Positions 1 through 58,285 of a stretch of 58,285 nt of DNA are shown here, one piece after another. Within the stretch, counting starts at the first letter, position 1, and every line of letters begins with the position of its first letter. The DNA lies in IMG/VR virus record IMGVR_UViG_3300050190_000052, positions 1 through 58,285 of that record. One strand, written 5' to 3'. The DNA comes from a virus (lineage: Duplodnaviria; Caudoviricetes). Position numbers and translations under genes: made by a program. The notes under the pieces were generated by a model. The model saw only the letters and a list, made by a program, of their open reading frames with translations. It made no database searches and was not told the DNA's origin.

Positions 1-32
1 AGGGTTATGATCTTGACGAAAGGAGAAAGATA

Positions 33-416
33 ATGAGCGAACACACACTCGCCCCGGGATATTGCACCGGGGCCGCCGTAGATGGCGCCTGGCAGCGCGG
101 GTTTGACCTGTCAGGGGCGGATTGGCGCGCGGTATTCCTGGCGATCACTGATCATTTTGCAACAGATGGAAAACGTTGCGATCGAGATCATGTCGCTGCT
201 GAATATGTTGGACAGATACGCGACGGCATGGAGCGTTGGACGATCAGCTTTTCTGGGCGGCAGTTCGACGCGCTTTACGACCCTTTCCGGGCTGTCGTTT
301 ACCGGGTCGTCGATGGAGCCCAGCCTTTACAAACCATGATTGACGCCCAACCGCCACCAGACCCTCCGTCGCTGTCGGCAGAGGCGTCTTCCGCTTCTTT
401 GGTTTTTTCGGCTTAG
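33..416 (+). CDS. hypothetical protein
   Basis: 127-aa ORF with AGGAG RBS upstream; no recognised motif; overlaps a competing minus-strand ORF. Confidence 0.5.
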   Translation: MSEHTLAPGYCTGAAVDGAWQRGFDLSGADWRAVFLAITDHFATDGKRCDRDHVAAEYVGQIRDGMERWTISFSGRQFDALYDPFRAVVYRVVDGAQPLQTMIDAQPPPDPPSLSAEASSASLVFSA

Positions 417-825
417 GTTTGCGGCCGACCTTGCGGAGTTTGCCGGCGTGATCCGGCGGCACAGGTTCGTACGCATACATGGGTTGAGGTTGGGGGCCTC
501 GGTTGCGCACCCGCAGAGCGATCGTGGCGGCGTCCATTTTCCTGTTGTTCGCGGCAAATGCGCGGCTGTCTGGCGGCCTGCGCAATCCTAAGTGCGATGC
601 CATCATCCGGCACTGCCATTCGGTCACCAGTTTTGGCGCGGGGAACGCATTGATCCGGTCGATGATGTCCCAGCAGGGTTTATGGGAACCCCAATGGCGC
701 CGAAGAGATGCTACCCTTTGGCCGCCCGGCCAGTAATTATCGATGACGAACGGGGTGATGCGCCGCGGCTTGCGCCGGTAGCCGCCCTTTGACCGCGTGA
801 CAGGCTTCGGAACGATCCTTGTCAA
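244..825 (-). CDS. hypothetical basic protein
   Basis: 193-aa K/R-rich ORF co-oriented with and just downstream of the MarR-like gene; 3' end overlaps ORF 33-416. Confidence 0.4.
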   Translation of the reverse strand: MTRIVPKPVTRSKGGYRRKPRRITPFVIDNYWPGGQRVASLRRHWGSHKPCWDIIDRINAFPAPKLVTEWQCRMMASHLGLRRPPDSRAFAANNRKMDAATIALRVRNRGPQPQPMYAYEPVPPDHAGKLRKVGRKPKPKKPKKRKTPLPTATEGLVAVGRQSWFVKAGLHRRPGKRQPGKGRKARRTAAQKS

Positions 826-844
826 ATGACTACCTGAAACGCCT

Positions 845-1237
845 TCACCGCAGCCCGCGCCGGCGTTTCGGTGATGCCTTCTCGGGTTTCGCGGGTTCGC
901 CCAGAACGCTCTGGATCAGCCGATGCCCGGCGTCCGTCACCGTGAACACGGATGTTCGGCGGTCTCCGGGGATCTGACTGCGTTTGATCAACCCGTCATT
1001 CGACATTTTCAACCCCGCCCGCGAGATTACCGGCCGGAACCAATTGAAGTGGATGGCGAGTTCGCGCACCTGACGATCACGATCCAAGGTCGTCACGGCG
1101 CAATGAAACAGGATCGCAGCCTGCCGAAGGGTCATATCCGGACACGCTTCTGCAAGAACGTTGAAGCCTTCGGTAATCGTATGCATTAATGTCGGTCTCC
1201 CGTGTGATGATGATAATTCTATACGGTCGAAGTTCAT
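845..1237 (-). CDS. MarR-family winged-helix transcriptional regulator
   Basis: MTLRQAAIL...VRELA...RPVISRA...GLIKR..PGDRRTSVFTVTDAG, the MarR wHTH pattern with DRR wing motif. Confidence 0.8.
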   Translation of the reverse strand: MNFDRIELSSSHGRPTLMHTITEGFNVLAEACPDMTLRQAAILFHCAVTTLDRDRQVRELAIHFNWFRPVISRAGLKMSNDGLIKRSQIPGDRRTSVFTVTDAGHRLIQSVLGEPAKPEKASPKRRRGLR

Positions 1238-1386
1238 AACCGCAAGAGGATGATTGACAGAGGGACGTCGCCTGGATCACTGTCCGCCTGTTCCTTTCCC
1301 GGAACACATCTGAACCTTGGCCGCGCCGTCAGACCAACCCAATGTGCCAATGGACGAGGCGGCGCGGTCCTTTCATCGGATAAGAT

Positions 1387-1626
1387 ATGGCGAATGGCCC
1401 CTACAGCCGGATCGTGATCAAGCGGGCCAATGGCCGCACCGAGATTATCGGTCGAGCCGGACACCTGGATCCCAACCGTATGGTCCGTGAACTGGCGCCC
1501 TTTGGCGACGTGCTCGCCGTCCGTCACGAGCAGGCCGAAGGGAACGGGCCGCCGACGACGGTAGCCATCCATACCATCCGGCTTACTCCAGCGCAGATCA
1601 AACAGCGGGCGAAGGGCAACGGTTGA
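1387..1626 (+). CDS. hypothetical protein
   Basis: 79-aa ORF, first of a translationally coupled + strand run. Confidence 0.5.
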   Translation: MANGPYSRIVIKRANGRTEIIGRAGHLDPNRMVRELAPFGDVLAVRHEQAEGNGPPTTVAIHTIRLTPAQIKQRAKGNG

Positions 1627-2123
1627 TGCCATTGACATCTGGCACCTCAGGCCGAACTCGTAGTAAGAATATTGCCGAGATGATCCGGGCGGGTCACCCG
1701 GCGAAGCAAGCCGAGGCCGCCGCCTACCGCGAGCAGCGGGCAAGCAAATCAAAGGTATCCCACAGGAGTTCCAAAATGCCCGAGAATTCAAGTCACGCGC
1801 CCGGCCGGGAAATCAGCGGAGAAGGCGGCGCGGTCCGCCAGCGCCACCGTATGGGTGAAGGAGAAGGAGCCATGAAGGGCGAAAACTTCGGCGTCGGCTC
1901 CATGCCGGGGACGCATATCGTCGGCAACCACGGCGACCACATGCCCCATGACGGCATGCACCTGGCCGACGAACACCGCTCCGGACCGCCCGCCCTCGAC
2001 CAAGGGAAGGGAATGATGGGAGCAACAGCCCATTCGCATCACGGCCCTCATCATCATCACAGCGACAAGATGTCCGAGGAAACGCGGCCGCATCACATCG
2101 ACGGCAAGAAGCACAGCAAGTAG
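1626..2123 (+). CDS. small basic N-terminal module plus His/Gly-rich low-complexity protein
   Basis: MPLTSG...NIAEMIRAGHPAKQAEAAAY resembles a recurrent small phage protein; C-terminal HSHHGPHHHH; internal AGGAG+ATG at about 1776. Confidence 0.6.
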   Translation: MPLTSGTSGRTRSKNIAEMIRAGHPAKQAEAAAYREQRASKSKVSHRSSKMPENSSHAPGREISGEGGAVRQRHRMGEGEGAMKGENFGVGSMPGTHIVGNHGDHMPHDGMHLADEHRSGPPALDQGKGMMGATAHSHHGPHHHHSDKMSEETRPHHIDGKKHSK

Positions 2124-2126
2124 CCG

Positions 2127-2339
2127 ATGGCAAAGCCCGAGGCGCCCGCCGAGAAAGTCAGAGTCCGAAGGATCGATAACGGCTTCCTGGTGACGCGGGC
2201 TGGCGTGACGCCTCGCGGCAAGGTCTACCACCGCGAGGAATACGCGGCCGAACGGCCCGGAACCAAGCCGGCCGCCGCCGCCGCCCCGAAAGGCAAGCCG
2301 CCGGCGCGCGAAGTGGGCTTCCTGAAAAAAAGGAGTTGA
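2127..2339 (+). CDS. hypothetical protein
   Basis: 70-aa basic ORF in coupled run (VRVRRIDNGFLV). Confidence 0.55.
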   Translation: MAKPEAPAEKVRVRRIDNGFLVTRAGVTPRGKVYHREEYAAERPGTKPAAAAAPKGKPPAREVGFLKKRS

Positions 2340-3091
2340 CGATGGTTGACGAACCCGTGCTGGCCCCGGTCCCGAACATCACCTTTCACGCGCTGTCCGA
2401 TCAGCCGACCAAGGTTTTCGTCCACCTCGGAGACAAGATCCGGACGTTCACCGAAGGTAGCATCGCCCGGTTGCGAGTGACGCTGAAAAACGTTCTGATC
2501 GCTGAGTTCGGCATGCAACAAGACAATGCCGAGAGTTACGCCAATGAGGCCGTTGACGCCGATGGCATCAAAGCAGCCGAGCCCGACCATATCGCGCTGC
2601 TCCAGGAACAGCTCGCCGATACCGACAAGCAGTTGACCGACATGACCGCGGCAAAAATGATAGCTGATGCCAATCTCAGCCAGATGCGGGACGAACTGAA
2701 GGTTGCCCGGAACGACATCGCCGGCATGAAGGCCGAGATGGTCAAGGTGGAGCACGACACAGAAGATGCGGCTCAGCCGGGGGGTGTCATACTTCCGCCG
2801 CCTGCGACCGATCCGCCCCAGATACCGGCAGCCGCGATGAGGACGGCGGCTACCGGCGGCGGCGGGTCCGCTTCAACGCCCGTGCCTGTCCCGGCCGATG
2901 TCGCAGCGCTGATGCCAGTCGGGGAAACGCAACCGCACGATCCGCGGGGACCCCACGTTCCAGGCGCGGAAGCCGCTTCGGTGTTCGCTCGGGAGCCTCC
3001 GGTGATGCTGGCCCCGCCGCCGCCGGCGCCAGACGTTTCGGTTACGAAGCCATCCGACAGTGCAAAGGGAACGGAAAATGGCCAGGACTGA
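2336..3091 (+). CDS. coiled-coil protein with Pro/Ala-rich tail
   Basis: 251-aa ORF with heptad-like LQEQLADTDKQLTD...LSQMRDELKVARNDIAGMK; AGGAG RBS. Confidence 0.65.
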   Translation: MTMVDEPVLAPVPNITFHALSDQPTKVFVHLGDKIRTFTEGSIARLRVTLKNVLIAEFGMQQDNAESYANEAVDADGIKAAEPDHIALLQEQLADTDKQLTDMTAAKMIADANLSQMRDELKVARNDIAGMKAEMVKVEHDTEDAAQPGGVILPPPATDPPQIPAAAMRTAATGGGGSASTPVPVPADVAALMPVGETQPHDPRGPHVPGAEAASVFAREPPVMLAPPPPAPDVSVTKPSDSAKGTENGQD

Positions 3092-3257
3092 ATCAAAGCA
3101 CGCCGATCCCCGGATGGCCCATCATTCCGGGGCGCATGCCCACATGCCGCCAATGCAAGCGGCGCCACCGGTGATGATGCCGCCCGCCGCCGCGCCCGCC
3201 GTCGCCGCACCGGATCCAACTTTGCCGGCCGCGCCCGTCGCGCCACAAGGAACCTGA
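3078..3257 (+). CDS. small His/Pro/Ala-rich hypothetical protein
   Basis: MARTESKH... in coupled run. Confidence 0.5.
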   Translation: MARTESKHADPRMAHHSGAHAHMPPMQAAPPVMMPPAAAPAVAAPDPTLPAAPVAPQGT

Positions 3258-3261
3258 TCCC

Positions 3262-3447
3262 ATGGCCACCAACAATGCCGATTACGCGTACCATCCGCCG
3301 TCCGGCGCCGCCTACAAGCCGCCAGACGCTGATCCAACAATGGAGGGGCAGCCGCCCAATCAGGACGCCGAGACACACGACGTTGTTCGTGATCAGAGTC
3401 GACTCGGCGGCGTGCGCGCGCTGAACCTGCCAGATCGAGGAGCCTGA
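3262..3447 (+). CDS. hypothetical protein
   Basis: 61-aa ORF, AGGA RBS, 4 nt after previous stop. Confidence 0.55.
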   Translation: MATNNADYAYHPPSGAAYKPPDADPTMEGQPPNQDAETHDVVRDQSRLGGVRALNLPDRGA

Positions 3448-3451
3448 TCCC

Positions 3452-3679
3452 ATGGCCAAGAAACACCCCGGCGACGACGGCGATTGGTGTCTCGACTCGG
3501 CCTCGCCTGAGCCGATGACCATCCGCGAACGCCTCAACACGCTGCTGACGCCGCCCGATCCCGGCTGTGTCCGCGTGATGGAGGCCGAGGAAGCGTTCCT
3601 CCGCTCCGTCAAGCCGTTCACCACGAAACGGTTCACCGACCGCCGGCCGATCCCGGGCCGTGACAAGCTGATCCCGTGA
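3452..3679 (+). CDS. hypothetical protein
   Basis: 75-aa ORF, GAGGAG RBS. Confidence 0.55.
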   Translation: MAKKHPGDDGDWCLDSASPEPMTIRERLNTLLTPPDPGCVRVMEAEEAFLRSVKPFTTKRFTDRRPIPGRDKLIP

Positions 3680-3888
3680 AGAAAGAGGACACGGCCACGG
3701 CGGCGCGGCACGCCATCTACAAAGCTGGAACGGCGACCCGCCAACAGGTGGCAGACGGCACGATCGGCGAGGAGTCACTGAAGGCCAAGGGGTTTGTGAA
3801 GAGCCCCGAGACCGGCGACTGGCGCCGGTTGCCTGCCGTGAAGGTTGATGCGCAGACCTTATTCGAATGCCTCTTGGTCGGGTTCTGA
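3676..3888 (+). CDS. hypothetical protein
   Basis: 70-aa ORF with GTGA overlap. Confidence 0.5.
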   Translation: MKKEDTATAARHAIYKAGTATRQQVADGTIGEESLKAKGFVKSPETGDWRRLPAVKVDAQTLFECLLVGF

Positions 3889-3935
3889 TGCCAATAACCA
3901 CTGGCAATGCACCGAAGGCGCTTAGCGGAGGTACC

Positions 3936-4127
3936 ATGGCAACGCAGCCGAAGAAGTGGATGGCCGGGGTCGTAAAGCATCCCGGCGCGCTTCATGCCGC
4001 CCTGGGCGTAAAACAAGGCCATAAAATTCCAGCCAAGAAGATGGCCGAGGCCCGGCATTCCAAGAGCCCGCGCGTCCGTAAAATGGCCGGTCTGGCCAAG
4101 GCATTTGCGCACGCCCATCATCCGTAA
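3936..4127 (+). CDS. small basic phage protein
   Basis: MATQPKKW...KHPGALHAALGVKQGHKIPAKK; GGAGG RBS; TAATG coupling to terminase. Confidence 0.65.
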   Translation: MATQPKKWMAGVVKHPGALHAALGVKQGHKIPAKKMAEARHSKSPRVRKMAGLAKAFAHAHHP

Positions 4128-5617
4128 TGGCGATCTACAACTGCTCCGACATGCCGACCATCGGAGCTTTTTTCGACTCGGACGCATTTATCAGGGGCCT
4201 ATCGGGGCCATTTGGCTCCGGGAAAAGTTCAGCGTGCGCGATCGAAATAGCCCAGAGGGGCGTAGCCGTTCCACGCGGGCCGGACGGTGTTCGGCGCAGT
4301 CGGTATGCTGTCGTGAGGTCGACCAGCAAGCAGCTGGAGGACACCACCGAGCGTACATGGCTGAGTTGGTTTCCACCCCACCAGTTCGGCGACTGGACAC
4401 CATCGAAGCACAATTACACGATCCGCAACCTGAAAGGGGAAGGTGACGACCGGGGCGCCGAGGTCGAAGTGCTCTTCCGCGCGCTGGACCGGCCCGACCA
4501 GATCCGCGATCTTCTGTCGCTCGATCTGACCGGCGCCTGGGTGAACGAAGGGCGCGAGACGCCCTGGCAAATCATCGACGCATTGCAGGGGCGCCTTGGC
4601 CGATATCCCCGCCGTCAGGACGTTCCGGTGTTCTGGTCCGGCTTGTGGATGGACACCAATCAGCCTGACGTTGACTCAGAATGGTTCAAGTTTTTCGAGG
4701 AGACCGACCATTCCGAGGCGGTCGCGAAGTTGGCCAAGGTTCCGGATTTCACGGGTCTGACCGTCGAGACGTACCGGGCGTTGTTCAAACAGCCATCCGG
4801 CCTGTCTGCCGCGGCGGAAAATCTTCGGAACCTGCCGCCCGGGTATTATGAACGTCTCGCCATTGGGAAGAGCCCGGAGTGGATCCGGATCTACATTCAC
4901 GGCGAATATGGCTTCGAGATGGACGGAAAGGCCGTCTGGCCGGAGTATTCGGATGATATTCATTGCCCGGAGAAGAAGGAAAATTGGCCAAAGCCGATCA
5001 GGAATCTGCCGATCGTCCGTGGCTGGGATAGCAGCGGCCTGACGCCGGCATGTGTGTTTACCCAGATCACGCCGCGCGGCCAGTGGATCGTTTTTGACGA
5101 GATCGTGGCTACTGAGATGGGCGCTACCACGATCGGTGAGGCGGTGCTCGACCATAGCGCGCGGTATTATCCGGGCTTCGAGTTCTGGGACGTTGGAGAT
5201 CCGGCGGGTATGTCGCGCTCGCCCACCGACATGCGGACCTATTTCGACGTGCTGCACGCGCTCGGCATTCCGATCGAACCGGCCATTCAGACCCTGGAGA
5301 TCAGGCTTGAGTCAGTTCGTAAGCCGCTCCGTATGCTGAAAGAGGGGCGCCCGCAATTCGTGCTGCACCCGCGCTGCAAGATTCTTCGGAGAGCCTTTCT
5401 CGGTGGATATCACTACAGAAAACTTCGAATTACCGGCGATCGGTTCACGACGGTCCCAGACAAGAATTCATTTTCTCATGTGGCGGACGCGCTGGGATAT
5501 GCCGCCACCCGGGTGTTCGGCTCCGGCATCCTGACTGGGCCGCAGTTTGATGCGGCACGGCAGAGAGATTACGAAGGAATATCAGCGGGCCGACGCTCGA
5601 CTGTCACGGGATATTAG
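4127..5617 (+). CDS. terL: terminase large subunit
   Basis: Walker A GPFGSGKSS, Walker B AWVNE, RNase H-like nuclease half (RGWD...GDPAG...SHVADALGY); upstream of portal. Confidence 0.92.
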   Translation: MAIYNCSDMPTIGAFFDSDAFIRGLSGPFGSGKSSACAIEIAQRGVAVPRGPDGVRRSRYAVVRSTSKQLEDTTERTWLSWFPPHQFGDWTPSKHNYTIRNLKGEGDDRGAEVEVLFRALDRPDQIRDLLSLDLTGAWVNEGRETPWQIIDALQGRLGRYPRRQDVPVFWSGLWMDTNQPDVDSEWFKFFEETDHSEAVAKLAKVPDFTGLTVETYRALFKQPSGLSAAAENLRNLPPGYYERLAIGKSPEWIRIYIHGEYGFEMDGKAVWPEYSDDIHCPEKKENWPKPIRNLPIVRGWDSSGLTPACVFTQITPRGQWIVFDEIVATEMGATTIGEAVLDHSARYYPGFEFWDVGDPAGMSRSPTDMRTYFDVLHALGIPIEPAIQTLEIRLESVRKPLRMLKEGRPQFVLHPRCKILRRAFLGGYHYRKLRITGDRFTTVPDKNSFSHVADALGYAATRVFGSGILTGPQFDAARQRDYEGISAGRRSTVTGY

Positions 5618-5803
5618 GAACCTCGTCCAAATTCCCCGTGAAGGCGAGCTGCGGCCTATGTTCAGCGTGTGCCATGCGTTGAATGTGCGCAGAAACCGGA
5701 AGTCTGACTTTGGTCTGGGCCACCAAAAAAGCTCACCCGTCTCTGAGTTGTATTCGAGACGGTTGCGTAGGTCTTCCTGAGAAGGTAATGATCGGACAGC
5801 CAT
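5582..5803 (-). pseudogene. N-terminal remnant of an HNH-type homing endonuclease
   Basis: LPSQEDLRNRLEYNSETGELFWWPRP is the usual N-terminus of phage HNH/AP2-type endonucleases; the ORF ends before any HNH motif. Confidence 0.6.
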
Positions 5804-5907
5804 CTTTTCCTCCAGGCAAGGAATTCGTGGTCAGGGGCGGTCTGGCGGTTGCACGCCGGGCCGTCCTGCATTCTACTACGAAAACGATACCGAACAAGGA
5901 TGAACTG

Positions 5908-6207
5908 ATGCCTGATGAAATCGAAGACGAGCCGTTGAACGGTCTGGGCACCCTGGCCCCGGTAAAGTCCAGTCTTTTGCTGTTCAAGGCGCGCGGCACA
6001 TGCGCCGGCTGTGAGTTCAGTGCCAAGGAAGGCGTCGATCGCGTCTGCCGGTTCGAGCCGCCTGAGGTCTTCATGTTTCTGGTCCCAACGATGGTGCCCG
6101 GGACGCGTGGGCCGCAACAAGGTCTCTCGCCGCAATCGTTCACGCAATTTCCCATCGTGCAGGATGGCCAGTGGTGCGGTAGGTATGAGGACAGGGCGTT
6201 GCGGTGA
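5908..6207 (+). CDS. Cys-containing hypothetical phage protein
   Basis: CAGC...CRFEPP...FPIVQDGQWCGRY; start placed at ATG 5908 after AAGGA. Confidence 0.6.
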   Translation: MPDEIEDEPLNGLGTLAPVKSSLLLFKARGTCAGCEFSAKEGVDRVCRFEPPEVFMFLVPTMVPGTRGPQQGLSPQSFTQFPIVQDGQWCGRYEDRALR

Positions 6208-6674
6208 TCATGGTCCCGCGCATCACCGGTGAACTTGTGCGGCTGCGCCAGGCCAATGCGGCGACTGCCGGCGGACCGCTCGCTGAAGTACCGATTGACG
6301 TTGAACTCACTGTGTTCGAGCAGTACCCGCCGGCACTGCGGTGCGCGTTCAATGAAACCGCGACCAAGGTGAATTGCCTCGCGTTCGTCGACCACTACAA
6401 CTGGGCGGTCCGGCAGGGCTTCAGTTATGAGCCGACGTTGCGCAAACTCCACGATATGGAACGGAACGAGATTGCGGTGTTTGCCGGCCAGTTCCGCGCT
6501 CAGCATAAGTGTGATCTGCCTCACACTGCCGCTGGCGCCACGGTGCAGCGTTACGGCGACCTTGGGCCGAGCCGTCATCCGCCGCGGCGAACCGGAAAAC
6601 CGATCCTTCAAAGGCGCGCCAGAAAACGCCGCTTTCGGAACTATGTCCCGGCTGTGATAGAGATGTCGGCCTGA
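6204..6674 (+). CDS. hypothetical protein
   Basis: 156-aa ORF with GTGA overlap. Confidence 0.55.
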   Translation: MIMVPRITGELVRLRQANAATAGGPLAEVPIDVELTVFEQYPPALRCAFNETATKVNCLAFVDHYNWAVRQGFSYEPTLRKLHDMERNEIAVFAGQFRAQHKCDLPHTAAGATVQRYGDLGPSRHPPRRTGKPILQRRARKRRFRNYVPAVIEMSA

Positions 6675-6693
6675 CCACGGAGGTCTACCGCCG

Positions 6694-9600
6694 ATGAGTG
6701 CCACGCTCGCCCCACCGCCGCCGCCGAACGGCATATCCTCTATCGCGGCCCTCGCCGGCGGGACCGGTGCGTCCCCGCCCATCTCCTCTGAGCCTGATGA
6801 TCATCCCAATCCAGAGTTACGCGATCAACTGACGCGCTGGGTTGGCATGAAGAACATCGCGGCCGATCCCGACGACAATATGGAACCGAACCCGGAGATC
6901 GGTGACGATATCGCGCGCATCGCGGCCCGGGTGCGCTCTGACTATGACATCGACGAACTGAGCCGGGCCGACTGGCGCGAGAAATATCGCAAGTGGCTGG
7001 ACTGCGCTTTGCAGGTCACTGAGCACAAAACCTATCCATGGCCTGAGGCGTGCTTTTCACTCGATACCGATGTTCTGACCGATTCGGGTTGGAAGCCAGT
7101 CGCCGAGATCGCCATCGGTGAAAGGGTCCTCAGTCGCGCGCCATCCGGTGCCGCGGCATTCTATCCGGTGACCGAGCGCCATCGGTTCACGGCTCTGTCA
7201 ATGGTGCATTTCACCGGTAAGAGCATCGACCTGATGGTGACGCCGAACCACAGGATGTTGGTCGAGAGCAAGTTCGGCAAGCGGAAGAAGCAGCATTTCA
7301 TCGAGGCGGGGCGGTTCTTGGAGGAGCGTCTGGCATTTCGATACATCCCGCTTACGTCGCAGTGGACGGGCGACCCCCTGTCGGAGATCCATGGGGTAAG
7401 TGCGGAGGCGTACGCGCGATTCCTGGGTTGGTACATCTCCGAGGGCTCGGCCTTCACTGGACACAATACCCACACATTGAAGGATGGAACTTTCAGGGAT
7501 TATGGAAAGAGTCCGAGCAGCTTCGCTATCGCGCAGAGCCAGACCGCCAACCCCGTAAAGTTCGAACGCCTTCGGCACGACATCGAAGCCTGTAGGTTCA
7601 CCTGTAAAGCCACGCCCACCGGTTACATCGTTCATGCCAGGTCGATGCCCAATGCTGCGAAAGACGAACTTAGATCGCTTGGTTTATCACACCAGAAACA
7701 TGTGCCTGATTACCTGCTGACAGCGTCCGTTCCGGTACTCAAGGCCCTCCTTGATGGCCTGATGGCCGGTGATGGCTGCATTCGGGAACGCAATGGAAAG
7801 GAGGAAAGCTGGTCCTATTCTACTGTTTCCCGCCGGTTGTCCGACCAGATGCAGGACATATGTCAGAAGATTGGCTGGCGCGCGACCGTGGCGGAAAGAG
7901 CGGCGGTCGTCGGAGGGGTAATCAACGGGCGGCAAATCACCGGGGCTCAAACTTGCTACCTGATCGCGATCAACCGCAAGTCCCGTATCCAGGTCGTTAA
8001 AATGGACCGGCAAGCGGTCTTTGGACCATGCGAGGTCGCCTGCGTCACCGTCGAACCGCACCACACACTCTATGTGCGCCGCAACGGCAAAGCCCTCTGG
8101 TGCGGCAACTCCAATGTCATATATCCGCTGATGACGACGGCGGCCATCCAATTTGCCGCCCGCGCTTACCCGGCGATCATCCGAGATCGCAACGTCGTCA
8201 AGGGCACCGTCATTGGCGACGACAAAGGCGTGATCAATCCGGCGTTTGTGCATCTGCTACAAGCCGCGCACGCGCATGATCAGGCGATGGCGCAGCAGCA
8301 ACAGCAGGGAGGGCAGCCACCGCCGGGCGGCCCGCCTCCTGGCGCTCAACCCCCAGGCCCTGGTCCTATGCAGCAGTCAGGACCGGCCGCGTCGCCTCAG
8401 CCGGGTCCCGGAATGCCGCCGCCAGGACAGGCCGGCCCCGGTATGGGGCTCCCGGCGGGGATGCCGCGGCAGTGGCTGGAAGAGCCCGGGGCAAAGCAAA
8501 AGCGAGCGCTCCGCATCGGCCGGCACATGAGCTGGCAGCTTCTGTTCGAACAAGAGGAATGGGAACCGCAGACCGACACGCTTCTGGTGGCACTCCCGAT
8601 CGTCGGCACGTATTTCCGCAAGTCCTACTACGATCAAAGCCTCGGCCGGAACGTGAGCGAGACTGTCGACGCACTGGCGCTATGCGTGAATTATTACGCC
8701 AAGAGCTTTGAGACATCGCCTCGAAAAACAGAGTCGATCCGGATGTACCCGGACGAAATCGAGACAGCGATCCGCTCCGGTCTGTTCATTGATTGGGACG
8801 GTGACGGTGCGCTGGCCTATGGCCATGACAGCGGCGTCACCATGGAGGACGAGAAGCGGCGCGATCCCAATAGCCAGCAGGACGAGGACGCGGCGGTCAC
8901 CTTCCTGGAACAGCATCGGCGCTGGGATCTGGATGGCGATGGCTATCCCGAGCCGTACATCATCACCGTGGCGCGCGACAGCGGCAAACTCGCGCGCATC
9001 GTCGCCGGCTTCGAAATGGATGGGGTGCATTTCAACCGGAAGGGCCAGGTTCGGAAAATCGACGTCGTCGCTGTCTATACGAAATACGGGTTCATCCCGA
9101 ACCCCGACTCCAAGGTCTACGATCTTGGCTTCGGGCATCTCCTGTTTCCGATCAACGAAGCGGTGAACACCACCATAAATATGATGATCGACTCCGGGCA
9201 CCTTCAGATCGTCGGCGGCGGTTTCATCGGGTCCGGGCTGTCGATCAATACCGGCACGGTCCGGTTCACCCATGGCGAGTACAAGCCGGTCAACACGTTC
9301 GGCGGGAACATCCGCGACAACATTTACCAGATACCGTTCCCTGGCCCCAACCCGATCCTGATGCAGTTGCTGCAATTCCTGATCGAATCTGGCGAACGTG
9401 TCGCCTCCGTGAAGGACGTCATGGTCGGCGACATGCCGGGCGACAACACCTCAGGCATCACGACGCTGGCAGTGATCGAGCAGGGCCTGAAGGTGTTCTC
9501 CGCGATCTACAAGCGGATCCACCGCTCGCTCGGCTACGAGTTCAAAAAACAATACCAGCTGAACCGAAAGTATAGCCGTAAGGAATCGCAGTACCAGGAA

Positions 9601-10125
9601 GGCGGCGACTGGAAGACGATCACCAGGGAAGATTACGAAAAAGGCGCCGGCGTCGAGCCGATCAGTGATCCGCAGATGGTTACCGACATGCAACGCCTCG
9701 GCAGGGCACAGTTCCTGCTGACCTTCAAGGATGATCCTCGCGTCAAGGGGGAGAAAATCATTCTCGACGCGTTCACCGCGGCGATGATCCCGGACGCTGA
9801 AAGCTACATGACAGAGGCGCCGGCGCAGCCTGATCCAAAGATTCTGCTGAAAAGCCGCGAGCTGGATATCCGCGAGAAACGGGAGATGATCGAACTGATG
9901 TTGCGCCACGAACATGACAAGGCGCTGATCATCGGGGAGATATGCAAGGCCGAATTGGCGTTGGCTCAGGCGAGGAAGCTTGACAATGACGCGCAACTGG
10001 GGTGGGTGGAGCAACATATTGAACACCTGAAAGCACAGGTCGATGCCATTGCCACCCTATCGCCCCCGCCAGCCGGTCCCACCGCCGATGCCGGGGGAGG
10101 AGCGAGTCCCCCCGCTTCTCCGTGA
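6694..10125 (+). CDS. portal protein (P22-like) interrupted by an intein
   Basis: Follows terL; extein motifs KTYPWPEA/SNVIYPL...QFAARAYP, FIPNPDSKVYDLGFG, AIYKRIHRS; about 790 aa after splicing. Confidence 0.88.
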   Translation: MSATLAPPPPPNGISSIAALAGGTGASPPISSEPDDHPNPELRDQLTRWVGMKNIAADPDDNMEPNPEIGDDIARIAARVRSDYDIDELSRADWREKYRKWLDCALQVTEHKTYPWPEACFSLDTDVLTDSGWKPVAEIAIGERVLSRAPSGAAAFYPVTERHRFTALSMVHFTGKSIDLMVTPNHRMLVESKFGKRKKQHFIEAGRFLEERLAFRYIPLTSQWTGDPLSEIHGVSAEAYARFLGWYISEGSAFTGHNTHTLKDGTFRDYGKSPSSFAIAQSQTANPVKFERLRHDIEACRFTCKATPTGYIVHARSMPNAAKDELRSLGLSHQKHVPDYLLTASVPVLKALLDGLMAGDGCIRERNGKEESWSYSTVSRRLSDQMQDICQKIGWRATVAERAAVVGGVINGRQITGAQTCYLIAINRKSRIQVVKMDRQAVFGPCEVACVTVEPHHTLYVRRNGKALWCGNSNVIYPLMTTAAIQFAARAYPAIIRDRNVVKGTVIGDDKGVINPAFVHLLQAAHAHDQAMAQQQQQGGQPPPGGPPPGAQPPGPGPMQQSGPAASPQPGPGMPPPGQAGPGMGLPAGMPRQWLEEPGAKQKRALRIGRHMSWQLLFEQEEWEPQTDTLLVALPIVGTYFRKSYYDQSLGRNVSETVDALALCVNYYAKSFETSPRKTESIRMYPDEIETAIRSGLFIDWDGDGALAYGHDSGVTMEDEKRRDPNSQQDEDAAVTFLEQHRRWDLDGDGYPEPYIITVARDSGKLARIVAGFEMDGVHFNRKGQVRKIDVVAVYTKYGFIPNPDSKVYDLGFGHLLFPINEAVNTTINMMIDSGHLQIVGGGFIGSGLSINTGTVRFTHGEYKPVNTFGGNIRDNIYQIPFPGPNPILMQLLQFLIESGERVASVKDVMVGDMPGDNTSGITTLAVIEQGLKVFSAIYKRIHRSLGYEFKKQYQLNRKYSRKESQYQEGGDWKTITREDYEKGAGVEPISDPQMVTDMQRLGRAQFLLTFKDDPRVKGEKIILDAFTAAMIPDAESYMTEAPAQPDPKILLKSRELDIREKREMIELMLRHEHDKALIIGEICKAELALAQARKLDNDAQLGWVEQHIEHLKAQVDAIATLSPPPAGPTADAGGGASPPASP
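7051..8109 (+). mobile_element. intein with LAGLIDADG homing endonuclease (353 aa)
   Basis: Block A CFSLDTDVLTDSGWK, block B VTPNHRM, LAGLIDADG-like FLGWYISEG and LLDGLMAGDG, C-terminal HHTLYVRRNGKALWCGN followed by Ser+1. Confidence 0.93.
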
Positions 10126-10387
10126 ACTCAGCCCCGAGCAGTGGGCTATGTGGAAACGCCATCCGGTCACCGACCTGATATTCGGACGGTATCTCCCGGA
10201 CTTCCGCGCATCGCTCGAACGCCAGATTCTGGAAGCGTGGCTGGTGAACGGCGCCTCGCTCGCGCAGCAAGAGCAGGTCAAAGGCCACTTGCTCGGCGCG
10301 CATCAGATGGAGGCTATGACGTTGGATCAGTTGCGGCTGTTCTATGATCTGGATCTGCCCGATAGCCTGAAGCCATATCGGGCATGA
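10043..10387 (+). CDS. hypothetical head-module protein
   Basis: ORF overlapping portal 3' end (EQWAMWKRHPVT); true start may be ATG 10088. Confidence 0.6.
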   Translation: MPLPPYRPRQPVPPPMPGEERVPPLLRELSPEQWAMWKRHPVTDLIFGRYLPDFRASLERQILEAWLVNGASLAQQEQVKGHLLGAHQMEAMTLDQLRLFYDLDLPDSLKPYRA

Positions 10388-10860
10388 CACCAGAAGAAGC
10401 CGTTTCGAAAATTAACGCCACATTCACGGTGCATGAAGAGCGCGGCATCGCGACCGGTTGGACCGATCAAAACGACAAAGTCATGGGCATGGGCGCGCGC
10501 GACATGGATACGGCGCCGAACGGCGAGCCGTACGAAGTCGTGACCAGCTATGGCCTCGGCGCGCGATTGCCGAAGGATGCCCTGGTCATGTTCCAGAGCG
10601 AAAGCCTCGCGGTGCGATGGTGGTTCGATGAGGTCGAGGATTGGGCTTCCAGCCTGCGCTCGGGCCGCGAATATTGGAAGCGCCTCAATCTTTACTGGCG
10701 TGACAAGCCAACGTTTCATACCACGACCTATCTGGCGATGGATCAAGGGGGTCTGTTTCGCACCTCCTCCCCGCTGGCGGCCATTCACCAAATCGACCTT
10801 GGTTTCGTGTGGTCGCGCTTGCTGATCAGCACGATCGGCCCCAACGGAGAGGAGACCTGA
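10384..10860 (+). CDS. hypothetical protein
   Basis: 158-aa ORF with ATGA overlap. Confidence 0.6.
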   Translation: MTPEEAVSKINATFTVHEERGIATGWTDQNDKVMGMGARDMDTAPNGEPYEVVTSYGLGARLPKDALVMFQSESLAVRWWFDEVEDWASSLRSGREYWKRLNLYWRDKPTFHTTTYLAMDQGGLFRTSSPLAAIHQIDLGFVWSRLLISTIGPNGEET

Positions 10861-10864
10861 AAAT

Positions 10865-11329
10865 ATGGCCATCGGCCCCGAGGCACTGAACGATCTGCCG
10901 CCGCGGTTCATCCCGACGCAATTTGGCTCGTACAGCATGGTGGAATGGTCTGGAAGCAACACTTCCGGCCTCCGCGCGCTGTGCGATAAGGTTGTGGTGT
11001 TCCCTGACCAGGTGCCGAACATGACCGAGGGCGGGATCATCTTTCCCGATTCGATCAAGGAAAGCATGGGAGCATCGGCGACGACCGGCATTCTGGTCTC
11101 AGTCGGGCCGCAGGCGTTCGCTTATGACAGCGACCGGCTGGTGAAATGGGTCGGCGAGCGGCCAAAGGCCGGCGATCGGGTGTACTTCCAGAAATACGTT
11201 GGCCAGGAACACAGCGGACGCGACGGCATGCTGTACCGGATCATGCAGGACAAATCGATCGCCTGTATCGAAGAGCCGCCCGGGATTGCCGACTATCCCA
11301 ACAGGGATCCCGCCATCGCTGCCGGCTAA
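10865..11329 (+). CDS. groES: GroES-like co-chaperonin
   Basis: LRALCDKVVV...TEGGIIFPD...GILVSVGP...KAGDRVYFQKYVG...YRIMQDKSIACI fits the Cpn10 pattern with mobile loop. Confidence 0.85.
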   Translation: MAIGPEALNDLPPRFIPTQFGSYSMVEWSGSNTSGLRALCDKVVVFPDQVPNMTEGGIIFPDSIKESMGASATTGILVSVGPQAFAYDSDRLVKWVGERPKAGDRVYFQKYVGQEHSGRDGMLYRIMQDKSIACIEEPPGIADYPNRDPAIAAG

Positions 11330-11380
11330 AGCAGGAGAATTCCTGGCACATCCCGCGAATGCACCAGGAGCGCACACCAA

Positions 11381-12328
11381 ATGTCAGGAACGCAAGCCGC
11401 AGGCGATGATGGAGACGGAGTTCCGTCCCAGAGCCAGGATGACGATGAAGTCGAGCGCATCGCCCGGGCCAATGGGTGGAAACCGAAAGAGGACTTCCGG
11501 GATCAAAGCAAATGGGTTCCGGCCGCCGTGTTCGTGGCGCGCGGCCTCGATAACCCGGCGATCCTCGCGGACAGGAACAATACCCTGTCGCGCCGACTGG
11601 ATGAGTTGCAGCGCGCCTCGGCGACTGAGGGCCGCGAACTGAGGGGCCGGCTCGATACCGCGCTGGAGTCGCTGAACGCCGTTACCCAGATGACGCGCAG
11701 CGCGGAGACGCGCGCTTATGACCGCGCCCGCCGCGAGTTGCGGGAGCAGGCAGCGACCGCTGTCTCTAACGCGGACACGGTTGCATATCAGCGAGCCCAG
11801 ACCGAACTCGACGAACTCGACAGGACGAAGCCCGCCCCGGCGCCTCCGTCTCGTCCGGATCCCGTGTCGCAACCCGTCAATCCGGGGCCGCCGCCCGCCG
11901 CCGCCGCATTCTTCTCGCGCAATCCCTGGTACCAGCAGGACTCTGAATTACAGATGGAGGCCGACATCATCCATACCGGCCTCAGTACCAAACGCCCCGA
12001 ACTCAGTCTTGAGCAAAACCTGGCTGAGGTCGAACGCCGGATGAAAGCGCAGTTCCCGGATCGCGTCGGCGCCCCGCGCCGCCCGCCAGCGCGTCAAGAG
12101 AACGACGATCCCGATGACGATCCGCCAGGTAGGCAGACCGTGACAGCAAGCTCCGCCGCCGCCGTGCCGCGCCGCGCGACCGGTCGCCGGACGTTCGACG
12201 CGATGCCGAAAGAGGCCAAGGACGCATACGCGAAATATGCGAAATTGCTCGAAGGGAAAGGCGCTCCCTTCACAAAAGAAGAGTACTCAACCAATTACTG
12301 GGATCAATTCCAGGATGATGGAGCCTGA
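11381..12328 (+). CDS. capsid scaffolding protein
   Basis: Acidic N-terminus, ARANGWKPKEDF..KWVPA, long coiled coil, FFSRNPWY; lies between portal and capsid. Confidence 0.7.
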   Translation: MSGTQAAGDDGDGVPSQSQDDDEVERIARANGWKPKEDFRDQSKWVPAAVFVARGLDNPAILADRNNTLSRRLDELQRASATEGRELRGRLDTALESLNAVTQMTRSAETRAYDRARRELREQAATAVSNADTVAYQRAQTELDELDRTKPAPAPPSRPDPVSQPVNPGPPPAAAAFFSRNPWYQQDSELQMEADIIHTGLSTKRPELSLEQNLAEVERRMKAQFPDRVGAPRRPPARQENDDPDDDPPGRQTVTASSAAAVPRRATGRRTFDAMPKEAKDAYAKYAKLLEGKGAPFTKEEYSTNYWDQFQDDGA

Positions 12329-12330
12329 CC

Positions 12331-12978
12331 ATGGCATTACGTGATGTTCTCGCCGGCGAAGATAACGACATGACGCGCGCCGCGGATGCCGCCGCGCACG
12401 GACGCTCACTCACCGGGCTGTCGGGTCGCCAGACGGAGACCAGATTCGGCAATCGTGATGATGTGTTCGGCGACCAGAACGCCGCACCACAGTCGCCCGA
12501 GCCAGTTATGGGCGAACGTGTGAAGGGGCGACGGATCGATCCAATGTTTCCTGAGGGGAACGACGAGGCCGCGCGAGACGACGATCCGCTGTTCCGCCGG
12601 AGCGGCGCGGCGGTTGTCGATCGTGTCCCGTTCGGCGATCAGGAACAGACCCTCGCCTATACGGCCCGGCCCGGGTATCGCCCGTACTGGTTTTCCGACA
12701 TACCCGGCCGTATCAACAGAGCCAAACGCGCGGGCTATGCGCATGTGATCGATCCCGACACCGGGGAGTCCATGAATCGCATCACCGATCGCGCCGATGG
12801 GCGGGGACGCGCAAGCTACTTGATGGAAATACCAATGCGGTGGTATCAGGAAGATAAGATGCGGCAAGCAGTCGCACTTGACCACCGGCTACACGATATC
12901 CGCTCAGGCAGAGCAGGCCCCGGCGCAGACGACAATCGGTATATTCCCCAGACGGGAATTCATATTACCGGACGCTAA
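12331..12978 (+). CDS. conserved head-module protein
   Basis: RPGYRPYWFSD..GRINRAKRAGY...YLMEIP..WY.ED; position before capsid genes. Confidence 0.6.
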   Translation: MALRDVLAGEDNDMTRAADAAAHGRSLTGLSGRQTETRFGNRDDVFGDQNAAPQSPEPVMGERVKGRRIDPMFPEGNDEAARDDDPLFRRSGAAVVDRVPFGDQEQTLAYTARPGYRPYWFSDIPGRINRAKRAGYAHVIDPDTGESMNRITDRADGRGRASYLMEIPMRWYQEDKMRQAVALDHRLHDIRSGRAGPGADDNRYIPQTGIHITGR

Positions 12979-13140
12979 GCCGACCGCGCCAGGGAACAGA
13001 AATCGCCCGGGCCACCAGGATAAAGCGAGCCGAAGGGGCAAGCAGCCCAGACCCAACGATCCGATTCGCACGCCTGGCCAGTTCATGCCGGCTGCCGCTC
13101 CCTTCCGTTTCACAATCCCACATCCTGAGGGTCACGACCC

Positions 13141-13746
13141 ATGGCAAACGCGAATTCCCCACGCGGCCTACAGCCTTATTCGTATCGTTCCGGTGCTCCC
13201 TGGGGGGGCGCGGTGCGCACGTACTATGTGCCGGTAGGCAACGCGACAGCGCTTTACCTCGGCGATCCCGTCATCACCGTGACCAACAGCTCCGATGGAA
13301 ACGGCATTCAGACGGTTGGCATCGCCACGGCGGCTAGCACGAACTCGATCCTTGGCGCGTTTATGGGCCGCTCCAACAACGCCGGGCAGGCCACGATCCC
13401 ACTGCTCCAAAGCAACAGCGTCTACCTGCCAGCCTCGACCGCCGCATACATCTACGTCTGCGACGATCCGGAACTGCTCTACTGTGTTCAAGAAGACTCC
13501 GTTGGCGGCTCTATGGTCTCAGGCGTATCCGGCCAGAACGCGTCCATGGTCGCCGGAAGCGGCAACACCGCGTCCGCGATGTCCGGCTGGATGCTCGACA
13601 GCTCAACCGTCGCGACCACCGACCTTCAGTTGCATATCATTCAGGGACTCCAGGAGGTGGATAACACCATCGGGTCCGCTTACGCGAAGTGGCTGGTAAC
13701 GCTGAACTTCGGCATCCACCCATGGAACAACAGCACTGGCATCTGA
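13141..13746 (+). CDS. capsid decoration/cement protein
   Basis: MANANSPRGLQP...LYLGDPV...YVCDDPELLY; directly upstream of the major capsid gene. Confidence 0.7.
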   Translation: MANANSPRGLQPYSYRSGAPWGGAVRTYYVPVGNATALYLGDPVITVTNSSDGNGIQTVGIATAASTNSILGAFMGRSNNAGQATIPLLQSNSVYLPASTAAYIYVCDDPELLYCVQEDSVGGSMVSGVSGQNASMVAGSGNTASAMSGWMLDSSTVATTDLQLHIIQGLQEVDNTIGSAYAKWLVTLNFGIHPWNNSTGI

Positions 13747-13791
13747 TGACCGCGCTCGCCCTACAGAAACAGTCCAACGGAGTAGGATAAT

Positions 13792-14700
13792 ATGGCCATA
13801 ATCACTACAGGCTCCCATCCCAAGGCGCTCTGGCCGGGGGTCAAGGGGTGGTGGGGACGGAGTTACAGCGAGCACGTTCCCGAGTACCCCGATCTGTTCG
13901 AGATCGACACTTCGGACAAGGCGTATGAGGAAGAGCCGGAGATCACCGGCTTTGGTCTCGCGCCGGTGAAGCCGCAGGGCCAGCAGATATTCTACGACGT
14001 TGAGGCGCAGGGGCCGGTCAGCCGCTACACGCACGTTGCCTACGCTCTGGGCTACATCGTGACGTTCGAGGAGTTGAGAGACGACCTCTACGAGGTGGTG
14101 TCCCGCCGCCGGGCGCAGCAGTTGGCCTTCAGCATGCGTCAGACCCAGGAAAACATCCTTTCCGCCGTCTACAATCAGGGGTTCAACTCTGGCTACCTGG
14201 GCGCCGATGGTGTGTCGCTGTTCTCGACGGCGCATCCGACGTTGTCCGGCAATCAGAGCAATCTTCTGACCACGGCCGCCGACCTTTCTGAAACCGCGGT
14301 CGAAGACCTTTGCATCCAGATCATGCAGATGACCAACAACCGCGGCATGAAAATCTCGGGCTTGCCGCAGTCGCTGAACATCCCGCCGTCGCTTTGGTTC
14401 GAGGCGAACCGGATCTACCATTCGGTTCTACAGAACGACACTGCGAACAACGCGATCAACGTGCTGCGGGCGACCGGCGCCTTTCCGAAAGGGATCAAGG
14501 TCAACCACTACTTCTCAAGCAGCACGGCGTGGTTCGTCAGGACGAACATCCCGCGCAGCCTGCAATACTTTGATCGGGACAAGATCACCTTCGATCAAGA
14601 CAACGACTTCGACACCAAGAACGCGAAGGCTGCTTGCTACCAGCGGTACTCGGCGTTTTGGTCAGACTGGCGTGGCGCTTTCGCAACTCCGGGCGTGTGA
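13792..14700 (+). CDS. major capsid protein (HK97 fold)
   Basis: 302 aa; KALWPG...SDKAYEE..TGFGLAPVK..YALGY...GADGVSLFSTAHP...DFDTKN...RYSAFWSDWRG. Confidence 0.9.
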   Translation: MAIITTGSHPKALWPGVKGWWGRSYSEHVPEYPDLFEIDTSDKAYEEEPEITGFGLAPVKPQGQQIFYDVEAQGPVSRYTHVAYALGYIVTFEELRDDLYEVVSRRRAQQLAFSMRQTQENILSAVYNQGFNSGYLGADGVSLFSTAHPTLSGNQSNLLTTAADLSETAVEDLCIQIMQMTNNRGMKISGLPQSLNIPPSLWFEANRIYHSVLQNDTANNAINVLRATGAFPKGIKVNHYFSSSTAWFVRTNIPRSLQYFDRDKITFDQDNDFDTKNAKAACYQRYSAFWSDWRGAFATPGV

Positions 14701-14736
14701 GCTACCGAGAATTCACCTTTGGAAGGAATTGGTACG

Positions 14737-14853
14737 ATGGCACGCAAGGCGGATGAGTCGAAGAAGGCCGAGGAGCGCAAGGCCGGACGCAAGGGAGCCA
14801 AAAAAGAGGACCACAAGCGCGAGAAGAAATCCGAGCGCAAAAAGAAGAAATAG
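14737..14853 (+). CDS. 38-aa highly charged Lys/Arg-rich peptide
   Basis: Read manually: MARKADESKKAEERKAGRKGAKKEDHKREKKSERKKKK; AAGGA RBS; below ORF-track cut-off. Confidence 0.6.
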   Translation: MARKADESKKAEERKAGRKGAKKEDHKREKKSERKKKK

Positions 14854-14865
14854 CCGTTTGACGAA

Positions 14866-15378
14866 ATGATCGCCGACCGTCATGTTGCGGGTACTCTCCC
14901 AGAAGCGAGGTTGTCGGCGATGCCTATCCAATCCCTCTACATCGTGAAGCTGTTTCTCAGGACCGGTCTGGTGATCGATTACAACTTCACCGACGCCGGC
15001 CGCGCTGTCGTCGTGAAAGACACCTGCGCCCATGCGATGTTCGCCGCGCGCGAGGCTCCGAAGCAGCCGCGCACCGCCGCCAATCCAGGGGCCGAAGCGT
15101 GGACACCACCAGCCATTTGCAAGTTCATCGACGATGCGCGCCGCGAGGCGCACTGGTGCGGCAAGGACATCATCGGCGTGCAGATGACCGACCTGCATGA
15201 GGATATCGAGATGGGCGTGCGGACCTCGATTACGATCAAGCGGTACACCGAGGAACTGCTACGCCGGGCCGGCGAGATGCCAGAGCCGCAGGCAAGCCAC
15301 GCGCCATATCAGGATGTCTCTCCAAACGATCCCGCGCCGCGCGCGCCGGTCGATTCGATTGCGCGGTTTTCGACCTGA
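14866..15378 (+). CDS. hypothetical protein
   Basis: 170-aa ORF; start may be ATG 14920. Confidence 0.55.
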   Translation: MIADRHVAGTLPEARLSAMPIQSLYIVKLFLRTGLVIDYNFTDAGRAVVVKDTCAHAMFAAREAPKQPRTAANPGAEAWTPPAICKFIDDARREAHWCGKDIIGVQMTDLHEDIEMGVRTSITIKRYTEELLRRAGEMPEPQASHAPYQDVSPNDPAPRAPVDSIARFST

Positions 15379-15488
15379 GGCGCATGCTTATTGCCCAAGG
15401 ACGCCATATCCCGTATCGTTGAACTCAGCGGCCAGTAGCCGACACCCATCTGCCCGGCCCAGCGGGGCCCAGATCAGGAGTTTCGGCT

Positions 15489-16406
15489 ATGGCTCGTACC
15501 GCCTTTTGGGGACCAGCGCACCGCGTCATGCAGAGAATGACGCTGGGATCGAGCGGAGGGCCGCCCAACGCCGCTCCGTCGCTCGACATGGGCGGGTCCG
15601 GCATTCAGGACTCCCGCCTCCTTTACAACTCAGCGAACAGTTCCACCGGGGCGCAGGTCATCGGCTGGATGGATGCGAATTGCCCATTCCTTGATTTCGT
15701 CCCGTCTACCCTGAGCGCCGTGGCGATTGCCGCTGCCCAGGCCGGGGTCGCTGGAACGGCTCTGACATTGCGGGCCGCGACCGGCGCCGGCATCACGGTA
15801 TCAGCCGCGCCTACGCTGATGCTGGGTTCACAAAACATCATCCCGACCGGCGCGCGGTTCATTGATTCGATCCCGGTGTATCAGCGCTTTGGGGCATCTG
15901 ACTTCACGGTGCTCTATGATGCCGCGACGATGGGCGCGCGCTGTCTCACGATTACGAGCGCCGGCGACGACCATCTCGGGACATTGGCGCTCGTTGGCTT
16001 CGACGCTTATGGCTATCTGTTGCATGAGACTGTCACGCTGGCCGATGCGACCACAGCGCAGAGCGTGAAAGCCTACAAGGGGCTGATCAGCGCAACGCCG
16101 GGTGGCACCCTGTCAGGCAGCAACATTTCGATCGGCCAGAGTGACACCTATGGGCTCCCGATGTACGCGGCGGCGGCCAGTTCGGTGTGGGGTTTCTGGA
16201 ACAGCCTGATTGTCACCGGAACGGGCACCTTCACCGCGGGCGTGACGACAACGCCATCGGCGACCACCGGCGACGTGCGCGGCACGTATCTGGTCGGCTC
16301 AGCGTCGGATGGCACCAAGCGCATGACGCTCTGGCAACATCCGGTTTTGCCGGCGATGATAACGAGGGGGATCAACGCGGGATTGTTCGGCGCGGCCCAG
16401 TTCTGA
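15489..16406 (+). CDS. putative virion structural protein
   Basis: 305 aa, Ala/Gly/Thr-rich, AGGAG RBS, ATTGDVRGTY...SDGTKR. Confidence 0.7.
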   Translation: MARTAFWGPAHRVMQRMTLGSSGGPPNAAPSLDMGGSGIQDSRLLYNSANSSTGAQVIGWMDANCPFLDFVPSTLSAVAIAAAQAGVAGTALTLRAATGAGITVSAAPTLMLGSQNIIPTGARFIDSIPVYQRFGASDFTVLYDAATMGARCLTITSAGDDHLGTLALVGFDAYGYLLHETVTLADATTAQSVKAYKGLISATPGGTLSGSNISIGQSDTYGLPMYAAAASSVWGFWNSLIVTGTGTFTAGVTTTPSATTGDVRGTYLVGSASDGTKRMTLWQHPVLPAMITRGINAGLFGAAQF

Positions 16407-16416
16407 GGAGAGCGCC

Positions 16417-16716
16417 ATGCGTCCGGTTACCGTAGTTACCACGGGCACAGAAGCCAGTCCCTGGATTATGCTGGATTATCTGGCCTGCCCGTTCGATGTT
16501 GGCATTGGCTGCGTTGTCACGGGGACGGTTGTTTTCGCGGTGGAGCATGCTTTCGAATCTCCTCCGACAACTGCTTTCCCGGATGCCACGATCGTAACGG
16601 CTTCCGCGAACGCGGCGACAAGTTATACGACTCCCATTCGCGCGGTACGTCTTAACCAGGCGTCGGGCTCGGGCACCGTGACGATGACGGTTCTTCAGGG
16701 CAGCAATTCAGGGTAA
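16417..16716 (+). CDS. putative virion structural protein
   Basis: 99 aa; PIRAVRLNQASGSGTVTMTVLQ; GAGGAG RBS. Confidence 0.65.
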   Translation: MRPVTVVTTGTEASPWIMLDYLACPFDVGIGCVVTGTVVFAVEHAFESPPTTAFPDATIVTASANAATSYTTPIRAVRLNQASGSGTVTMTVLQGSNSG

Positions 16717-16739
16717 TCCGGCGACACAGGAGCACCAGC

Positions 16740-19229
16740 ATGGCGGTTCGGCCGGTTCAAGGCACCACAGACGTCCTCCAGGCGTCTGACAACAATAATG
16801 TGGTGGCCTACTTCAGCGGATCTTCCGTCGCGGTCACACTGCCGGGCGGCCTTCCAAGGACGTTCCGCACGACGCTGCTCCAGATAGGGGCCGGCCCTGT
16901 CACGATCACGGCCGGCTCGGGTGTGACAGCGAACGGTCTCAGCGGCGACCTCGCGACGACAGGCCAGTACGGCGAACTTGTCATTACTGCCTATGGCGCG
17001 AACCTGTTCACTGTCGCTCCTGAATCGGCGGCCCTCCCGCTGGCGGGCGGCACCATGACGGGCGCCGCTATCTTTGACGCTGGGAATGTCGTTCCTGGAT
17101 CGATTTACGACGCTCTGGCCTACAGTTGGAACTCGGCAGGTGATGTTGGCCCGTCTATCCAGGCGGCGATCACTGCGGCAACGGCAGCGGGCGGCGGAAC
17201 GGTAATTGTTCCGGCTGGCACATACAATATCGCCACGGCTCTGGTCATCAACACGGCGGGCGTGAAACTGCAAGGCGCAGGCCGCGGCATTCCGCGCGAC
17301 AACGCACCGACGATTTTCTACGCCGTGACCCGGCTTGTGTGGACGGGCGCCGGCGGGGCCACGATGCTTACGGTTACTCCCGGAGGCACCCAGTCGCTCT
17401 ACCAAAACGACATCACCGGCATCGTCTTTGATGGCGCCAGCCTGGCGGATGTGTGCGTCCAGCTAACTGAGGTATCTTTTTCCAACTTCGAGGTTGGCGT
17501 CTCCGAACCGCGGCAGGTCGGTTTTTGGATGAATACCTGGGCTGGATCGGGACAGGATAGCCCCGGCTGCCAGTTTAACGTCATTGATGTAAACTCCCGC
17601 TCAACATCTGGCACCTACAGCCCGACTGGCATCCTGTTTGACAGCGGGTCCGCTGCCAGCACGTTCAACGTCAGCTACAACCAGATGCGGAACCTGACGG
17701 CTTGGTATGCCAAAGGTGACGGGATCGTGTTCGGCAACTCTGACAATAACCTGATTTTCGAAGCGACCAGCTCGGTGGACCCCACCAACAAGGGCGGTAG
17801 CCCGATCGTCTTCGCTAATACCGGCTATATCATGCCAAACGGCCTCCAGGTTCAAGGCCCGGCGTATAGTCAACGCGTTATCAAGGGAGGCTTAGCGGTT
17901 GTCCAGGGCTACAACTCTGGCCTTACATTCACCTTGGGCGCCGGAAACACTGGAACCACCGCCTTACATCCCGTGACGATCAACACAAGCGCCACTGCGG
18001 GGTTTCGTGGTGTTTCGCTATCCTTCGCGTCCACTACAGGTGTCGCGGTGGGGATGACCGCTTCAGCCGGAGGCTACTATACGGGCATCCCGAACAACTT
18101 CCATTGCTCGGGCGTAACAGGAACAACGGTATCGTTTCCCCAGGGTTTTGTCGCTGCGGTCGCAATCGCGCTTCCTGTGACGTTCTCACTTGGCGCTACA
18201 AACTCCGCAGTGGCCGGAACATATCTCTTGACGGCGGTTGACGGCACGCACTGGACCACGACCACGGTTCCCTCTGGTGGCCACGTCCAGACCGACATTG
18301 CTGTTTCCGGTGGCGTCCTGGCGCTAACCGATCTGGTTATCCCATTGACCGGCACCCCGGTTGCTGGCGACACCATTACGATTGTTGTCCCGTCCCCTGC
18401 CTCAAACATAACGATTGAGCATATCGATCAAGCGAACTCTTTTCCATTACCGACTGTGGAGCCGGGGGCAAACGGCTGGTATACGCTATCAAATAACCCC
18501 TACCCGGTTCCGTTTGGTGGAACGGGCAACATCAATATTCTGTCGGGACCAACCACCACCTCTGGCGTGGTAGAGATCGGCGGCTCCAATAGTGGCGCGT
18601 CCGGCTTTGCCTCGGTGCAAGTTGGAGGCGCGGCGGTTTTTGTAGCAAGCTTCGGTGGCGGTAGCGTAGGCGGACACAATACGCTAAATACCGGCACTTA
18701 TGCCTTCGCCGCGGCTGGTGACTTGTGCAGCATCACCGGCTACGCATCTGTCGTAGGCGGGTCACGCGCTACTGACCGCGGCAGACCGGCGCTTATCCTC
18801 GGAGGCAATACATTATCGGTTGGGCAGTTCCAGTCTTCCCGTATGGTACTCTCTGGCACCACGACCGGAGCATCCGTTCGGCTGTTTGCAACCTCCGCGA
18901 CCACAGCGACCACAACCTCGATATGCAATATGCCGATCAATTCCGCGGCGCACTTCTCGATTAAGGTTCACGGGCGCAACGCGACCACCTCCGGGACCGA
19001 CTATGACTGGACCGTCGAGGGTATGATTTCCGTCGATGGAACGCTCGCGACCACGGCCCTCGCGCTCGGCACGCCCGTCGCACTCACAAGGGGCACCGTC
19101 ACCGGAGCTGCGGTTTCTGTCACCGCCGACACCACCAACGGTGGCTTCAACATCACCTGCACAAACCCCACCGGGAACTCGTCCGCATGGGATTGGGTAG
19201 CGGTGCTGGATATGGCCGAGGTAGCGTAG
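16740..19229 (+). CDS. tailspike / beta-helix depolymerase-like receptor-binding protein
   Basis: 829 aa; DVGPSIQAAITAA..GGGTVIVPAGTYNI...GVKLQGAG is the pectate-lyase-like beta-helix start; LPLAGGTMTG linker. Confidence 0.8.
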   Translation: MAVRPVQGTTDVLQASDNNNVVAYFSGSSVAVTLPGGLPRTFRTTLLQIGAGPVTITAGSGVTANGLSGDLATTGQYGELVITAYGANLFTVAPESAALPLAGGTMTGAAIFDAGNVVPGSIYDALAYSWNSAGDVGPSIQAAITAATAAGGGTVIVPAGTYNIATALVINTAGVKLQGAGRGIPRDNAPTIFYAVTRLVWTGAGGATMLTVTPGGTQSLYQNDITGIVFDGASLADVCVQLTEVSFSNFEVGVSEPRQVGFWMNTWAGSGQDSPGCQFNVIDVNSRSTSGTYSPTGILFDSGSAASTFNVSYNQMRNLTAWYAKGDGIVFGNSDNNLIFEATSSVDPTNKGGSPIVFANTGYIMPNGLQVQGPAYSQRVIKGGLAVVQGYNSGLTFTLGAGNTGTTALHPVTINTSATAGFRGVSLSFASTTGVAVGMTASAGGYYTGIPNNFHCSGVTGTTVSFPQGFVAAVAIALPVTFSLGATNSAVAGTYLLTAVDGTHWTTTTVPSGGHVQTDIAVSGGVLALTDLVIPLTGTPVAGDTITIVVPSPASNITIEHIDQANSFPLPTVEPGANGWYTLSNNPYPVPFGGTGNINILSGPTTTSGVVEIGGSNSGASGFASVQVGGAAVFVASFGGGSVGGHNTLNTGTYAFAAAGDLCSITGYASVVGGSRATDRGRPALILGGNTLSVGQFQSSRMVLSGTTTGASVRLFATSATTATTTSICNMPINSAAHFSIKVHGRNATTSGTDYDWTVEGMISVDGTLATTALALGTPVALTRGTVTGAAVSVTADTTNGGFNITCTNPTGNSSAWDWVAVLDMAEVA

Positions 19230-19289
19230 CGTCCGCCCCGGCACGCTTATCGCAATTCCTTTTCGCGGGATAACCAGGAGGGTAGTGTC

Positions 19290-19763
19290 ACGGCTGATGA
19301 TCGGCATTACATAGGCGGAGATAACTATATTTTAGACGACCTGAGCGGCTTCAAAATCCGCGCGTCGAAAGCCCGCATCATTCCTGGCGGCCAGACGGGC
19401 AATCTGGCGGTGGCTCCGGACCGGTGGGAACCGCAGCAACCCCAGGATTTCGTAACTGGCGTACGAGACGATCAGGTGGCCCAACTCGTACGGCCGCGGC
19501 AGGTCAATCAGTTCGTCATCCTTGGCACCTTCGTGACCGCCCCGTCCGCGCGTCAGTCGAGCGCCATCACCGTAGACTCTACTGTCGGCTTCTCGATCGG
19601 CAATCGCATCCAGATCATGTTGGATAGCGGCGAGAATTTTCTGACCCATATTGGCGGAATTTCCGGGTATATCTTCACATTGGCCACACCGCTTCCCGCA
19701 AGTGTGGGGTCGCTCTTCGGTGATCCGATCGAGAACTCGGTGCTTCAACTGAGTCTGACCTGA
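19290..19763 (+). CDS. neck-associated virion protein, probable ACG start
   Basis: Frame open from ACG 19290 after AGGAGG; DDRHYIGGDNYILDDLSGFKIRAS...WEPQQPQDFVTGVRDDQ; ORF track starts it at GTG 19410. Confidence 0.65.
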   Translation, partial: TADDRHYIGGDNYILDDLSGFKIRASKARIIPGGQTGNLAVAPDRWEPQQPQDFVTGVRDDQVAQLVRPRQVNQFVILGTFVTAPSARQSSAITVDSTVGFSIGNRIQIMLDSGENFLTHIGGISGYIFTLATPLPASVGSLFGDPIENSVLQLSLT

Positions 19764-19764
19764 A

Positions 19765-21168
19765 ATGGCGAATTTTCAGGTCTGGTTTCGACTGAACAAC
19801 GGCGAATGGAACGGCAGCCCGTCCGCCGATCCGGTTGCCAACGTTGGCGGCATCGACATTTCGGCGATGGCTGGCACCACGATGTTCCCGACAGTCCAGG
19901 CGACCGGCGATGCCGGGATCACCTGTAATTTCGGCGCGACGGGGTTTTCATTCTCCGTTCCCTCTGGATACACCGCCGGCTGGCCGCATGTCGGCGGCGG
20001 CTTCACCACGCTCGATCCGACCAAGCTCTATGGCAGTGCGTCGATAAGCGGAGCGGACCTTGCTTGCTCCTTTCCGACTGCTGCCGGAATGGCGCAGGCG
20101 GTCGATGGCTACGCGACCGGCCAATACTATTTCGAGTTGGTCAATCCAACGGCTGATATCTTCTCAGCCTGGTGGGGTGGCGGCGTCGCTGCCAATTTCG
20201 CGGCCGGCGGCAATTATAATTACTGGATGGTCGGCGCCGCATTCAGCGGGTCCAGCAATCTGGGCGGCGCGCAAGTATCCGGCCAGGGCCTCGCGCACGA
20301 ACTTTCGTCCTTGATAGCGCTTGGATCGGCGGTTGTCCGGGATGTGTTCGACTTCGCGGCTGGAGTGGGAAACGTCGTTGGTGTCGCGGTATTCCTGACG
20401 GCGATCCCCTTACAGCCGGGTGTTCCAGCCCCATTCTGCGGCGACACGCATACCACCTCCAGCTTTACAGCCTCCTGGACACCGGCCGGCGCCGCGGCGA
20501 CATCCTACACGTTGGATTATCGCAAGGTGCTCGATGTCTCCTTCACTGAGATAACGGGGATTACCGGGACCAGTCAGGTTATTACCGGCCTTGACCGGGG
20601 CACTGCCTATGAGTTCAAGGTCAATGCCATCAATGGCGCGGGTGACAGCGGCTTTTCTGCCCTCACGCAATGCTCTACCAGCACGGTTTTCGCGCCCGTC
20701 AGCGCCGGGGCCACGCTCTGCGGCTGGCGCGGCCTGTGCGGCATCAACTGGCACGGCATGGCACTTGTGGGCGACAAGTTCAGCAACGTCATCGGCCTGT
20801 CGGACTTCACCATTTTCAAGGAATACAGCAACCCGATGCGGATGCTGGTGACATCCCCCCCGATGCACGATGACCGCAAGCGCATCTTCGTTCCGAGGTT
20901 CGAAATCGAGGTTGAGGCAGGGCTCGGACTTCCCAACGCCCCGGAGACCGCCCCAATCATGGTGCTCGACATATCGAAGGACGGCGGCGTGACGTGGCAA
21001 CCGATGCAGAAATTCCGTTCCATGGGAGCCGCCGGGGAGTATCGCAAGCGCTTGCGGTGGCTGGCGCTTGGTCACGCCAGGCAGTGGATATTCCGGCTCA
21101 CCTATTCGGACGCGGCACGGCCTGCCATTATCGGCGCCTATGGAGATTTCAATAAGGGGCTCGGTTAA
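19765..21168 (+). CDS. SPRY-like + FN3 domains fused to C-terminal part of a P22 gp10-like tail hub protein
   Basis: VWFRLNNGEWNG...TGQYYFEL (SPRY-like); SFTASWTP..SYTLDYRK..ITGLDRGTAYEFKVNAINGAG (FN3); ALVGD...SKDGGVTW..SMGAAGEYRKRLRWLALGHARQWIFRL (gp10 C-part). Confidence 0.75.
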   Translation: MANFQVWFRLNNGEWNGSPSADPVANVGGIDISAMAGTTMFPTVQATGDAGITCNFGATGFSFSVPSGYTAGWPHVGGGFTTLDPTKLYGSASISGADLACSFPTAAGMAQAVDGYATGQYYFELVNPTADIFSAWWGGGVAANFAAGGNYNYWMVGAAFSGSSNLGGAQVSGQGLAHELSSLIALGSAVVRDVFDFAAGVGNVVGVAVFLTAIPLQPGVPAPFCGDTHTTSSFTASWTPAGAAATSYTLDYRKVLDVSFTEITGITGTSQVITGLDRGTAYEFKVNAINGAGDSGFSALTQCSTSTVFAPVSAGATLCGWRGLCGINWHGMALVGDKFSNVIGLSDFTIFKEYSNPMRMLVTSPPMHDDRKRIFVPRFEIEVEAGLGLPNAPETAPIMVLDISKDGGVTWQPMQKFRSMGAAGEYRKRLRWLALGHARQWIFRLTYSDAARPAIIGAYGDFNKGLG

Positions 21169-23135
21169 TGGCAGTCCTCACCACCAGCGGAACCTACACC
21201 TACTCAGCATCGGCGATCAGCCTTCTGACGGCGGCGCTCCGTATTTGTCAGGCCATCGGAGAGGATGAGACGCCCGCTGGCGTCGAACTTCAAAATGGCC
21301 TCGACGCGTTCAATCTTCTGGTCAAAAACATCCAGGTCTCTGGCGCGCATGTCTGGATCCAGGAGGAGGCAATTCTGTTCCTGCAACCGGGGCAGTCGCG
21401 CTATCAGCTTGGCGCCGGTAGTCCTGATAACGCGTGCCTGTTCGCTGATCTCACGACGACCTCGATCACGGTCAATTCGACAGGCACCACAGCGACCGTC
21501 GCCTCGATTGCAGGGATCAACAGCGGCGACACGATCGGCATTCAACTCGACGTCGGCTCGATCTTCTGGACCACCGTAGACGGCGCTCCATCGGGAGCAA
21601 CCATCACGCTGACCGCCGCACTTCCTTCGCAGGCTTCATTGACCAATCTGGTCTTCGACTTTGCCGCGCCGTTATCCAGACCGCTGAAAGTGCGCGGCGC
21701 GCGGCGCTTCACATATGCGACGCAGTCCGAGACGCCCTTGATCCCGATGACGCGGCTCGATTACGCGAACCTGTCGACGAAACAAGCGACCGGCATCGTT
21801 CAGAACTTCTTCTTCGATCCGCAGACTGGCCAGGGTGCCTACGCCAATTTGATCGCGGTCATGAGTTTTTACCCGGCGGCGCTCAACGACACGATGGCTG
21901 TTCGGTTCACCGCGCAACGGCCGATCCAGGACTTCGCCACGCTCGCCAACATCCCGGACTTCCCGGCGGAGTGGTTGGCCGCGCTCAAATGGATGCTCGC
22001 CGCCGAGATCGGGCCCGAGTATGGGGTTCCCCCTACGATCATGGAGATCATCAAGGGGCAGGCCGGGCCGAAGCTGGAGATGCTGATTGCCTGGGATAAA
22101 GAGGATACCGGGACCAGCACGCTGCCATTCGTCCAGCCGGTCTATCAACTGATCGCACGCGCGTTGCGAATCTGTAACGCCATCGGGCCGCAGGACGTCC
22201 CCGCGCTTGGCCTGGTGAACAACGGCATTATCGCGCTGAACGCGTTGATCCAACAATGGCAGGCCAGCGACATCCATGTTTGGTGTGAGGAAGAGGCGAT
22301 CCTTTTCCCTCAGCCAGCGCAACCGCGCTATTCCATAAGCAGCGCCAGCACTGATCATGCCACGTTGTTCAACACGCTCATTCAGACCACGCTGGCGGTC
22401 ACCGCGGCGGCCGGCGCCGGGACGATCACACTCACGTCCGCCTCCGGCGTGCAGAGCGGGGACAACATTGGGATCCAGCTCGACCTGGGTACGAATTTCT
22501 GGACAACCGTGAACGGTGCGCCGGCGGGTAATGTCGTGACGCTTACGAACTCGGTCCCGTCTCAGGCCAGCGCGCCGGCGATCGTCTTCGACTACACGAC
22601 GCCGTTGATCCGGCCGCTCCGGGTCTACGGCGGCAGACGATACAATTATCTGAGCCGGATCGACACGCCGATGCAGATGTGGGCGCGGCTCGATTATCAG
22701 CAGCAACCGAACAAGAACACGACCGGCGTGCAAACGGCCTTCTTCTACGATCCGCAGACCTCGCCAACGCCGTTTGGCTCATCTCAGCTTGGCTCAGCAC
22801 TGCTCAACCTATGGCCGAGCCCGTCGAATAATCAGTTCGGGTTCCGGTTCACAGCCCAGAGGCCGATCGCGCTGCTGACGGACCTTACCTCTAGCGCGGA
22901 TTTCCCGGTCGAATGGCAGAACGCCATTGCCTTCAACCTGGCACTCGAACTCTGGCCGGAGTACGGAAAGGAACCTGAGACCGGCGTCGGTTATGGCGCG
23001 ATGGCACGGATCAGCGCATTCCAGGCAGTGGGGATGCAGGCGGCCGAAAAGCTCCGCATGGCCCAGGGATGGGATCGGGAACCTGAGTCGGTAATGTTCG
23101 GGGTTGCCATGTACCCCGGCGCGCGGCGAGGATAG
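21168..23135 (+). CDS. head-to-tail adaptor (P22 gp4-like), internally duplicated
   Basis: Two homologous halves: LLTAALRIC...HVWIQEEAILF...DFPAEWLAALKWMLAAEIGPEYG and LIARALRIC...HVWCEEEAILF...DFPVEWQNAIAFNLALELWPEYG. Confidence 0.75.
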   Translation: MAVLTTSGTYTYSASAISLLTAALRICQAIGEDETPAGVELQNGLDAFNLLVKNIQVSGAHVWIQEEAILFLQPGQSRYQLGAGSPDNACLFADLTTTSITVNSTGTTATVASIAGINSGDTIGIQLDVGSIFWTTVDGAPSGATITLTAALPSQASLTNLVFDFAAPLSRPLKVRGARRFTYATQSETPLIPMTRLDYANLSTKQATGIVQNFFFDPQTGQGAYANLIAVMSFYPAALNDTMAVRFTAQRPIQDFATLANIPDFPAEWLAALKWMLAAEIGPEYGVPPTIMEIIKGQAGPKLEMLIAWDKEDTGTSTLPFVQPVYQLIARALRICNAIGPQDVPALGLVNNGIIALNALIQQWQASDIHVWCEEEAILFPQPAQPRYSISSASTDHATLFNTLIQTTLAVTAAAGAGTITLTSASGVQSGDNIGIQLDLGTNFWTTVNGAPAGNVVTLTNSVPSQASAPAIVFDYTTPLIRPLRVYGGRRYNYLSRIDTPMQMWARLDYQQQPNKNTTGVQTAFFYDPQTSPTPFGSSQLGSALLNLWPSPSNNQFGFRFTAQRPIALLTDLTSSADFPVEWQNAIAFNLALELWPEYGKEPETGVGYGAMARISAFQAVGMQAAEKLRMAQGWDREPESVMFGVAMYPGARRG

Positions 23136-23138
23136 GCC

Positions 23139-24359
23139 ATGGCTGAACTTCAGTTCGCAGCCCAGAGTTATCAGGCCAGAAGCATGCAACTGCTCGCGCA
23201 GCAGTGCATGAACGCCTTCGTCGAGCCGACACCGAAAGAAGGCAAGACCCAAATGCCGATCTATGGCATTCCCGGGCTCAACCTGTTCTCTCGGTTCGGC
23301 AACGGGCCAGTGCAGCAGATGCACATCATGCTGGATACCCTGTATGCGATATCTGGCGGGGAGCTTTGGTCCATCAATTACTCCGACGCGCTCAATGCCC
23401 CGGCGGGCACGTCGGTGCCGGCAACATTCTGGGGCGAGACGTCGATTGGAGGACTCTATGTTTCCATGGCGGACAATGCCAACCAGTTAGTCATGGTCGA
23501 TGGCGACGTGGCCTGGATCTTTCAGTGGGGCGGTCTCAATCAGGTGACGACGGCGACTCAGGAAGCTGGCGCCACTTTCGTCGAAGCGAATATCATAGGG
23601 ACGATTACCAGCGGCGACACGATCTTCATAGCACTCGACAGCGGCGCGACGTTGACCACGACGGCAACAGTGACTGTGGGACCGTTGGATCTCGGTATCG
23701 CGTTTGCTGATCCGCTTCCGGCAGTCCTCACCGCGGGCGCCATTATCATCGATCCGTCCAATACGCTGGCGGCGATCACCGCTCCGTCCTTCCAGCCGGC
23801 GACAACGGTTCGCTACTTCGACGGTTATTTCGTCTTCAGTGCGAAGAACACTCGGCAGTTCTTTCTGTCTTCGATTAACGATGGAACGCAATATTCTGGT
23901 TTGGACTTCGCTACCGCCAGTTCGGGCAGCGATTTCATTCAGGCCGTGGAGATATATCATGAGCAGTTGCTGTTGTTTTGCCGGACCTATACGGAAATCT
24001 GGTGGGACTCGGGAGCCGTGACATTCCCGTTTCTGCGGTATGACGCAGCGCAAATTGCCCGTGGTCTGGCGTCGCCCTATGCGGTGTGCTCAGAGGACAA
24101 TACGGTTTTCTGGATCGGCGAAGATGGGATCTCCTACCGCCTGAATGGGTTTCAGCCCACGCGAATAAGCACCTTTGCGATGGAGCACGCATGGGCACAA
24201 TATCCATTGAAGTTCAACGACGTCAGCATGTTCGTTCTCGACCAGGAGGGACATAAATTCGTGGTTTGCAATTTCTTCAGTGGATGCGCCACATGGGTGT
24301 ACGACATCGGAAGCACCCTTTGGCATGAACGACAGAGCTTCGGGACGCCCTGGGTTTAG
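23139..24359 (+). CDS. N-terminal part of P22 gp10-like DNA stabilisation / tail hub protein
   Basis: QSYQARS...VSMADN..QLVMVDG...YFDGYFVF...LDFATA...TEIWWDSG...QEGHKFVV..TWVYDIGSTLWHERQS, then stop. Confidence 0.8.
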   Translation: MAELQFAAQSYQARSMQLLAQQCMNAFVEPTPKEGKTQMPIYGIPGLNLFSRFGNGPVQQMHIMLDTLYAISGGELWSINYSDALNAPAGTSVPATFWGETSIGGLYVSMADNANQLVMVDGDVAWIFQWGGLNQVTTATQEAGATFVEANIIGTITSGDTIFIALDSGATLTTTATVTVGPLDLGIAFADPLPAVLTAGAIIIDPSNTLAAITAPSFQPATTVRYFDGYFVFSAKNTRQFFLSSINDGTQYSGLDFATASSGSDFIQAVEIYHEQLLLFCRTYTEIWWDSGAVTFPFLRYDAAQIARGLASPYAVCSEDNTVFWIGEDGISYRLNGFQPTRISTFAMEHAWAQYPLKFNDVSMFVLDQEGHKFVVCNFFSGCATWVYDIGSTLWHERQSFGTPWV

Positions 24360-24376
24360 ATGGGGAGCCACTTAAA

Positions 24377-26914
24377 ATGTCTGGTAGCAGCAAAAACAGT
24401 TCCGTAGCGCCCACCAAACTCACACCGATGGCGATGGATCAGCCGATCGGTCAGACTGGCGACGGCCAACCGATCCTTGCGACCAGTTATTTCGGCCAGG
24501 TGATAACGCGGATACTGGCGTACCTCGGACAGCCCGCGCCGGCCAGTGCGAGTGGCGGCGGCGGCAGCGGAGGCAACAATCTAACCATATCGGAACAGAT
24601 CAGCCAACTTAATACCTCGATAACCGTGCTCCAGGCTGCTGGATCTTCATCATCCGGGATGTCCGGTCGCATATCGGGGATCGAGGAGGCCCTTCAAAAA
24701 ATCCGGCCCTGGGTTCCATCCGCGCCAGCCATGCCGGGCGCCGCGGGAGCGGCTGGACTGACAGGACTGCGCGGGGCACCTGGACTACCTGGATCAAACG
24801 GCCTGCCCGGGCCGCCAGGACAACCCTCCGAGTGGAGCGGTGGGACGGTGTCGGCAGTCGGCACATCGCTCGCCATCACCTCCGGGACCATCAACCTCGG
24901 CACTGTGGCGGCCGGAAACATCCTGGGTAACTCAGGCAGCGTGGGGGCAATACCAACAGCAACGGCGATCGGAGCCAATCTGACGATCGCGGCAGGAACC
25001 CTGAGTGCCAGCGCGGGAGGGTCGACAACGACGATAATCGCTGGATCGAACCTCAATGTTGGCGCGGGGCCGGGTGGGACGATAACGACCAGCGGAACCC
25101 TCAATCTACAGAACTCGCCGACGATCTCAGTGTCCTCGACGTTCCCGATGGTCCTGGACGGCGGAACGGTTGTCTCCGCAAGCCCCTTGCCGAGCGGGAC
25201 GCTTCTGCAACTGAGCAATATCAACGGCCAAAACACACGTATTCTGCTTGATGCTTTCGGCCACAATTCCGGGCGACTTTCCTCCCGTCAGGCAAATGGG
25301 ACCAGTAGCGTTCCGCTCGCGAGCTCTTCTGGATATGCCAATTGGACTGCGGACGGGCTGGCGTTCGACGGCACGAATTACGTTGCAAATGCGAGTATAA
25401 CCTTTTTAACGGCCGAGAACATTACGCCCACGGCAAATGGCGGCCAGATGCAATTTGCGGTTTCACAAATCGGATCTGTTACTTCTGTGACCCCTCTTAC
25501 TATCGTGGGTAATGCGAATGGCGTTGTGCTTGTGGGTAATGGCGCGACGGTATCAGGGACCGACGTACTTCAGGTCACCGGTGGAACGGCAACCGACAAC
25601 CTGGGCGTCTCGGGGACACTTTCTGCCTTTCCGTTTGGCGCCGGCCTGACACTGACGGCGGGCTCACTCGCGGCCACTGCCGCCGCGCCAGAGTGGACGG
25701 CCGGCACAGTCACGGCCATTGGGTCCAATGTCACACTGACCGCCGGGACTCTCTCGGCTACGGCGCCGGGGACCGGCACGGTCACCAACATTGCTACCTC
25801 GGGCGCGGGGATCACGGGCGGTCCAATCACCACGACAGGCACGCTCGCCGTCGAGTGGAATGGCGGCACGGTGGCATCACTCGGAACCGGGCTGTCGCTC
25901 GTGGGAACGGCGCTCACCCCCACCTATCAGGCCGGCTCTCTCACTGCGTTTCACGCCGGGCTTACTCTGGCCACGGGGACGCTAACGCCCGACTGGAATG
26001 GCGGTGTGGTGACCGCGATTGGGTCCAACGTCACCTTGACGTCAGGCACGCTCTCGGCCTCAGCTCCCGGCACTGGCACCGTGACGCAACTCGTCGCTGG
26101 ATCGAACCTCACCGGTGGGACGATCACCGGGTCGGGGACGGTCGCGATCCAGTCAAGTCCAACCTTCGCGGCGGCGGCGGGATATGCCCCAGTTGTAGTC
26201 AATGCCAATAGCATCATACCGTCCGTCCCGACCCACAGTGGTACGGTAATCCAACTTGTCGGAGCGCCTGCGGCAAACTCCAGGTTCTTGATTGACGCCA
26301 TCGGCGGAAATCCTGCTTACTCAGGACGGCGAGCGGATGGGACCGCTGGTACGTTGAGTGCCGTTTCTTCCGGCGAAAACCTTACGACATTCTCGGTGGC
26401 AGGCTACGGCGCGACAAATTACGGAACGAACCAAACTTTTCTACAGGTCACCACTTCCGAGAACTATACTGACTCCGCCCAAGGCTTCGGTATCTCTTTT
26501 AGCACCGTCGCGAATACAACGGTTACGCTTACGCAACGCGGAACGATAACAAACGATGGCATACTGGTCTGGGGCGCGACCACGGCCACCGGCGCCGCTA
26601 AACTTCAGGTCACCGGTGGAACGGCAACCGATACGCTCATCCTGAATTCAGCGACTGTCCTCCCGGTCCTGACAGGCACCACGGGCAGCATCGGGGGTTC
26701 GGCTCTTCTCGCTGGCCAGGACGCAACGGGGACGGTGGCCATCGCCGGGGTCACAACGGCCATGGCGGTAGATGCGTCGCCGGTCACCTATCCTGGGGCC
26801 GGGGTGTTCTGGAACGGCTACGTGTCGTCGGCGGGAACGGTCACGGTTGCCGTGGGAGCGGCCATAGCGCTGACTCCTGCGGCCTCGAATTATAACATTC
26901 GCGTTACTCAGTGA
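24377..26914 (+). CDS. tail fibre with short collagen-like segment and internal repeats
   Basis: 845 aa G/T/A/S-rich; GAAGAAGLTGLRGAPGLPGSNGLPGPPGQP; repeated W(S/T/N)(G/A)G.V.A.GS.(L/V)..T.GTL and LQVTGGTATD. Confidence 0.8.
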   Translation: MSGSSKNSSVAPTKLTPMAMDQPIGQTGDGQPILATSYFGQVITRILAYLGQPAPASASGGGGSGGNNLTISEQISQLNTSITVLQAAGSSSSGMSGRISGIEEALQKIRPWVPSAPAMPGAAGAAGLTGLRGAPGLPGSNGLPGPPGQPSEWSGGTVSAVGTSLAITSGTINLGTVAAGNILGNSGSVGAIPTATAIGANLTIAAGTLSASAGGSTTTIIAGSNLNVGAGPGGTITTSGTLNLQNSPTISVSSTFPMVLDGGTVVSASPLPSGTLLQLSNINGQNTRILLDAFGHNSGRLSSRQANGTSSVPLASSSGYANWTADGLAFDGTNYVANASITFLTAENITPTANGGQMQFAVSQIGSVTSVTPLTIVGNANGVVLVGNGATVSGTDVLQVTGGTATDNLGVSGTLSAFPFGAGLTLTAGSLAATAAAPEWTAGTVTAIGSNVTLTAGTLSATAPGTGTVTNIATSGAGITGGPITTTGTLAVEWNGGTVASLGTGLSLVGTALTPTYQAGSLTAFHAGLTLATGTLTPDWNGGVVTAIGSNVTLTSGTLSASAPGTGTVTQLVAGSNLTGGTITGSGTVAIQSSPTFAAAAGYAPVVVNANSIIPSVPTHSGTVIQLVGAPAANSRFLIDAIGGNPAYSGRRADGTAGTLSAVSSGENLTTFSVAGYGATNYGTNQTFLQVTTSENYTDSAQGFGISFSTVANTTVTLTQRGTITNDGILVWGATTATGAAKLQVTGGTATDTLILNSATVLPVLTGTTGSIGGSALLAGQDATGTVAIAGVTTAMAVDASPVTYPGAGVFWNGYVSSAGTVTVAVGAAIALTPAASNYNIRVTQ

Positions 26915-27027
26915 GCGGCGACATCTGCCGCGGATGCGGATAACTTGCGGGAGTGAGTGTTTTCCTGTTACCTGCGTAATGCGGGCCCAGAAGCGCCTCC
27001 CATCGAGCAACAGGATGTGGAATTCGC

Positions 27028-27369
27028 ATGGCACCGCCGGTTCAGCAGATCATCGAGACCCAACAGCTCGGCAGCAGCGCCGGGCTGCTTTACACATCCC
27101 CATCGAACGTCTGGACGCAGATCATCGCATTGACCGCGGTGAACACGGACACGGCGACCCGCACGATTACGCTCTACATCGTGCCAAGCGGTGGATCGGC
27201 CGGCGCACCGACCGAAAGCACGCCTCCTCGCGCGCTCCTCGCCGGCGGCGGCTACAATGGCCAGAACGAGTATGGGATGGTCCTCAATCCCGGTGACGCG
27301 ATATGGGGCGTTGCCGACACCGCGGCGAAGGTGAACGTATTCGCCTCTGGCCTGTTGAACGTGTCCTGA
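27028..27369 (+). CDS. small tail-associated protein
   Basis: LLYTSPSN...VNTDTATRTITLYIVPSGGSAG...VLNPGDAI. Confidence 0.65.
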   Translation: MAPPVQQIIETQQLGSSAGLLYTSPSNVWTQIIALTAVNTDTATRTITLYIVPSGGSAGAPTESTPPRALLAGGGYNGQNEYGMVLNPGDAIWGVADTAAKVNVFASGLLNVS

Positions 27370-27370
27370 G

Positions 27371-27925
27371 ATGGGGCATTTCACCCTCATCGCCAAGGAT
27401 ATAGACGTCGCGCCATTGCTGGCCGAGATCGACGCCAATCCTGGACTCTGGAATGACCGTCCAGAGCGGCGTGCGGGCAATTCGCCGCATCGGGAGACAT
27501 CGGACCTCTGGATCCGGTATGCCAGCAAAGAAGAGATGCGCGGGCCGGGATTTATGCAACGGGAACACCAATCGGTCTGGTGGCCGGCCTTTCATGTGCT
27601 CCTTTCGCTACCGTCCATAATCGTGCAGTTCATGCGATTGGTGAGTCCGGTGCGAACCGGCGGCATCCTGATGACCCGCATCCCGCCCGGTTGCCAGGTC
27701 TATCCGCATGATGACCGGGGAAGCTGGCACTCAGAGTATTACACCACCAAGGTCTGGCTTGTGCTCCGGGGGAATGACCGGTGCGTGAACACCGTCGAGG
27801 ACGAGGAGATGGTGTGGAAGCAGGGAGAGGCATGGAGCCACGATAATCTGATTACGCATTCAGTGCGGAACGACGGCGACTCCGAGCGGATTGTTCTCAT
27901 AATGTGCTTCAGGAGGGACGAATGA
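27371..27925 (+). CDS. Asp/Asn beta-hydroxylase-like 2OG-Fe(II) oxygenase
   Basis: IPPGCQVYPHDD (HxD), GEAWSHDNLITHSVRNDGDSERIVLIMC (distal His and Arg). Confidence 0.8.
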   Translation: MGHFTLIAKDIDVAPLLAEIDANPGLWNDRPERRAGNSPHRETSDLWIRYASKEEMRGPGFMQREHQSVWWPAFHVLLSLPSIIVQFMRLVSPVRTGGILMTRIPPGCQVYPHDDRGSWHSEYYTTKVWLVLRGNDRCVNTVEDEEMVWKQGEAWSHDNLITHSVRNDGDSERIVLIMCFRRDE

Positions 27926-28287
27926 TCCGGTCCGTTCTTGAACCGTTCGCCATGGCGTTTCCGGCCGACAATATCCGACATCATTTTGTTGGTCAGGACG
28001 ATGCGAAGGGCATCTACGCGAAGGAGTTGCGCATTCCCGCCGGCTTCGTTCTGGTGTCTCATGAACATGATTACGACCATCTGAGCATTCTGGCCTCTGG
28101 CACCATCCGGCTGATGATCGACGGTGCCACATGGCTTTACCATGGACCGATCGCGCTGCCGATCCGGAAGGGTCAGCCGCACACACTCACCGCGGTAACC
28201 AATACCGTATGGTTCTGCATTCACCCGACCGACGAGACTGACGAGGCGAAGGTCGATGATGTGATCCTGTCGAAGGAACTGAGATAA
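27922..28287 (+). CDS. cupin-fold protein
   Basis: GIYAKELRIPAG..LVSHEHDYDHLSILASG...H...TVWFCIHPTDETD. Confidence 0.75.
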   Translation: MIRSVLEPFAMAFPADNIRHHFVGQDDAKGIYAKELRIPAGFVLVSHEHDYDHLSILASGTIRLMIDGATWLYHGPIALPIRKGQPHTLTAVTNTVWFCIHPTDETDEAKVDDVILSKELR

Positions 28288-28360
28288 TGGTTAATCCTAA
28301 CCTCCTGTCCGGCAAGCGGCGCCCTCGCGCGGCTTTGTCGGCGACCCAGGAGTAAAGCCG

Positions 28361-29233
28361 ATTCCGTGGGCCGCGGCCGGAGCTGCTATCAGTGCAGTCG
28401 GATCGATTGGGGGTTCTCTCCTCGGATCCAATGCTGCCAGTAGTGCCGCAAAGGCGCAGGAGCAGTCGCAGCAAAATTCGCTCGACTGGATAAAGCAGAA
28501 CTATGGACAGACCCAATCCAACCTTCAGCCTTATATGAGCGGCGGGACTTCGGCGCTTGGCTCATTGCTCAGCCTGTATGGACTACCAGGCGGCACGGCC
28601 GGCGGCGGAAGTGCAGGGGGCGCGGTGGGGGCCGGTGGCACTGGTGGGCCTCCAGGGTCCGCTCTGGGAGGAGCCGCCGGGGCGTTTGCTCAGTTCCAAA
28701 GCACTCCGGGCTATCAATTCCCGTTGCAGCAAGCAAACCTTGCGACCAATCGCGCGCTCGCCAGTTCCGGCCTCACCGGCAGCCCGGGTGCGATCGGTCG
28801 AGATATTGGGCAGTTGAACGCTGGATATGCGAGCCAGGGCTTCAATCAGTATACGAGCGGGTTGACCGGCCTCGCCAGTTCAGGCCAGAACGCGGCTTCA
28901 TCGCTCGGCAGCATCGGCCTTGGAACCGGAGCACAGATCGGCGCCGCCAATACGAATTACGGCAATGCCGCCGCACAGGGCATCATGAACAGCGCCAGCG
29001 CGACCAATCAAGGAATTGGCCAAACCGGCGGCTCGATCGGCAGTGCGCTCAATAATCCATCTGTGCAGAATGGCCTTAGTAACCTTTTCGGAATGGGCCA
29101 GTCGTCTTACGCATCACAGATCGCCAATCCCAATACGAACTATAACGCTGCCACGAGTTCATTCATTGGAGCGAATTCGTCCGCCACCAGTCCACTGGCC
29201 GCCTCGGACGCCACATTTAGTTTCGGTACATAG
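28361..29233 (+). CDS. DNA ejection protein (P22 gp7-like), probable ATT start
   Basis: AGGAG-8nt-ATT CCG TGG gives (M)PWAAAGAAISAVGSIGGSLLGSNAASSAAKAQ..., in frame with track ORF 28535; FQSTPGYQF motif. Confidence 0.75.
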   Translation: MPWAAAGAAISAVGSIGGSLLGSNAASSAAKAQEQSQQNSLDWIKQNYGQTQSNLQPYMSGGTSALGSLLSLYGLPGGTAGGGSAGGAVGAGGTGGPPGSALGGAAGAFAQFQSTPGYQFPLQQANLATNRALASSGLTGSPGAIGRDIGQLNAGYASQGFNQYTSGLTGLASSGQNAASSLGSIGLGTGAQIGAANTNYGNAAAQGIMNSASATNQGIGQTGGSIGSALNNPSVQNGLSNLFGMGQSSYASQIANPNTNYNAATSSFIGANSSATSPLAASDATFSFGT

Positions 29234-31363
29234 ATGTCCGGTTCCATCATGCAATTCGCTCCGGTCGCCGCGCCGGATATCGTTGGCCAGGAACAGAAAT
29301 GGGCCGGGTTGGGGCAGACTCAGGCGCAAACCGGGCTGATCGGGGCACAGGCCGCGCTCACATCCGCACAAGCCGGCGGGATCCCGTCCGAGATCGCGCT
29401 TCGGCAGGCTCAGGCCGGGCAAGCTCAGGCGCAAGCGGGGCTGATCGGGGCACAAGCTGGCGCAATTCCGTCCGAAATCGGATTGCGCGGGGCTCAGGCC
29501 GCACAAGCGAGTGGAGCAGCGGCGAGTTCTACTGCGACCGCAGCACAAACCGGACAGGATACTTACGCCAAGCGTTTGCAAAACCTCCTGACAGGCTCAG
29601 CTATAAATCAGTCAGGTGTGATTGGTCAGGTGCCTCCTCCGCCGGATGGAAGCGGTCCCCGTCTTCCGATCGGCCCAGCGGTCGATCCGTCTGCGGCGCC
29701 CTACATTCCGCCCGAGGGCCAAGGCTTGTTGCGTGCCTTGTCACCATCCGAGTCTCCATCGGCGAACGTGCGATATGTGCCGCCGCAGAGCGGACGATCC
29801 CCAACATTTGACACGTCGCAGGGCCATCCTGGCGCGGGAGCAGCCGGACTTTACCAGTTCGAGCCAGCGACATGGAAAACGGCGTCGGCTGGCGCTGGCG
29901 TAGATCCGAACAACATGAGCCAAGGCAATCAGGATCGCGCCGCATGGTGGCTCGCACAGAAAACCTACAATGATCAAACTGGACAGGATCTCGACACTGA
30001 CCTCAAAGCTGGTGGTCATGAGGCGCAGATCACTGCCGCCCTTGCTTCTCAGTGGCCGTCCATCACCGGAGGTTCGCAACAGAACAAAACCGGCGAATCG
30101 TTCATGCGACGACTTCCTCTGACGGTTGCCCATGAAACGCAGCAAAGTGGGGTAGCCGATCCAGGCGGCCATACGGGACCAGACACGCGCGCCAATGTTC
30201 CGACGACAGCGGGCGCCACGTGGCCACAGCCGCCATCAGCATCGACCGCATCCGCTCCAACACCGTCGCCAACAGGCGCAACGCCCATTCGGCCGGTGAT
30301 GATCCCAGGCATGCCGGGACCCTCTCCTGGCACGCTTGCCATGCAGCCGGGTGGCCTGATGGGATCGCCCGAACAAAGGACTCAGTTCCAAACGCAGCGC
30401 GCGAATAATATGGCCACGATCTTCAGCAGTCAGCCGGACGCGCCGACCGGAATTCAGGCGCTGTCGGATGGTGGTTACATCACGCCGGCGCAGAAGCAAA
30501 CGCTTCTGGCAAATCCAGACAGCGCGCGGAACTTCATCGCCCAGCAACTGCCAATCGCCAATCAGCCGACGCCTGGTATCAAGGCGCAGATCGAGCGCGA
30601 CACGCCTCTGATGGCCTCCGATCTCTCGAAGAATGAAGCGAATGTTGATGCTGGAATGAAAGCTGCGACCGACCAGTACAATCTACAAAACATCAAGGGA
30701 ATGGTCGCTGGAACGCCGGATGATCTTCTCGGGGCCGGGAGTGATACCAGACTGGCCATTGCGGCATACGCCAAGGAATTCGGAGGCTCCTGGTCTCAGG
30801 GCATAGCCCAGCATTTGACGGGCGTTGGCCCCATGGACGTCTCTCAGCTTCAGGACTTGCAGAAGTCATTCCTGAGCAACGTCATGTCGAACGAACGGAC
30901 GCAGGGCGTTCAACGTATCGGCGCGATGTCTACCCAGTATTTCGCGAAGGCCAGCCCCTCGATCGACATGACCAAGCCGGCGGTCCAGCAGATCACGAAC
31001 CTTGGTCAGGTCGCCCAGCAGATGACGCGCGACTTTGCTGACGCCTCCAATGACTTCTATTCGACGCAACGGGACGCCACGAACGACTCTTTGGTCTCGG
31101 GACCGTATAAGCGATATCAGCCGATGACGGCGTTGGAGAAGCAGTGGCTGTCTCCGGACTCGCCGCACGGCCCGGATGTCTACGCCGCCGCGGCCAATCT
31201 GATGAACGGTATGCCGCCAGCAAAGGCGTTCGCGACATTCGGCCCGGGCACGGACGCTAAGCCGAACCTCGTCAACCGCGCCAAGCAACAAGAGGCGGTG
31301 GCTATCATCAAACGGGTTGATCCAAACGGTCTGGCTCACCTTGGTTACCAGGCCGCGCAGTAG
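29234..31363 (+). CDS. DNA ejection protein with lysozyme-like muralytic domain
   Basis: 709 aa; AQAG repeats; SES...AAGLYQFEPATWK...NQDRAAWWLA...QWPS resembles lambda-type lysozyme. Confidence 0.72.
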   Translation: MSGSIMQFAPVAAPDIVGQEQKWAGLGQTQAQTGLIGAQAALTSAQAGGIPSEIALRQAQAGQAQAQAGLIGAQAGAIPSEIGLRGAQAAQASGAAASSTATAAQTGQDTYAKRLQNLLTGSAINQSGVIGQVPPPPDGSGPRLPIGPAVDPSAAPYIPPEGQGLLRALSPSESPSANVRYVPPQSGRSPTFDTSQGHPGAGAAGLYQFEPATWKTASAGAGVDPNNMSQGNQDRAAWWLAQKTYNDQTGQDLDTDLKAGGHEAQITAALASQWPSITGGSQQNKTGESFMRRLPLTVAHETQQSGVADPGGHTGPDTRANVPTTAGATWPQPPSASTASAPTPSPTGATPIRPVMIPGMPGPSPGTLAMQPGGLMGSPEQRTQFQTQRANNMATIFSSQPDAPTGIQALSDGGYITPAQKQTLLANPDSARNFIAQQLPIANQPTPGIKAQIERDTPLMASDLSKNEANVDAGMKAATDQYNLQNIKGMVAGTPDDLLGAGSDTRLAIAAYAKEFGGSWSQGIAQHLTGVGPMDVSQLQDLQKSFLSNVMSNERTQGVQRIGAMSTQYFAKASPSIDMTKPAVQQITNLGQVAQQMTRDFADASNDFYSTQRDATNDSLVSGPYKRYQPMTALEKQWLSPDSPHGPDVYAAAANLMNGMPPAKAFATFGPGTDAKPNLVNRAKQQEAVAIIKRVDPNGLAHLGYQAAQ

Positions 31364-34029
31364 TGGCTGACGCGGCAACCACATTCGATCCATTTGCCGC
31401 CAACGGCTTTGTCCCGGTCAATGACAATGGACAGAAGCCCGGGCTCTCGCCAGTAATCGATATCGGCGGGGAAACCAACATTGATCCGGCGGCTCAGCCT
31501 GGAACGGCCGGCTCTGGCACCATCGCATCTCAGGTCGGCGGCCCGCCGACACCGAACCCGGCGCCGCTGACCGTTCCTCCAGGGACGCCGATACAGCGGA
31601 TCACGCCAAGAACTGACCCGGTCGAACTCGGTCTCCTCAATGACACGCTGGACGCTTCGCCCGGCGCGCCAGCAGCGCCATCAGCGACGGCGCCTGAACC
31701 AACCAAAACGACCGCCTTCGATCCCTTCGCCGCCAATGGGTTTGTCAAGTCTGACACCACTCCAGCGACTGTGCCGGCTACGTCCGAAACATCCACGACG
31801 GCGCCGGCTACCGCTCCTCCGACCGATCCCGTCGTCAAAATGCTTGGTGGCCCATATCCGCCATCGACATCGCCGGAGTTCGCCGCGCTTCCGTGGGACC
31901 AACGTTTGAAGGCAAGTTTCGTCGATGCTTTTCTGGACCCTGCCAACACACGCCTTGCCGCGGGCCAGTCTGCATCGCATGGCGCTACGATGGGGTACGA
32001 CGAGGATGCAGTCCCAGCGGTATCGGCCGCGATCGACAGCCTGACAAAGGGCGTTCCTTTCGCTCCGGCTTATGATCAGGCGCGGCAGGAAATGAAGGCG
32101 AACCGTATCGCTTTCGAGAAACAGAATCCAGTTACTGGAACCGCTCTTGAGCTTGCCGGCGGACTTGCCTCAACCCCCGTGACCGCTCCGCTGTTCGGCC
32201 CCGGCGCGAGTTTTATGGGAGTCGGACGTAATATCATCGCTGGCGCCGGGCTTGGAGCCGCGGCCGGCTTTGGTCAAACCGAAGGGGATACGTCGCAGCG
32301 TCTGCAAGGCGCTCGGCAGGGCGCTGAAATGGGAGGCGTTCTATCCGCCGCCGCACCGACGATCGGCGCCGTTGGCACCAGACTGAATACAGCCTTGCGG
32401 CCGAACGCGGCAATTGACAACCTGGCGGGCGGCGCGTTGCGAGACGCCGCCGGACTGAGCCCAACCGACGCGGTACCGACGCCAACCCCATCCCCATTGC
32501 CGAACATGCCAATCGGTGTGGCTGGTGGCTTCAATTCACCGGGACTCGCCTCGACCGAACGGTTGCTGAACACAACCGACAATACCGGCGCGTTGGTTGA
32601 GAGGACTGCGCAGAATCAGGCGATCCAGACGGCAGCGACAGGAACCGTCCCAGGGCTGCCAAGACTGGCCGAACCGGCAACGGTATCCGACGCGGCGACC
32701 GAGATGACCAACGCGATGCAGGGCGCACACGGCGTTTTGCGTGATGAAGAACGCCGGCTCTGGACCACACAGCCAATGCAGACCGTGCAACCGGATATCC
32801 CAGCAGCGGTGGCGCGGGTGCAGAGGACGATCGGTGGACTTCCGGCGCGCTTCCAAAACGCCATGACGCGCAATGCGGACGTCTACAACGCGTTGCAGGA
32901 CTTCTATAATCTGCCGAAAAATGCATCGCTGCACGACATGAACTCGGCGCGAAGCGACATCCTCGCCGCCGCGCGCGGGCTGCCGGCCAGCGAGCGGTTT
33001 GCCCGCACAGCCGCGACCTCGGCGGGCGACGCGATCCTGGATGCGATCGAAAGCAATCCAGGTCTGCGTGCCAATCCACAGGCCCTCTCCGATTACCGGC
33101 GCGCGCGGACTTACTCGCGTCGTCTCAATGACGCGTTCGAAAAGCCGCAATTCCAGGCAATGGTGAACGCACAGCCCGGCAATCGCAAAGGGCTCGACCC
33201 GGCGGTGGTCGGGCGCAAGGCTTTCAATTTAACGACAGCGAGTGAGAAAACCCCGGGCGGTGTCAATCATATCCTAGGCATGCTGGATGATCTCAGGCGT
33301 ACATGGGGGAGCCTCGCCACTGCGAATGCAGGGATGCCATTGCCCGGCTTGAGTCCCGCCGCCGCATTCGGAGCGCGCGCCGAGTTGGCGCAGGGATACC
33401 GGAACGTCATTATCAACTCGATGCTCGATGCCGCATCGTCTACGGAGCGTGATCTATCCGGCAAGCCGAACATCATCATGAACCGGCTCTCAGAAACGAT
33501 CGACAGCAACCGCGGGTGGATCCAGCGTAGTGGCGCGATGTCGCCGGCACAGATGGACGTCGTGGACGCGATACGAGATGCCGCCGTGATGGCCGCGAAG
33601 CGTGAGGCTCTACGCGGCGGTCGCGGCAGTGAGACATTTGAGCGTCTGATCGGCGACCGTTATCTGGATGTGTTCCTGGGCCCCGTTCTGAGCCGGGTGC
33701 TTCCTCGCGTAGGCGGCGCGATCGGCGGGGCGATTACCGAGCATGTCGCGCCGGGGTTTGGCATTGGCGCGCTGATCGGCATTGAACTGGCGGGCGCTGG
33801 CCACAGCACGACAACGGCGCTACAGAGCCTCTATGCGATGCCGCGCGCTGCCCTGCGCCAACGACTGAACGAAGCGATCAGAGATCCAGCCATTGCCGCT
33901 GACCTCATGCGCCGTGCGGGTAGCAGCGTCAGTCCTCAGACCAAGCAATGGGCCAGGTCCCTCCTGGCAATGGAACCGGCCGCCACAGCCGCGCGCACGC
34001 TTGGTCCAACTCAGGGAGCCACACAATGA
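31363..34029 (+). CDS. large DNA ejection / internal virion protein
   Basis: 888 aa Ala/Gly-rich; HGATMGYDED...FEKQNPVT..ALELAGG; third gene of the ejection cluster. Confidence 0.7.
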   Translation: MADAATTFDPFAANGFVPVNDNGQKPGLSPVIDIGGETNIDPAAQPGTAGSGTIASQVGGPPTPNPAPLTVPPGTPIQRITPRTDPVELGLLNDTLDASPGAPAAPSATAPEPTKTTAFDPFAANGFVKSDTTPATVPATSETSTTAPATAPPTDPVVKMLGGPYPPSTSPEFAALPWDQRLKASFVDAFLDPANTRLAAGQSASHGATMGYDEDAVPAVSAAIDSLTKGVPFAPAYDQARQEMKANRIAFEKQNPVTGTALELAGGLASTPVTAPLFGPGASFMGVGRNIIAGAGLGAAAGFGQTEGDTSQRLQGARQGAEMGGVLSAAAPTIGAVGTRLNTALRPNAAIDNLAGGALRDAAGLSPTDAVPTPTPSPLPNMPIGVAGGFNSPGLASTERLLNTTDNTGALVERTAQNQAIQTAATGTVPGLPRLAEPATVSDAATEMTNAMQGAHGVLRDEERRLWTTQPMQTVQPDIPAAVARVQRTIGGLPARFQNAMTRNADVYNALQDFYNLPKNASLHDMNSARSDILAAARGLPASERFARTAATSAGDAILDAIESNPGLRANPQALSDYRRARTYSRRLNDAFEKPQFQAMVNAQPGNRKGLDPAVVGRKAFNLTTASEKTPGGVNHILGMLDDLRRTWGSLATANAGMPLPGLSPAAAFGARAELAQGYRNVIINSMLDAASSTERDLSGKPNIIMNRLSETIDSNRGWIQRSGAMSPAQMDVVDAIRDAAVMAAKREALRGGRGSETFERLIGDRYLDVFLGPVLSRVLPRVGGAIGGAITEHVAPGFGIGALIGIELAGAGHSTTTALQSLYAMPRAALRQRLNEAIRDPAIAADLMRRAGSSVSPQTKQWARSLLAMEPAATAARTLGPTQGATQ

Positions 34030-34414
34030 AACTGCCATCGATGAAGCCAATGAAGATGCCGATGCCGCCCGGCGGTCGCGCACTCGAAGCCGGCCAGAAA
34101 GTGCTTGCTGCGTTCGCACACCATGCCCCGGCGAACATGAGGCTGAACCCACGCATGGACCGGCCAGGGAAGCCGAGCGGCCCGCGCAACGGATGAGCGC
34201 CTTATGGTTCGTCCTGACGCTCGGGACAGCATGGGCCATGATCAGACTCCGTGTTGACCCCACACAGGGCCGCCAGGAAGACCGTCAGATCGCGGAACGT
34301 GAGCGGCTAAGAGCCCGGCATTATCCACACCTTTGATCGGCTGGTGTAAGTCGGAGTTTCTGTCTACGATGACGCACGGGCCAGCAGCCCAGCTATTCAT
34401 CTGGAAGCGCTGGC

Positions 34415-35323
34415 ATGGCTATTGGTGTTCGGTATTATACGCCCGACGCGTTTGAGATCACGCCAACCGGTGTGCCATACGCCGCTGCTCGGCTGTTCTT
34501 CTACCTGACCGCGACAGCGACGCCGCAGGACACGTTCCAGGATGTGGCCCTTACGACGCCCAACACGAACCCGGTTGTAGCCGACGCCAACGGTCGGTTC
34601 GGCAGCATCTTTCTCGGTACGACAGAAGCCTATCGGGTCCAGTTTTGGACGCCGTCCACAACCGATGATCCGACCGGCGCGCAGATTTGGTCCTTTGATG
34701 ACGTCGGGCCGGCGGCGGGCGGCGCGGTCACCAATGTCGCCGGCATCGTTGGCGAAGTCCGTCAGTTCGCCGGCATCTCTTCGGCGATCCCGGCAGGATG
34801 GTATCAGTGCTTCGGCCAGGCGGTCAGTCGCTCGACCTATTCCGCGTTGTTTGCCGCGATCGGAACGACATGGGGCGTCGGCGACGGATCGACGACGTTC
34901 AACGTGCCTGACCTACGTGGTCGCGTGACGGTTGGGCTCGACAACATGGGAGGCACGCCGGCGAACGTCGTGACAGCAGGGGTCTCGGGGATCGCAGGCA
35001 CCACGCTGGGCGCGCACGGCGGTAATCAGGCGCTGCAAACCCACACGCACGCGCTCAGCGATCCGACCCATACGCACGCCTATACGGACCCTGGCCATGC
35101 CCACGTGATCCAGACCGTGACGAATGGTGGCGGGACACCGATCGGCGAGGTCACAGGCGTGTCGGGAGCGTCAGCCCCGAATGGCACCACCCAAACGGCT
35201 GTGACCGGCATCACCATCACCGCGGCGGCGACCGGCATCACCATATCGAACACGGGAGCCGGATCGTCCCAGAACATGCCGCCGGCAGCTATGGTCTACA
35301 GCATAATTTACGCAGGCGTCTGA
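34415..35323 (+). CDS. tail fibre protein with tail-collar domain
   Basis: N-terminal TPNTNPVVADANGRF; collar GEVRQFAG..IPAGWYQCFGQAVSRSTYSALFAAIGTTWGVGDGSTTFNVPDLRGR; terminal QNMPPA. Confidence 0.85.
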   Translation: MAIGVRYYTPDAFEITPTGVPYAAARLFFYLTATATPQDTFQDVALTTPNTNPVVADANGRFGSIFLGTTEAYRVQFWTPSTTDDPTGAQIWSFDDVGPAAGGAVTNVAGIVGEVRQFAGISSAIPAGWYQCFGQAVSRSTYSALFAAIGTTWGVGDGSTTFNVPDLRGRVTVGLDNMGGTPANVVTAGVSGIAGTTLGAHGGNQALQTHTHALSDPTHTHAYTDPGHAHVIQTVTNGGGTPIGEVTGVSGASAPNGTTQTAVTGITITAAATGITISNTGAGSSQNMPPAAMVYSIIYAGV

Positions 35324-35335
35324 GGAGGGACTTCC

Positions 35336-35389
35336 ATGTCTATTGGACTGCTGTTTTGGATTTTGATGGTGCTTTGGGTGGTCTTGTGA
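35336..35389 (+). pseudogene. small membrane-protein gene truncated at the IS right end
   Basis: GAGGAGG RBS then MSIGLLFWILMVLWVVL; the stop codon lies within the first bases of the IS. Confidence 0.55.
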
Positions 35390-35427
35390 ACACTCCGTCA
35401 GCTAAAGCAGACGGCTTCTCAGGCAAG

Positions 35428-36588
35428 CTATGCGGCAATCCGCTGGCTTGGCGCCTGAAGGCTAGTTCCTGGCCCGAAGTTCGCCCGCATGAGCACGATG
35501 CGCGCAGCCGCTACGTCGCGGTCGGCATGATACCCGCAGTCGCAGGTATGCCGCCGATCGGCGAGCGTCTTACGTCGGATCGTGCCGCATTCAGGACACG
35601 TCTGGCTTGTGCCGCGAGGACTGACCAGTTTGAGCACGCCACCAGCATTTTCGGCTTTGTAGGCGATCTTCTGGACGAGACTGTTCCACGCGGCGTTATG
35701 CACGGACTTGGCGAGCATTCCCGCCGCCAGTCCTTTGATGTTCAAGTCCTCCATTGCGAGGTGCGAGAAGCGGTCTACCAGCGACCGGGACAGCTTATGC
35801 GACGTATCCCGCCGTTGATTGGCCGTCTTGGCGCTATGTCGGGCAACCCGCAGCTTGGCCTTTGTGAGTCGCTTACTGCCACGCTTGCAGCGCGAGACGG
35901 CACGTTGCAGCCGGCGCAACCTCTTGGCGGCGGCTCGCGTATGCTGCGGTGTCGGCACGGTCTCGCCATTGGACAGCGCCACCAGAGACGTGAGGCCAAG
36001 GTCGATACCGACCGGGGTGAACGGCCGCTCTATCGGTTCGGCATCGGCCAGCGTGATCTGGAAATAAACATACCATTTACCGCACGAGCGGCTGATGATG
36101 GCCGCGCCAACCTTGGCCCCCGGTGGCAAGTCGCGGTGCCAGCGGACCTTGATTTCGCCCGGTATGCCGACCATGCCGAGGCGCTTGCTCTTGCGGATCG
36201 TCAGGCCATCACCGACCCGAAAGTCCGCACTGTCGAACATCGACTTGGCGCGGAACCGAGGGAGGCCAGCTTTTCCGCCCCTCTTGACCCGACCGAAGAA
36301 CGCCGAGAACGCCCTATCGAGACGGCGCAACACCTGCTGTTCGGCGGAGAAGCTGTATCCCGCCAAACGCTCATCCGCGACGCGGATGGCCTTCAATTCG
36401 GCGGCCTGATTGCCGTAACGCAGGTTGATCCCGCGACGCTGGTAGGCTTCAATCCGCTGTTGCAGACAGGCGTTGTACAGATCGCAGAACGCGCCGAGCA
36501 TGTCGGTCAATGCGGTTTCCTGCGCGCCCGTAGTGAACAGGCGAAACTTGAAGCTGCGGACCTGGGGCGTTACGATTTGGTCAGCCAT
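35428..36588 (-). CDS. tnpB: RNA-guided endonuclease TnpB
   Basis: SFKFRLF N-terminus; RuvC I GIDLG, RuvC II MEDL, zinc finger CPECG..CDCG, RuvC III DRDVAAA; ATG 36588 (track's 37065 start lies outside the IS). Confidence 0.95.
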   Translation of the reverse strand: MADQIVTPQVRSFKFRLFTTGAQETALTDMLGAFCDLYNACLQQRIEAYQRRGINLRYGNQAAELKAIRVADERLAGYSFSAEQQVLRRLDRAFSAFFGRVKRGGKAGLPRFRAKSMFDSADFRVGDGLTIRKSKRLGMVGIPGEIKVRWHRDLPPGAKVGAAIISRSCGKWYVYFQITLADAEPIERPFTPVGIDLGLTSLVALSNGETVPTPQHTRAAAKRLRRLQRAVSRCKRGSKRLTKAKLRVARHSAKTANQRRDTSHKLSRSLVDRFSHLAMEDLNIKGLAAGMLAKSVHNAAWNSLVQKIAYKAENAGGVLKLVSPRGTSQTCPECGTIRRKTLADRRHTCDCGYHADRDVAAARIVLMRANFGPGTSLQAPSQRIAA

Positions 36589-36652
36589 GTTGAGGTTCAA
36601 TCTCGACTGGTCAGAGGTGTCGTCAGTGTTTCCAGCACTGGCGGCATCTCGT

Positions 36653-36681
36653 CTTATACCCCAGTTCATTACCCAGTTCAA
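36653..36681 (-). promoter_or_regulatory. sigma70-like promoter for tnpB1
   Basis: TTGAAC-17 nt-TATAAG on - strand. Confidence 0.55.
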
Positions 36682-36759
36682 CGGCCGTGTGCCACGCTGT
36701 CGCGCGGCCCGGCTTTCCTCCGTCGCCTGAAGGCGACGGTTCACTGATGGAGGCGTGCC

Positions 36760-36933
36760 GTGCTTTTGGTAATTTTGGTGGTGATCTTGTTGTTCGGCGG
36801 ACTTGGCGGCGGTTATTGGGGCCAGTCGCGAGGCTACTACGGTGGCGGCGGCTTTGGCATCATCGGGCTCGTGGTGATCGTCCTGGTCATCGCGATGCTG
36901 TTTGGCGGGTTCGGACACGGCCTGAGATACTGA
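36760..36933 (+). CDS. DUF3309-like small Gly-rich membrane protein (57 aa)
   Basis: Read manually: GGAGG RBS, GTG start, MLLVILVVILLFGGLGGGYWGQSRGYYGGGGFGIIGLVVIVLVIAMLFGGFGHGLRY. Confidence 0.7.
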   Translation: MLLVILVVILLFGGLGGGYWGQSRGYYGGGGFGIIGLVVIVLVIAMLFGGFGHGLRY

Positions 36934-37028
36934 CGTTGCTGTGACCGACCACGCCACGCTCATCGACGCGCTGGTCATCGCAGTGGCGATCGTGAAGCTG
37001 CTGTGTCTCGTGGCAGAGGGGTGATTAG

Positions 37029-37793
37029 ATGACAACGCCGCGAAGATCATCCGAAGTGCTGCCAAACCCCGACCCGTCCCTGATTACCAACGCGGCGATC
37101 GATCGCGAGTCGCGGAGCCTTGAACAACGGGTCTTCGCTCGCATCGACGGCATAGAAAAAGCCATCGAGGTCCAGCACGCGGATATGGTTCGGGCTCCGA
37201 CTGAACTTGCCCGCGCGTTGCAGGCACAGCGGGATCTTTTCATATCGGATATGAAAACCTTCGGCGCCTCCATGGGGAGCCTGCAAAAAGAAGTCGATGG
37301 TATCACGAACTCGACGTTCATCACGGTCAGTAATCTGAAGGATCTTGTTTATAGCAAGATCGCCGAACTCTCTTCCGTAACGATAGAAAAGTTTGCCGGG
37401 GTTAACTCACAGTTTGAAGAGCGCGATACCCGGACCGACCAACGGGCCGGAGACACAAAACTTGCGGTAGATGCCGCGTTCGCCGCCGCCAAGGAGGCCA
37501 CTGCCAAAATCGAGGCTGGTTTCACCAAGCAAATCGAAAGCATGGCCGATCAGATCGGGACCATTGTGAAAAACGCTGATGACAAGGTTGGCGACCTGAA
37601 AGACCGGATCACCGCTATGGAAAGCCGCACCGCCGGGATGCAAAGCCAGACCACGGAGCGGCGGCTTGATGGCGGCGCAATGGTTGGCCTCATCGTCGCC
37701 GGTATGATGGCGATCTCCGTGACTATCAGCGTGCTCGGATATGCTGCGCTGCACACTGTCCCAACGGTCATTGTCGGTAAGCCAACACCATGA
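37029..37793 (+). CDS. coiled-coil protein with C-terminal TM helix (lysis-module associated)
   Basis: PNPDPSLIT..., KLAVDAAFAAAKEA..., hydrophobic C-terminus. Confidence 0.65.
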   Translation: MTTPRRSSEVLPNPDPSLITNAAIDRESRSLEQRVFARIDGIEKAIEVQHADMVRAPTELARALQAQRDLFISDMKTFGASMGSLQKEVDGITNSTFITVSNLKDLVYSKIAELSSVTIEKFAGVNSQFEERDTRTDQRAGDTKLAVDAAFAAAKEATAKIEAGFTKQIESMADQIGTIVKNADDKVGDLKDRITAMESRTAGMQSQTTERRLDGGAMVGLIVAGMMAISVTISVLGYAALHTVPTVIVGKPTP

Positions 37794-38011
37794 GCTACAT
37801 CGCCGGGATCGGCATCCATCCCGAGAGTGGACCCCCGACCGTCCGGGTGCAGGTCGGGCGGCGCACCATCCGTCTGCGGCTGATCGACTGCCCACAGCAT
37901 GTGCTCCGCGAGTTCACCACGCACCTTCGCGAGGTCGCATTCGAGGACGAGGACGCGCTGCCGGTGATCGTAACGCAGATTTCACAGAGATTCCCAAAAG
38001 CCGCACCGTGA
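37790..38011 (+). CDS. hypothetical protein
   Basis: 73-aa ORF with ATGA overlap. Confidence 0.5.
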   Translation: MSYIAGIGIHPESGPPTVRVQVGRRTIRLRLIDCPQHVLREFTTHLREVAFEDEDALPVIVTQISQRFPKAAP

Positions 38012-38089
38012 CAATCGCAGGGATATGCGATACGGTTTTGATGCCTGGGGCAAAAGCGTCGGGTTTTGGCCAAAAATTGGAGAATGACC

Positions 38090-38182
38090 ATGACAGCAAT
38101 CAAAGTGGGAGGCGGGTTCCGTCTCGGTGGCTTGTTCCGTCTCGGTGGCGGCTTCCGCCTCGGGGGCCTGTTCCGCATCTAA
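38090..38182 (+). CDS. 30-aa repeat peptide MTAIKV(GGxFRL)x4-like
   Basis: GGAG RBS; MTAIKVGGGFRLGGLFRLGGGFRLGGLFRI; 18-bp units vary largely at synonymous positions. Confidence 0.7.
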   Translation: MTAIKVGGGFRLGGLFRLGGGFRLGGLFRI

Positions 38183-38266
38183 CTGTCGCTTCCTCTCGGG
38201 TTTCTGATCGTTGACCTGCGGCCCTCTCAGAAAACGGGAGGGCCGTACGTTTGAAGGAGTGGCCGC

Positions 38267-39031
38267 ATGGCAGCGCCAGGCCCAGATATTCGCTTCTATA
38301 GGTTCTTCCCAGATGCGCCGGCCCCACGGCGAGCTGACAACAGCGGCGCGGGCACCATATCCACCCGGGCGTACCGCTACTGCGAGGCGCTTCGGTTGGC
38401 CTCAGGGTGGGGATATTGGCTATTCGCACCGCTCGCGTTCCAGGTGGTATGGGATGGCCATGAAATCGCCTGGCGCACGGCCGGGATGGAAGAGTGGGAG
38501 CCATTGCAGGACACCGCGATGTTCCCCGGGTTCCCGGAAGCGTGGGATGCGGCCCGGCCTCCCGGTCGAGAAAATGCACTACCGCCGGTTTTCCTGACAG
38601 CGTTCCCCGAGCCGGGCTTGATGCAAATCACGCTTGGCATAGTCCCCACCGTCAATCCCGGGTGGATGCTGCACCTGCGGCCAGTGCCCAATTTCCCCGC
38701 CCCGGCGCATGTCGCCATGTTCGAGGGGCTCGTCGACGGGGAGGCTTATCGATTCGGCCCGCTGTTTGCCAACATCCGCCTGACCGCGACGGACCGGCCT
38801 ATCACCTTCTTGGCTGATCGCCCGCTGATGCAGTTGACGCCGGTGCCGCGGTATCTACTGGACGATGATGCCAAGACAGGGCCGCAAGGCAAGGTAGTTC
38901 CGGTCACCGACCAGGCGGATTGGGGTGACGACCAGTGGTCCTGGTACCACCAGACCATCGTGGAACCAGCATCCAGGCCCGCGCGGATGCACGGCGAATA
39001 TGCCGTCCGGGCAAGAAAGGGGCCGCCATGA
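38267..39031 (+). CDS. DUF6065-like protein
   Basis: AYRYCEALRLASGWGYWLFAP...WDG...PGWMLHLRPVPN..FEGLVD...GPLFANIRLT..PLMQLTPVPR; AAGGAG RBS. Confidence 0.7.
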   Translation: MAAPGPDIRFYRFFPDAPAPRRADNSGAGTISTRAYRYCEALRLASGWGYWLFAPLAFQVVWDGHEIAWRTAGMEEWEPLQDTAMFPGFPEAWDAARPPGRENALPPVFLTAFPEPGLMQITLGIVPTVNPGWMLHLRPVPNFPAPAHVAMFEGLVDGEAYRFGPLFANIRLTATDRPITFLADRPLMQLTPVPRYLLDDDAKTGPQGKVVPVTDQADWGDDQWSWYHQTIVEPASRPARMHGEYAVRARKGPP

Positions 39032-39543
39032 CGCCGGATGATTTTCTCACGACCATCCTCGACCCAGGACTGGCCTGGTGTGCTGAGCTGGCAGGTTGGA
39101 ATGCCCTATCCGACGATCGGGCGCGCGTATTGCTTCTCGCCATCGCCGGGCAGGAAAGCGGATGGTCGGAACGTATCCAGGCTGGAAATGGGCCTGCGCA
39201 CGGCTTCTGGCAGTTTGAACGCGGCGGCGTCACGGATGTCCTGACCACTGCGACGACCTATAAAATGGCGATGGCGGCGTGCGCGGCCGCTCAGACGCCG
39301 GCCAATCCGCGCAAGGTGTGGCAGTTGATGGCGACCGTCGCCGGCGATCATCTGGCGGTCGCGTTGGCGCGTTTGCTGCTTTGGTCTGATCCGGCTCCGC
39401 TTCCTGCGGTGGGTTCCGAGCAGATGTCATGGAATTACTATGCCAACAACTGGCGGCCGGGTAAGCCTCGCCCGAACGATTGGCTTGGGATTTATCGGAC
39501 GGCGGTGGATACCGTGGGAAGCGGCAATGCCAAGACAAGCTGA
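39028..39543 (+). CDS. putative endolysin (lysozyme-like fold)
   Basis: LLLAIAGQES...GPAHGFWQFERGG...LARLLLWSDPAPLP...WRPGKP; ATGA overlap. Confidence 0.7.
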   Translation: MTPDDFLTTILDPGLAWCAELAGWNALSDDRARVLLLAIAGQESGWSERIQAGNGPAHGFWQFERGGVTDVLTTATTYKMAMAACAAAQTPANPRKVWQLMATVAGDHLAVALARLLLWSDPAPLPAVGSEQMSWNYYANNWRPGKPRPNDWLGIYRTAVDTVGSGNAKTS

Positions 39544-39763
39544 TGCCGACATCATCCCGTATGACGTCCAGGAGGTCGCCGAGAAGGCACTCGCCAGGAA
39601 GCGAACCGAAGTGCGGCTGTTGGAGATTGTCGTGGCATGCAACAACGTCATAAGGCAATACCAGGAAACTGGTATATCCGGAACGGTACCCGACATTGAG
39701 CATCATCAGATACGCGAAGAAGCCTTAACCAGACTCAGAGCAATGCAAGAATTGCCTAAGTAA
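39527..39763 (+). CDS. hypothetical protein
   Basis: 78 aa; its stop coincides with the right end of IS element 2. Confidence 0.5.
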   Translation: MPRQADADIIPYDVQEVAEKALARKRTEVRLLEIVVACNNVIRQYQETGISGTVPDIEHHQIREEALTRLRAMQELPK

Positions 39764-39807
39764 TGGACCGCCAGCTAAAGCAGGCGGCTTTGCAAGTGCC
39801 AGGTAGG

Positions 39808-40881
39808 CTACGCGGCCCTGCGTTCGGCGGCATTACGTTCGCCCAGCCGAGCGATGTTCCCGGCTGCTGTGGTGTCGGACGCGCCAGCATGCGCGCAACT
39901 GATGCACACGAAACGGTCTCGCGTTGGGCGGTTCTTCCGGTCGATACAGCCGCAGGCCGGACAGGTCTGGGATGTATATCTCGGATCGACCGCGATCAAC
40001 GGGACTCCAGCAAGTGCGGCTTTGTAGGTCAGAAACGATCGAAGTTGAGCGAACGACCAACTGGAATGCGCGCGGCGCTGTGGCTTACGAACCGTTATCC
40101 GATCGCGGATGCCTTTGAGATCTTCAACGGCGATACCGCGTCCGGTGTCTTTTGCCTTCCGCACGATGATCTTGCTGATACGATGGTTCACGTTCCGGGC
40201 GAACCCCGCTTCCTTGGCGCGACGGGCCTTAAGCAACCGCCTCGCCGATTTCGTTCCCTTCCGTTGGAGTTTGCGCCGAAGACGGGCGTGGCGCCGTCGC
40301 AGGCTGGCGTTGTGGGCACCACAGAACGTCTCGCCATCGCTGTCGGCCGCGATGTTTCGCAGCCCGAGATCGACGCCGAGGTATTCGGCCGGGTCTCCCA
40401 TCGGCACGTCGCCAACGTCGACGGTCACGTAGAGGAAGAACATGCCGTCGCGGTAGATCAGGTCCGCCTGCCCGCGCGCTCTCTCAAGCGTGGCGGTCTG
40501 GTACGCACCGCACACCCACGGCATGATTTGCCGGCCGTCGTTGGTCAGGATCGAGACCCGATCCGCGCCTTTCCACGACAGGATGCGTTGGTCATAGACG
40601 ATGGCGCCGTGCGGCCGGAACGTCGGCTGGATGTCCTTATCCCGCTTGTATGCCTCAACCACCTTGGCAATGGCGCGCACGGTCATCTGAGCGGCGAGGC
40701 CAAAGTCACGCCGGATGCCGTGGTAGGCGAGTTTCTGCAATTCGAACTTGTTCGCGCATCGGTTGGCGAACGCGACCTCTGCCAAAGCGTCACACGCCGC
40801 GTTGAAACGCTCCATCGTCCGCAGCATGGCATCGGCCTGCGCGGGCAGCGGCAAGAGCTTCAATTGCATGGTCAGGTGCAT
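39808..40881 (-). CDS. tnpB: RNA-guided endonuclease TnpB
   Basis: GVDLG, VEDL, TSQTCPACG...CISC, SDTTAAGNI: catalytic D-E-D present. Confidence 0.95.
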   Translation of the reverse strand: MHLTMQLKLLPLPAQADAMLRTMERFNAACDALAEVAFANRCANKFELQKLAYHGIRRDFGLAAQMTVRAIAKVVEAYKRDKDIQPTFRPHGAIVYDQRILSWKGADRVSILTNDGRQIMPWVCGAYQTATLERARGQADLIYRDGMFFLYVTVDVGDVPMGDPAEYLGVDLGLRNIAADSDGETFCGAHNASLRRRHARLRRKLQRKGTKSARRLLKARRAKEAGFARNVNHRISKIIVRKAKDTGRGIAVEDLKGIRDRITVRKPQRRAHSSWSFAQLRSFLTYKAALAGVPLIAVDPRYTSQTCPACGCIDRKNRPTRDRFVCISCAHAGASDTTAAGNIARLGERNAAERRAA

Positions 40882-40888
40882 GGGAAAC

Positions 40889-40917
40889 TATATAACAAAC
40901 GCTCAATAAGAAAGCAA
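40889..40917 (-). promoter_or_regulatory. promoter for leaderless tnpB2 mRNA
   Basis: TTGCTT-17 nt-TATATA, ATG 7 nt downstream, no SD. Confidence 0.5.
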
Positions 40918-41006
40918 GCCCTGTCGTGCTGCGCCCGACCCGCTATCTGTCGCCTGAAGACGACAGCTTCTCGCGGAGGGCGTGATGTCGCGGGCGGCGC
41001 TTCCAA

Positions 41007-41294
41007 GTGAAGATACTCAAACGGCCGATCGGATGGCTGTTTTGCGGCGTTGAGGACGGCGGCAAGTATGGAGATCGCTATTTCATGACGGCCAACGTAT
41101 CAATCGGGGATGACAAAATAGCTAACATAACTGGCCTTCTCACGACGCGGACTTATGATGCGGAAATGTCAGAATCGATCAAAGAGGCATGTGCCGAACT
41201 TGGCGCCACAAAGATTCGCATGGTGAGATTCAAGGGCGGCTTGGAGCAGCCCCCGGTTCTGATCTCACTGAAACCACGACCGGCGCGGCCATGA
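41007..41294 (+). CDS. hypothetical protein
   Basis: 95-aa ORF. Confidence 0.5.
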   Translation: MKILKRPIGWLFCGVEDGGKYGDRYFMTANVSIGDDKIANITGLLTTRTYDAEMSESIKEACAELGATKIRMVRFKGGLEQPPVLISLKPRPARP

Positions 41295-41321
41295 CGGCAA
41301 CGCCAACCAAGGAGACTGAAA

Positions 41322-41537
41322 ATGCCTAAAATGCACACCGTTGCCAACTTCGAAATGGAGGACGCCTCCGCCACGCCGGCCGAGATGCAGAAGCACGAAC
41401 AGTTGATGCGCTCGCCGGAATACGTCGCTGAGGTGCTGAAGTCGATCAATGAGATTGCCAATCGGCATGCTCAGCGCGCCGGCCACACAAGGCCGGTCAA
41501 GATCACCGGCTCGATCGGTGCGGTTACGCACACGTGA
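41322..41537 (+). CDS. hypothetical protein
   Basis: 71 aa, AAGGAG RBS. Confidence 0.55.
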   Translation: MPKMHTVANFEMEDASATPAEMQKHEQLMRSPEYVAEVLKSINEIANRHAQRAGHTRPVKITGSIGAVTHT

Positions 41538-42088
41538 AGATCGGACTTCGGATGGCGGGCGCCGTTGCTTTTCTGGTGCCCGCCAGCGCCTTCCTCACGC
41601 CCGCCATCGCCTTCGGGCAAAGCGCGGCTCCCGTCGTTGTCGTGCAGGCACCCTCGACGCTCGTTGACCTGTCCGCCATCGTCCAGCCGATCCTAGCGGT
41701 TATTGGTGCCACGATCGCCGGCCTGATCGCCATCTACGTTCCGAAGGCTATCGCGGCGTTCGAAAAGCGCACCGGCATCGAACTTACCGAAGACCAGCGG
41801 AAGACCATGATTGGAGCGGTACAGACAGCGGCAGGGATGGTCGAGACGAAACTCGACCAGGGCGCGATGCAGCTCGCGCACGTCAATGTGGCGAACCCCC
41901 AGATTAGGGCAGAGGCTACGGCCGCCATAAACGCTGTGCCAGTCGCGGCGGCGGCACTCGGTATGACGGTCGATGGTGTGTCGCGGATGATCGTCGCAGC
42001 AACTGATACAGCGACGCATGGGGTCGTGCCGGTTGTCGCGGGGGCGCCACTTGTGCTACCCTTGGTGCTCGGGCCCGCCGTCGCGTGA
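41534..42088 (+). CDS. holin-like membrane protein
   Basis: Signal-like N-terminus, TM IVQPILAVIGATIAGLIAIYV, then FEKRTGIEL. Confidence 0.55.
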   Translation: MKIGLRMAGAVAFLVPASAFLTPAIAFGQSAAPVVVVQAPSTLVDLSAIVQPILAVIGATIAGLIAIYVPKAIAAFEKRTGIELTEDQRKTMIGAVQTAAGMVETKLDQGAMQLAHVNVANPQIRAEATAAINAVPVAAAALGMTVDGVSRMIVAATDTATHGVVPVVAGAPLVLPLVLGPAVA

Positions 42089-42203
42089 ACCGTCTCGCGC
42101 TCATCCTGTCAGTCGCGGCATTCGCAATGAGCGGCGCGGCGGTCTGGCGCGAATATCACCGACCTGAGATCATTTGGGCACTCACCCCGGGAGCAACGCA
42201 ACC

Positions 42204-42722
42204 ATGAACCGAAGATCCATCCTCTACACCACGGCCCTCGTCGCCCCGGCGCTCGCCCTCGCGGCATGCACTGCAACTACGGCGACGACCTCGACTACTA
42301 CGGCCCCGACCCCAACGGTGACAACGATCATCGCCACGGCCCAGGCAGTCGTCTCGTCGCTCAGTATCGCGGCGACGGCGCTCGGCGCCAGCCTGTCCAC
42401 GTCGGCCCAAACGGCGATTGCCCAGGTGGTAGCGGCAGCACAGAGCATCAGTGGCGCGGTAACGGCCGGCGCTACAGCGGTGGCGAGCGCAGCATCAGCC
42501 TCCAACATCACCAACCTTGTGATGACCGCCGGAAACATCCTCCTCGGCCTGCTACAGCTCGTGCCCGGGCTCTCGACAATCATTGGGGTGGTTCAGGACG
42601 TGATGACGGTCGCTCCGACGATCATCACCTTGGCCGGGTCGATCCTTCACCCGACTGTCACCGCGGCGATTGTGCTGCCCTATGACGGCGGGGCGGCCAA
42701 GCGCCTTGGTATCATCGCTTGA
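42204..42722 (+). CDS. putative lipoprotein
   Basis: MNRRSIL...ALALAAC lipobox, Thr-rich linker, Ala-rich helices. Confidence 0.6.
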   Translation: MNRRSILYTTALVAPALALAACTATTATTSTTTAPTPTVTTIIATAQAVVSSLSIAATALGASLSTSAQTAIAQVVAAAQSISGAVTAGATAVASAASASNITNLVMTAGNILLGLLQLVPGLSTIIGVVQDVMTVAPTIITLAGSILHPTVTAAIVLPYDGGAAKRLGIIA

Positions 42723-42867
42723 CTCGTCGCCATGACATCCGGGGGCCGCGTGGGCGGTTCATCCCCGGCTGGCGGCGCCGAATAGCGGCATCGAACTGGG
42801 ATTGGCTCCTCCCCGGCTTCCTGGCGCTATTCGCTGTGATCGCCGCGACACTTGGAGTGATTTACAG

Positions 42868-43272
42868 ATGAGTGATTTCAAGCCGACGATCTGCATCGAT
42901 TTTGACGGCGTGATCCACAGCTACGAGCGCGGCTGGCAGAATGGCGTGATCTATGGCGATGTCGTGCCGGGCTTTTTCGAATGGGTAGAACGGGTGCGCG
43001 ATCGGTTCGGACTCGTGATCTATTCGTCACGGTCGAAAACCGACGACGGCGTGCTGGCCATGGGTACGTGGCTACACGAAAAGCGCGATGCTTGGATCAA
43101 AGCCGGTGGGACACGCCATCCAACGGAACCGCTAACCTTTGAATTCTCGCATGAGAAGCCGGCCGCGTGGCTGACGATCGATGACCGCGCGATCCCCTTT
43201 AAGGGCGATTGGTATGCGTCGGAACTCACACCTGACGCCATGCGGGCGTTCAAACCCTGGAACTCAAAATGA
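42868..43272 (+). CDS. HAD-superfamily phosphatase-like protein
   Basis: [11 protein letters not shown] (DxD), IYSSR, KP, IDDRA. Confidence 0.75.
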
Positions 43273-44009
43273 CCGACTGGCAGAGGACGGGAACCCCTAT
43301 GACCATCCCAAACATAGTCGTCGTCACATACACCGGACTGATACCTATCAATCTTATCGAGGCATGGGTCGCCTCAGCGCAGATCGCGCTTACCCGGGAT
43401 TTTGCACCGCACTGGTCCGATGCGAAGTTGCGCTTCGCTCCTCCAGGGACCGCCGTCAAATCAGATGAATGGATCCTGGGAATATTCGACCATACGACCC
43501 AAGCTGGCGCATTAGGATTCCACGACGTAACCGATGCCGGGCTGCCACTCGCCAAGGTGTTCGTTCAGGACTGCCTCGACGATTCCGAGAATTGGAATAC
43601 AACTTGCTCACACGAACTACATGAAATGATCGTTGATCCGAACATCGATCAGACCGTCATATTCGATGGCTTCGAATACGCCAAGGAAACTGACGACGCC
43701 TGCGAAGATGACCAGTTCGCGGTCCGCATCGCTGGACACATGCAAAGCAATTCCGTCACGCCAGCATGGTTCGATCCGGCCGGCGTTGCCCCATACACAG
43801 TCTACCCGTGCGCGGAGATCACGAAGCCGTTCCAGCTCGCCACCGGCGGCTACATAGGGCGCCGACCGATCGGCGGGGCGTGGACCCAACTGATGGCTGA
43901 CAAGCCCGGCCCGCGGCAGATCAAGCGTCGGACGTCGCGGACACTTCGCCGGTTCGCCGCCGGGCTTGCCGCGCCAGCGCGCGCGCTCTACATGCTTGGC
44001 CATGGATGA
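43269..44009 (+). CDS. putative zinc metalloprotease-like protein
   Basis: GALGFHD and [11 protein letters not shown] (HExxE-type), KETDDACE. Confidence 0.55.
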
Positions 44010-44376
44010 CGCTATGAGCGCCTGGGTCACGGAAGCATTCGCCCGGCATCACGCGCCGTTGTGCGAACAACTCGCCCGTATCGAAAATCAACTGGAAAGG
44101 CTTATCGAAATGTCCGGCACAAACACGAACTCCCTTGCCAATCTGCAAGCTGCTGTCGCGGCACAGACCACTGTTGGTCAGAGTGTCATTACGTTGCTGA
44201 CGACCTTGTCCGCGCAACTATCGGCAGCGAGCCCGACCGGCGACAATCCTGCGGTGGATGCCGTTGTCGCGACCATGACGGCGAATTCCGCTGCTCTGAG
44301 TGCGGCGGTTTTGGCTAACACGCCTCCGGTCGTCGCGCCGCCAGTCGTGGCGCCCCCGGTGGCGCCAACCCCGTAA
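44002..44376 (+). CDS. hypothetical coiled-coil protein
   Basis: LANLQAAVAAQTTV...LSAAVLANTP; last gene before terminator. Confidence 0.6.
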   Translation: MDDAMSAWVTEAFARHHAPLCEQLARIENQLERLIEMSGTNTNSLANLQAAVAAQTTVGQSVITLLTTLSAQLSAASPTGDNPAVDAVVATMTANSAALSAAVLANTPPVVAPPVVAPPVAPTP

Positions 44377-44403
44377 TCTCGCCACGATTGAGACTTCGAT
44401 CGA

Positions 44404-44442
44404 GCCCCATCCTGGTCGCGCGCCGGGGTGGGGCTTTTTTTT
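44404..44442 (+). terminator. Rho-independent terminator ending the late operon
   Basis: GCCCCATCCTGG / CCGGGGTGGGGC stem followed by T8. Confidence 0.85.
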
Positions 44443-44586
44443 GTGTCAGCGGAACGACATCAGGGGACAATCATGGCGAAACCGGAAGAAATCAATCTCC
44501 GGCCAGGATGGCTGGAAAACGACGTGAAGCGAGCTAAAAGCCGTCTTGAGCAGTGGAACGGCGCATGGGAACGCGCGAATGCGGTG

Positions 44587-44898
44587 CTACCGCAGCCAGC
44601 GATCTCCCTCCTCCACCATCCAGACGCCATCGACCCGAACGAACCGATCGCGATCCCGCTTCGGCCGCACGCGGTAGAACGCCCATGAGTCCGGGTCATC
44701 GGCATAATGGGCATCGTCTGGATGCAGCCACGGTACCCGCAAGTGATAATCATCTCCCGGCATACCAAGCGCATTCCACAGCGACTTATGCAGCAACTCC
44801 GCTCGGTCTAAATAAAGGCCACGCCAGTTCGACTTCGCGGTCCAGCGGCCTCCGTTGACGGTGACGGTTTTCGGTCCGATCGGGTGACGGTCAGCCAT
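44587..44898 (-). CDS. hypothetical protein
   Basis: 103 aa, coupled to upstream minus-strand ORF. Confidence 0.5.
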   Translation of the reverse strand: MADRHPIGPKTVTVNGGRWTAKSNWRGLYLDRAELLHKSLWNALGMPGDDYHLRVPWLHPDDAHYADDPDSWAFYRVRPKRDRDRFVRVDGVWMVEEGDRWLR

Positions 44899-45073
44899 CG
44901 GTCTGGTTCTTTACTTCGACCAAACTTATTCGGAGCAGTGACGCCATTTCCTCTAACATCTCAGCGCGAGCAATGAACAGATTTGCCTCACGCCGAAGTA
45001 TCGTTGCCCTGCCCTCCAAATCAGCAGAAAACCTTTTCAGGTCATAATCACCCTTGAATTCATATCTGGGCAT
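44891..45073 (-). CDS. hypothetical protein
   Basis: 60 aa, TGATG coupling. Confidence 0.55.
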   Translation of the reverse strand: MPRYEFKGDYDLKRFSADLEGRATILRREANLFIARAEMLEEMASLLRISLVEVKNQTDG

Positions 45074-47031
45074 CAGGCATCGCCTTGCTGAATTTTGGCA
45101 TCATCTTCGCGATGTTCTGTGGCCGCTTTGTGCGCCCTCAGTTTTTCCCGCTGTGCCATGAACGCGTCGCGCAGAGGCTCGATCATCGCGGCCTTGTTCG
45201 ACCTGGTCATCCGCGAGGCAAACCCCTTCACGGCCATGCCATTCTGGAATTCAACAAGCTGATCTTCCGATGTGCAGGACAGCATGTCAGCGATCAGGTT
45301 TTGTTGCGACCGGATATCATCGGCATCGCTCGGGCTTGCCGCGGCGGTCGGTGCGGGAGACACAGGATCCTGTGATGCGGGGGCAATCAACCCAAGTAAT
45401 TCTGCTGGCGCATCAACCCCGAGCGTCTTGCACTGCTCCCGAACCGCCTTGATGCAGAGCGCGCGGAATGACGCCGGAATTTTTCGCAGCTCGGCCATAT
45501 TCAGTGCGACAAAGTCCTGATAGGTGAGCAGAGTCAGCGCATCGACCTCGACCTTGAATTCTTTCAGATGCAACGCGTTCATCTGTTTGCCGCGGTCCAT
45601 CTTAACCTCAACCACGATCGCGCGGGGAGGGTCATAGGCCAGTATGCCGGCCTCTTCCACATGCTTGTGCTCGGGACCGACTGACATCAGACCATCCAGT
45701 AGATGGGAAGCCTCTATGCTCGCTCCTTTTGCGTCCTGAATGCCATCCGCGTTCTGCTCCCAGAGCGCATCCCAATCGTCTAAATCAACCATTACTGCCT
45801 CGGTGAAGACTCTCACGAACACAAGCGGATCTGAGTAGACAATGGGGCTCATCGGATCGCCGTTCCGATCAAGAAGCATCGCCTCGAACGCCGGGGCGGC
45901 GACCGCAGGTTCACGCTCAGCCTCGGCGCGCGACACAGGCGCGGTTGCCAGTGTGGAGTCTATTAGCGGCCTGCCGGCGGCCTCTCCCTCCCAACGATCG
46001 GTCGGAATTTCGTCCAGGTGGTCAGGTGCATCTTTCGATCGCTGGGCTGTCGCGCGGTCGCGGTCTTGTGCCTTCTGGACGTCGGCTGCGCTCGGCGCTA
46101 CGGGCGATGCCGGCGCTTCCTTTGCGGCAGCTTTCCGCGTCGTCTGTCGCGGCTGCACTGCTGACGCCGTTGCCGCGGCGTGTTGCGTCTCGACGGCATT
46201 CCATGTCGCGCTGGCGCCAGTCTCCGGTTCAAACCAATCAGAGGCCGCGCTCATCTCATCCGTCAGAGACGCATAAATCTTGCTCAATTGCACAATGTGA
46301 GCCGGCCGGATCGCCTCCATGCGGCGTTGAATACGCTTCTCCAACATTTGGCGCGTCACGCCCATCCGATCGAATGCCTCGACCATTTTCAGTACCGCGT
46401 CCGGCGAGGTGTCTGCGTTGGCATGAATCGTGCGCTCGCATTCCTGGATAGCCATCTCGATAACGTCGCCAGGGATCACGGCCAGAAGGACGGCGCGCTT
46501 GCGACGCTGGCCAAGATTGAAAATTATTTCGTAGATGTCGCGTTCTTCTTTGAGGGGATGACCTCCCTGTTTTGTGTCGCGCCAGTGGCGAACCTGGAAC
46601 TGCCGTTCGTCGTAATACCCGGACTCCAGATCCCAGGCATAGGCGACGCATTCTGAGTAGCTAGGTCCCCTGCTCAGTTCCTTAATCCCTGAGGCTAGAT
46701 TCCCCCATCGTTGCGCGACCGCCTCGGCCAGGCGAATTGACGGCCCGGTGATATCCTGGCCTCCGCGCGCGTAGCTGTAGAGCGCTTTGGCGGCCAAGCT
46801 CTCCCGCGCACAATCCCGGATGATCTGATCCACTGCCCGGCCAGGATCGCGTGGCATCTGCCGGGCCATGATCATGCGGGCCTGGACCTCGGCGATGGCC
46901 CTCTGCTGCTCCACGGATATCAGCCCTTGCCAGCTGCTTACGGTGGCAAGTTCCTTCCCATTGCCAAACGGGTTTTTCCCGTCCTGGAAGGCTCTCAAGC
47001 GCGGGGCTTCGGGGCGTTCGACGTCACTCAT
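45073..47031 (-). CDS. putative ssDNA-annealing/recombination protein with long C-terminal extension
   Basis: QRAIAEVQA...PRD...ALYSYARGG..ITGPSIRLAEA..WGN...AWDLE; start set at ATG 47031 with GGAG RBS (track extension runs through CRISPR repeats). Confidence 0.6.
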   Translation of the reverse strand: MSDVERPEAPRLRAFQDGKNPFGNGKELATVSSWQGLISVEQQRAIAEVQARMIMARQMPRDPGRAVDQIIRDCARESLAAKALYSYARGGQDITGPSIRLAEAVAQRWGNLASGIKELSRGPSYSECVAYAWDLESGYYDERQFQVRHWRDTKQGGHPLKEERDIYEIIFNLGQRRKRAVLLAVIPGDVIEMAIQECERTIHANADTSPDAVLKMVEAFDRMGVTRQMLEKRIQRRMEAIRPAHIVQLSKIYASLTDEMSAASDWFEPETGASATWNAVETQHAAATASAVQPRQTTRKAAAKEAPASPVAPSAADVQKAQDRDRATAQRSKDAPDHLDEIPTDRWEGEAAGRPLIDSTLATAPVSRAEAEREPAVAAPAFEAMLLDRNGDPMSPIVYSDPLVFVRVFTEAVMVDLDDWDALWEQNADGIQDAKGASIEASHLLDGLMSVGPEHKHVEEAGILAYDPPRAIVVEVKMDRGKQMNALHLKEFKVEVDALTLLTYQDFVALNMAELRKIPASFRALCIKAVREQCKTLGVDAPAELLGLIAPASQDPVSPAPTAAASPSDADDIRSQQNLIADMLSCTSEDQLVEFQNGMAVKGFASRMTRSNKAAMIEPLRDAFMAQREKLRAHKAATEHREDDAKIQQGDA

Positions 47032-47061
47032 AGGGGTCTCCACGGTAATAGCGGTTTGGTT

Positions 47062-47273
47062 CGGTTCATCCCCGCGTGTGCGGGGAACGCTCGGAACCCG
47101 GATCTCCGTTCCGATCAAGAAGCGGTTCATCCCCGCGTGTGCGGGGAACGCCGGCATGGCAGGCCGGGCTCGATGGGGAGCTGCGGTTCATCCCCGCGTG
47201 TGCGGGGAACGCACTTCCGGCTGTTCCGGTTCGGCCTCTCCGAACGGTTCATCCCCGCACATGCGGGGAACGC
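47062..47273 (-). CRISPR. type I-E CRISPR mini-array: 4 x 29-bp repeats, 3 x 32-bp spacers, no cas genes
   Basis: CGGTTCATCCCCGCGTGTGCGGGGAACGC at 47062, 47123, 47184 and loop variant at 47245; 61-bp period; reverse complement has CCCCGC hairpin and 3' ATGAACCG handle typical of I-E. Confidence 0.97.
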
Positions 47274-47529
47274 CCATCTCGCAGGCGCGGGCGGTCGCAT
47301 TGTCCGGCTCGGCCTCACCGAACATAAGCTCGGGATCCTCCTCCTCAATTTCTTCCAGCTTAAGTCCCTCTAAGAACGGAATGTCATGCTTCGATTCGAC
47401 AAACCTCCTTTTCAGATCGCCGGCGTATTCAACCCGGCGGCTCCGGCGAGCAATTCCAACCATCTGATATGCGTCCTCGTCTGAGAGCGCCCACTGATTG
47501 TAACCGACGGTAATCACCAGCATTTTCAT
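47188..47529 (-). CDS. small acidic protein whose 3' end runs into the CRISPR array
   Basis: AGGAG RBS, MKMLVITVGYNQW...LEEIEEEDPELMFGEAEP, then reads through repeat 4 and spacer 3 and stops in repeat 3. Confidence 0.7.
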   Translation of the reverse strand: MKMLVITVGYNQWALSDEDAYQMVGIARRSRRVEYAGDLKRRFVESKHDIPFLEGLKLEEIEEEDPELMFGEAEPDNATARACEMGVPRMCGDEPFGEAEPEQPEVRSPHTRG

Positions 47530-47544
47530 TACACACTCCTGGGT

Positions 47545-48426
47545 TTAGACGCTGTGAACTTCCTTAATCACCACGCCGGGAACACTGCGCACTTTTTCCG
47601 ATCTCACGGCGTATCCGATGCGCGACGCATTGAATTGCAGGTAAACCAGCAATCTCGGGTCTTTTGCCGCGGCTGCTACCAGATCGGCCAGCTCCGATTC
47701 ATGTTCAATGAATTGCCACGTCGTGCGGCTACTCATCACGCCGCCGTAGACGCCATGCACACGGGTCCGATCGGCTGCCGGTGCGTTTACCGCCGCGTCG
47801 GCCTGCTCGGCCTCCTGATAGGCTGTGGCGGCTTTGTCGAGGGCTTCCGGATCGTCGGATGCCAGTGCCTCGGCTGCGGCAATCTCAGCGGCTGCGCGCT
47901 TGCGCTCGGCCTCCGCCTTCTCGTTCTGTAGTTTTTCGGCGTTGGACCAATCTGTGTACCAAGTGCCCCATTCGATAATGCGGTTGAGCGGGGCGGATGC
48001 TCCACGCTGGACCTTTCCTTTGGCATCGGTGACGACGATCTGGTCAATTAGCGCGTTTTTTGCCCCATCGATCGCCTTTGACGCGCGCAAAACGGGTTCC
48101 TTTTCGAGCACGTGCAACGACAGGATCGTTTTGTGAACCGACCTGAAATCAGCCCGGATGTCGGCGAGCCGGCCGAGCAATTCGTCATCCCACAATTCCA
48201 CGCCCTCCGGCTTCCCCCCAACGGTCGCCGGCTTTGTTAAGGGGTATTGCGCGAGGATGCTGTCGAGCTGCGCCGTCATCGCGACCACACGTTCTGCTGA
48301 TGGCGCCAGCACGCGGCGCATGTGATTATCCCATCCATCAGGAGCCAGGACAATCGTTGGGCCTACAATTTCCTCCGGCGGATGGTTGTGTCCAGGGCCA
48401 GGAACATAGCGCCATTCTTCAATCAT
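47545..48426 (-). CDS. coiled-coil phage protein of the recombination module
   Basis: GPGHNHPP N-terminal motif, coiled coil, RTRVHGVYG..SSRTTW, RSVPGVVI; start at ATG 48426. Confidence 0.65.
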   Translation of the reverse strand: MIEEWRYVPGPGHNHPPEEIVGPTIVLAPDGWDNHMRRVLAPSAERVVAMTAQLDSILAQYPLTKPATVGGKPEGVELWDDELLGRLADIRADFRSVHKTILSLHVLEKEPVLRASKAIDGAKNALIDQIVVTDAKGKVQRGASAPLNRIIEWGTWYTDWSNAEKLQNEKAEAERKRAAAEIAAAEALASDDPEALDKAATAYQEAEQADAAVNAPAADRTRVHGVYGGVMSSRTTWQFIEHESELADLVAAAAKDPRLLVYLQFNASRIGYAVRSEKVRSVPGVVIKEVHSV

Positions 48427-48797
48427 CAAAAATCTTCGCTCCGCAACAATCGCGTGTTGATCGGCTGTGTCGGGTTTACTGACGGGTGGCCCGGCGAATG
48501 GATCTGGGCCCAATCGCGGATTGCGTTTCGATGCGCGTAGACGGCCTCGGTGCATGGCTGGCCGTGGATCAGCAGTTGTGTGATCGGATCGTATCTGTCG
48601 CCGGTCAGCCACCCCGCGACACGTTCGTCCAGATCGTCCGGCGTCATCAACGGATACGCTGTACCGTCGACTTCGAACACGTAGCAGCCGTCCAAAACGT
48701 GAACGCACGCCGGGACTGGCCATCCGCGCGACCGGAGCCGCACGGTATACAGGCCAGGCTCGGGGCGGGAGGCGTTGCGGGGAGGGGGTTTGCTCAT
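48426..48797 (-). CDS. hypothetical phage protein
   Basis: RPEPGLYTVRLRSRGWPVPACV; leaderless start at 48797. Confidence 0.6.
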   Translation of the reverse strand: MSKPPPRNASRPEPGLYTVRLRSRGWPVPACVHVLDGCYVFEVDGTAYPLMTPDDLDERVAGWLTGDRYDPITQLLIHGQPCTEAVYAHRNAIRDWAQIHSPGHPSVNPTQPINTRLLRSEDF

Positions 48798-48803
48798 GGG
48801 CCG

Positions 48804-48874
48804 AATATCCCCGCTATCGCTTCCGGTGTCAAGCACCGTCACCAATTGACAATGGCGGCATGACACTAGATTAT
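48804..48874. promoter_or_regulatory. back-to-back divergent sigma70-like promoters
   Basis: Minus: TTGACA-17-GATATT-6 nt-ATG(48797); plus: TTGACA(48846)-17-GATTAT-6 nt-ATG(48881). Confidence 0.7.
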
Positions 48875-48880
48875 ATCCCT

Positions 48881-49192
48881 ATGGCCGACAAACCTAAACG
48901 CAAGGGAACTGCCTTTTGGTTTCCTGACAGCCTGGGAGGCTTGCTACACGCGGTCGCTCACGCTGAAGATCGCACGTTGCCGACAGTTCTGGCGCGCGCG
49001 CTTCAGATCTACGCTTCGACGAGTCCGGAATATCAGAATGCACTCTCACTCTCACAGGAATCCAAAGATGGCGAAATCAGCACCGAAGAAAGCAGCGGAT
49101 CAGACCTCCCCGGCAAAGCCGCGCGGGCGCCCTCCGGGATCGAAAAACCAAAGTGTGTACGCGGGTCCTTTGGCTTCCGCGCCAGAAACTAA
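48881..49192 (+). CDS. ribbon-helix-helix (Arc/CopG-like) regulator
   Basis: KRKGTAFWFPDSLGGLLHAVAHAEDRTLPTVLARALQIY. Confidence 0.55.
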   Translation: MADKPKRKGTAFWFPDSLGGLLHAVAHAEDRTLPTVLARALQIYASTSPEYQNALSLSQESKDGEISTEESSGSDLPGKAARAPSGIEKPKCVRGSFGFRARN

Positions 49193-49688
49193 TGGACCGA
49201 GCGACGACGACATAAAGGGATGGCTCGCTGAGGCCACCGAGATCGAGACCGCGATGGCACGCGTTCGCCAAAAAATGTCCACGCTCAAAAAGGACGTAGA
49301 GGGCGGCGCGGGCGACTGGAAAGCGCTGAAGGCCGCGCTCGCCAGCACGAAACTTTCCAAGGCCGAGGCGATAGCCAATCTCGAAGCCGCCGTCCGTTAC
49401 CACAAGGCAATAAGTGTCCGCGTGTCGTTCGACCCGGACGGACAGGGTACATTTGCCGATCTCGTTGAGGAGACGGTGAACGGGTTCTCTGGCGCAGTCG
49501 ATGAAAAGCTGTCCGCCGCACGGGCAAAAAGCGACGGCTTCAATTCGAGTCGCCTGGGTGGGACACGCGAGGATAATCCGTTCAATCCTGGCTCCTTGGA
49601 ATACGCGGCATGGCAGGAAGGACTGGATCAGGAGGTCCGCGATCGCGGCACGACGATCTTAGCCGAGACCGGCGAAGTCATTCACTGA
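49068..49688 (+). CDS. GapR/DUF2312-like DNA-binding protein with AT-hook-like and RMF-like motifs
   Basis: KPRGRPPGSK; DIKGWLAEATEIE...LKKDVEG..GDWKALKAAL; DNPFNPGSLEYAAWQEG. Confidence 0.55.
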   Translation: MAKSAPKKAADQTSPAKPRGRPPGSKNQSVYAGPLASAPETNGPSDDDIKGWLAEATEIETAMARVRQKMSTLKKDVEGGAGDWKALKAALASTKLSKAEAIANLEAAVRYHKAISVRVSFDPDGQGTFADLVEETVNGFSGAVDEKLSAARAKSDGFNSSRLGGTREDNPFNPGSLEYAAWQEGLDQEVRDRGTTILAETGEVIH

Positions 49689-49705
49689 TGGAGGGAGCCA
49701 TCGCT

Positions 49706-50215
49706 ATGAGCGACGGGGATATCTGGCTCAGCGTTGATCCTGGCCTGTCCGGCGCACTCAGTTGGGTGACCGGAGCCGGGCATCTGATCGAAGTCGTGGA
49801 CATGCCGGTGATCGAAGTTGTCACCAATGGCAAGAAGCGGCGCAAGATCGACGCAGCCGGGCTCGTCGCACTCATGGGCAAGCGGCCGGTGACTGGGATG
49901 ATTGTCGAGGCGGTGATAGCGATGCCTCGACGCGGCCCAGATGGATTGCCGGTGACCATGGGCGCGACATCGTCGAACAGCGCAGCCCGCGGCGCCGGCA
50001 TCCTGGAAGGGATCGCCGCGGCCCTGGGTCTCCCCTACAGCGAAGTTATGCCGCATGTCTGGAAGCGTCGCGCAAGCGTGCCGAAGGACAAAGGCGGTGC
50101 GCGGTTGATGGCACAGCGAACGTGGCCCGGCGCGTTTGCTCTGTTCGCGAGGGTGAAAGACGATGGGCGGGCCGAAAGTGCGCTGCTCGGGAGATGGGCC
50201 GCGCTCGGCAGATAG
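49706..50215 (+). CDS. RuvC-like Holliday junction resolvase
   Basis: SVDPGLSGALS, IVEAV, PHVWK, DDGRAESALLG. Confidence 0.85.
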   Translation: MSDGDIWLSVDPGLSGALSWVTGAGHLIEVVDMPVIEVVTNGKKRRKIDAAGLVALMGKRPVTGMIVEAVIAMPRRGPDGLPVTMGATSSNSAARGAGILEGIAAALGLPYSEVMPHVWKRRASVPKDKGGARLMAQRTWPGAFALFARVKDDGRAESALLGRWAALGR

Positions 50216-50426
50216 TAAAACCAAAACCCCGCCTTGACGGGCGGGGTTGGCCAGGACTAACCTGAATAGATCGCGAAAGGGGCGGCAAACCCCGATCCCG
50301 GTAGATGGCTGGGAGGACAGCCAGGCGATTTACGCCGACCCGAATATATCTGTTTCGGTAAAAATCGCAATAGCTGCCTCCGAACCATCATATGTTTTTT
50401 TTGTGTGGAACAGGAGGAATAGAGTG

Positions 50427-50885
50427 ATGAATGATATCTTATACTACGAACTCACCAGTGGCCGCAGGCTGCGGCAAGACGACCTAACCCCTGAAAATCT
50501 TGCGCTCGTCCGGTTGGATTCTGGGAACAGTGGCTTCCTGAAAAATCTTATCAAATGCCTACAGGGAAACACTGAGCACCGGGCGGCGCTGATTGAGGAA
50601 GCGCAAGAGGTCATTGACATGGCCCTACGCCTTATCGACCAGACGATGGCGTGGATCGATTGGGAGACGGCTTCTCCCTCTGGCCATAGGCCACCTATCG
50701 ACATATTTGATCAGGACAGACGCCGGTTTCTCGGCGCCTATCGGGACTTTCTGTCTGAAGAAATCTTCTCAGATGGGTTGAAAGCGGAGACGATACGCTC
50801 CACGGAGAATGCTGTTCAGCAGATAGGATATTGCTGCGGACCCGCAAATAGTAAAATGGTACCGGAGGAGAACTCTAATGGCTGA
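50427..50885 (+). CDS. hypothetical protein (lower GC)
   Basis: AGGAGG RBS; coupled to dnaB. Confidence 0.55.
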   Translation: MNDILYYELTSGRRLRQDDLTPENLALVRLDSGNSGFLKNLIKCLQGNTEHRAALIEEAQEVIDMALRLIDQTMAWIDWETASPSGHRPPIDIFDQDRRRFLGAYRDFLSEEIFSDGLKAETIRSTENAVQQIGYCCGPANSKMVPEENSNG

Positions 50886-52404
50886 GCCGAGATCGCTATC
50901 ACAGGAGGCATTTAGAGCCCCACGCGACATATTCCCCGGCCTTAGTCTACGACACCCACCCCAAAATATCCAGGCCGAGCAAGGACTTCTTGGGGCTCTT
51001 CTCGCCAGCAATGCGGCCTATGCTAAAGTCGCGGACTTCCTTGAACCGAGGCACTTCGCTGATCCGCTTCACGGTCAAATTTACGGACGTATAGCTGAGC
51101 GCATTCTGGGCGGCCGAATAGCGAACGCCGTCGCGATGAAGCTGGATTTTGAGGTCGATCCATTTCCTGGTATGTTGATATCAGTTGACACCTATCTTGC
51201 TGATCTTCTCATCAGTAATCCAGGCATTATTGTCGTCAGCGAATACGGACGCGCGATCCTGGACGCGTGGCAACGCCGTCGCCTTGTCGAGATTGGCGAG
51301 GCCGTCGTCAACAATGCGTTCGGCGCCGATCCTGGTCTGGATGCTGATGGACAAATCCAGGCGGCCGAGCAATCGATCGCCTCCCTGCGGCAGGTAGGTC
51401 AGCGCGGGGACCGTATGTCCAGCGCGGGGAGTCTGGTGAGCGGAGCCATTGCCCAGGCCGAGGCTGTCTATCAGGGCGTTCCCTCCCGCCGGGTGATGAC
51501 AGGGATGCCCACCATCGACCAGGCCATACGATTACTACCCGGAACGCTAACGCTGCTGGCGGGGCCTCCAGGCTCCGGCAAGACGGCGCTCGCAACCCAG
51601 ATCGGGAAGTCAATCGCGAAGAGGCTTTATGCGGACCGGCCATCGTTTAACCAGCCGGGCGTAGCGATCTTTAGCCTGGAAATGTCAGGCGAAGAACTTG
51701 GCGAACGAATCTTGGCCCATGAGGCTGAAATCGCACTGGATCACCTCCAGGATGGCCGCCTCGACGACGCCACTGTAGAGAACCTGATGCGAGCCGAGAC
51801 CGCGCTGCGCCATGTGCCGCTACGAATATGGGATTGCACCGAGACGCCTCTGCGCATGATCCCGCGCAAGATCCGATTACATCTGTCGAATCGTCCGGAG
51901 TCGCTGGTGATAGTCGATCATCTGCACGTTGACGGCGCGGATGGCGATAAGGGGCGTCAGGGAGAAAATCCGAGCGTTAACCAACTCGCCGGCGCGTTCA
52001 AGACGCTTGCCCGTGCCATGGATATCCCGATTATCCTGTTGGCGCATATGAGCAGGCCGCCGAAGGGCGTCGAAGTACGGCGCCCGACGCTATTTGACGT
52101 AAAGTATGGCGGAGAGAGCGCGGCGGACATCGTGATGTTCCCCCACCGACCGATCATGTTCATGGACACAAAGCCTCCGGTGATGAAGGCCAAGGAAACA
52201 GACGATGAGTTCCGTGGCCCCAATGGCACATTCACGCGCTGGCACAACGCGCTTGAGGGGGCACGTGACCTCGCTGAGATTGTGGTGGTCAAGCAGCGAA
52301 GCGGGCGCCCGGGGGTCTATCGGATGCGATTCCATGGCAGTACCACATCGTTTTCCGAGTGGTCTACTGAACTCGATGTGGACGACCCGCAGTGGGAAGA
52401 GTAG
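50878..52404 (+). CDS. dnaB: replicative DNA helicase DnaB-like
   Basis: PPQNIQAEQGLLGALL N-domain, Walker A GPPGSGKT, IFSLEMS, VIVDHL, LLAHMSR, AEIVVVKQRSG. Confidence 0.92.
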   Translation: MAEPRSLSQEAFRAPRDIFPGLSLRHPPQNIQAEQGLLGALLASNAAYAKVADFLEPRHFADPLHGQIYGRIAERILGGRIANAVAMKLDFEVDPFPGMLISVDTYLADLLISNPGIIVVSEYGRAILDAWQRRRLVEIGEAVVNNAFGADPGLDADGQIQAAEQSIASLRQVGQRGDRMSSAGSLVSGAIAQAEAVYQGVPSRRVMTGMPTIDQAIRLLPGTLTLLAGPPGSGKTALATQIGKSIAKRLYADRPSFNQPGVAIFSLEMSGEELGERILAHEAEIALDHLQDGRLDDATVENLMRAETALRHVPLRIWDCTETPLRMIPRKIRLHLSNRPESLVIVDHLHVDGADGDKGRQGENPSVNQLAGAFKTLARAMDIPIILLAHMSRPPKGVEVRRPTLFDVKYGGESAADIVMFPHRPIMFMDTKPPVMKAKETDDEFRGPNGTFTRWHNALEGARDLAEIVVVKQRSGRPGVYRMRFHGSTTSFSEWSTELDVDDPQWEE

Positions 52405-52531
52405 AAATGGAAACGCCAGCCTTGGCGGGCTGGCGCTGAATTAACATGGAGTCCGTGGCGCGGGCCACAAGGCGGCTAGCAACTGCTCATGTAGGCCCCC
52501 GCGCGGACTCCGTCAATGATGGAGTTGAAAA

Positions 52532-52876
52532 ATGAGCAACGAGGTTCAGGCTTTTGCCATGATTCCGGTCCGGGTAATCAAGGATTTATCTCTGTCCCAC
52601 GCGGAGTTCCGAGCCTTTGCCGCCGTTGCCATGCATCGGCATAATAAGCTCGGCTGGGCGTTCCCAAGTCACGCAACGTTAGCTACGGATCTCGGGTTCA
52701 TGCCTGGGCCAGGAGGAGCTGAACGTGTTCGGCAACTCCTGTGGCCTTCAATCGAGAAAGGCTACCTGGAACGAATATCCGGCTCCGGCAGAACACGCTC
52801 TCGTTACCGGGTGATCCATGACCAACCCGCTCCAACACTGAGAACCTCCCTCGATGATGGAGTGGATTGGTCATGA
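52532..52876 (+). CDS. winged-helix replication-associated protein
   Basis: FAMIPVRVIKDLSLSHAEFR...GWAFPSHATLATDLG. Confidence 0.7.
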   Translation: MSNEVQAFAMIPVRVIKDLSLSHAEFRAFAAVAMHRHNKLGWAFPSHATLATDLGFMPGPGGAERVRQLLWPSIEKGYLERISGSGRTRSRYRVIHDQPAPTLRTSLDDGVDWS

Positions 52877-53847
52877 GTTGGAAAGCAATGATTTGGACCC
52901 ATAAACTCAGGGTCCAACTATCTTCCGTTGAATATCGGACGCTGATGGTCCTCGCAGAACATGCCCACGAAGATGGAAGAGGGGCATATCCGGCGGTAAT
53001 GACGATCGCCGAACATGCTGAAATGAGCGTTCGTAGCGTACAGCGTTCACTGAGGGTCCTTGAAAATCGGGATGTGATATCTCTTCAGAACCCGGCGACA
53101 CACAGCAGATCCGCAGTCTGGCGATTAAATATGAGCCTGGATATTGTCGCGTCTGTCACCCCTCCTGCATTAGAACAGGGGTGCCAACTGGTCCATTTAG
53201 GGGTGCCAACTGGTCCATTTAGAGGTGCCAGCGTGGCATCCGAACCAAAGATAGAACCTAAGATAGAACCTAAGCAGCAAGATAGAATACCAAAAGCGGC
53301 TGCGAAGAGAACCCATATCGCGGTAGACTGGACCCCTGGGCCAGCAGATCGGGAGTATGCCGATAACCTTGGCATTCCAGAGTCTCAGGTCAGCGCTTTC
53401 GTCGATTACCATCTTGCGAACGGGACGCTCATGGCGTCCTGGCCTGCTGCCTGGAGGACCTGGTGCCGTAATTGTACGCGGTTCGGGACAGCGACCGGGA
53501 AGCCCAATAAGTCTCAGGAAGAGATTGCGTTCGACGGAAACGATGCGTGGGGAGCCGAGGCATGGGCCGCCTCACTGCCAGACGCAAAAACAGGCAAGCT
53601 ACAGGATGAAACCGAAGTGCTGACTCTGGGTGGCATCGCGGCAGCGTGGACGGCGCGAGACTGCTGTGAGGCGGCAGGGTTCCCCGCAAGCTGGCGCGGC
53701 GACCTGTCACCGGTAGCCCATTGGCTACGTGATCGCCTGGAGCCGGATGAGGTTATCGAGGCGATCCGGACGAGCACGAAGCCGAACAAGCCAGTGTTGA
53801 CATACTTCGATCGACGCGTCCGAGAGAAAGCGAGTGTGCGATTATGA
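52873..53847 (+). CDS. replication initiator (HTH N-terminus, DnaT-like domain)
   Basis: LMVLAEHA..DG.AYPAVMTIAEHAEMSVRSVQRSLRVLE; IAVDWTPG...FVDYH...WPAAWRTWCRN; internal iterons. Confidence 0.78.
   Translation: MSWKAMIWTHKLRVQLSSVEYRTLMVLAEHAHEDGRGAYPAVMTIAEHAEMSVRSVQRSLRVLENRDVISLQNPATHSRSAVWRLNMSLDIVASVTPPALEQGCQLVHLGVPTGPFRGASVASEPKIEPKIEPKQQDRIPKAAAKRTHIAVDWTPGPADREYADNLGIPESQVSAFVDYHLANGTLMASWPAAWRTWCRNCTRFGTATGKPNKSQEEIAFDGNDAWGAEAWAASLPDAKTGKLQDETEVLTLGGIAAAWTARDCCEAAGFPASWRGDLSPVAHWLRDRLEPDEVIEAIRTSTKPNKPVLTYFDRRVREKASVRL
53177..53274 (+). repeat. iteron-like repeats, probable replication origin inside the initiator gene
   Basis: AGGGGTGCCAACTGGTCCATTT twice (53177-53220) plus partial third, inverted TGGCATCC, then about 3 x 12-bp GAACC(A/T)AAGATA. 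Confidence 0.75.
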
Positions 53848-54143
53848 GCGTCCTCCTGTCGTCGCCCTCCGAATGGCAGCCTATGCGCGTGGATCTGCTG
53901 CGTTGCGACTGCGGATCCGGGGCACAGGTGTTCGCGGTTGTCCCGGGCCAGGATGCGGTCTATGCGGTCGCGCGGAACTTTCTCGGCATCCCGGACAAAC
54001 GGCTGGGCTCAATAATGGTGGCCCGGCCGGTCGCGGATCGTGGGATCTGTGGGGTGTGCTGGAAGAGGAGATACGCTCAGCCGGCGTCGGTGGGCGCGAC
54101 CGGCAAAGGGACTGTGACGATTCGGACCGTGCCGGACTCCTGA
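53844..54143 (+). CDS. Cys-containing hypothetical protein
   Basis: CDCG and CGVC pairs; ATGA overlap with initiator. Confidence 0.5.
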   Translation: MSVLLSSPSEWQPMRVDLLRCDCGSGAQVFAVVPGQDAVYAVARNFLGIPDKRLGSIMVARPVADRGICGVCWKRRYAQPASVGATGKGTVTIRTVPDS

Positions 54144-55072
54144 AGTGCTCGGACCACACGCGCCGCGGTTTCGCCGTAGTGGCCCCAACGTCCGCACCCC
54201 TCGTCGATCAAAACGGCGCGGATGATGGCCGCCGCAAGCCAGTCTACGTCGTCCATTTCTGCCATCGGGAAAACCCCTCCATCGTGAGGCCATATACAGA
54301 CACTCGAAGGTCAGGGCCGGCTCCCACGTCGAGGACTTTTGTTCCGGTCAGCATAATCAGGCCAGCCCCGAGCAGTAGCCTGATACCGGAGCGATTTTGG
54401 TCTGGTCCCGGCATGATGCCGACCGCGATGTCTTCAAAACAACTCTCGGCGGCCATTCCGAGCCCATGGCAGGGATGATCGTTCAAATCGGCAAAATCGG
54501 CAGCCATGGCGTCCGGCCGAGCACCACGAGGGCCATGGTCGTGGCGAGATCGGCCACGTTCCCGGGCACCTCGCTGATATCCATCGGCTTTATCAGAGCC
54601 AGAGGCTCCCCGACGTACCGGTAGCCGGCCCAGATCATCTGGCCGAGCTGGAAATCAAGGCAATACGCGACATTGACGCGTGCCCCGAACGACGCGATCA
54701 CCTGAACGTTGGGACATTCGCCCTGGCGCTCCGCGTGGCCCCCCAGGATGCCCGGGGGACGCCGGTCGCTCGCCACCCATGCAACTTCATTCCGGGTCAT
54801 GACAAGCTATCCAGCATGGCCAGAGCTTTGTCCCGCGGTAGGCTCCAGATCGTGAGGCCAAGGGGCGCCAGGATCGCGGCTATTTCGCCTTTCTCCCAGC
54901 CGCCGGATGGTACTTCCAGCCATTCACACATGCGCCTTATTTGCCGCGATCTGTCCGGCTCAGGAAGTCCCATTATCCGCCCTCGCAGGTCCCGCTCGGC
55001 CATCGCCTGGCGTTCGACTTCTCGTTTGGCGCTTTCCAACATCCATTCATGGTCGCGCGTGTATTGGTTCAT
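54077..55072 (-). CDS. run of four small coupled hypothetical ORFs (54077-54265, 54244-54507, 54483-54800, 54797-55072)
   Basis: Co-oriented overlapping ORFs downstream of gcrA; no motifs recognised. Confidence 0.45.
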
Positions 55073-55617
55073 GGGGATCCTCCGCCGGCCGCGCCGGTTA
55101 CTCTGCTGCTCCGGTCGATTTCGCGTTCTGCTGTCGCTTTGGCGATGACTGCACGCGCGGCGACACCAAGCGGCAAACGAGTATGAGCGAAGTGGCTCGC
55201 GACATTTTTGGCAAACGCCAGTAGATCGGCGTTAATCGCGCGCAATGCCGATATTGTCGCGGTGTCCTCCTGCGTCTCGCGTTCTGCTATCGCTTTGGCG
55301 AGGGCCGCGCGTCGTTTCAACCGCGCGTCGTCAAACAATAGGAAACAGGCAGGGCATAATTCTGGAATTCCATGGCCCTCGCATTCCTCGCAATTTGCGT
55401 TGAATGTCTCTGCGTCTTCGATGGCTATGAGAGCAGCAAACATCTCCGGTGCGGCGTCCTCCTGCGCCTTGCGGATCGCGCGTAGTTTCTCCGGGCTCAC
55501 CCATTCGTCGCCGTAGAACGTCTCGCCGGCGGCCATGTCCTGGGCCGCGGTGCGTGGCTCCATCGGCTTTTCCGTGGGGATATCCCGGATCAGTGTGGGG
55601 TATTTCGACATGTTCAT
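55069..55617 (-). CDS. hypothetical protein with AAPEM motif and CxxC pairs
   Basis: MNMSKYPT...DAAPEMFAAL...CEECEG...CPAC...RAALAKA; start moved downstream of the gcrA stop. Confidence 0.55.
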   Translation of the reverse strand: MNMSKYPTLIRDIPTEKPMEPRTAAQDMAAGETFYGDEWVSPEKLRAIRKAQEDAAPEMFAALIAIEDAETFNANCEECEGHGIPELCPACFLLFDDARLKRRAALAKAIAERETQEDTATISALRAINADLLAFAKNVASHFAHTRLPLGVAARAVIAKATAEREIDRSSRVTGAAGGGSP

Positions 55618-55648
55618 CTGCGGTCTTCCTTTGGTTGTTGGGCGTTCA

Positions 55649-56278
55649 CTATTTTGCCATGTGAGCAGCAAGTCTGGCATCGGCATAATCCTCGCGCCTG
55701 TCGCGCACTCTGACGTACGCCCTGGCGTGATGCGTGGGGCAGTAACTGCTCCCGGGAGCCGATAGATCGTCGCATGAGTGGTAGTCTGGCGTCCCGGGTT
55801 CGCCGATCGGCCATAAACATTTGGCAACGCGACCGTAGCGCATCGTGGACAGAGCCGCCGGGGGCGGCGTGGGGGCCGGTCTGGCGACTGGGGGCATTGT
55901 GACCACAGGCTTGATCACGACGGCGTCTGGGGTGGCCTCAGGGAGCGTCGTGACGGGGTCCGCTGGCGCCTCTGAGCGCAGTGGTGGCAAGCCAGGAACC
56001 TTCATTCCGAGAGTTAGACGGTATCGGGCCTGACGTTCTCTCTCCCGGGCCGCCCGTTGCTCGATGTCTTCTGCGGATGGGGTGTGCCATTCGCCGTTGT
56101 CGCGTTTGATCGGCGAGGCGCGTGCGGGAAGGCCAAGGCGGTGCGCGCGTCCAATGCAGGCATTCTTGGTGCGGCCCATACGCAGGCCGATAGCGGATGT
56201 CGAAAGCCCCTCGTCCCAAAGCGTGCGTAGTTGTGCGATATCGTCGGGAGGCCAGTCATTGTGCTGTCTTTGGATCAT
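55649..56278 (-). CDS. gcrA: GcrA-family cell-cycle regulator
   Basis: WPPDDIAQLRTLWDEGLSTSAIG..MG.TKNACIGRAHRLGL N-domain; CLWPIGEP..DYHSC...GSSYCPTHHARAY C-domain. Confidence 0.9.
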   Translation of the reverse strand: MIQRQHNDWPPDDIAQLRTLWDEGLSTSAIGLRMGRTKNACIGRAHRLGLPARASPIKRDNGEWHTPSAEDIEQRAARERERQARYRLTLGMKVPGLPPLRSEAPADPVTTLPEATPDAVVIKPVVTMPPVARPAPTPPPAALSTMRYGRVAKCLWPIGEPGTPDYHSCDDLSAPGSSYCPTHHARAYVRVRDRREDYADARLAAHMAK

Positions 56279-56282
56279 CTCG

Positions 56283-56483
56283 TTACTCTCCATGTTCCGT
56301 CGCGGCTGATATAATCGCTGCCACATCGACCTGTAAAAGTCTGGCCAGCGGTTCGATTATTTTGACCGGAACGCGCTTTTTCCCTCGGATCATTTCCGAG
56401 AAATGCGATTTGGTCATGCCGATCTGTTTGGCCACCCAATTCTGTTTCAACCCGCGTTCTCGGATCATCGACTGAAGGTTCAT
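56283..56483 (-). CDS. XRE/Cro-type HTH regulator
   Basis: IRERGLKQNWVAKQIGMTKSHFSEMIRGKKRVP. Confidence 0.85.
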   Translation of the reverse strand: MNLQSMIRERGLKQNWVAKQIGMTKSHFSEMIRGKKRVPVKIIEPLARLLQVDVAAIISAATEHGE

Positions 56484-56504
56484 GAAAGTCCCGTTCGTAA
56501 TCAT

Positions 56505-56605
56505 TGGCGCAATGTGGCGGAACATAGATTCGCTGTCAATAAACAATTATCTCCATTATCGCGAATATAAAGGCTTGACGCTGCCTTCCATCCCATGCCA
56601 CATGC
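56505..56605. promoter_or_regulatory. AT-rich divergent promoter region
   Basis: TTGACA-17-CACATT on - strand and TTGACG on + strand at a strand switch. Confidence 0.5.
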
Positions 56606-56640
56606 CTCTGCCCGGAATGGTCCGGCGCGGAGAGAACACC

Positions 56641-56856
56641 ATGGCCCAATCCGTCACCCTGGAAGGGAAAACCTACGAGGTCGTCGTCGACGAAGACGGA
56701 AAACGGGCCGTGATGGTCCACGTCCGCAAATATCTGTGGAGGATGGCGAACGCGCGGCTCACCGAGGCAGTGCTGGCGAGTTTTGACACGGAGGTTATGC
56801 GTCCGTCGTCCATCAGGATCGTTTATGAGCAGCCTCCCAAAAGGAATGGATCGTAA
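56641..56856 (+). CDS. hypothetical protein
   Basis: GGAG RBS, MAQSVTLEGKTYEV. Confidence 0.55.
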   Translation: MAQSVTLEGKTYEVVVDEDGKRAVMVHVRKYLWRMANARLTEAVLASFDTEVMRPSSIRIVYEQPPKRNGS

Positions 56857-56859
56857 GCC

Positions 56860-57165
56860 ATGACAGACCCTACCGAATGGTCGACCGAAGCACTCGCGGT
56901 CCTCGACAGCCTCTGGCCTACGAAGGAAAGCACTCCCCACATTCAACGCGTCCTGAGGCCGCTCTTGAACCGTCTCCCGTCGCAAGAGGAGTGCCGCACC
57001 GTGGCGACGCGGAACCACGTGCGCGAGGTCGGGCCCTCTGTGTTGGTTATCGGAAAATTAGCGTTACCTGAGCGGCCGCCCGACAATATCCTACATAAAG
57101 TTCCGGCCGGGACGTTCCCGGTCGCGCCCGGAGGATTTCGGATGGGGAAAAGTGGCGATGAATAG
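56860..57165 (+). CDS. hypothetical protein with weak GcrA-N-terminus-like start
   Basis: TEWSTEALAVLDSLWP. Confidence 0.5.
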   Translation: MTDPTEWSTEALAVLDSLWPTKESTPHIQRVLRPLLNRLPSQEECRTVATRNHVREVGPSVLVIGKLALPERPPDNILHKVPAGTFPVAPGGFRMGKSGDE

Positions 57166-57336
57166 CCCTGGGCAAGAAGGGTTCATTATGGTGCCAAAAG
57201 AGATGGAGCTTTCCGTTCTGCTTCTCGTGGAGGCTCTAAAGGCAATAGCGCGTGGCCGGAGAGACAACGGTCGTCCCCTCTCGGGGGAGGATAGCCGTCA
57301 GACCGCCCGAAAGGCTCTCGTCGAATGCGGGCTTGA

Positions 57337-57579
57337 TTGGTAATGGTCGCGCCAGTTGTCGGACATGGGATCTGCGCTTTCTGCGGTGGACCGGTCGATC
57401 ACCGAAAAGGGCTGGACCCAACCGTTTCCTGCTCCAAATCTTGCCAGGTCAGGCTTTGGAAGTGCGCGCATCCCGCAGTGAATCGCGAAATACAGAACCG
57501 CTATCGGCGCAGAAAGCGGCTCCGTCGAAGCCTCTACAAGCTCGCCACAGCCGCGCTGGAAATCAGACAGGAGGAATAA
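57337..57579 (+). CDS. small zinc-finger-like protein
   Basis: CAFCG...CSKSC. Confidence 0.5.
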   Translation: MVMVAPVVGHGICAFCGGPVDHRKGLDPTVSCSKSCQVRLWKCAHPAVNREIQNRYRRRKRLRRSLYKLATAALEIRQEE

Positions 57580-57583
57580 CGCC

Positions 57584-57763
57584 ATGCGTACCCCGATAAA
57601 CCTGTTTCCCATGGGAATGCCGTACCACGACCGCCGCACGGCGTGGGAAGACCGCACGTCCCGGTACCATTGGCGGCGAGGGTTTATCTGTGGGGTCGTC
57701 AGTTCGGCCGGAGCGCTTTTCTTTGGTGGGCTCCTCGGCTGTATATTCGCGTATCTGGCGTGA
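57584..57763 (+). CDS. 59-aa membrane peptide
   Basis: GGAGG RBS; ends RTSRYHWRRGFICGVVSSAGALFFGGLLGCIFAYLA. Confidence 0.55.
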   Translation: MRTPINLFPMGMPYHDRRTAWEDRTSRYHWRRGFICGVVSSAGALFFGGLLGCIFAYLA

Positions 57764-58285
57764 AAGCTCCACCGCCGCCCGGTCGCCTGGACTCGTACCA
57801 TGACGCGGTCGAGCTGGCGCGCCGCGGCATCGGTCTGTTTGCTCAATCAGCACTGAAGGAAATCACGTAATGAAAGTCGTAACAAACTTCTGGCTCAAGC
57901 CCGTACCTTCCCGCCGCTTCGATTGGTCCGCCATCGATGACGATACCTACGATGGAGCGCCTGACTCCCGCTGTCCAGTTGGATACGGCAAGACCGAGGA
58001 AGATGCCATCGCGGACCTGATGCAACAGATTGAGGATGTGGCATGATGCAAAACAGTCGAGACATGCTGCGCCGGCTTGTGGACGTTGCCTGGCAGGCGG
58101 CGACACAATCCACCGAGGTTCCATCAACGAGATTGGCTGACAAGATGATCAACCAGGCCCGCACGTCCCGGTACCATTGGCGGCGAGGGTTTATCTGTGG
58201 GGTCGTCAGTTCGGCCGGAGCGCTTTTCTTTGGTGGGCTCCTCGGCTGTATATTCGCGTATCTGGCGTGAAAGCTCCACCGCCGC
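57652..58285 (+). repeat. exact 127-bp direct repeat (57652-57778 and 58159-58285, the window end)
   Basis: Identical sequence read directly; second copy is the last 127 bases. Confidence 0.9.

Follow-up and report, generated by a model that had tools for sequence, protein, structure and literature searches.

What does a 30-codon open reading frame, made largely of one short repeat, contribute to a phage in which it lies 84 nt upstream of a DUF6065-like gene on the same strand? The window analysed here is a stretch of phage DNA of 58,285 nt, in which a preliminary description had proposed a candidate RiPP-like or signalling pair of short precursor and partner enzyme. The elements that bear on the question are these:

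38079..38083, + strand: Shine-Dalgarno-like GGAGA (GGAG at 38079-38082), 7 nt 5' of the micro-ORF ATG
38090..38182, + strand: micro-ORF, 30 aa plus stop, product MTAIKVGGGFRLGGLFRLGGGFRLGGLFRI
38108..38179, + strand: four GGxFR[LI] units of 18 nt (6 codons) each, from Tandem Repeats Finder and unit alignment
38185..38263, + strand: predicted outer helix, 38185-38192 with 38256-38263, inferred from the MFE structure
38217..38247, + strand: predicted 12-pair G+C-rich hairpin in the gap between peptide gene and enzyme gene
38267..39031, + strand: DUF6065-like gene, 254 aa, predicted dUTPase/dCTP-deaminase-like fold (Pfam, AF2, Foldseek, VIA-align)
39028..39543, + strand: endolysin-like gene (phrog_3108; sub-threshold SLT match), a neighbour outside the conserved pair

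The micro-ORF and its peptide family

The ORF, its Shine-Dalgarno site and its four 18-nt units were all found as first described. Another ATG in frame with the micro-ORF, at 38084, is spaced just 1 nt from the Shine-Dalgarno-like site, which makes 38090 the likelier start. Tandem Repeats Finder places the repeat at 38116-38175 (period 18, 3.3 copies, score 78), the second-highest score among 33 rows for the window. When the four units are aligned, 12 of 18 columns are invariant. Columns 3, 9 and 15 vary, are third codon positions and hold synonymous changes throughout; at columns 7-8 codons for Gly and Leu alternate, with synonymous TTG/CTG and GGG/GGC differences inside each class, and column 16 accounts for the Leu/Ile difference. 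As columns 3, 9 and 15 are also third positions in one reverse frame, the repeat by itself leaves the frame unfixed, and it is the family evidence given below that fixes it. A 127-aa reverse-strand ORF over the repeat was considered and dropped, as was the idea that read-through joins the micro-ORF to the enzyme gene: the two share a frame, but two stops intervene. In one metatranscriptome run, contigs match 38168-38959 and further stretches of the region, with strand and level not readable from them; none in that run spans the repeat, which is uninformative on gene status. A sigma-70 promoter scan found no promoter, and an Rfam scan of 36500-40000 gave no match.

The peptide belongs to a family of small, basic, glycine-rich peptides from phage and Acetobacteraceae genomes. 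Their core reads hydrophobic-[R/K]-hydrophobic-G-G-G-X-R-hydrophobic-P, mostly after D-[T/S]-G, for example (D-T-G)-R-I-R-L-G-G-G-[FWYMC]-R-L-P, from a single copy to 6 or more in tandem (1, 2, 3, 4 and 5 copies in 84, 22, 12, 2 and 2 loci, respectively). The N-terminus is variable and the C-terminal core conserved, so that in single-copy peptides the motif sits near the C-terminus. Among 196 core instances the D is kept in 151, the G in 159 and the P in 165, and the core, far from being hypervariable, hardly changes. The position after GGG is M, C, A or L, not aromatic, in many peptides; in multi-copy peptides the variable core residue is identical across a peptide's own copies in 38 of 38 cases. 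A variant repeat, KVR[LM]GGFAPTL in 4-6 copies, has a different R-to-F spacing from the main core.

These peptides evolve as coding sequence. Over 17 codons pN/pS is 0.31 (83 disjoint pairs), and it falls to 0.13 in the same pairs at the D, G, L and P that are conserved outside the search pattern. Codon-position entropy is 1.49 at third positions versus 0.90 and 0.89 at the first two, and across G+C contents of 39-76% the protein sequence is kept while synonymous sites drift. An SD-like 4-mer lies at -16..-5 of 84 of the 109 predicted peptide starts, compared with 129 of 677 (19%) other ATGs in the same regions. Selection on the peptide, suggested earlier from synonymous differences between the repeats, is supported by this family evidence.

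The window peptide fits the core (AIKVGGGFRL in its first unit) and has the 7-mer KVGGGFR in common with the peptide upstream of L027, the closest retrievable relative of the window enzyme (51-52% identical). A still closer enzyme relative, P0022, is 63% identical by phmmer and 61-62% in the alignments. It has neither the D-[TS]-G prefix nor the Pro after the core. The family profile A7, run against the whole 58-kb record, gave two matches only, both in the micro-ORF and in the right frame, weak (E 0.14 and 0.53) and confined to profile positions 9/10-16. Family peptides matched nothing in Pfam, NCBIfam, PHROGs or PADLOC and have no evident signal sequence, hydrophobic N-terminal segment or transmembrane stretch. 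A 57-residue member has 4 relatives only among 5.8 billion clusters, and an Atlas structure search with a family peptide reached a best score of 0.80, which is noise level. A degenerate DNA pattern for two GGxFR units, run on IMG/VR, returned 4 stretches, all inside long stop-free frames in unrelated context, and was set aside. Judged by comparative sequence evidence, the micro-ORF is a real, selected small gene and a compact, divergent member, with overlapping units, of an unannotated peptide family.

Pairing with one DUF6065-like clade

Co-occurrence with DUF6065 homologues, proposed as a check in the preliminary description, is strong whichever way it is tested. Viral loci supplied the motif, which was then found out of sample as well, at 67 of 79 loci from genomes and at 51 of 67 from metagenomes. 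Across viral and genome loci the strict motif lies within 500 nt upstream on the same strand in 74 of 91, at a density of 97 matches in 45,227 upstream translated residues versus 14 in 1,112,743 elsewhere in those loci; control phage loci gave 4 matches in 422,816 residues. Pooling the 153 usable loci, 122 carry the strict and 130 the broad motif within that distance, and all three of three further viral loci have it. This locus sample is dominated by one Acetobacteraceae-type clade, and single linkage at 70% identity reduces it to 11 clusters, of which 6 are positive for the strict motif and 8 for the broad one. In reverse, 9 peptide-profile matches in three whole genomes (17.3 Mb) fall at 5 sites, each of them immediately 5' of an A2-type DUF6065-like gene; of the 8 A2-type genes in these genomes, the other 3 are preceded by the variant repeat. 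From the loci compared, the peptide gene goes together with one DUF6065-like clade, lying upstream as a dedicated partner.

A hairpin also recurs between the two genes. In the window the strongest stem pairs 38217-38228 with 38236-38247, which corrects the 38193-38241 given earlier for an imperfect hairpin. The 96-nt fold has an MFE of -36.6 kcal/mol (z -1.89, 7 of 200 shuffles being equally stable). The predicted outer helix begins 3 nt 3' of the micro-ORF stop and covers part of the Shine-Dalgarno site of the DUF6065-like gene (GAAGGAG, 38253-38259). No T-run follows the window hairpin, and a terminator scan made no call there. Among 111 distinct intergenic gaps of the family, 95 contain a hairpin with 9 pairs or more, whose median start is 17 nt past the peptide stop (IQR 8-20), and the mean z of the gap folds is -2.36. 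The layout of short ORF, hairpin and enzyme-like gene, first remarked in this phage, recurs across the family. Peptide-to-enzyme gaps of 200-390 nt also occur.

On one contig, P0027, a motif-like segment and the enzyme form an in-frame natural fusion. In its AF2 model the N-terminal motif segment has a pLDDT of 46-59, and docking is for that reason unreadable from it. A predicted complex of three DUF6065-like copies with the window peptide (ipSAE 0.01, 0.00) speaks neither for nor against binding. Core residue and enzyme columns compared across the family gave clade-like signals only, with no column separating F, W and Y.

The DUF6065-like protein and its surroundings

What kind of protein, then, accompanies the peptide? 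Against PF19541 the window protein scores 29.5 bits, above the cut-off of 26.6, in a match limited to profile positions 85-166 of 236. The same profile is matched by 43 of 44 relatives, and 454 cluster representatives are related at E<=1e-3. Canonical DUF6065 proteins in the same genomes reach 284-323 bits over positions 1-236; some canonical members are fused to 2OG-Fe(II) oxygenase or JmjC/cupin domains. The window protein is like the canonical ones in passing the Pfam cut-off and in its Atlas structure match to a DUF6065 cluster (TM 0.85); unlike it, they match the profile from end to end, and no motif peptide precedes them (0 of 5 loci). By these matches, the clade of the window protein is a divergent sister of canonical DUF6065.

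The AF2 model of the protein (pLDDT 94.4) points to the trimeric dUTPase/dCTP deaminase superfamily. Foldseek matches this superfamily at E 2.9e-4 (TM by target 0.57-0.71), and VIA-align aligns the model to dUTPases with Z 12.1 and an rmsd of 2.4-4.4 over 116-121 residues; the top 22 rows all belong to the superfamily, and the next score is Z 5. As modelled, the DUF6065-like partner thus has a dUTPase/dCTP-deaminase-like fold. Sequence similarity, unlike the fold, is not significant (hhalign E 0.047, probability 1.1%), and in this weak alignment counterparts of dUTPase motifs II-IV are in register and in order: R..N against RPRSG for motif II, EGIVETD.W.G against PGTID.DYRGE for motif III and PLxQ against RIAQ for motif IV. 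Motif I and the glycine-rich motif V are unaligned, the alignment ending ahead of the latter. The model further differs from the superfamily by insertions that total about 75 residues and by a C-terminus that is helical. In an alignment of 44 DUF6065-like sequences six columns do not vary, and these proteins have a conserved C-terminal R-x-x-G-x-Y-A of their own (R240, G243, Y245). NCBIfam and PADLOC gave nothing for the enzyme and Pfam gave DUF6065 only. There was no match by tblastn in 50,697 phage records or in single-protein scans of genome and viral contigs, and a search for longer, fused forms found none.

In this phage the pair sits in the lysis region: a holin-like ORF lies at 36760-36933, and the endolysin-like gene starts at 39028 in the stop of the DUF6065-like gene, its ATG and the TGA overlapping as ATGA. 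The endolysin coupling pointed out earlier is there, but it is particular to this phage, since none of 21 related endolysin phage loci carries the peptide or the DUF6065-like gene. At the loci examined outside this phage, the pair is not in lysis cassettes. Most likely, the cassette is here an accessory insertion beside the endolysin gene. Within the fetched flanks, a TerL relative is present at 13 of 17 viral loci, at 23 of 80 from genomes and at 15 of 80 from metagenomes. No third gene is common to the window, L027, L041/L042 and the Acetobacteraceae loci, and no RRE, protease, exporter, immunity or receptor-type gene is conserved beside the pair at the loci examined.

Possible roles of the peptide

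At this point, a dedicated peptide with a single enzyme, in a RiPP-like layout, is the best reading, a tentative one with a probability of about 0.45. The peptide would most likely be a substrate or ligand of the DUF6065-like protein, in a minimal two-gene cassette of precursor, hairpin and single enzyme; the hairpin would keep the peptide message in excess over the enzyme message, and each repeat unit would be one site of action. Action of the protein on the peptide, or binding to it, is an inference, and so is any chemistry. By adjacency, a candidate precursor ORF is conserved beside an enzyme-like gene. Minimal RiPP clusters have two-gene layouts, or precursors with tandem core cassettes, and the present loci are like them in the short precursor beside one enzyme, the tandem units, the conserved flanks and the variable copy number; unlike them, they have no RRE, protease or transporter and an almost invariant core. 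The variable N-terminus with conserved core, the varying core copy number, as in multi-core precursors, and the identity of the variable residue among a peptide's own copies were counted for the RiPP reading, along with the pairing, the coding signs, the hairpin and the enzyme-like partner. Counted against it were the near-invariant core without clear core-residue/enzyme covariation, a window peptide that departs from the family at prefix and Pro with a weak best profile match, the dominance of one clade among the loci and the weak hhalign match to dUTPase. The DUF6065-like partner falls in no known RiPP tailoring family in Pfam, NCBIfam or PADLOC. I know of no dUTPase-fold protein that acts on a peptide, nor, to my knowledge, is such an enzyme fold known in RiPP biosynthesis; a literature search for dUTPase-like proteins with RiPPs (supplementary files excluded) found no paper. 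The RiPP-like pair as first proposed thus survives in its recurrent layout and variable core copies, but neither a known tailoring family nor a protease, exporter or immunity gene accompanies it.

MccB, the enzyme of the microcin C operon, is an adenylating enzyme of another fold. That operon is otherwise alike in order, with a tiny ORF, an intergenic hairpin/terminator and then a nucleotide-using enzyme, and its terminator sets the MccA/MccB ratio, as given in the available extract of PMC4231749; for the DUF6065-like protein, a nucleotide role is an analogy drawn from the fold. Unlike the family peptides, MccA is a single 7-residue peptide with no repeat, and the operon carries export and immunity genes, none of which is conserved beside the pair. 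A bolder version of the preferred reading, which I regard as unlikely, is a new ribosomal peptide chemistry borne by phages and prophages, in which a dUTPase-fold enzyme acts on a multi-copy Arg/Gly peptide. Where its relatives attack a nucleotide alpha-phosphate with water, here the peptide would be acted on instead, for example by attachment of a nucleotide or by cleavage into units, and the peptide or peptide-nucleotide compound would serve in phage-host or phage-phage conflict.

Could the ORF instead act only in cis? Regulatory leader and arrest peptides combine a small upstream ORF, a conserved C-terminal motif and structured RNA just downstream, and the family loci share all three. Translation of the ORF, possibly with pausing, would then control the hairpin or the sequestered Shine-Dalgarno site, and with it expression of the DUF6065-like gene, the peptide having no function after release. 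The short distance from peptide stop to hairpin, the pairing predicted for the window's outer helix and the C-terminal place of the motif in single-copy peptides agree with this, and the extract of PMC4231749 describes ribosome-dependent control of the microcin C intergenic terminator. However, 38 of the 122 loci have 2-6 tandem motif copies, and others variant repeats, where the first copies would stall ribosomes a long way before the hairpin. Unlike leader peptides, the family has its motif repeated up to 6 or more times and a gene distance that is variable and sometimes long; the P0027 fusion also counts against a leader, as does conservation of core residue order beyond composition, for which reason an amino-acid-sensing attenuator was dropped. 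Thus, a leader role seems possible but improbable.

Still less probable is that the peptide joins the dUTPase-fold protein non-covalently, as partner or regulator; it might, for example, supply or mimic the glycine-rich aromatic motif V arm, by which dUTPase active sites are closed, with several copies serving several oligomer sites. In dUTPases motif V serves the site of the neighbouring subunit and its loss nearly inactivates the enzyme, according to the extract of PMC5519681. The same-genome dUTPases end in R-[GN]-x-G-G-[FY]-G-S-T-G, the core R-x-G-G-G-[FWY] has an R-to-aromatic spacing equal to that motif, the hhalign match has motifs II-IV in register and stops before motif V, and P0027 joins motif and enzyme in one chain. 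However, the likeness is a short pattern noticed post hoc, the aromatic position is often filled by other residues, the variant repeat is spaced differently, and the protein's own R-x-x-G-x-Y-A could be the cis counterpart.

An independent effector is less likely again. This would be a cationic, amphipathic membrane- or nucleic-acid-active peptide for lysis or competition, or a released signal, with the DUF6065-like protein as immunity or accessory factor. The window peptide's net charge of +5, its alternating hydrophobic/Arg triplets and Gly turns, its lysis-region position and the many prophage- or terminase-adjacent loci suit such a role, but the absence of the pair from related endolysin loci and from lysis cassettes elsewhere, of signal peptides and transmembrane stretches and of a conserved receptor- or exporter-type neighbour does not. 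Arbitrium-like secreted phage signalling peptides have a signal sequence and a cognate receptor-type regulator; unlike them, the family has no hydrophobic N-terminal segment, and its partner is predicted to be an enzyme-like beta-barrel. Finally, that the ORF arose by chance over a tandem repeat that matters as DNA, for instance in protein binding or slippage, is already disfavoured and scarcely credible: the ORF is short at 30 codons, spurious ORFs abound in this genome of 60% G+C, the peptide is absent from a collection of 15 billion proteins and no RNA contig crosses the repeat (an uninformative gap), but protein-level conservation, Shine-Dalgarno sites and a fixed position and strand across the family speak against it.

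The peptide and the pair are covered by no Pfam or NCBIfam family and by no paper found; literature searches (supplementary files excluded) returned none on DUF6065 and nothing related to the peptide motif strings. A 30-codon ORF that gene callers skip thus brings into view a large gene family without annotation, which goes one-to-one with a domain-of-unknown-function protein family. It gives the first concrete functional handle on DUF6065-like proteins, a substrate or partner candidate whose sequence is defined, and their predicted dUTPase-like fold points to nucleotides. If the peptide is a leader, it would be a widespread regulatory peptide of unusually conserved sequence. If the protein modifies the peptide, this minimal two-gene system, testable in E. 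coli, would bring a further fold into the enzymology of ribosomal peptides and represent a phage accessory cassette of a new type.

The locus in the window phage

The 58,285-bp record belongs to a tailed phage, with head-closure and tail-fibre genes besides the features listed here. This phage is common in peat metagenomes: at least 98% of the sampled words are present in each of 16 DNA runs from 13 studies, some of these runs possibly being the record's own source.

4127-5617: large terminase
6694-10125: portal
35428-36747 (-) and 39808-40881 (-): two IS200/IS605-type TnpB genes (OrfB_IS605 plus Cas12f1-like TNB) flanking the pair region
36760-36933 (+): 57-aa ORF, a Gly-rich linker between two hydrophobic stretches
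38090-38182 (+): 30-codon micro-ORF encoding MTAIKVGGGFRLGGLFRLGGGFRLGGLFRI, with GGAG 7 nt 5'
38217-38247: hairpin of 12 pairs, 3' of the micro-ORF
38267-39031 (+): DUF6065-like gene (Pfam DUF6065), 254 aa, after the hairpin
50878-52404: DnaB-like helicase

The micro-ORF repeat has four 18-nt units, which vary chiefly at third codon positions, and stands second of 33 Tandem Repeats Finder rows (period 18, score 78). The preliminary description had this repeat and its ribosome-binding site right, as well as the coupling to the endolysin-like gene (phrog_3108), whose start codon the DUF6065-like stop overlaps; the hairpin it placed at 38193-38241 exists, but at 38217-38247. The window's DUF6065-like gene passes the Pfam DUF6065 cut-off at 29.5 bits, with a match limited to its central third.

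The pair of micro-ORF and DUF6065-like gene is not part of a lysis cassette as such; it is absent from all 21 phage loci that have a related endolysin. In the closest of these loci (L002), a small two-TM Gly-rich ORF (53 aa, 3823-3984) directly precedes the endolysin. The window ORF at 36760-36933 resembles it and is, by sequence, likely a holin-type gene, about 2 kb from the endolysin-like gene, the pair lying in the intervening stretch. The Acetobacteraceae loci often have the pair bordered on one side by a Cons_hypoth698 membrane protein, and on the other by a receiver-domain gene together with a large terminase.

The TnpB gene at 35428-36747 (-) sits between a tail-fibre gene and the holin-like ORF. 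Further on, a gene at 37029-37793 (+), which a 73-aa gene and then the pair follow, encodes a protein of 254 aa that has a hydrophobic stretch at its C-terminal end. Its matches are all weak, sub-threshold and of coiled-coil kind (Sec3_CC, a tape-measure phrog, ZorA/Leo), and 14 sequence variants of it fall inside one 90% cluster, on many contigs. An A>G variant lies at 37314. At junction 37789/37790 the main contigs break off, and a 1727-nt contig of DNA run X16 matches both sides at its ends, which points to a polymorphic insertion (perhaps of an IS) between the gene of 254 aa and that of 73 aa. Tandem repeats directly downstream of the helicase gene, at 53177-53230 (22 bp x2.5; at 101, no repeat in the window scores higher) and 53242-53274 (12 bp x2.8), could be iterons or an origin.

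A peptide family upstream of the enzyme relatives

Taken alone, the window micro-ORF makes a thin case for a gene, because six columns vary and one reverse frame has the same wobble positions. Judged by sequence, its relatives settle that it exceeds chance. At E<=1e-3 the DUF6065-like protein has relatives in 454 of 1.84 billion cluster representatives, and I examined the DNA around relatives in 17 viral loci, 80 of 133 genome loci (mostly Acetobacteraceae and Rhodopila MAGs) and 80 of 173 metagenome loci. Of the 13 viral loci that have upstream sequence, 11 showed a small ORF with a common motif on the same strand. The strict pattern derived from these loci, [RKQ][ILVMF].[ILVMF][GN][GAD][GATS].R, was then run on the other sets and occurred in 67/79 usable genome loci and 51/67 usable metagenome loci. 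Co-occurrence of such peptides with DUF6065 homologues, the check proposed earlier, is borne out: pooled, 122 of 153 loci carry the strict motif and 130 of 153 the broad one, which takes in variants such as KQV[SR][LI]GG[AG][KR].P. The loci are akin to each other, so that these counts cannot be treated as independent; when they are clustered by single linkage at 70% identity, only 11 clusters remain (6 strict, 8 broad). The carriers' G+C spans 0.39-0.76. Upstream, the motif matched 97 times in 45,227 residues; all remaining frames and the flanks had 14 matches in 1,112,743 residues, and the window together with control phage loci had 4 in 422,816.

I also searched three whole genomes (17.3 Mb, six frames) with A7, a 20-position profile built from 39 motif instances. 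It made nine matches at five places, all of them on the strand of an A2-type gene (the clade of the window gene) and 80-220 nt upstream of it. These genomes hold eight A2-type genes, and the three that A7 did not match have a variant repeat, [GAS]K[VI]R[LMI]G[GA]FAPTL, in 4 to at least 6 copies. In three Acetobacteraceae genomes, each with 2-3 enzyme paralogues (loci L148, L131 and L133), this variant forms tandem 17-18-residue units and takes the canonical motif's place upstream of one paralogue per genome.

Sequence evidence shows the family peptides to be translated and selected. Among 196 distinct instances, positions that the search pattern leaves free are conserved (D in 151, G in 159, L in 162, P in 165), and the third positions of their codons vary (entropy 1.24-1.52). 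Over 83 disjoint sequence pairs, pN/pS was 0.31 for all 17 codons, 0.43 for those that the pattern leaves out and 0.13 for the conserved D/G/L/P codons, in line with the selection suspected from the synonymous differences in the window repeat. The nearest ATG has an SD-like 4-mer ahead of it in 84/109 distinct loci, as do 129/677 other ATGs in the same regions. The ORFs have a median of 40 codons (range 18-95), and of 122 loci, 84, 22, 12, 2 and 2 have one to five core copies, respectively. One core residue alone is hypervariable (F, W, M, Y, C, A and others), and in 38/38 multi-copy peptides every copy has the same residue there.

Unit 1 of the window peptide, AIKVGGGFRL, agrees with the core R-I-R-L-G-G-G-W-R-L at 8/10 positions counting conservative changes, and in later units each F-R-L also opens the unit that follows, which makes the peptide a compacted form without Pro/Ala spacers. 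Upstream of L027, the closest retrievable enzyme relative (51-52% identity, G+C 0.39), lies a peptide of four 11-residue units, one containing KVGGGFR, which is identical in the window peptide. A7 makes only two matches in the 58-kb record, both in the micro-ORF and its frame; since they are weak (E 0.14 and 0.53), I provisionally file the window peptide, which lacks Pro and the D-x-G prefix, as a divergent member. Elsewhere, relative P0027 (313 aa, one 3488-nt contig) has a motif-like segment, …DVGRIRFGAA…, fused in frame to the DUF6065-like N-terminus via a Pro-rich linker, which may reflect either natural fusion or the loss of a stop codon.

The hairpin, too, is a family feature. Gaps from peptide stop to enzyme start are more stable than dinucleotide shuffles (mean z -2.36; z < -2 in 62/111 distinct gaps). 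A hairpin of at least 9 pairs occurs in 95/111 gaps, starting at a median of 17 nt past the stop, and 22 of the 95 have a T-rich tail.

The partner protein and canonical DUF6065

The partner is predicted to be a dUTPase-fold protein. An AF2 model from 44 sequences (pLDDT 94.4) has dUTPases as best Foldseek matches (E 2.9e-4), and with an exhaustive aligner (Z 12.1; 121 residues at rmsd 4.4, or 116 at 2.4) the top 22 rows are dUTPase or dCTP deaminase with no others, the next row falling to Z 5.0. Profile comparison with five same-genome dUTPases is weak (E 0.047), with motifs II, III and IV in register.

In the genomes searched with A7, canonical DUF6065 genes match the profile over its full length at 284-323 bits, and an oxygenase fusion over positions 1-194 at 175 bits; the motif occurs in the flanks of 0/5 canonical loci. 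DUF6065 domains are fused to 2OG-Fe(II) oxygenase and JmjC/cupin domains and, in a relative of the window clade, to an HD-like DUF6817 domain. Across 401 sampled Pseudomonadota genomes (a tally that includes unpublished genome G386 and on which nothing else here depends), strong A2-type matches are confined to the centre genome, and 13 others have weak partial ones (E 1e-11 to 1e-14). In one Acetobacteraceae genome (locus L126), a 435-aa canonical DUF6065-2OG-Fe(II) oxygenase fusion (2338-3645, -) is followed by a second DUF6065 gene (1456-2307, -); upstream of the fusion there is no motif peptide and a Hint-domain-like ORF instead.

Possible roles of the peptide

A dedicated, translated and selected peptide gene, a hairpin and the gene of a dUTPase-fold protein form one conserved unit. 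What does the peptide do? My preferred reading, at a probability of roughly 0.45, is a RiPP-like layout in which the DUF6065-like protein would take the peptide as substrate or ligand and the hairpin would make for more peptide message than enzyme message. A minimal cassette of this kind agrees with the multi-copy precursors and with the finding that no further gene is conserved. However, no peptide chemistry is known for the dUTPase fold, the core is almost invariant, and covariation was looked for and not found; complex prediction called binding neither present nor absent. Microcin C offers the likeness, as such an excess is documented for its mccA/mccB pair (PMC4231749).

A cis-acting leader, which the hairpin geometry and a partly sequestered SD in the predicted fold would suit, is unlikely, and the multi-copy motifs speak against it. 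The profile alignment to dUTPases stops short of glycine-rich motif V, and the peptide might be a non-covalent partner that supplies or mimics this arm; this seems less likely still, as the resemblance is post hoc and the enzyme's own C-terminus keeps a conserved R-x-x-G-x-Y-A. I give little credence to an independent cationic effector, and hardly any, after the counts among relatives, to a micro-ORF that is no gene.

The peptides match no model of Pfam, NCBIfam, PHROG or PADLOC; sources label them 'hypothetical protein' where they call them at all, and among the papers searched, DUF6065 and the motif strings have no mention. The window layout is like that of known precursor-enzyme pairs. Finally, returning to the substrate reading, if it is true that a dUTPase-fold protein modifies the peptide, this would be a new kind of chemistry.

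Follow-up and report, generated by a model that had tools for sequence, protein, structure and literature searches.

Phage mini-arrays, as published, are leaderless CRISPR arrays that target genes of close relatives adjacent to the array while sparing the carrier (PMC6858448, PMC7099407, PMC8616872, PMC11656645). The idea of sibling targeting is itself already published for viral mini-arrays (Faure 2019, Medvedeva 2019), and the proximity of their targets to the arrays has been stated to be unexplained (Medvedeva et al., PMC6858448). It is in viral mini-arrays that the borrowing of host immunity by viruses, for use against one another, is most clearly seen. To our knowledge, the archaeal pair SPV1/SPV2 is the only one of them to have been tested by experiment. 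The locus described here is a bacterial type I-E example, which is useful for its three spacers, the sibling alleles on record and its recurrence in peat samples over years. Based on the anatomy of the array, its repeat family, the homology between spacers and phage genes, one sibling allele (at the protein level) and persistence across assemblies, we think it likely that the array bears spacers from sibling phages and that host CRISPR machinery is turned on these competitors.

A type I-E array in the early operon of a peat phage

The carrier is a tailed phage from peat soil, in which the TerL and portal families were detected. The sequence analysed (the window) is the whole of its 58285-base virus record, which has a completeness estimate of 88%. 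Four 29-nt repeats and three 32-nt spacers with a 61-nt period span positions 47062-47273 and are read on the minus strand (Table 1). The array lies within a leftward early operon, with gene B on one side and gene A on the other, and its minus-strand RNA is predicted to form local hairpins with a GC-rich stem of 7 pairs and a 4-nt loop. The substitutions in repeat 4 are confined to this loop, the stem and handles being as in the other repeats. When I-E Cas proteins were searched against the window by tblastn, no match was better than E 0.04; the window leaves out about 12% of the genome. The earlier note's description of a cas-less type I-E array in a phage is borne out by the repeat/spacer geometry, the I-E repeat family and the absence of cas from the window.

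Table 1. Coordinates of the array, its own-genome homologues and the neighbouring features
Feature	Position	Strand	Remarks
gene A	45073..47031	-	652 aa; phrog_3657
own homologue of spacer 3	45845..45879	-	inside gene A; 24/32 at 45845-45876; ATG PAM 45877-45879
repeat 1	47062..47090	-	last repeat; gene A start codon 30 nt downstream
spacer 3	47091..47122	-	32 nt; LLDRNGDPGS, then D or E
repeat 2	47123..47151	-	
spacer 2	47152..47183	-	32 nt; plus-strand reading AAWQAGLDGEL, antisense to array direction
repeat 3	47184..47212	-	contains stop codon of extended gene B frame
gene B	47188..47529	-	113 aa as read; frame crosses repeat 4 and spacer 1, ending in repeat 3
spacer 1	47213..47244	-	32 nt; FGEAEPEQPEV in gene B frame
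repeat 4	47245..47273	-	first repeat in reading direction; loop ATGT vs ACAC
own homologue of spacer 1	47291..47325	-	gene B 3' end; 22/32 at 47291-47322; ATG PAM 47323-47325
gene C	47545..48429	-	exonuclease-like; phrog_10477, E 2.4e-9, scored on longer 392-aa frame
divergent pair of sigma-70-like promoter matches	48804..48874	.	10/12 matches each, consensus scan only
gene E	49068..49688	+	206 aa; no family matched
own homologue of spacer 2	49606..49637	-	gene E 3' end; 24/32; flank GCG, not AWG
RuvC-like Holliday junction resolvase	49707..50215	+	phrog_1770, E 1.2e-20

The 27-nt core of the repeat occurs exactly in at least 120 genomic stretches. Judged by the commonest two bases after the core, the same 29-mer is present in 31 of the 120 listed loci, and among these loci the repeat is identical to that of arrays across many taxa. 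Comparison with I-E arrays, as proposed in the earlier note, located the identical 29-mer in bacterial arrays directly behind complete type I-E cas operons; at two such loci (L020 and L054), 10/10 upstream ORFs tested were Cse1, Cse2, Cas7, Cas5, Cas6e, Cas1 or Cas2. Among 2472 spacers of genomic arrays with this repeat, from the loci listed, none matches the phage.

A host-type repeat in a phage could also act as a decoy or RNA anti-CRISPR, its repeats titrating host Cas6e and Cascade subunits or diluting host crRNAs and its spacer content being incidental. We consider this improbable. It would be in keeping with the viral single repeat units that review passages describe as proposed and shown RNA anti-CRISPRs, with single repeats of this family in IMG/VR contigs L005 and L010, and with the arrays of the same repeat and different spacers that co-occur in the same metagenome runs as the phage. 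However, complete 29-nt/32-nt units should yield ordinary crRNAs, and a decoy leaves unexplained both the in-frame copies of neighbouring genes in all three spacers and the fit of spacer 1 to a sibling allele.

The surroundings of the array differ from those of its genomic counterparts. The leader motif GGT[AG] is conserved in 52/68 genomic arrays, and the 60 nt upstream have a median AT content of 59% in genomic arrays versus 32% in the phage. An AT-rich conserved leader is absent upstream of the phage array, where the sequence is that of gene B. A consensus scan of the region found no dedicated array promoter; transcription of the operon, array included, would start from the leftward match of the sigma-70-like pair.

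The array is embedded in a recombination module with an exonuclease-like gene (gene C), a probable annealing protein (gene A) and a RuvC-like resolvase. The structure model of gene A (mean pLDDT 80) resembles, over residues ~52-204, RAD52 (Z 5.7, rmsd 5.5, 125 aligned), Sak (Z 5.4), Mgm101 (Z 5.3) and Red-beta (Z 4.5), with Foldseek matches at E 0.05-0.5. This suggests that gene A is probably a single-strand-annealing protein with an N-terminal Rad52/Sak/Red-beta-like fold (beta-beta-beta-alpha). The label of recombination gene, applied to it in the earlier note, therefore has moderate fold support but no Pfam or PDB sequence match. For gene E, the label 'GapR-like' (GapR/DUF2312) was not upheld: there was no GapR family among the Pfam matches at E up to 10 and no PDB sequence match, and the nearest Pfam row was RMF, sub-threshold at E 0.12.

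Spacer matches to neighbouring genes and probable spacer sources

For each spacer, the best match anywhere in the window lies in a neighbouring gene, on the same strand and in frame, and synonymous differences occur among the mismatches of all three pairs. The match counts of the earlier note (24/32, 24/32 and 22/32) proved exact on recomputation. Its two sites with ATG were also recovered; they belong to the outer two spacers, in canonical minus-strand orientation, and the site of the middle spacer is flanked by GCG. Own site 1 is mismatched at positions 6, 15, 21, 22, 24, 25, 28, 29, 30 and 32, with the seed intact. Own site 3 matches at positions 1-17 and 19-24 (23/24 PAM-proximal nt) and is mismatched at 18, 25-29, 31 and 32, while the seed of own site 2 is broken at positions 1, 3 and 8. 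With mismatch totals of 8, 8 and 10, none of the three own sites is a perfect target.

Partial matches of this kind raise the alternative of self-regulation, in which array crRNAs, pairing over 14-24 PAM-proximal nt, would direct host Cascade to bind genes A and B of the carrier itself without cutting and thereby adjust their expression. The ATG PAM and perfect seed at own sites 1 and 3, in a geometry that prevents R-loop locking, speak for it, and regulatory cr-like RNAs of partial complementarity have been described in CRISPR-cas loci. We nevertheless find it very improbable. None of the sites is at a promoter, their positions being internal to coding regions or at 3' ends; own site 2 is missing both PAM and seed; the mismatches, synonymous changes included, resemble ordinary divergence between orthologues; and spacer 1 is better explained by a sibling allele.

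Several controls address chance. With random 32-mers from the window (n=300), a best match of at least 24 was reached by 1/300 and of at least 22 by 35/300. Shuffled spacers (n=300), a check that the earlier note had put forward, seldom equalled the real ones (at least 24 in 1/300, at least 22 in 20/300). For a further null set, real I-E spacers (n=1000) were taken from genomic arrays unrelated to the phage and each was scored against its window; at least 24 matches were found for 4/1000 and at least 22 for 98/1000, and the best match fell within 44500-49800 for 77/1000. Using an ungapped local score (+1/-2), the null maximum was 17. Spacer 3 scored 21, which was reached by 0/1000, and spacer 1 scored 14, which was reached by 37/1000. 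The match of spacer 3 is thus far beyond chance, and that of spacer 2 has a chance probability of ~0.4%, by Hamming count only. Taken alone, the match of spacer 1 is marginal (4-10%), but its own site is 47 nt from the array. Jointly, chance does not account for three matches that all lie close by on one strand. As accounts of the locus, we consider chance similarity and an assembly chimera of phage and host array to be extremely improbable; the 22/32 of spacer 1, equalled by nearly a tenth of unrelated spacers, speaks for chance, but the local score of spacer 3 and the clustering of the three best matches speak against it.

With regard to the source of the spacers, sibling gene B alleles P0127 and P0129, which are 92 aa long with their own stop codon, read ...FGEAEPEQPQV... 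towards their end, where spacer 1 encodes FGEAEPEQPEV and the carrier's gene B has FGEAEPDNATA. The spacer 1 peptide thus shares 10/11 residues with the sibling allele versus 6/11 with the carrier's own; the comparison is at the protein level and one residue still differs. The spacer 3 peptide fits the conserved motif LLDxxG[DE]P of the gene A family, and the two sibling gene A alleles on record have M or T at the residue where the spacer encodes G. The spacer 2 peptide shares DGxL with gene E relatives P0125 and P0126, where the carrier has DQEV; in gene E variants P0124 and P0130 the sequence is AAWQEGLDQEV, as in the carrier. None of the A and E relatives examined provided a source allele for spacer 2 or spacer 3.

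The earlier note had expected near-perfect spacer matches in related phages. This was not borne out: searches of IMG/VR with all three spacers, and of the metagenome collection with one, yielded no near-perfect DNA protospacer. Wobble-tolerant patterns of the three spacers gave 0, 0 and 1 matches in IMG/VR, and the lone match was rejected as chance, lying in another reading frame of an unrelated ORF. The site pattern of spacer 3 gave 19 matches in the metagenome collection, all unrelated, and 1 in IMG/VR. The proposed origin in a relative's orthologous genes is partly supported, by the in-frame diverged copies and by the sibling allele for spacer 1. Judging from these similarities, the three spacers most likely derive from orthologues of genes B, E and A in related phages. 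A second, independent case was found on an unrelated IMG/VR contig (L008), where a one-spacer mini-array matches an adjacent gene at 26/32 with an AAG PAM; 0/300 null spacers reached this match.

Persistence, proposed function and self-avoidance

The gene B frame through repeat 4 and spacer 1 (P0128) was found on 30 contigs, and the gene A frame through repeat, spacer 3 and repeat (P0121) on 24; contigs with such junction-spanning frames came from four sources. The 5-kb stretch with the array was recovered at 0.99-1.00 of sampled words in 19 peat-metagenome runs, whose filing dates range from 2018 to 2025. Three DNA runs contain contigs, identical to the phage (0 differences), that cover the flanks and pieces of the array at phage-like depth. 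The recurrence of the junction frames and these contigs stand against a chimera. We conclude that 47062-47273 is a genuine, stable, leaderless, cas-less type I-E mini-array.

Persistence also bears on whether the array is a passive relic. The phage could have recombined with a host I-E array rich in spacers against its family and captured a three-spacer piece that is now functionless. The lack of a leader is compatible with this, as are the three protospacer-like own sites, which lie on one strand within 3.8 kb. Such one-strand clustering is the pattern of primed I-E adaptation. A relic would further account for spacers that are identical in all assemblies examined, with no turnover seen, and for the private loop variant of repeat 4, which was never propagated. 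Recombination with host arrays has been given as a possible origin of leaderless phage mini-arrays (Medvedeva et al., PMC6858448). However, the array is intact across those contigs and years, and the changes in repeat 4 spare its stem and handles. Capture is also compatible with later use, so the dispute is limited to present function. We regard a functionless relic as unlikely.

If the array is instead a weapon against siblings, we infer the following course of transcription, processing, interference and self-avoidance. Early transcription of the operon would include the array, and host Cas6e would cleave the repeats to give crRNAs. With these crRNAs, host Cascade would locate the matching alleles in sibling phages that co-infect or superinfect the cell, and Cas3 would destroy the genomes of those phages. 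The carrier would escape at own site 2 through the loss of PAM and seed, and at own sites 1 and 3 through divergence over the PAM-distal quarter, where R-loop locking should fail. Effective mismatches in the distal part of these two sites number 6-7, and R-loop locking by the Cascades of E. coli and S. thermophilus is abolished when six mismatches are PAM-distal (PMC5934681). The earlier note's statement that the phage's own alleles have diverged needs qualification: at sites 1 and 3 the ATG PAM and a perfect seed are retained, and the divergence is PAM-distal. In E. coli I-E, imperfectly matched sites of this kind can set off primed adaptation directed at their carrier, and PMC7099407 discusses this cost. 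The PAM and seed kept at two own sites therefore count against the sibling-targeting reading. Own copies of this geometry bear on how carriers avoid both self-targeting and primed adaptation.

A further, more speculative proposal is that the mini-array is a selfish, homing-like cassette as well as a weapon. The difference between sibling and carrier is confined to a short block that begins in the tail of gene B, takes in the first 14 codons of gene A and coincides exactly with the position of the array. Similarity to the spacer 1 protospacer ends after 20 nt in the carrier's version, at the block boundary; on this alignment, spacer 1 may be aimed at the sibling sequence at that boundary, that is, at the 'empty-site' allele. 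The other two spacers match genes on both sides of the array, at distances of 1.2 and 2.4 kb. In a mixed infection, Cascade-Cas3 damage to an array-less sibling could be repaired from the array-bearing genome, whereby the array would be copied, in an RNA-guided form of marker exclusion. A literature search on mini-arrays and homing found no such proposal in the passages returned, where 'homing' in a review referred to transposons. We rate the proposal as unlikely; if true, spread of the array by repair of damaged genomes would explain why targets adjoin mini-arrays.

Comparison with described systems

The orphan I-F arrays of E. coli (Almendros 2016, via PMC8616872) likewise have spacers that match a sequence which is present in relatives and absent from the carrier, and they exclude incoming DNA with the targeted allele. 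Unlike the phage array, they are chromosomal, belong to another subtype and target I-F cas genes (PMC8616872). The single repeat units described as RNA anti-CRISPRs share a host-type repeat in a cas-less phage; they are solitary and without a full spacer, in contrast to the four repeats and three canonical spacers found here.

Intron-less homing endonucleases of T-even phages have nuclease specificity against relatives' alleles at or next to their own insertion site, and bring about marker exclusion. We hypothesise an analogy with these cassettes, which are also aimed at relatives' alleles in a recombination-rich genome, their specificity being protein-encoded.

The mini-arrays of the portogloboviruses SPV1 and SPV2 are also cas-less, and their spacers match close relatives at loci near the array, with mutation or deletion of the orthologous locus in the carrier (PMC6858448); the own copies are altered here too. 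They differ in being archaeal and of another CRISPR type (CRISPR-A repeat of Sulfolobales), and in having promoter-bearing leaders, spacer turnover and experiments behind them (PMC6858448), whereas the present array is leaderless and static.

The phage and prophage mini-arrays of Faure et al. 2019 are alike in their viral genome, the lack of cas and leader, and a bacterial-type repeat. Their spacers also match adjacent genes of relatives, with an imperfect copy in the carrier; here the relative's match is at the protein level, for spacer 1. In contrast to the one or two spacers of their definition, the present array has three, and it lies inside an operon where the upstream gene reads through into it. 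Two own sites also keep PAM and seed, and this unusual geometry makes the locus informative on self-avoidance by mini-array carriers.

The array and its genomic setting

Three 32-nt spacers separate the four repeats of the array. Three of these repeats are identical, and repeat 4, the first in reading direction, departs from them only in its 4-nt hairpin loop, which is an inverted form of the other loops with one substitution, the stem and handles being unchanged. Because this variant is absent from the other repeats, it argues against spacer uptake at that end since the change. Folding of the minus-strand RNA gave the expected hairpins for the inner repeats (7 pairs and a 4-nt loop). No degenerate extra repeat was found flanking the array, and an Rfam search over 46500-48000 returned no family.

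At least 120 bacterial genome stretches contain the exact 27-nt core of the repeat; they come from many phyla, with many Alphaproteobacteria, and include strains of Rhizobium, Komagataeibacter and Gemmobacter. Among the matches listed, the two commonest following bases give the identical 29-mer in 31 of 120 loci. We assign the repeat to type I-E because the upstream ORFs tested at two genomic loci that carry the 29-mer unchanged (L020 and L054) were all (10/10) Cas families of the I-E operon (Cse1, Cse2, Cas7, Cas5, Cas6e, Cas1 and Cas2). In genomes of this kind, cas2 is followed by an AT-rich leader and then by the array, oriented GCGTTCCCCGC..GCGGGGATGAACCG, which corresponds to the minus strand of the window. 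A GGT[AG] leader motif is conserved in 52 of 68 genomic arrays, and the 60 nt upstream have a median AT content of 59%. The corresponding 60 nt of the phage array are 32% AT and consist of gene B coding sequence; the phage array is leaderless. I-E Cas proteins searched against the 58-kb window gave a best E value of only 0.04. A passive relic captured from a host array might likewise be leaderless and closed to uptake; we regard this reading as unlikely.

The virus record (58285 bases, estimated 88% complete) encodes terminase, portal and head-closure families, and no tRNA genes were found in the window. Near its right end lies an exact 127-nt direct repeat, whose second copy extends to the record's last base; this could be a region of tandem repeats or an assembly stopping point. 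A divergent promoter-like pair, recognized by consensus scan only, would start a leftward operon in the order small ORF, gene C, gene B, array, gene A. To the right of the promoters are gene E, a RuvC-like resolvase, a DnaB-like helicase and a replication initiator. Gene C is exonuclease-like (phrog_10477). Gene A (phrog_3657) had been called a recombination gene in the earlier note, and this remains plausible but not proven: Pfam and PDB sequence searches gave no match, and residues ~52-204 of its N-terminal domain model (mean pLDDT 80) align at moderate Z values with the single-strand-annealing proteins RAD52 (5.7), phage 80-alpha Sak (5.4), Mgm101 (5.3) and Red-beta (4.5). The label "GapR-like" for gene E found no support in Pfam or in a PDB sequence search. 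Ribosome modulation factor (PF04957) matches the C-terminal part of gene E, though below threshold (E 0.12), and the spacer 2 site adjoins this stretch, just after it. Gene B has lost its stop codon, and its frame crosses repeat 4 and spacer 1 and ends inside repeat 3. A Cas6e cut at repeat 4, if it occurs, would leave the B message stopless.

Coordinates of the array, its own-gene sites and associated features (mismatches numbered in crRNA sense)
Feature	Location	Flank	Seed	Details
Repeats 1 to 4	47062-47090, 47123-47151, 47184-47212, 47245-47273			29 nt each; exact 61-nt spacing
Spacers 1, 2, 3	47213-47244, 47152-47183, 47091-47122
Own site of spacer 1	47291-47322	ATG	intact	gene B; mismatches 6, 15, 21, 22, 24, 25, 28, 29, 30, 32
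Own site of spacer 2	49606-49637	GCG	broken	gene E; mismatches 1, 3, 8 and five more
Own site of spacer 3	45845-45876	ATG	intact	gene A; mismatches 18, 25-29, 31, 32
Gene A	45073-47031 (-)			first 14 codons 46985-47031
Gene B	47188-47529 (-)			readthrough 47188-47298
Gene C	47545-48429 (-)
Gene E	49068-49688 (+)
Promoter-like pair	near 48804-48874			divergent
Direct repeat, 127 nt	57652-57778 and 58159-58285			507 nt apart
L008 mini-array	L008:836-1028 (IMGVR_UViG_3300043783_000043)			two repeats, one spacer; same repeat family, unrelated viral contig
Solitary repeats in viral contigs	L010:6937-6965, L005:3642-3670

Spacer matches to neighbouring genes and their origin

The own-gene matches of the earlier note were reproduced exactly (24/32 for spacers 3 and 2, 22/32 for spacer 1), each being its spacer's top match across the whole window, with spacer and site on one strand in all three cases. 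Among random real 32-mers of the window, a best match of at least 24/32 was reached by 1/300 and of at least 22/32 by 35/300; unrelated genomic I-E spacers with the same repeat gave 4/1000 and 98/1000. Shuffled spacers, the control proposed in the earlier note, rarely align equally well (1/300 and 20/300). With an ungapped local score (+1/-2), for which 1000 unrelated spacers peak at 17, spacer 3 scores 21, attained by none of them, and spacer 1 scores 14, attained by 37; spacer 2 is exceptional by Hamming count alone. The best match falls inside 44500-49800 for 77 of 1000 null spacers versus all three real ones, one of which has its match 47 nt from the array. Taken together, the three matches are not due to chance, the 22/32 match being unconvincing by itself. 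Each of the three keeps the reading frame of the gene it hits and contains synonymous differences, a pattern that diverged orthologues would give.

The decisive result on spacer origin, at the protein level, comes from two gene B orthologues recorded from other contigs, P0127 and P0129 (92 aa). Both share with the carrier's B the first 76 residues, to ...ELMFGEAEP (P0127 exactly, P0129 with 5 substitutions), and then continue EQPQVQVVPVPDDKVSF and stop. The spacer 1 peptide FGEAEPEQPEV agrees with these siblings at 10 of 11 residues, versus 6 of 11 for the carrier's FGEAEPDNATA. The contig recorded for P0127 measures 6285 bases and that for P0129 32699 bases, the latter length being recorded for P0123 as well. 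P0123 is an allele of gene A that shares 99% identity with that of the carrier, with differences confined to residues 4-14. From these two comparisons, the sibling departs from the carrier solely within a short block, the end of B through the beginning of A, and this is where the array sits. Over its first 14 codons, the carrier's gene A has an N-terminus (MSDVERPEAPRLRAFQ) nearer to that of a distant relative, P0003 (MSEAERPEAPRLRDFQ), than to the one shared by its near-identical siblings, P0123 and P0002 (MSDIDNADRPRLRDFQ), a likeness that points to mosaic exchange at the array edge.

Spacer 3 encodes LLDRNGDPGS[D/E] and falls on a conserved motif of the A family, LLDxxG[DE]P; where it has G, the alleles on record have M (carrier) or T (P0002, 90% identical, from a 2584-base contig). 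Spacer 2 encodes AAWQAGLDGEL, with DGxL as in the E relatives P0125 (DGAL) and P0126 (DGDL); the carrier has DQEV. Since no allele on record fits their peptides, spacers 2 and 3 presumably come from family members absent from collections. The derivation of spacers from sibling orthologues, as the earlier note had it, is supported for spacer 1 at the protein level; sources of spacers 2 and 3 were not found, nor was a DNA protospacer in the collections searched.

The carrier's own sites bear on self-targeting. One study (PMC5934681) reports that the Cascade complexes of E. coli and S. thermophilus no longer lock the R-loop when six mismatches lie at the PAM-distal end, locking being thought to be the Cas3-recruiting signal. 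Because of this effect of distal mismatches, the two seed-intact own sites would likely be bound transiently without being cut. Such binding could also serve self-regulation via Cascade, which we consider very improbable. According to the relevant passage of Iranzo et al. (PMC7099407), imperfect self-matches can cost the carrier via primed adaptation.

Occurrence in assemblies and searches for relatives

The array is real and stable. P0128, the B frame across repeat 4 and spacer 1, was recorded from 30 contigs, and P0121, the long A frame across a repeat, spacer 3 and a repeat, from 24 (NCBI, JGI, Logan and ENA; longest contig 68435 bases). A 5-kb stretch is present at 0.99-1.00 of sampled words in 19 runs from peat metagenomes (filing years 2018 to 2025), possibly from few sampling campaigns and some possibly the source of the window. 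In three DNA runs, zero-difference contigs tile both flanks and repeat-spacer-repeat pieces at about phage depth. That chance or an assembly chimera produced the locus has a negligible probability. No array-less joint was seen in four runs, which is not evidence of absence. The four runs examined also contain many repeat-spacer-repeat contigs from other arrays with other spacers, and so cellular arrays with this repeat live in the same communities as the phage. One metatranscriptome run held 40% of sampled words, with contigs that partly cover genes A, C and E, among others, and none seen with the phage's own spacer 3; as such libraries can contain DNA, the run says nothing either way on transcription or crRNAs.

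Region 44800-50300 had no blastn match among GenBank phages. Protein A, as a single query against IMG/VR, JGI metagenomes and GTDB genomes, gave pattern matches and zero confirmed relatives, and sibling protein P0127 was not found in IMG/VR. Near-perfect sites in IMG/VR, which the earlier note had anticipated, did not appear for spacer 3 or spacer 1 (0 matches each with wobble-tolerant patterns). The single IMG/VR match of spacer 2 (L151) was rejected; the real ORF, for a tail-fibre-like protein, is in another frame, and the contig otherwise has nothing in common with the window. MLLDRNGDP plus a PAM matched 19 metagenome sites and 1 IMG/VR site, most reading ...GMLLDRNGEPLA..., and neither blastn nor tblastn related any of them to the window or protein A. 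As to a host, none of 2472 spacers from the 120 repeat-bearing genomic loci among the matches listed matched the window (longest runs 20-21 nt).

Proposed function and comparison with known mini-arrays

Based on the array's anatomy and the origin of its spacers, we predict that it probably directs a host-Cas-dependent attack on sibling phages. Host Cas6e would release crRNAs from an early transcript, as predicted 61-nt species with the 8-nt 5' handle AUGAACCG; host Cascade and Cas3 would then attack siblings bearing matching alleles, and the carrier would escape.

Homing endonuclease genes spread through repair of genomes they damage. In siblings, spacer 1 targets the very edge of the block replaced by the array. 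Because spacer 1 aims at this edge and a putative recombination module surrounds the array, homing-like spread of the cassette is conceivable, and we hold it to be a doubtful extension; our literature search on mini-arrays and homing found no proposal of it. One simple crossover joining spacer 1 to its protospacer would not account for the origin of the array, as the own site is set apart from spacer 1 by 17 nt and a full repeat.

Other viral contigs carry the same repeat family. The L008 spacer matches the adjacent gene, ~100 nt away in inverted orientation, at 26/32 with an AAG PAM and intact seed (peptides DKLLKKHAAMI in the spacer and SALLKKHAAMI in the gene), a level attained by 0/300 null spacers; this is a second, unrelated case of a spacer matching an adjacent gene. 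Three further IMG/VR loci (L006, L007 and L009) are leaderless mini-arrays with 1, 2 and 2 spacers, and none of these five spacers has an own-locus match above null within the 5-11 kb of each contig. The solitary repeats of L010 and L005, one identical to the window repeat and the other a loop variant, are candidate RNA anti-CRISPR-type single repeat units. A role as decoy or RNA anti-CRISPR is quite improbable for the window's array, with its three gene-matching spacers.

An attack on siblings by means of host Cas proteins agrees with what is described elsewhere. In the part of Medvedeva et al. (PMC6858448) consulted, viral mini-array spacers target close relatives, the corresponding locus of the carrier itself bears mutations, and the targets lie near the array for reasons left unexplained there. 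The same passage describes the phage mini-arrays of Faure et al. as leaderless, as targeting adjacent genes of close relatives, and as possibly originating by recombination with host arrays. Passages in reviews define mini-arrays by one or two spacers. To judge from these passages, the present array fits published viral mini-arrays nearly point by point and belongs with them, apart from its three spacers and its position inside an operon.

Follow-up and report, generated by a model that had tools for sequence, protein, structure and literature searches.

A cas-less type I-E-like mini-CRISPR array adjoins a partial match to its own spacer in a peat-soil phage and probably serves competition among related phages

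Why should a phage carry a short CRISPR array next to a sequence that resembles the target of one of the array's own spacers? An earlier note on this DNA had proposed that the array is a homing cassette, which entered by microhomology, disrupted its own target and is copied at the expense of array-less alleles. We have re-examined the locus in the window, by which we mean the whole of an IMG/VR virus record (58285 bp, linear, estimated to be 88% complete). The window comes from a peat-soil phage and has a G+C content of 60%; its viral identity is evident from genes for a terminase, a portal, tail proteins and a DnaB-like helicase. Positions of the features discussed below are collected in Table 1.

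Table 1. Positions of the array, its parts, the surrounding genes and the partial self-matches in the window
Feature	Position	Strand	Remarks
Orphan type I-E-like mini-CRISPR array	47062-47273	minus	4 repeats and 3 spacers
Repeat 1	47062-47090		identical to repeats 2 and 3
Repeat 2	47123-47151		identical to repeats 1 and 3
Repeat 3	47184-47212		identical to repeats 1 and 2
Repeat 4	47245-47273	minus	3 mismatches to the other repeats
Spacer 1	47091-47122	minus	32 nt
Spacer 2	47152-47183	minus	32 nt
Spacer 3	47213-47244	minus	32 nt; encodes FGEAEPEQPEV in the frame of the small gene
Small gene ('gene A')	47188-47529	minus	113-aa frame running into the array; residues 1-75 common to 92-aa relatives
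31-nt stretch between identity break and repeat 4	47274-47304	minus	codons 76-85 of the small gene
652-aa protein gene	45073-47031	minus	N-terminal domain phrog_3657, Rad52/Red-beta-like model
Exonuclease-like gene, 293 aa	47545-48426	minus	phrog_10477, E 5e-10
Divergent promoter-like site pair	48804-48874		consensus match only
206-aa gene	49068-49688	plus	no assigned function; contains spacer 2 site
Holliday-junction-resolvase-like gene, 169 aa	49706-50215	plus	phrog_1770, E 1e-20
Own copy of spacer 1 target with ATG flank	45845-45879	minus	24/32; inside 652-aa gene
Own copy of spacer 2 target with GCG flank	49606-49640	minus	24/32; antisense in 206-aa gene
Own copy of spacer 3 target with ATG flank (47323-47325)	47291-47325	minus	22/32

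The repeats recur at a pitch of 61 nt, and since each measures 29 nt (minus-strand reading, GCGTTCCCCGCACACGCGGGGATGAACCG) the spacers are 32 nt long. No match to the repeat occurred in any of 100 shuffled versions of the window. The predicted fold is a GC-rich hairpin of 7 bp, capped by a tetraloop and followed by a 3′ tail of 8 nt that ends in AACCG, a shape which we take to be that of type I-E and which resembles the E. coli repeat. The exact repeat was found in 70 stretches of species-representative genomes, mostly from Alpha- and Gammaproteobacteria, and the bacterial arrays that carry it have spacers of 32 nt in 1609 of 1677 cases. The array agrees with type I-E in repeat, hairpin, tail and spacer length; an Rfam search returned no family for it. 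Because the array is read from the minus strand, repeat 4 is the first in the transcript. Its three substitutions are adjacent and all fall within the tetraloop, leaving the predicted hairpin energy (−14.3 kcal/mol) the same in both forms, and this form of the loop was seen in none of the 1753 repeats of the bacterial arrays having this repeat. An AT-rich leader with a promoter is absent from beside the first repeat, where repeat 4 directly adjoins small-gene coding sequence.

Four families were sought among the proteins of the window, namely PF08798 (Cas6e), PF01867 (Cas1), PF09344 (Cas7e) and PF18019 (Cas3-HD), and none of the four was found, the record being 88% complete so that a cas gene could lie on the missing part. 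Host-type repeats on a true virus genome and the lack of cas genes in the window are traits that the locus has in common with virus-borne mini-arrays. Such an array could in principle act as an RNA anti-CRISPR decoy, its repeat transcripts sequestering host Cas6e and Cascade subunits and thereby blunting immunity to the phage. Solitary repeats and repeat mimics of phages are described as acting in this way (PMC10651486), the exclusion of host spacers by competition is given as a side benefit (PMC7099407), and the unusual loop of repeat 4 would be compatible with such a role. However, the repeats here are canonical, being neither lone nor degenerate as in RNA anti-CRISPRs, and the spacers are exactly 32 nt long with homologous targets and PAM-like flanks. 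We regard a decoy as very improbable.

For each spacer one partial match in the phage stands out, in every case on the minus strand, with mismatches at 8, 8 and 10 of 32 positions for spacers 1, 2 and 3, respectively. In the spacer 1 match (45845-45876) positions 1-17 are perfect; the spacer 2 match occupies 49606-49637. The spacer 3 match agrees at 18 of the first 20 bases and at only 4 of the last 12. As a chance control, 300 shuffled spacers were compared with the window. Their best matches averaged 20.3 with a maximum of 23, 6.7% of them scoring at least 22 and none of the 300 scoring at least 24. The matches of spacers 1 and 2 are therefore significant singly, and that of spacer 3 is significant only jointly with its reading frame, its PAM and the alleles of relatives described below. 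The geometry reported in the earlier note holds: the target of spacer 3 (47291-47322) lies 18-49 nt from repeat 4, and the three sites together span 45845-49637, which is 3793 nt on the minus strand and within the 3.8 kb claimed, with the array between them. Were the three sites placed at random, all of them would lie no further than 2.5 kb from the array in about 6 of 10,000 cases, by simple arithmetic.

In frame, spacer 1 encodes LLDRNGDPGSE against ...PMSP in the phage's own copy, spacer 2 encodes AAWQAGLDGEL against ...QEGLDQEV, and spacer 3 encodes FGEAEPEQPEV against ...FGEAEPDNATA. These departures from the phage's own peptides lead us to infer that the spacers were taken from its relatives and not from itself. 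That they are directed against relatives is suggested for spacer 3 by a match at the protein level; for spacers 1 and 2, none of the sampled relatives has a better target than the carrier's own. Eight of the ten mismatches at the carrier's spacer 3 site lie in the last 12 positions, and the PAM-like ATG and the greater part of the seed are intact. By the known behaviour of type I-E systems a mismatched target should resist cutting, and the phage's own copy is accordingly expected to be a resistant allele. In type I-E systems, partial matches of this kind cause priming, and the carrier's spacer 1 site, with an ATG and 17 perfect PAM-proximal bases, might prime or weakly self-attack in a type I-E host.

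Priming suggests a different origin for the cluster of targets, in which a first guide, directed against a relative, primed the host Cas1, Cas2 and Cas3 proteins and more spacers from nearby DNA of the same strand were then acquired in place, within the array on the phage. The position of three targets on one strand within 3.8 kb, two of them with an ATG flank, is what such priming would give, and in-place acquisition has been proposed for archaeal virus arrays (PMC6858448). However, there is no leader, and coding sequence reaches repeat 4. Moreover, repeat 4 alone has the odd loop whereas repeats 1-3 are canonical; since new repeats copy the leader-proximal repeat, no spacer appears to have been added since repeat 4 changed. 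Phage mini-arrays are described as lacking host-like leaders and as probably gaining their spacers by recombining with host arrays (PMC6858448, PMC7099407), and primed acquisition leaves a target at 18 nt from the array unexplained. We consider this origin unlikely.

The relatives of the small gene bear on spacer 3. The frame of this gene continues across the 31-nt stretch and repeat 4 and on through the whole of spacer 3, to end at a stop codon in repeat 3. Its product falls in a single 90%-identity cluster among 5.8 billion proteins, and this cluster has three members: the 113-aa form of the window, on 30 contigs, and two 92-aa forms, P0001 on one contig of 6285 bp and P0003 on one of 32699 bp. 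These counts stem largely from peat and permafrost sites that were sampled more than once, and the search of the runs was tilted towards sequence that bears the array. Up to residue 75 (...ELMFGEAEP) P0001 does not differ from the window protein, and it continues with EQPQVQVVPVPDDKVSF to a stop; P0003 differs at 5 residues up to residue 75 and has the same tail as P0001. Immediately after residue 75 both relatives read EQPQV, spacer 3 reads EQPEV and the window reads DNATA, and the peptide encoded by spacer 3 matches the relatives at 10 of 11 residues in this protein comparison. Since spacer 3 codes for E where the relatives have Q, at least one base differs between the spacer and their target. 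The prediction that array-minus alleles would read uninterrupted through this region is thus upheld for the two relatives at the level of protein, with the qualification of that differing base, and their presumed array-less state is likewise read from protein calls. The ATG ahead of the spacer 3 target, with which the earlier note opened its predicted array-minus sequence, is the codon for the internal Met69 of the small gene; it occupies the PAM position and is no start codon.

The 31 nt between the identity break and repeat 4 had been described as unrelated sequence of about one spacer length. We considered this stretch as a fourth spacer and set it aside: only 7 of the 1677 spacers in bacterial arrays with this repeat have that length, and it has no other match in the window (best 21/31) and none among host spacers. 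A contig from metagenome run X18 agrees with the window from 47277 on to the right; to the left it has different sequence over at least 255 nt. No repeat is present in the 30 loose letters shown beside the 47277 junction, and hand translation of these letters in the frame of the small gene gives four more codons and then a stop. Thus one contig with no repeat in those letters appears to share 47277-47304, whereas the earlier model required that array-less sequences should not have this stretch. On evidence that includes this one contig, 47274-47304 is probably a natural alternative tail of the small gene and not a spacer. If the contig is genuine, the array has been placed four codons before the stop of that tail, and the break at 47302 probably represents an allele boundary rather than the edge of the array.

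The gene that follows the array is also represented on the 32699-bp contig, whose 652-aa protein (P0007) is the same as that of the window except at residues 4-9 and 14. A 90%-identical lineage of the protein (P0016) has the N-terminus of P0007, and the window's N-terminus, ERPEAPRLR, recurs in P0017, which is only 49% identical. Since the small gene differs from codon 76 and P0007 up to codon 14, the differing block spans the array. From these comparisons the array appears to lie inside a block of about 315 nt of foreign ancestry, with flanks that are identical at the protein level. This looks like the replacement of an allele block by homologous recombination, and not like the insertion at 6 nt of microhomology that had been proposed. 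The microhomology itself is real in so far as GAACCG at positions 13-18 of spacer 3 equals the last 6 nt of the repeat, but the copy in the window reads GAGCCG. Phages are described as recombining with CRISPR loci where spacer and protospacer are homologous (Varble et al., 2019, via PMC7099407), and this could explain how CRISPR sequence entered a phage beside a protospacer. However, a crossover within spacer 3 would fuse the target immediately with repeat 3 or 4. Since the partial target, the 31 nt, repeat 4 and the full spacer 3 coexist, the junction is not of that kind, and we set this origin aside because the anatomy of the array does not fit it. The block appears, from its sequence, to move between genomes by ordinary homologous recombination.

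The genes around the array include putative recombination genes. A leftward string consists of a 123-aa gene, the exonuclease-like gene, the small gene, the array and the 652-aa gene; the 206-aa and resolvase-like genes lie on the other side of the promoter-like sites from the array. No promoter-like site was found within 1.5 kb upstream of the array, the nearest being the consensus sites at about 48.8 kb, of which the leftward one could drive the array-containing operon. Of the recombination neighbours named in the earlier note, the resolvase-like gene is recognised by its match to phrog_1770 and the annealing-like domain is suggested by modest fold scores. The model of the first 300 residues of the 652-aa protein has a mean pLDDT of 83.6. 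When it was aligned with 48161 chains using VIA-align, 7 of the top 9 were Rad52, Sak, Mgm101 and Red-beta N/C domains, at Z 5.2-6.3 for annealing proteins, which is below the tool's safe level; RecT scored Z 4.3. Foldseek gave RAD52 at a probability of 0.97 (E 0.03) for the N-terminal model. A PDB sequence search with the profile of the 652-aa family gave only weak, unrelated rows, and Pfam had no match for ten neighbouring proteins including this one. With these modest fold scores, the 652-aa protein is a probable single-strand annealing protein. Two TnpB-like genes are present elsewhere in the window and are unrelated to the array.

The array is real and no assembly artefact. A 2836-nt contig from run X3 covers 45577-48407 with 0 differences from the window, and in three of the four runs examined (X18, X17, X14 and X3) contigs carry the array itself without any difference; no contig that skips the array is among the 32 pieces listed for these runs, of which 117 more exist. 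The 18 runs listed are peat and permafrost metagenomes from 13 studies (2018-2025), many of which may be source samples, and 17 of them contain at least 95% of the sampled words of the window. The share of 0.73 in X18 may merely reflect a fragmented assembly of low depth. In the same peat samples the repeats were covered 3-7 times as deeply as their flanks, and other arrays with this repeat are therefore present there. A contig of depth 40.9 in X3 differs from the window at 38 of 188 bases over 49216-49403; a diverged relative of the 206-aa gene, in which the spacer 2 site lies, thus co-occurs at similar depth in that run and is the one hint of a further target. Among 80 loci from relatives further removed (45-66% identity), none has such an array, which indicates that the feature is recent and local. 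Searches of GenBank phages (blastn with the window), of IMG/VR (with the small gene, spacer 3 and the 652-aa protein), of JGI metagenome contigs (with P0001 and with an alignment) and of GTDB genomes (with P0001) gave no match, and these empty DNA searches do not count as absence of relatives.

We also compared the phage with the arrays of possible hosts. The 1662 unique spacers in arrays built on this repeat include none similar to the phage or to its own spacers, and the 70 genome stretches gave 11 short matches (17-27 nt) of host spacers to the phage outside the array, none of them convincing. Among the other small genomic arrays with this repeat, no spacer strongly matches its own 8-kb locus with the exception of L051, where a 27/32 match is flanked by the last three letters of the repeat and may be a second copy of the spacer in a neighbouring array. 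It is conceivable that the phage array is a functionless piece of a host array, captured by recombination between repeats or by faulty excision and simply tolerated. The repeats are identical to host repeats, whole repeats stand at both ends of the array, as repeat-to-repeat recombination gives, and the phage encodes putative annealing machinery of its own. However, all three spacers relate to the phage's own gene family and its own copies have diverged, unlike what is expected of a random host fragment. The identity of the array across runs and the high word shares given above likewise speak against passive capture, as does the preserved hairpin of the variant repeat 4, and we view it as quite improbable.

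Taking these results together, it is likely that the locus is a virus-borne mini-CRISPR array that serves competition among closely related phages. The array would be co-transcribed with the operon of recombination genes, the transcript would be cleaved by host Cas6e, and the guides would enter host Cascade, which together with Cas3 would attack co-infecting or superinfecting relatives bearing matching alleles. For spacer 3, a matching and putatively sensitive allele is present in sampled relatives at the protein level, and the carrier's presumably resistant allele starts 30 nt from the array. The guide and the resistant allele would thus form one tightly linked block. Because a guide together with a sensitive target means self-attack, the two are hard to separate by recombination; a guide is safe only beside the resistant allele, and selection therefore keeps both together. 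We favour this linkage as the reason why target and array are adjacent. The array may have been gained through repeat-to-repeat recombination, possibly by the phage's own annealing machinery, which fits the whole repeats at its ends.

The homing mechanism goes further, in that spacer 3-guided Cascade and Cas3 would destroy the array-less allele in a mixed infection and the phage exonuclease, annealing protein and resolvase would rebuild that allele from the array-bearing genome, so that the array would be copied above parity. Several features are consistent with this. The target lies 18-49 nt from the array and is kept intact in sampled relatives at the protein level, and a chance position of one of three targets within 50 nt of the array in 58 kb has a probability of about 0.5% by simple arithmetic. 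Repair homology is provided by the protein-identical flanks (in P0001 residues 1-75 of the small-gene product, in P0007 residues 15-652 of the 652-aa protein), and donor-type residues 4-14 of the next gene accompany the array, as they would under co-conversion. The array sits within a Red-like recombination module, and its form of the small gene is found on 30 contigs, as against 1 and 1 for the relatives, and together with no fewer than four exonuclease variants. However, the contig counts are inflated by resampled sites and by the bias of the run search, a sampled target is available for only one of three spacers, and the supposed insertion junction is probably an allele boundary, as the end of the X18 contig suggests. 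In type I systems Cas3 degrades DNA over kilobases, and the rival may as a rule be excluded instead of converted. Linkage of the guide to the resistant allele, moreover, explains the adjacency without any copying. Homing is, on balance, an improbable addition to competition.

The targeting of adjacent genes of close relatives is already known for virus-borne mini-arrays. The arrays of the Sulfolobus portogloboviruses SPV1 and SPV2 (Medvedeva et al., 2019, PMC6858448) are, like the present one, short and cas-less with host-type repeats; their spacers are directed against close relatives, the orthologous loci of the carrier are mutated or deleted, and targets lie near the array, an arrangement whose origin and consequences are called unclear in that source. 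The present array differs in belonging to a bacterial tailed phage and having a type I-E repeat, in having three spacers against one or two, in lacking a leader where those of SPV1 and SPV2 are host-like, and in lying within a recombination operon where it overlaps the end of a reading frame. Faure et al. (2019, via PMC6858448 and PMC7099407) described leaderless mini-arrays and solitary repeat units of phages and prophages with repeats identical to those of hosts. There, too, the spacers match adjacent genes of close relatives and not the carrier, and spacer gain is presumed to occur via recombination with host arrays.

In its proposed logic of cutting, repair and co-conversion of flanks, the homing mechanism resembles phage homing endonuclease genes such as SegB of T4 (PMC2330249). 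Unlike SegB, the array is accompanied by no nuclease gene; the cutter would be RNA-guided host Cascade-Cas3, and processive degradation by Cas3 would take the place of a single break. We found no proposal of homing or gene drive for mini-arrays in open-access papers and bioRxiv, and the terms 'homing' and 'gene drive' are absent from PMC7099407. There is precedent for a guide aimed at an element-less site in TnpB, the RNA guide of which promotes recopying of IS200/IS605 elements by homologous repair. There, unlike here, both nuclease and guide are encoded by the element, and they act on sister chromosomes after excision.

Overall, the locus provides a clean bacterial test case: the array directly adjoins the target, sampled relatives with otherwise identical flanks carry the putatively sensitive allele, and a recombination module of the phage surrounds the array. 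If the adjacency reflects linkage only, it is a tidy poison-antidote example among competing phages. Should cutting promote copying as well, the locus would amount to a natural CRISPR gene drive, spreading through a phage population, and homing, if true, would explain the adjacency of mini-arrays and their targets that the literature leaves open.

Small differences from the window were also found in the exonuclease-like gene next to the small gene. In the exonuclease-like protein, the changes A185L, E186A and L188M occur in each of the two relatives with a spacer 3-type tail (2/2), and one of the two has four additional changes at residues 143–161. The patch is a further small mosaic stretch, located upstream of the small gene at a distance of about 350 nt. 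The public gene calls that cross the array, P0004 for the annealing-like protein and P0002 for the small gene, are likely to be annotation artefacts; the 113-aa frame of the small gene is genuinely open.

Features in and around the orphan CRISPR array
Feature	Position	Strand	Remark
TnpB-like gene	35428-37065	-	OrfB_IS605 and Cas12f1-like TNB domains
TnpB-like gene	39808-40881	-	OrfB_IS605 and Cas12f1-like TNB domains
Exact 13-nt match to first part of CRISPR repeat	42755-42767	+	4.3 kb from array
694-aa form of annealing-like protein, P0004	45073-47157	-	public gene call, start inside array, 24 contigs
Phage's own spacer 1 site with ATG flank	45845-45879	-	17 perfect PAM-proximal bases
113-aa form of small gene, P0002	47188-47529	-	public gene call, end in repeat 3, 30 contigs
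Mosaic patch, exonuclease-like gene residues 143-188	47874-48000		changes versus window protein in relatives

Repeat-like sequence was observed beyond the array. With at most one mismatch allowed, the opening section of the CRISPR repeat has five matches in the window against 0.19 expected, four of the five being the array itself. The exact 13-nt match, whose setting appears intergenic, could be the relic of a solitary repeat, or else could have arisen by chance. One exact copy of the 29-nt repeat was located at 6937–6965 of L075, an unrelated AT-rich IMG/VR contig, and no second copy was found near these positions; this lone copy may represent a solitary repeat unit. The phage genome carries, along with the orphan array, relatives of RNA-guided nucleases in the form of the two TnpB-like genes, and the 545-aa TnpB-like protein has an additional HTH_OrfB domain and an N-terminal extension of 170 aa.

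Near the spacer 2 site, an 856-nt contig from the metagenome run X3 (depth 40.9) aligned to window positions 49216–49403 with 38 differences. The alignment then passes, within the same contig, from 49403 directly to 49777, leaving out the stretch with the spacer 2 site. This contig is a diverged relative from the same sample, and its lineage is a candidate target of spacer 2.

At the phage's own spacer 1 site, mismatches to the spacer begin at position 18. In a type I-E host, such a site might nonetheless trigger primed adaptation directed at the carrier of the array, a cost discussed in PMC7099407.
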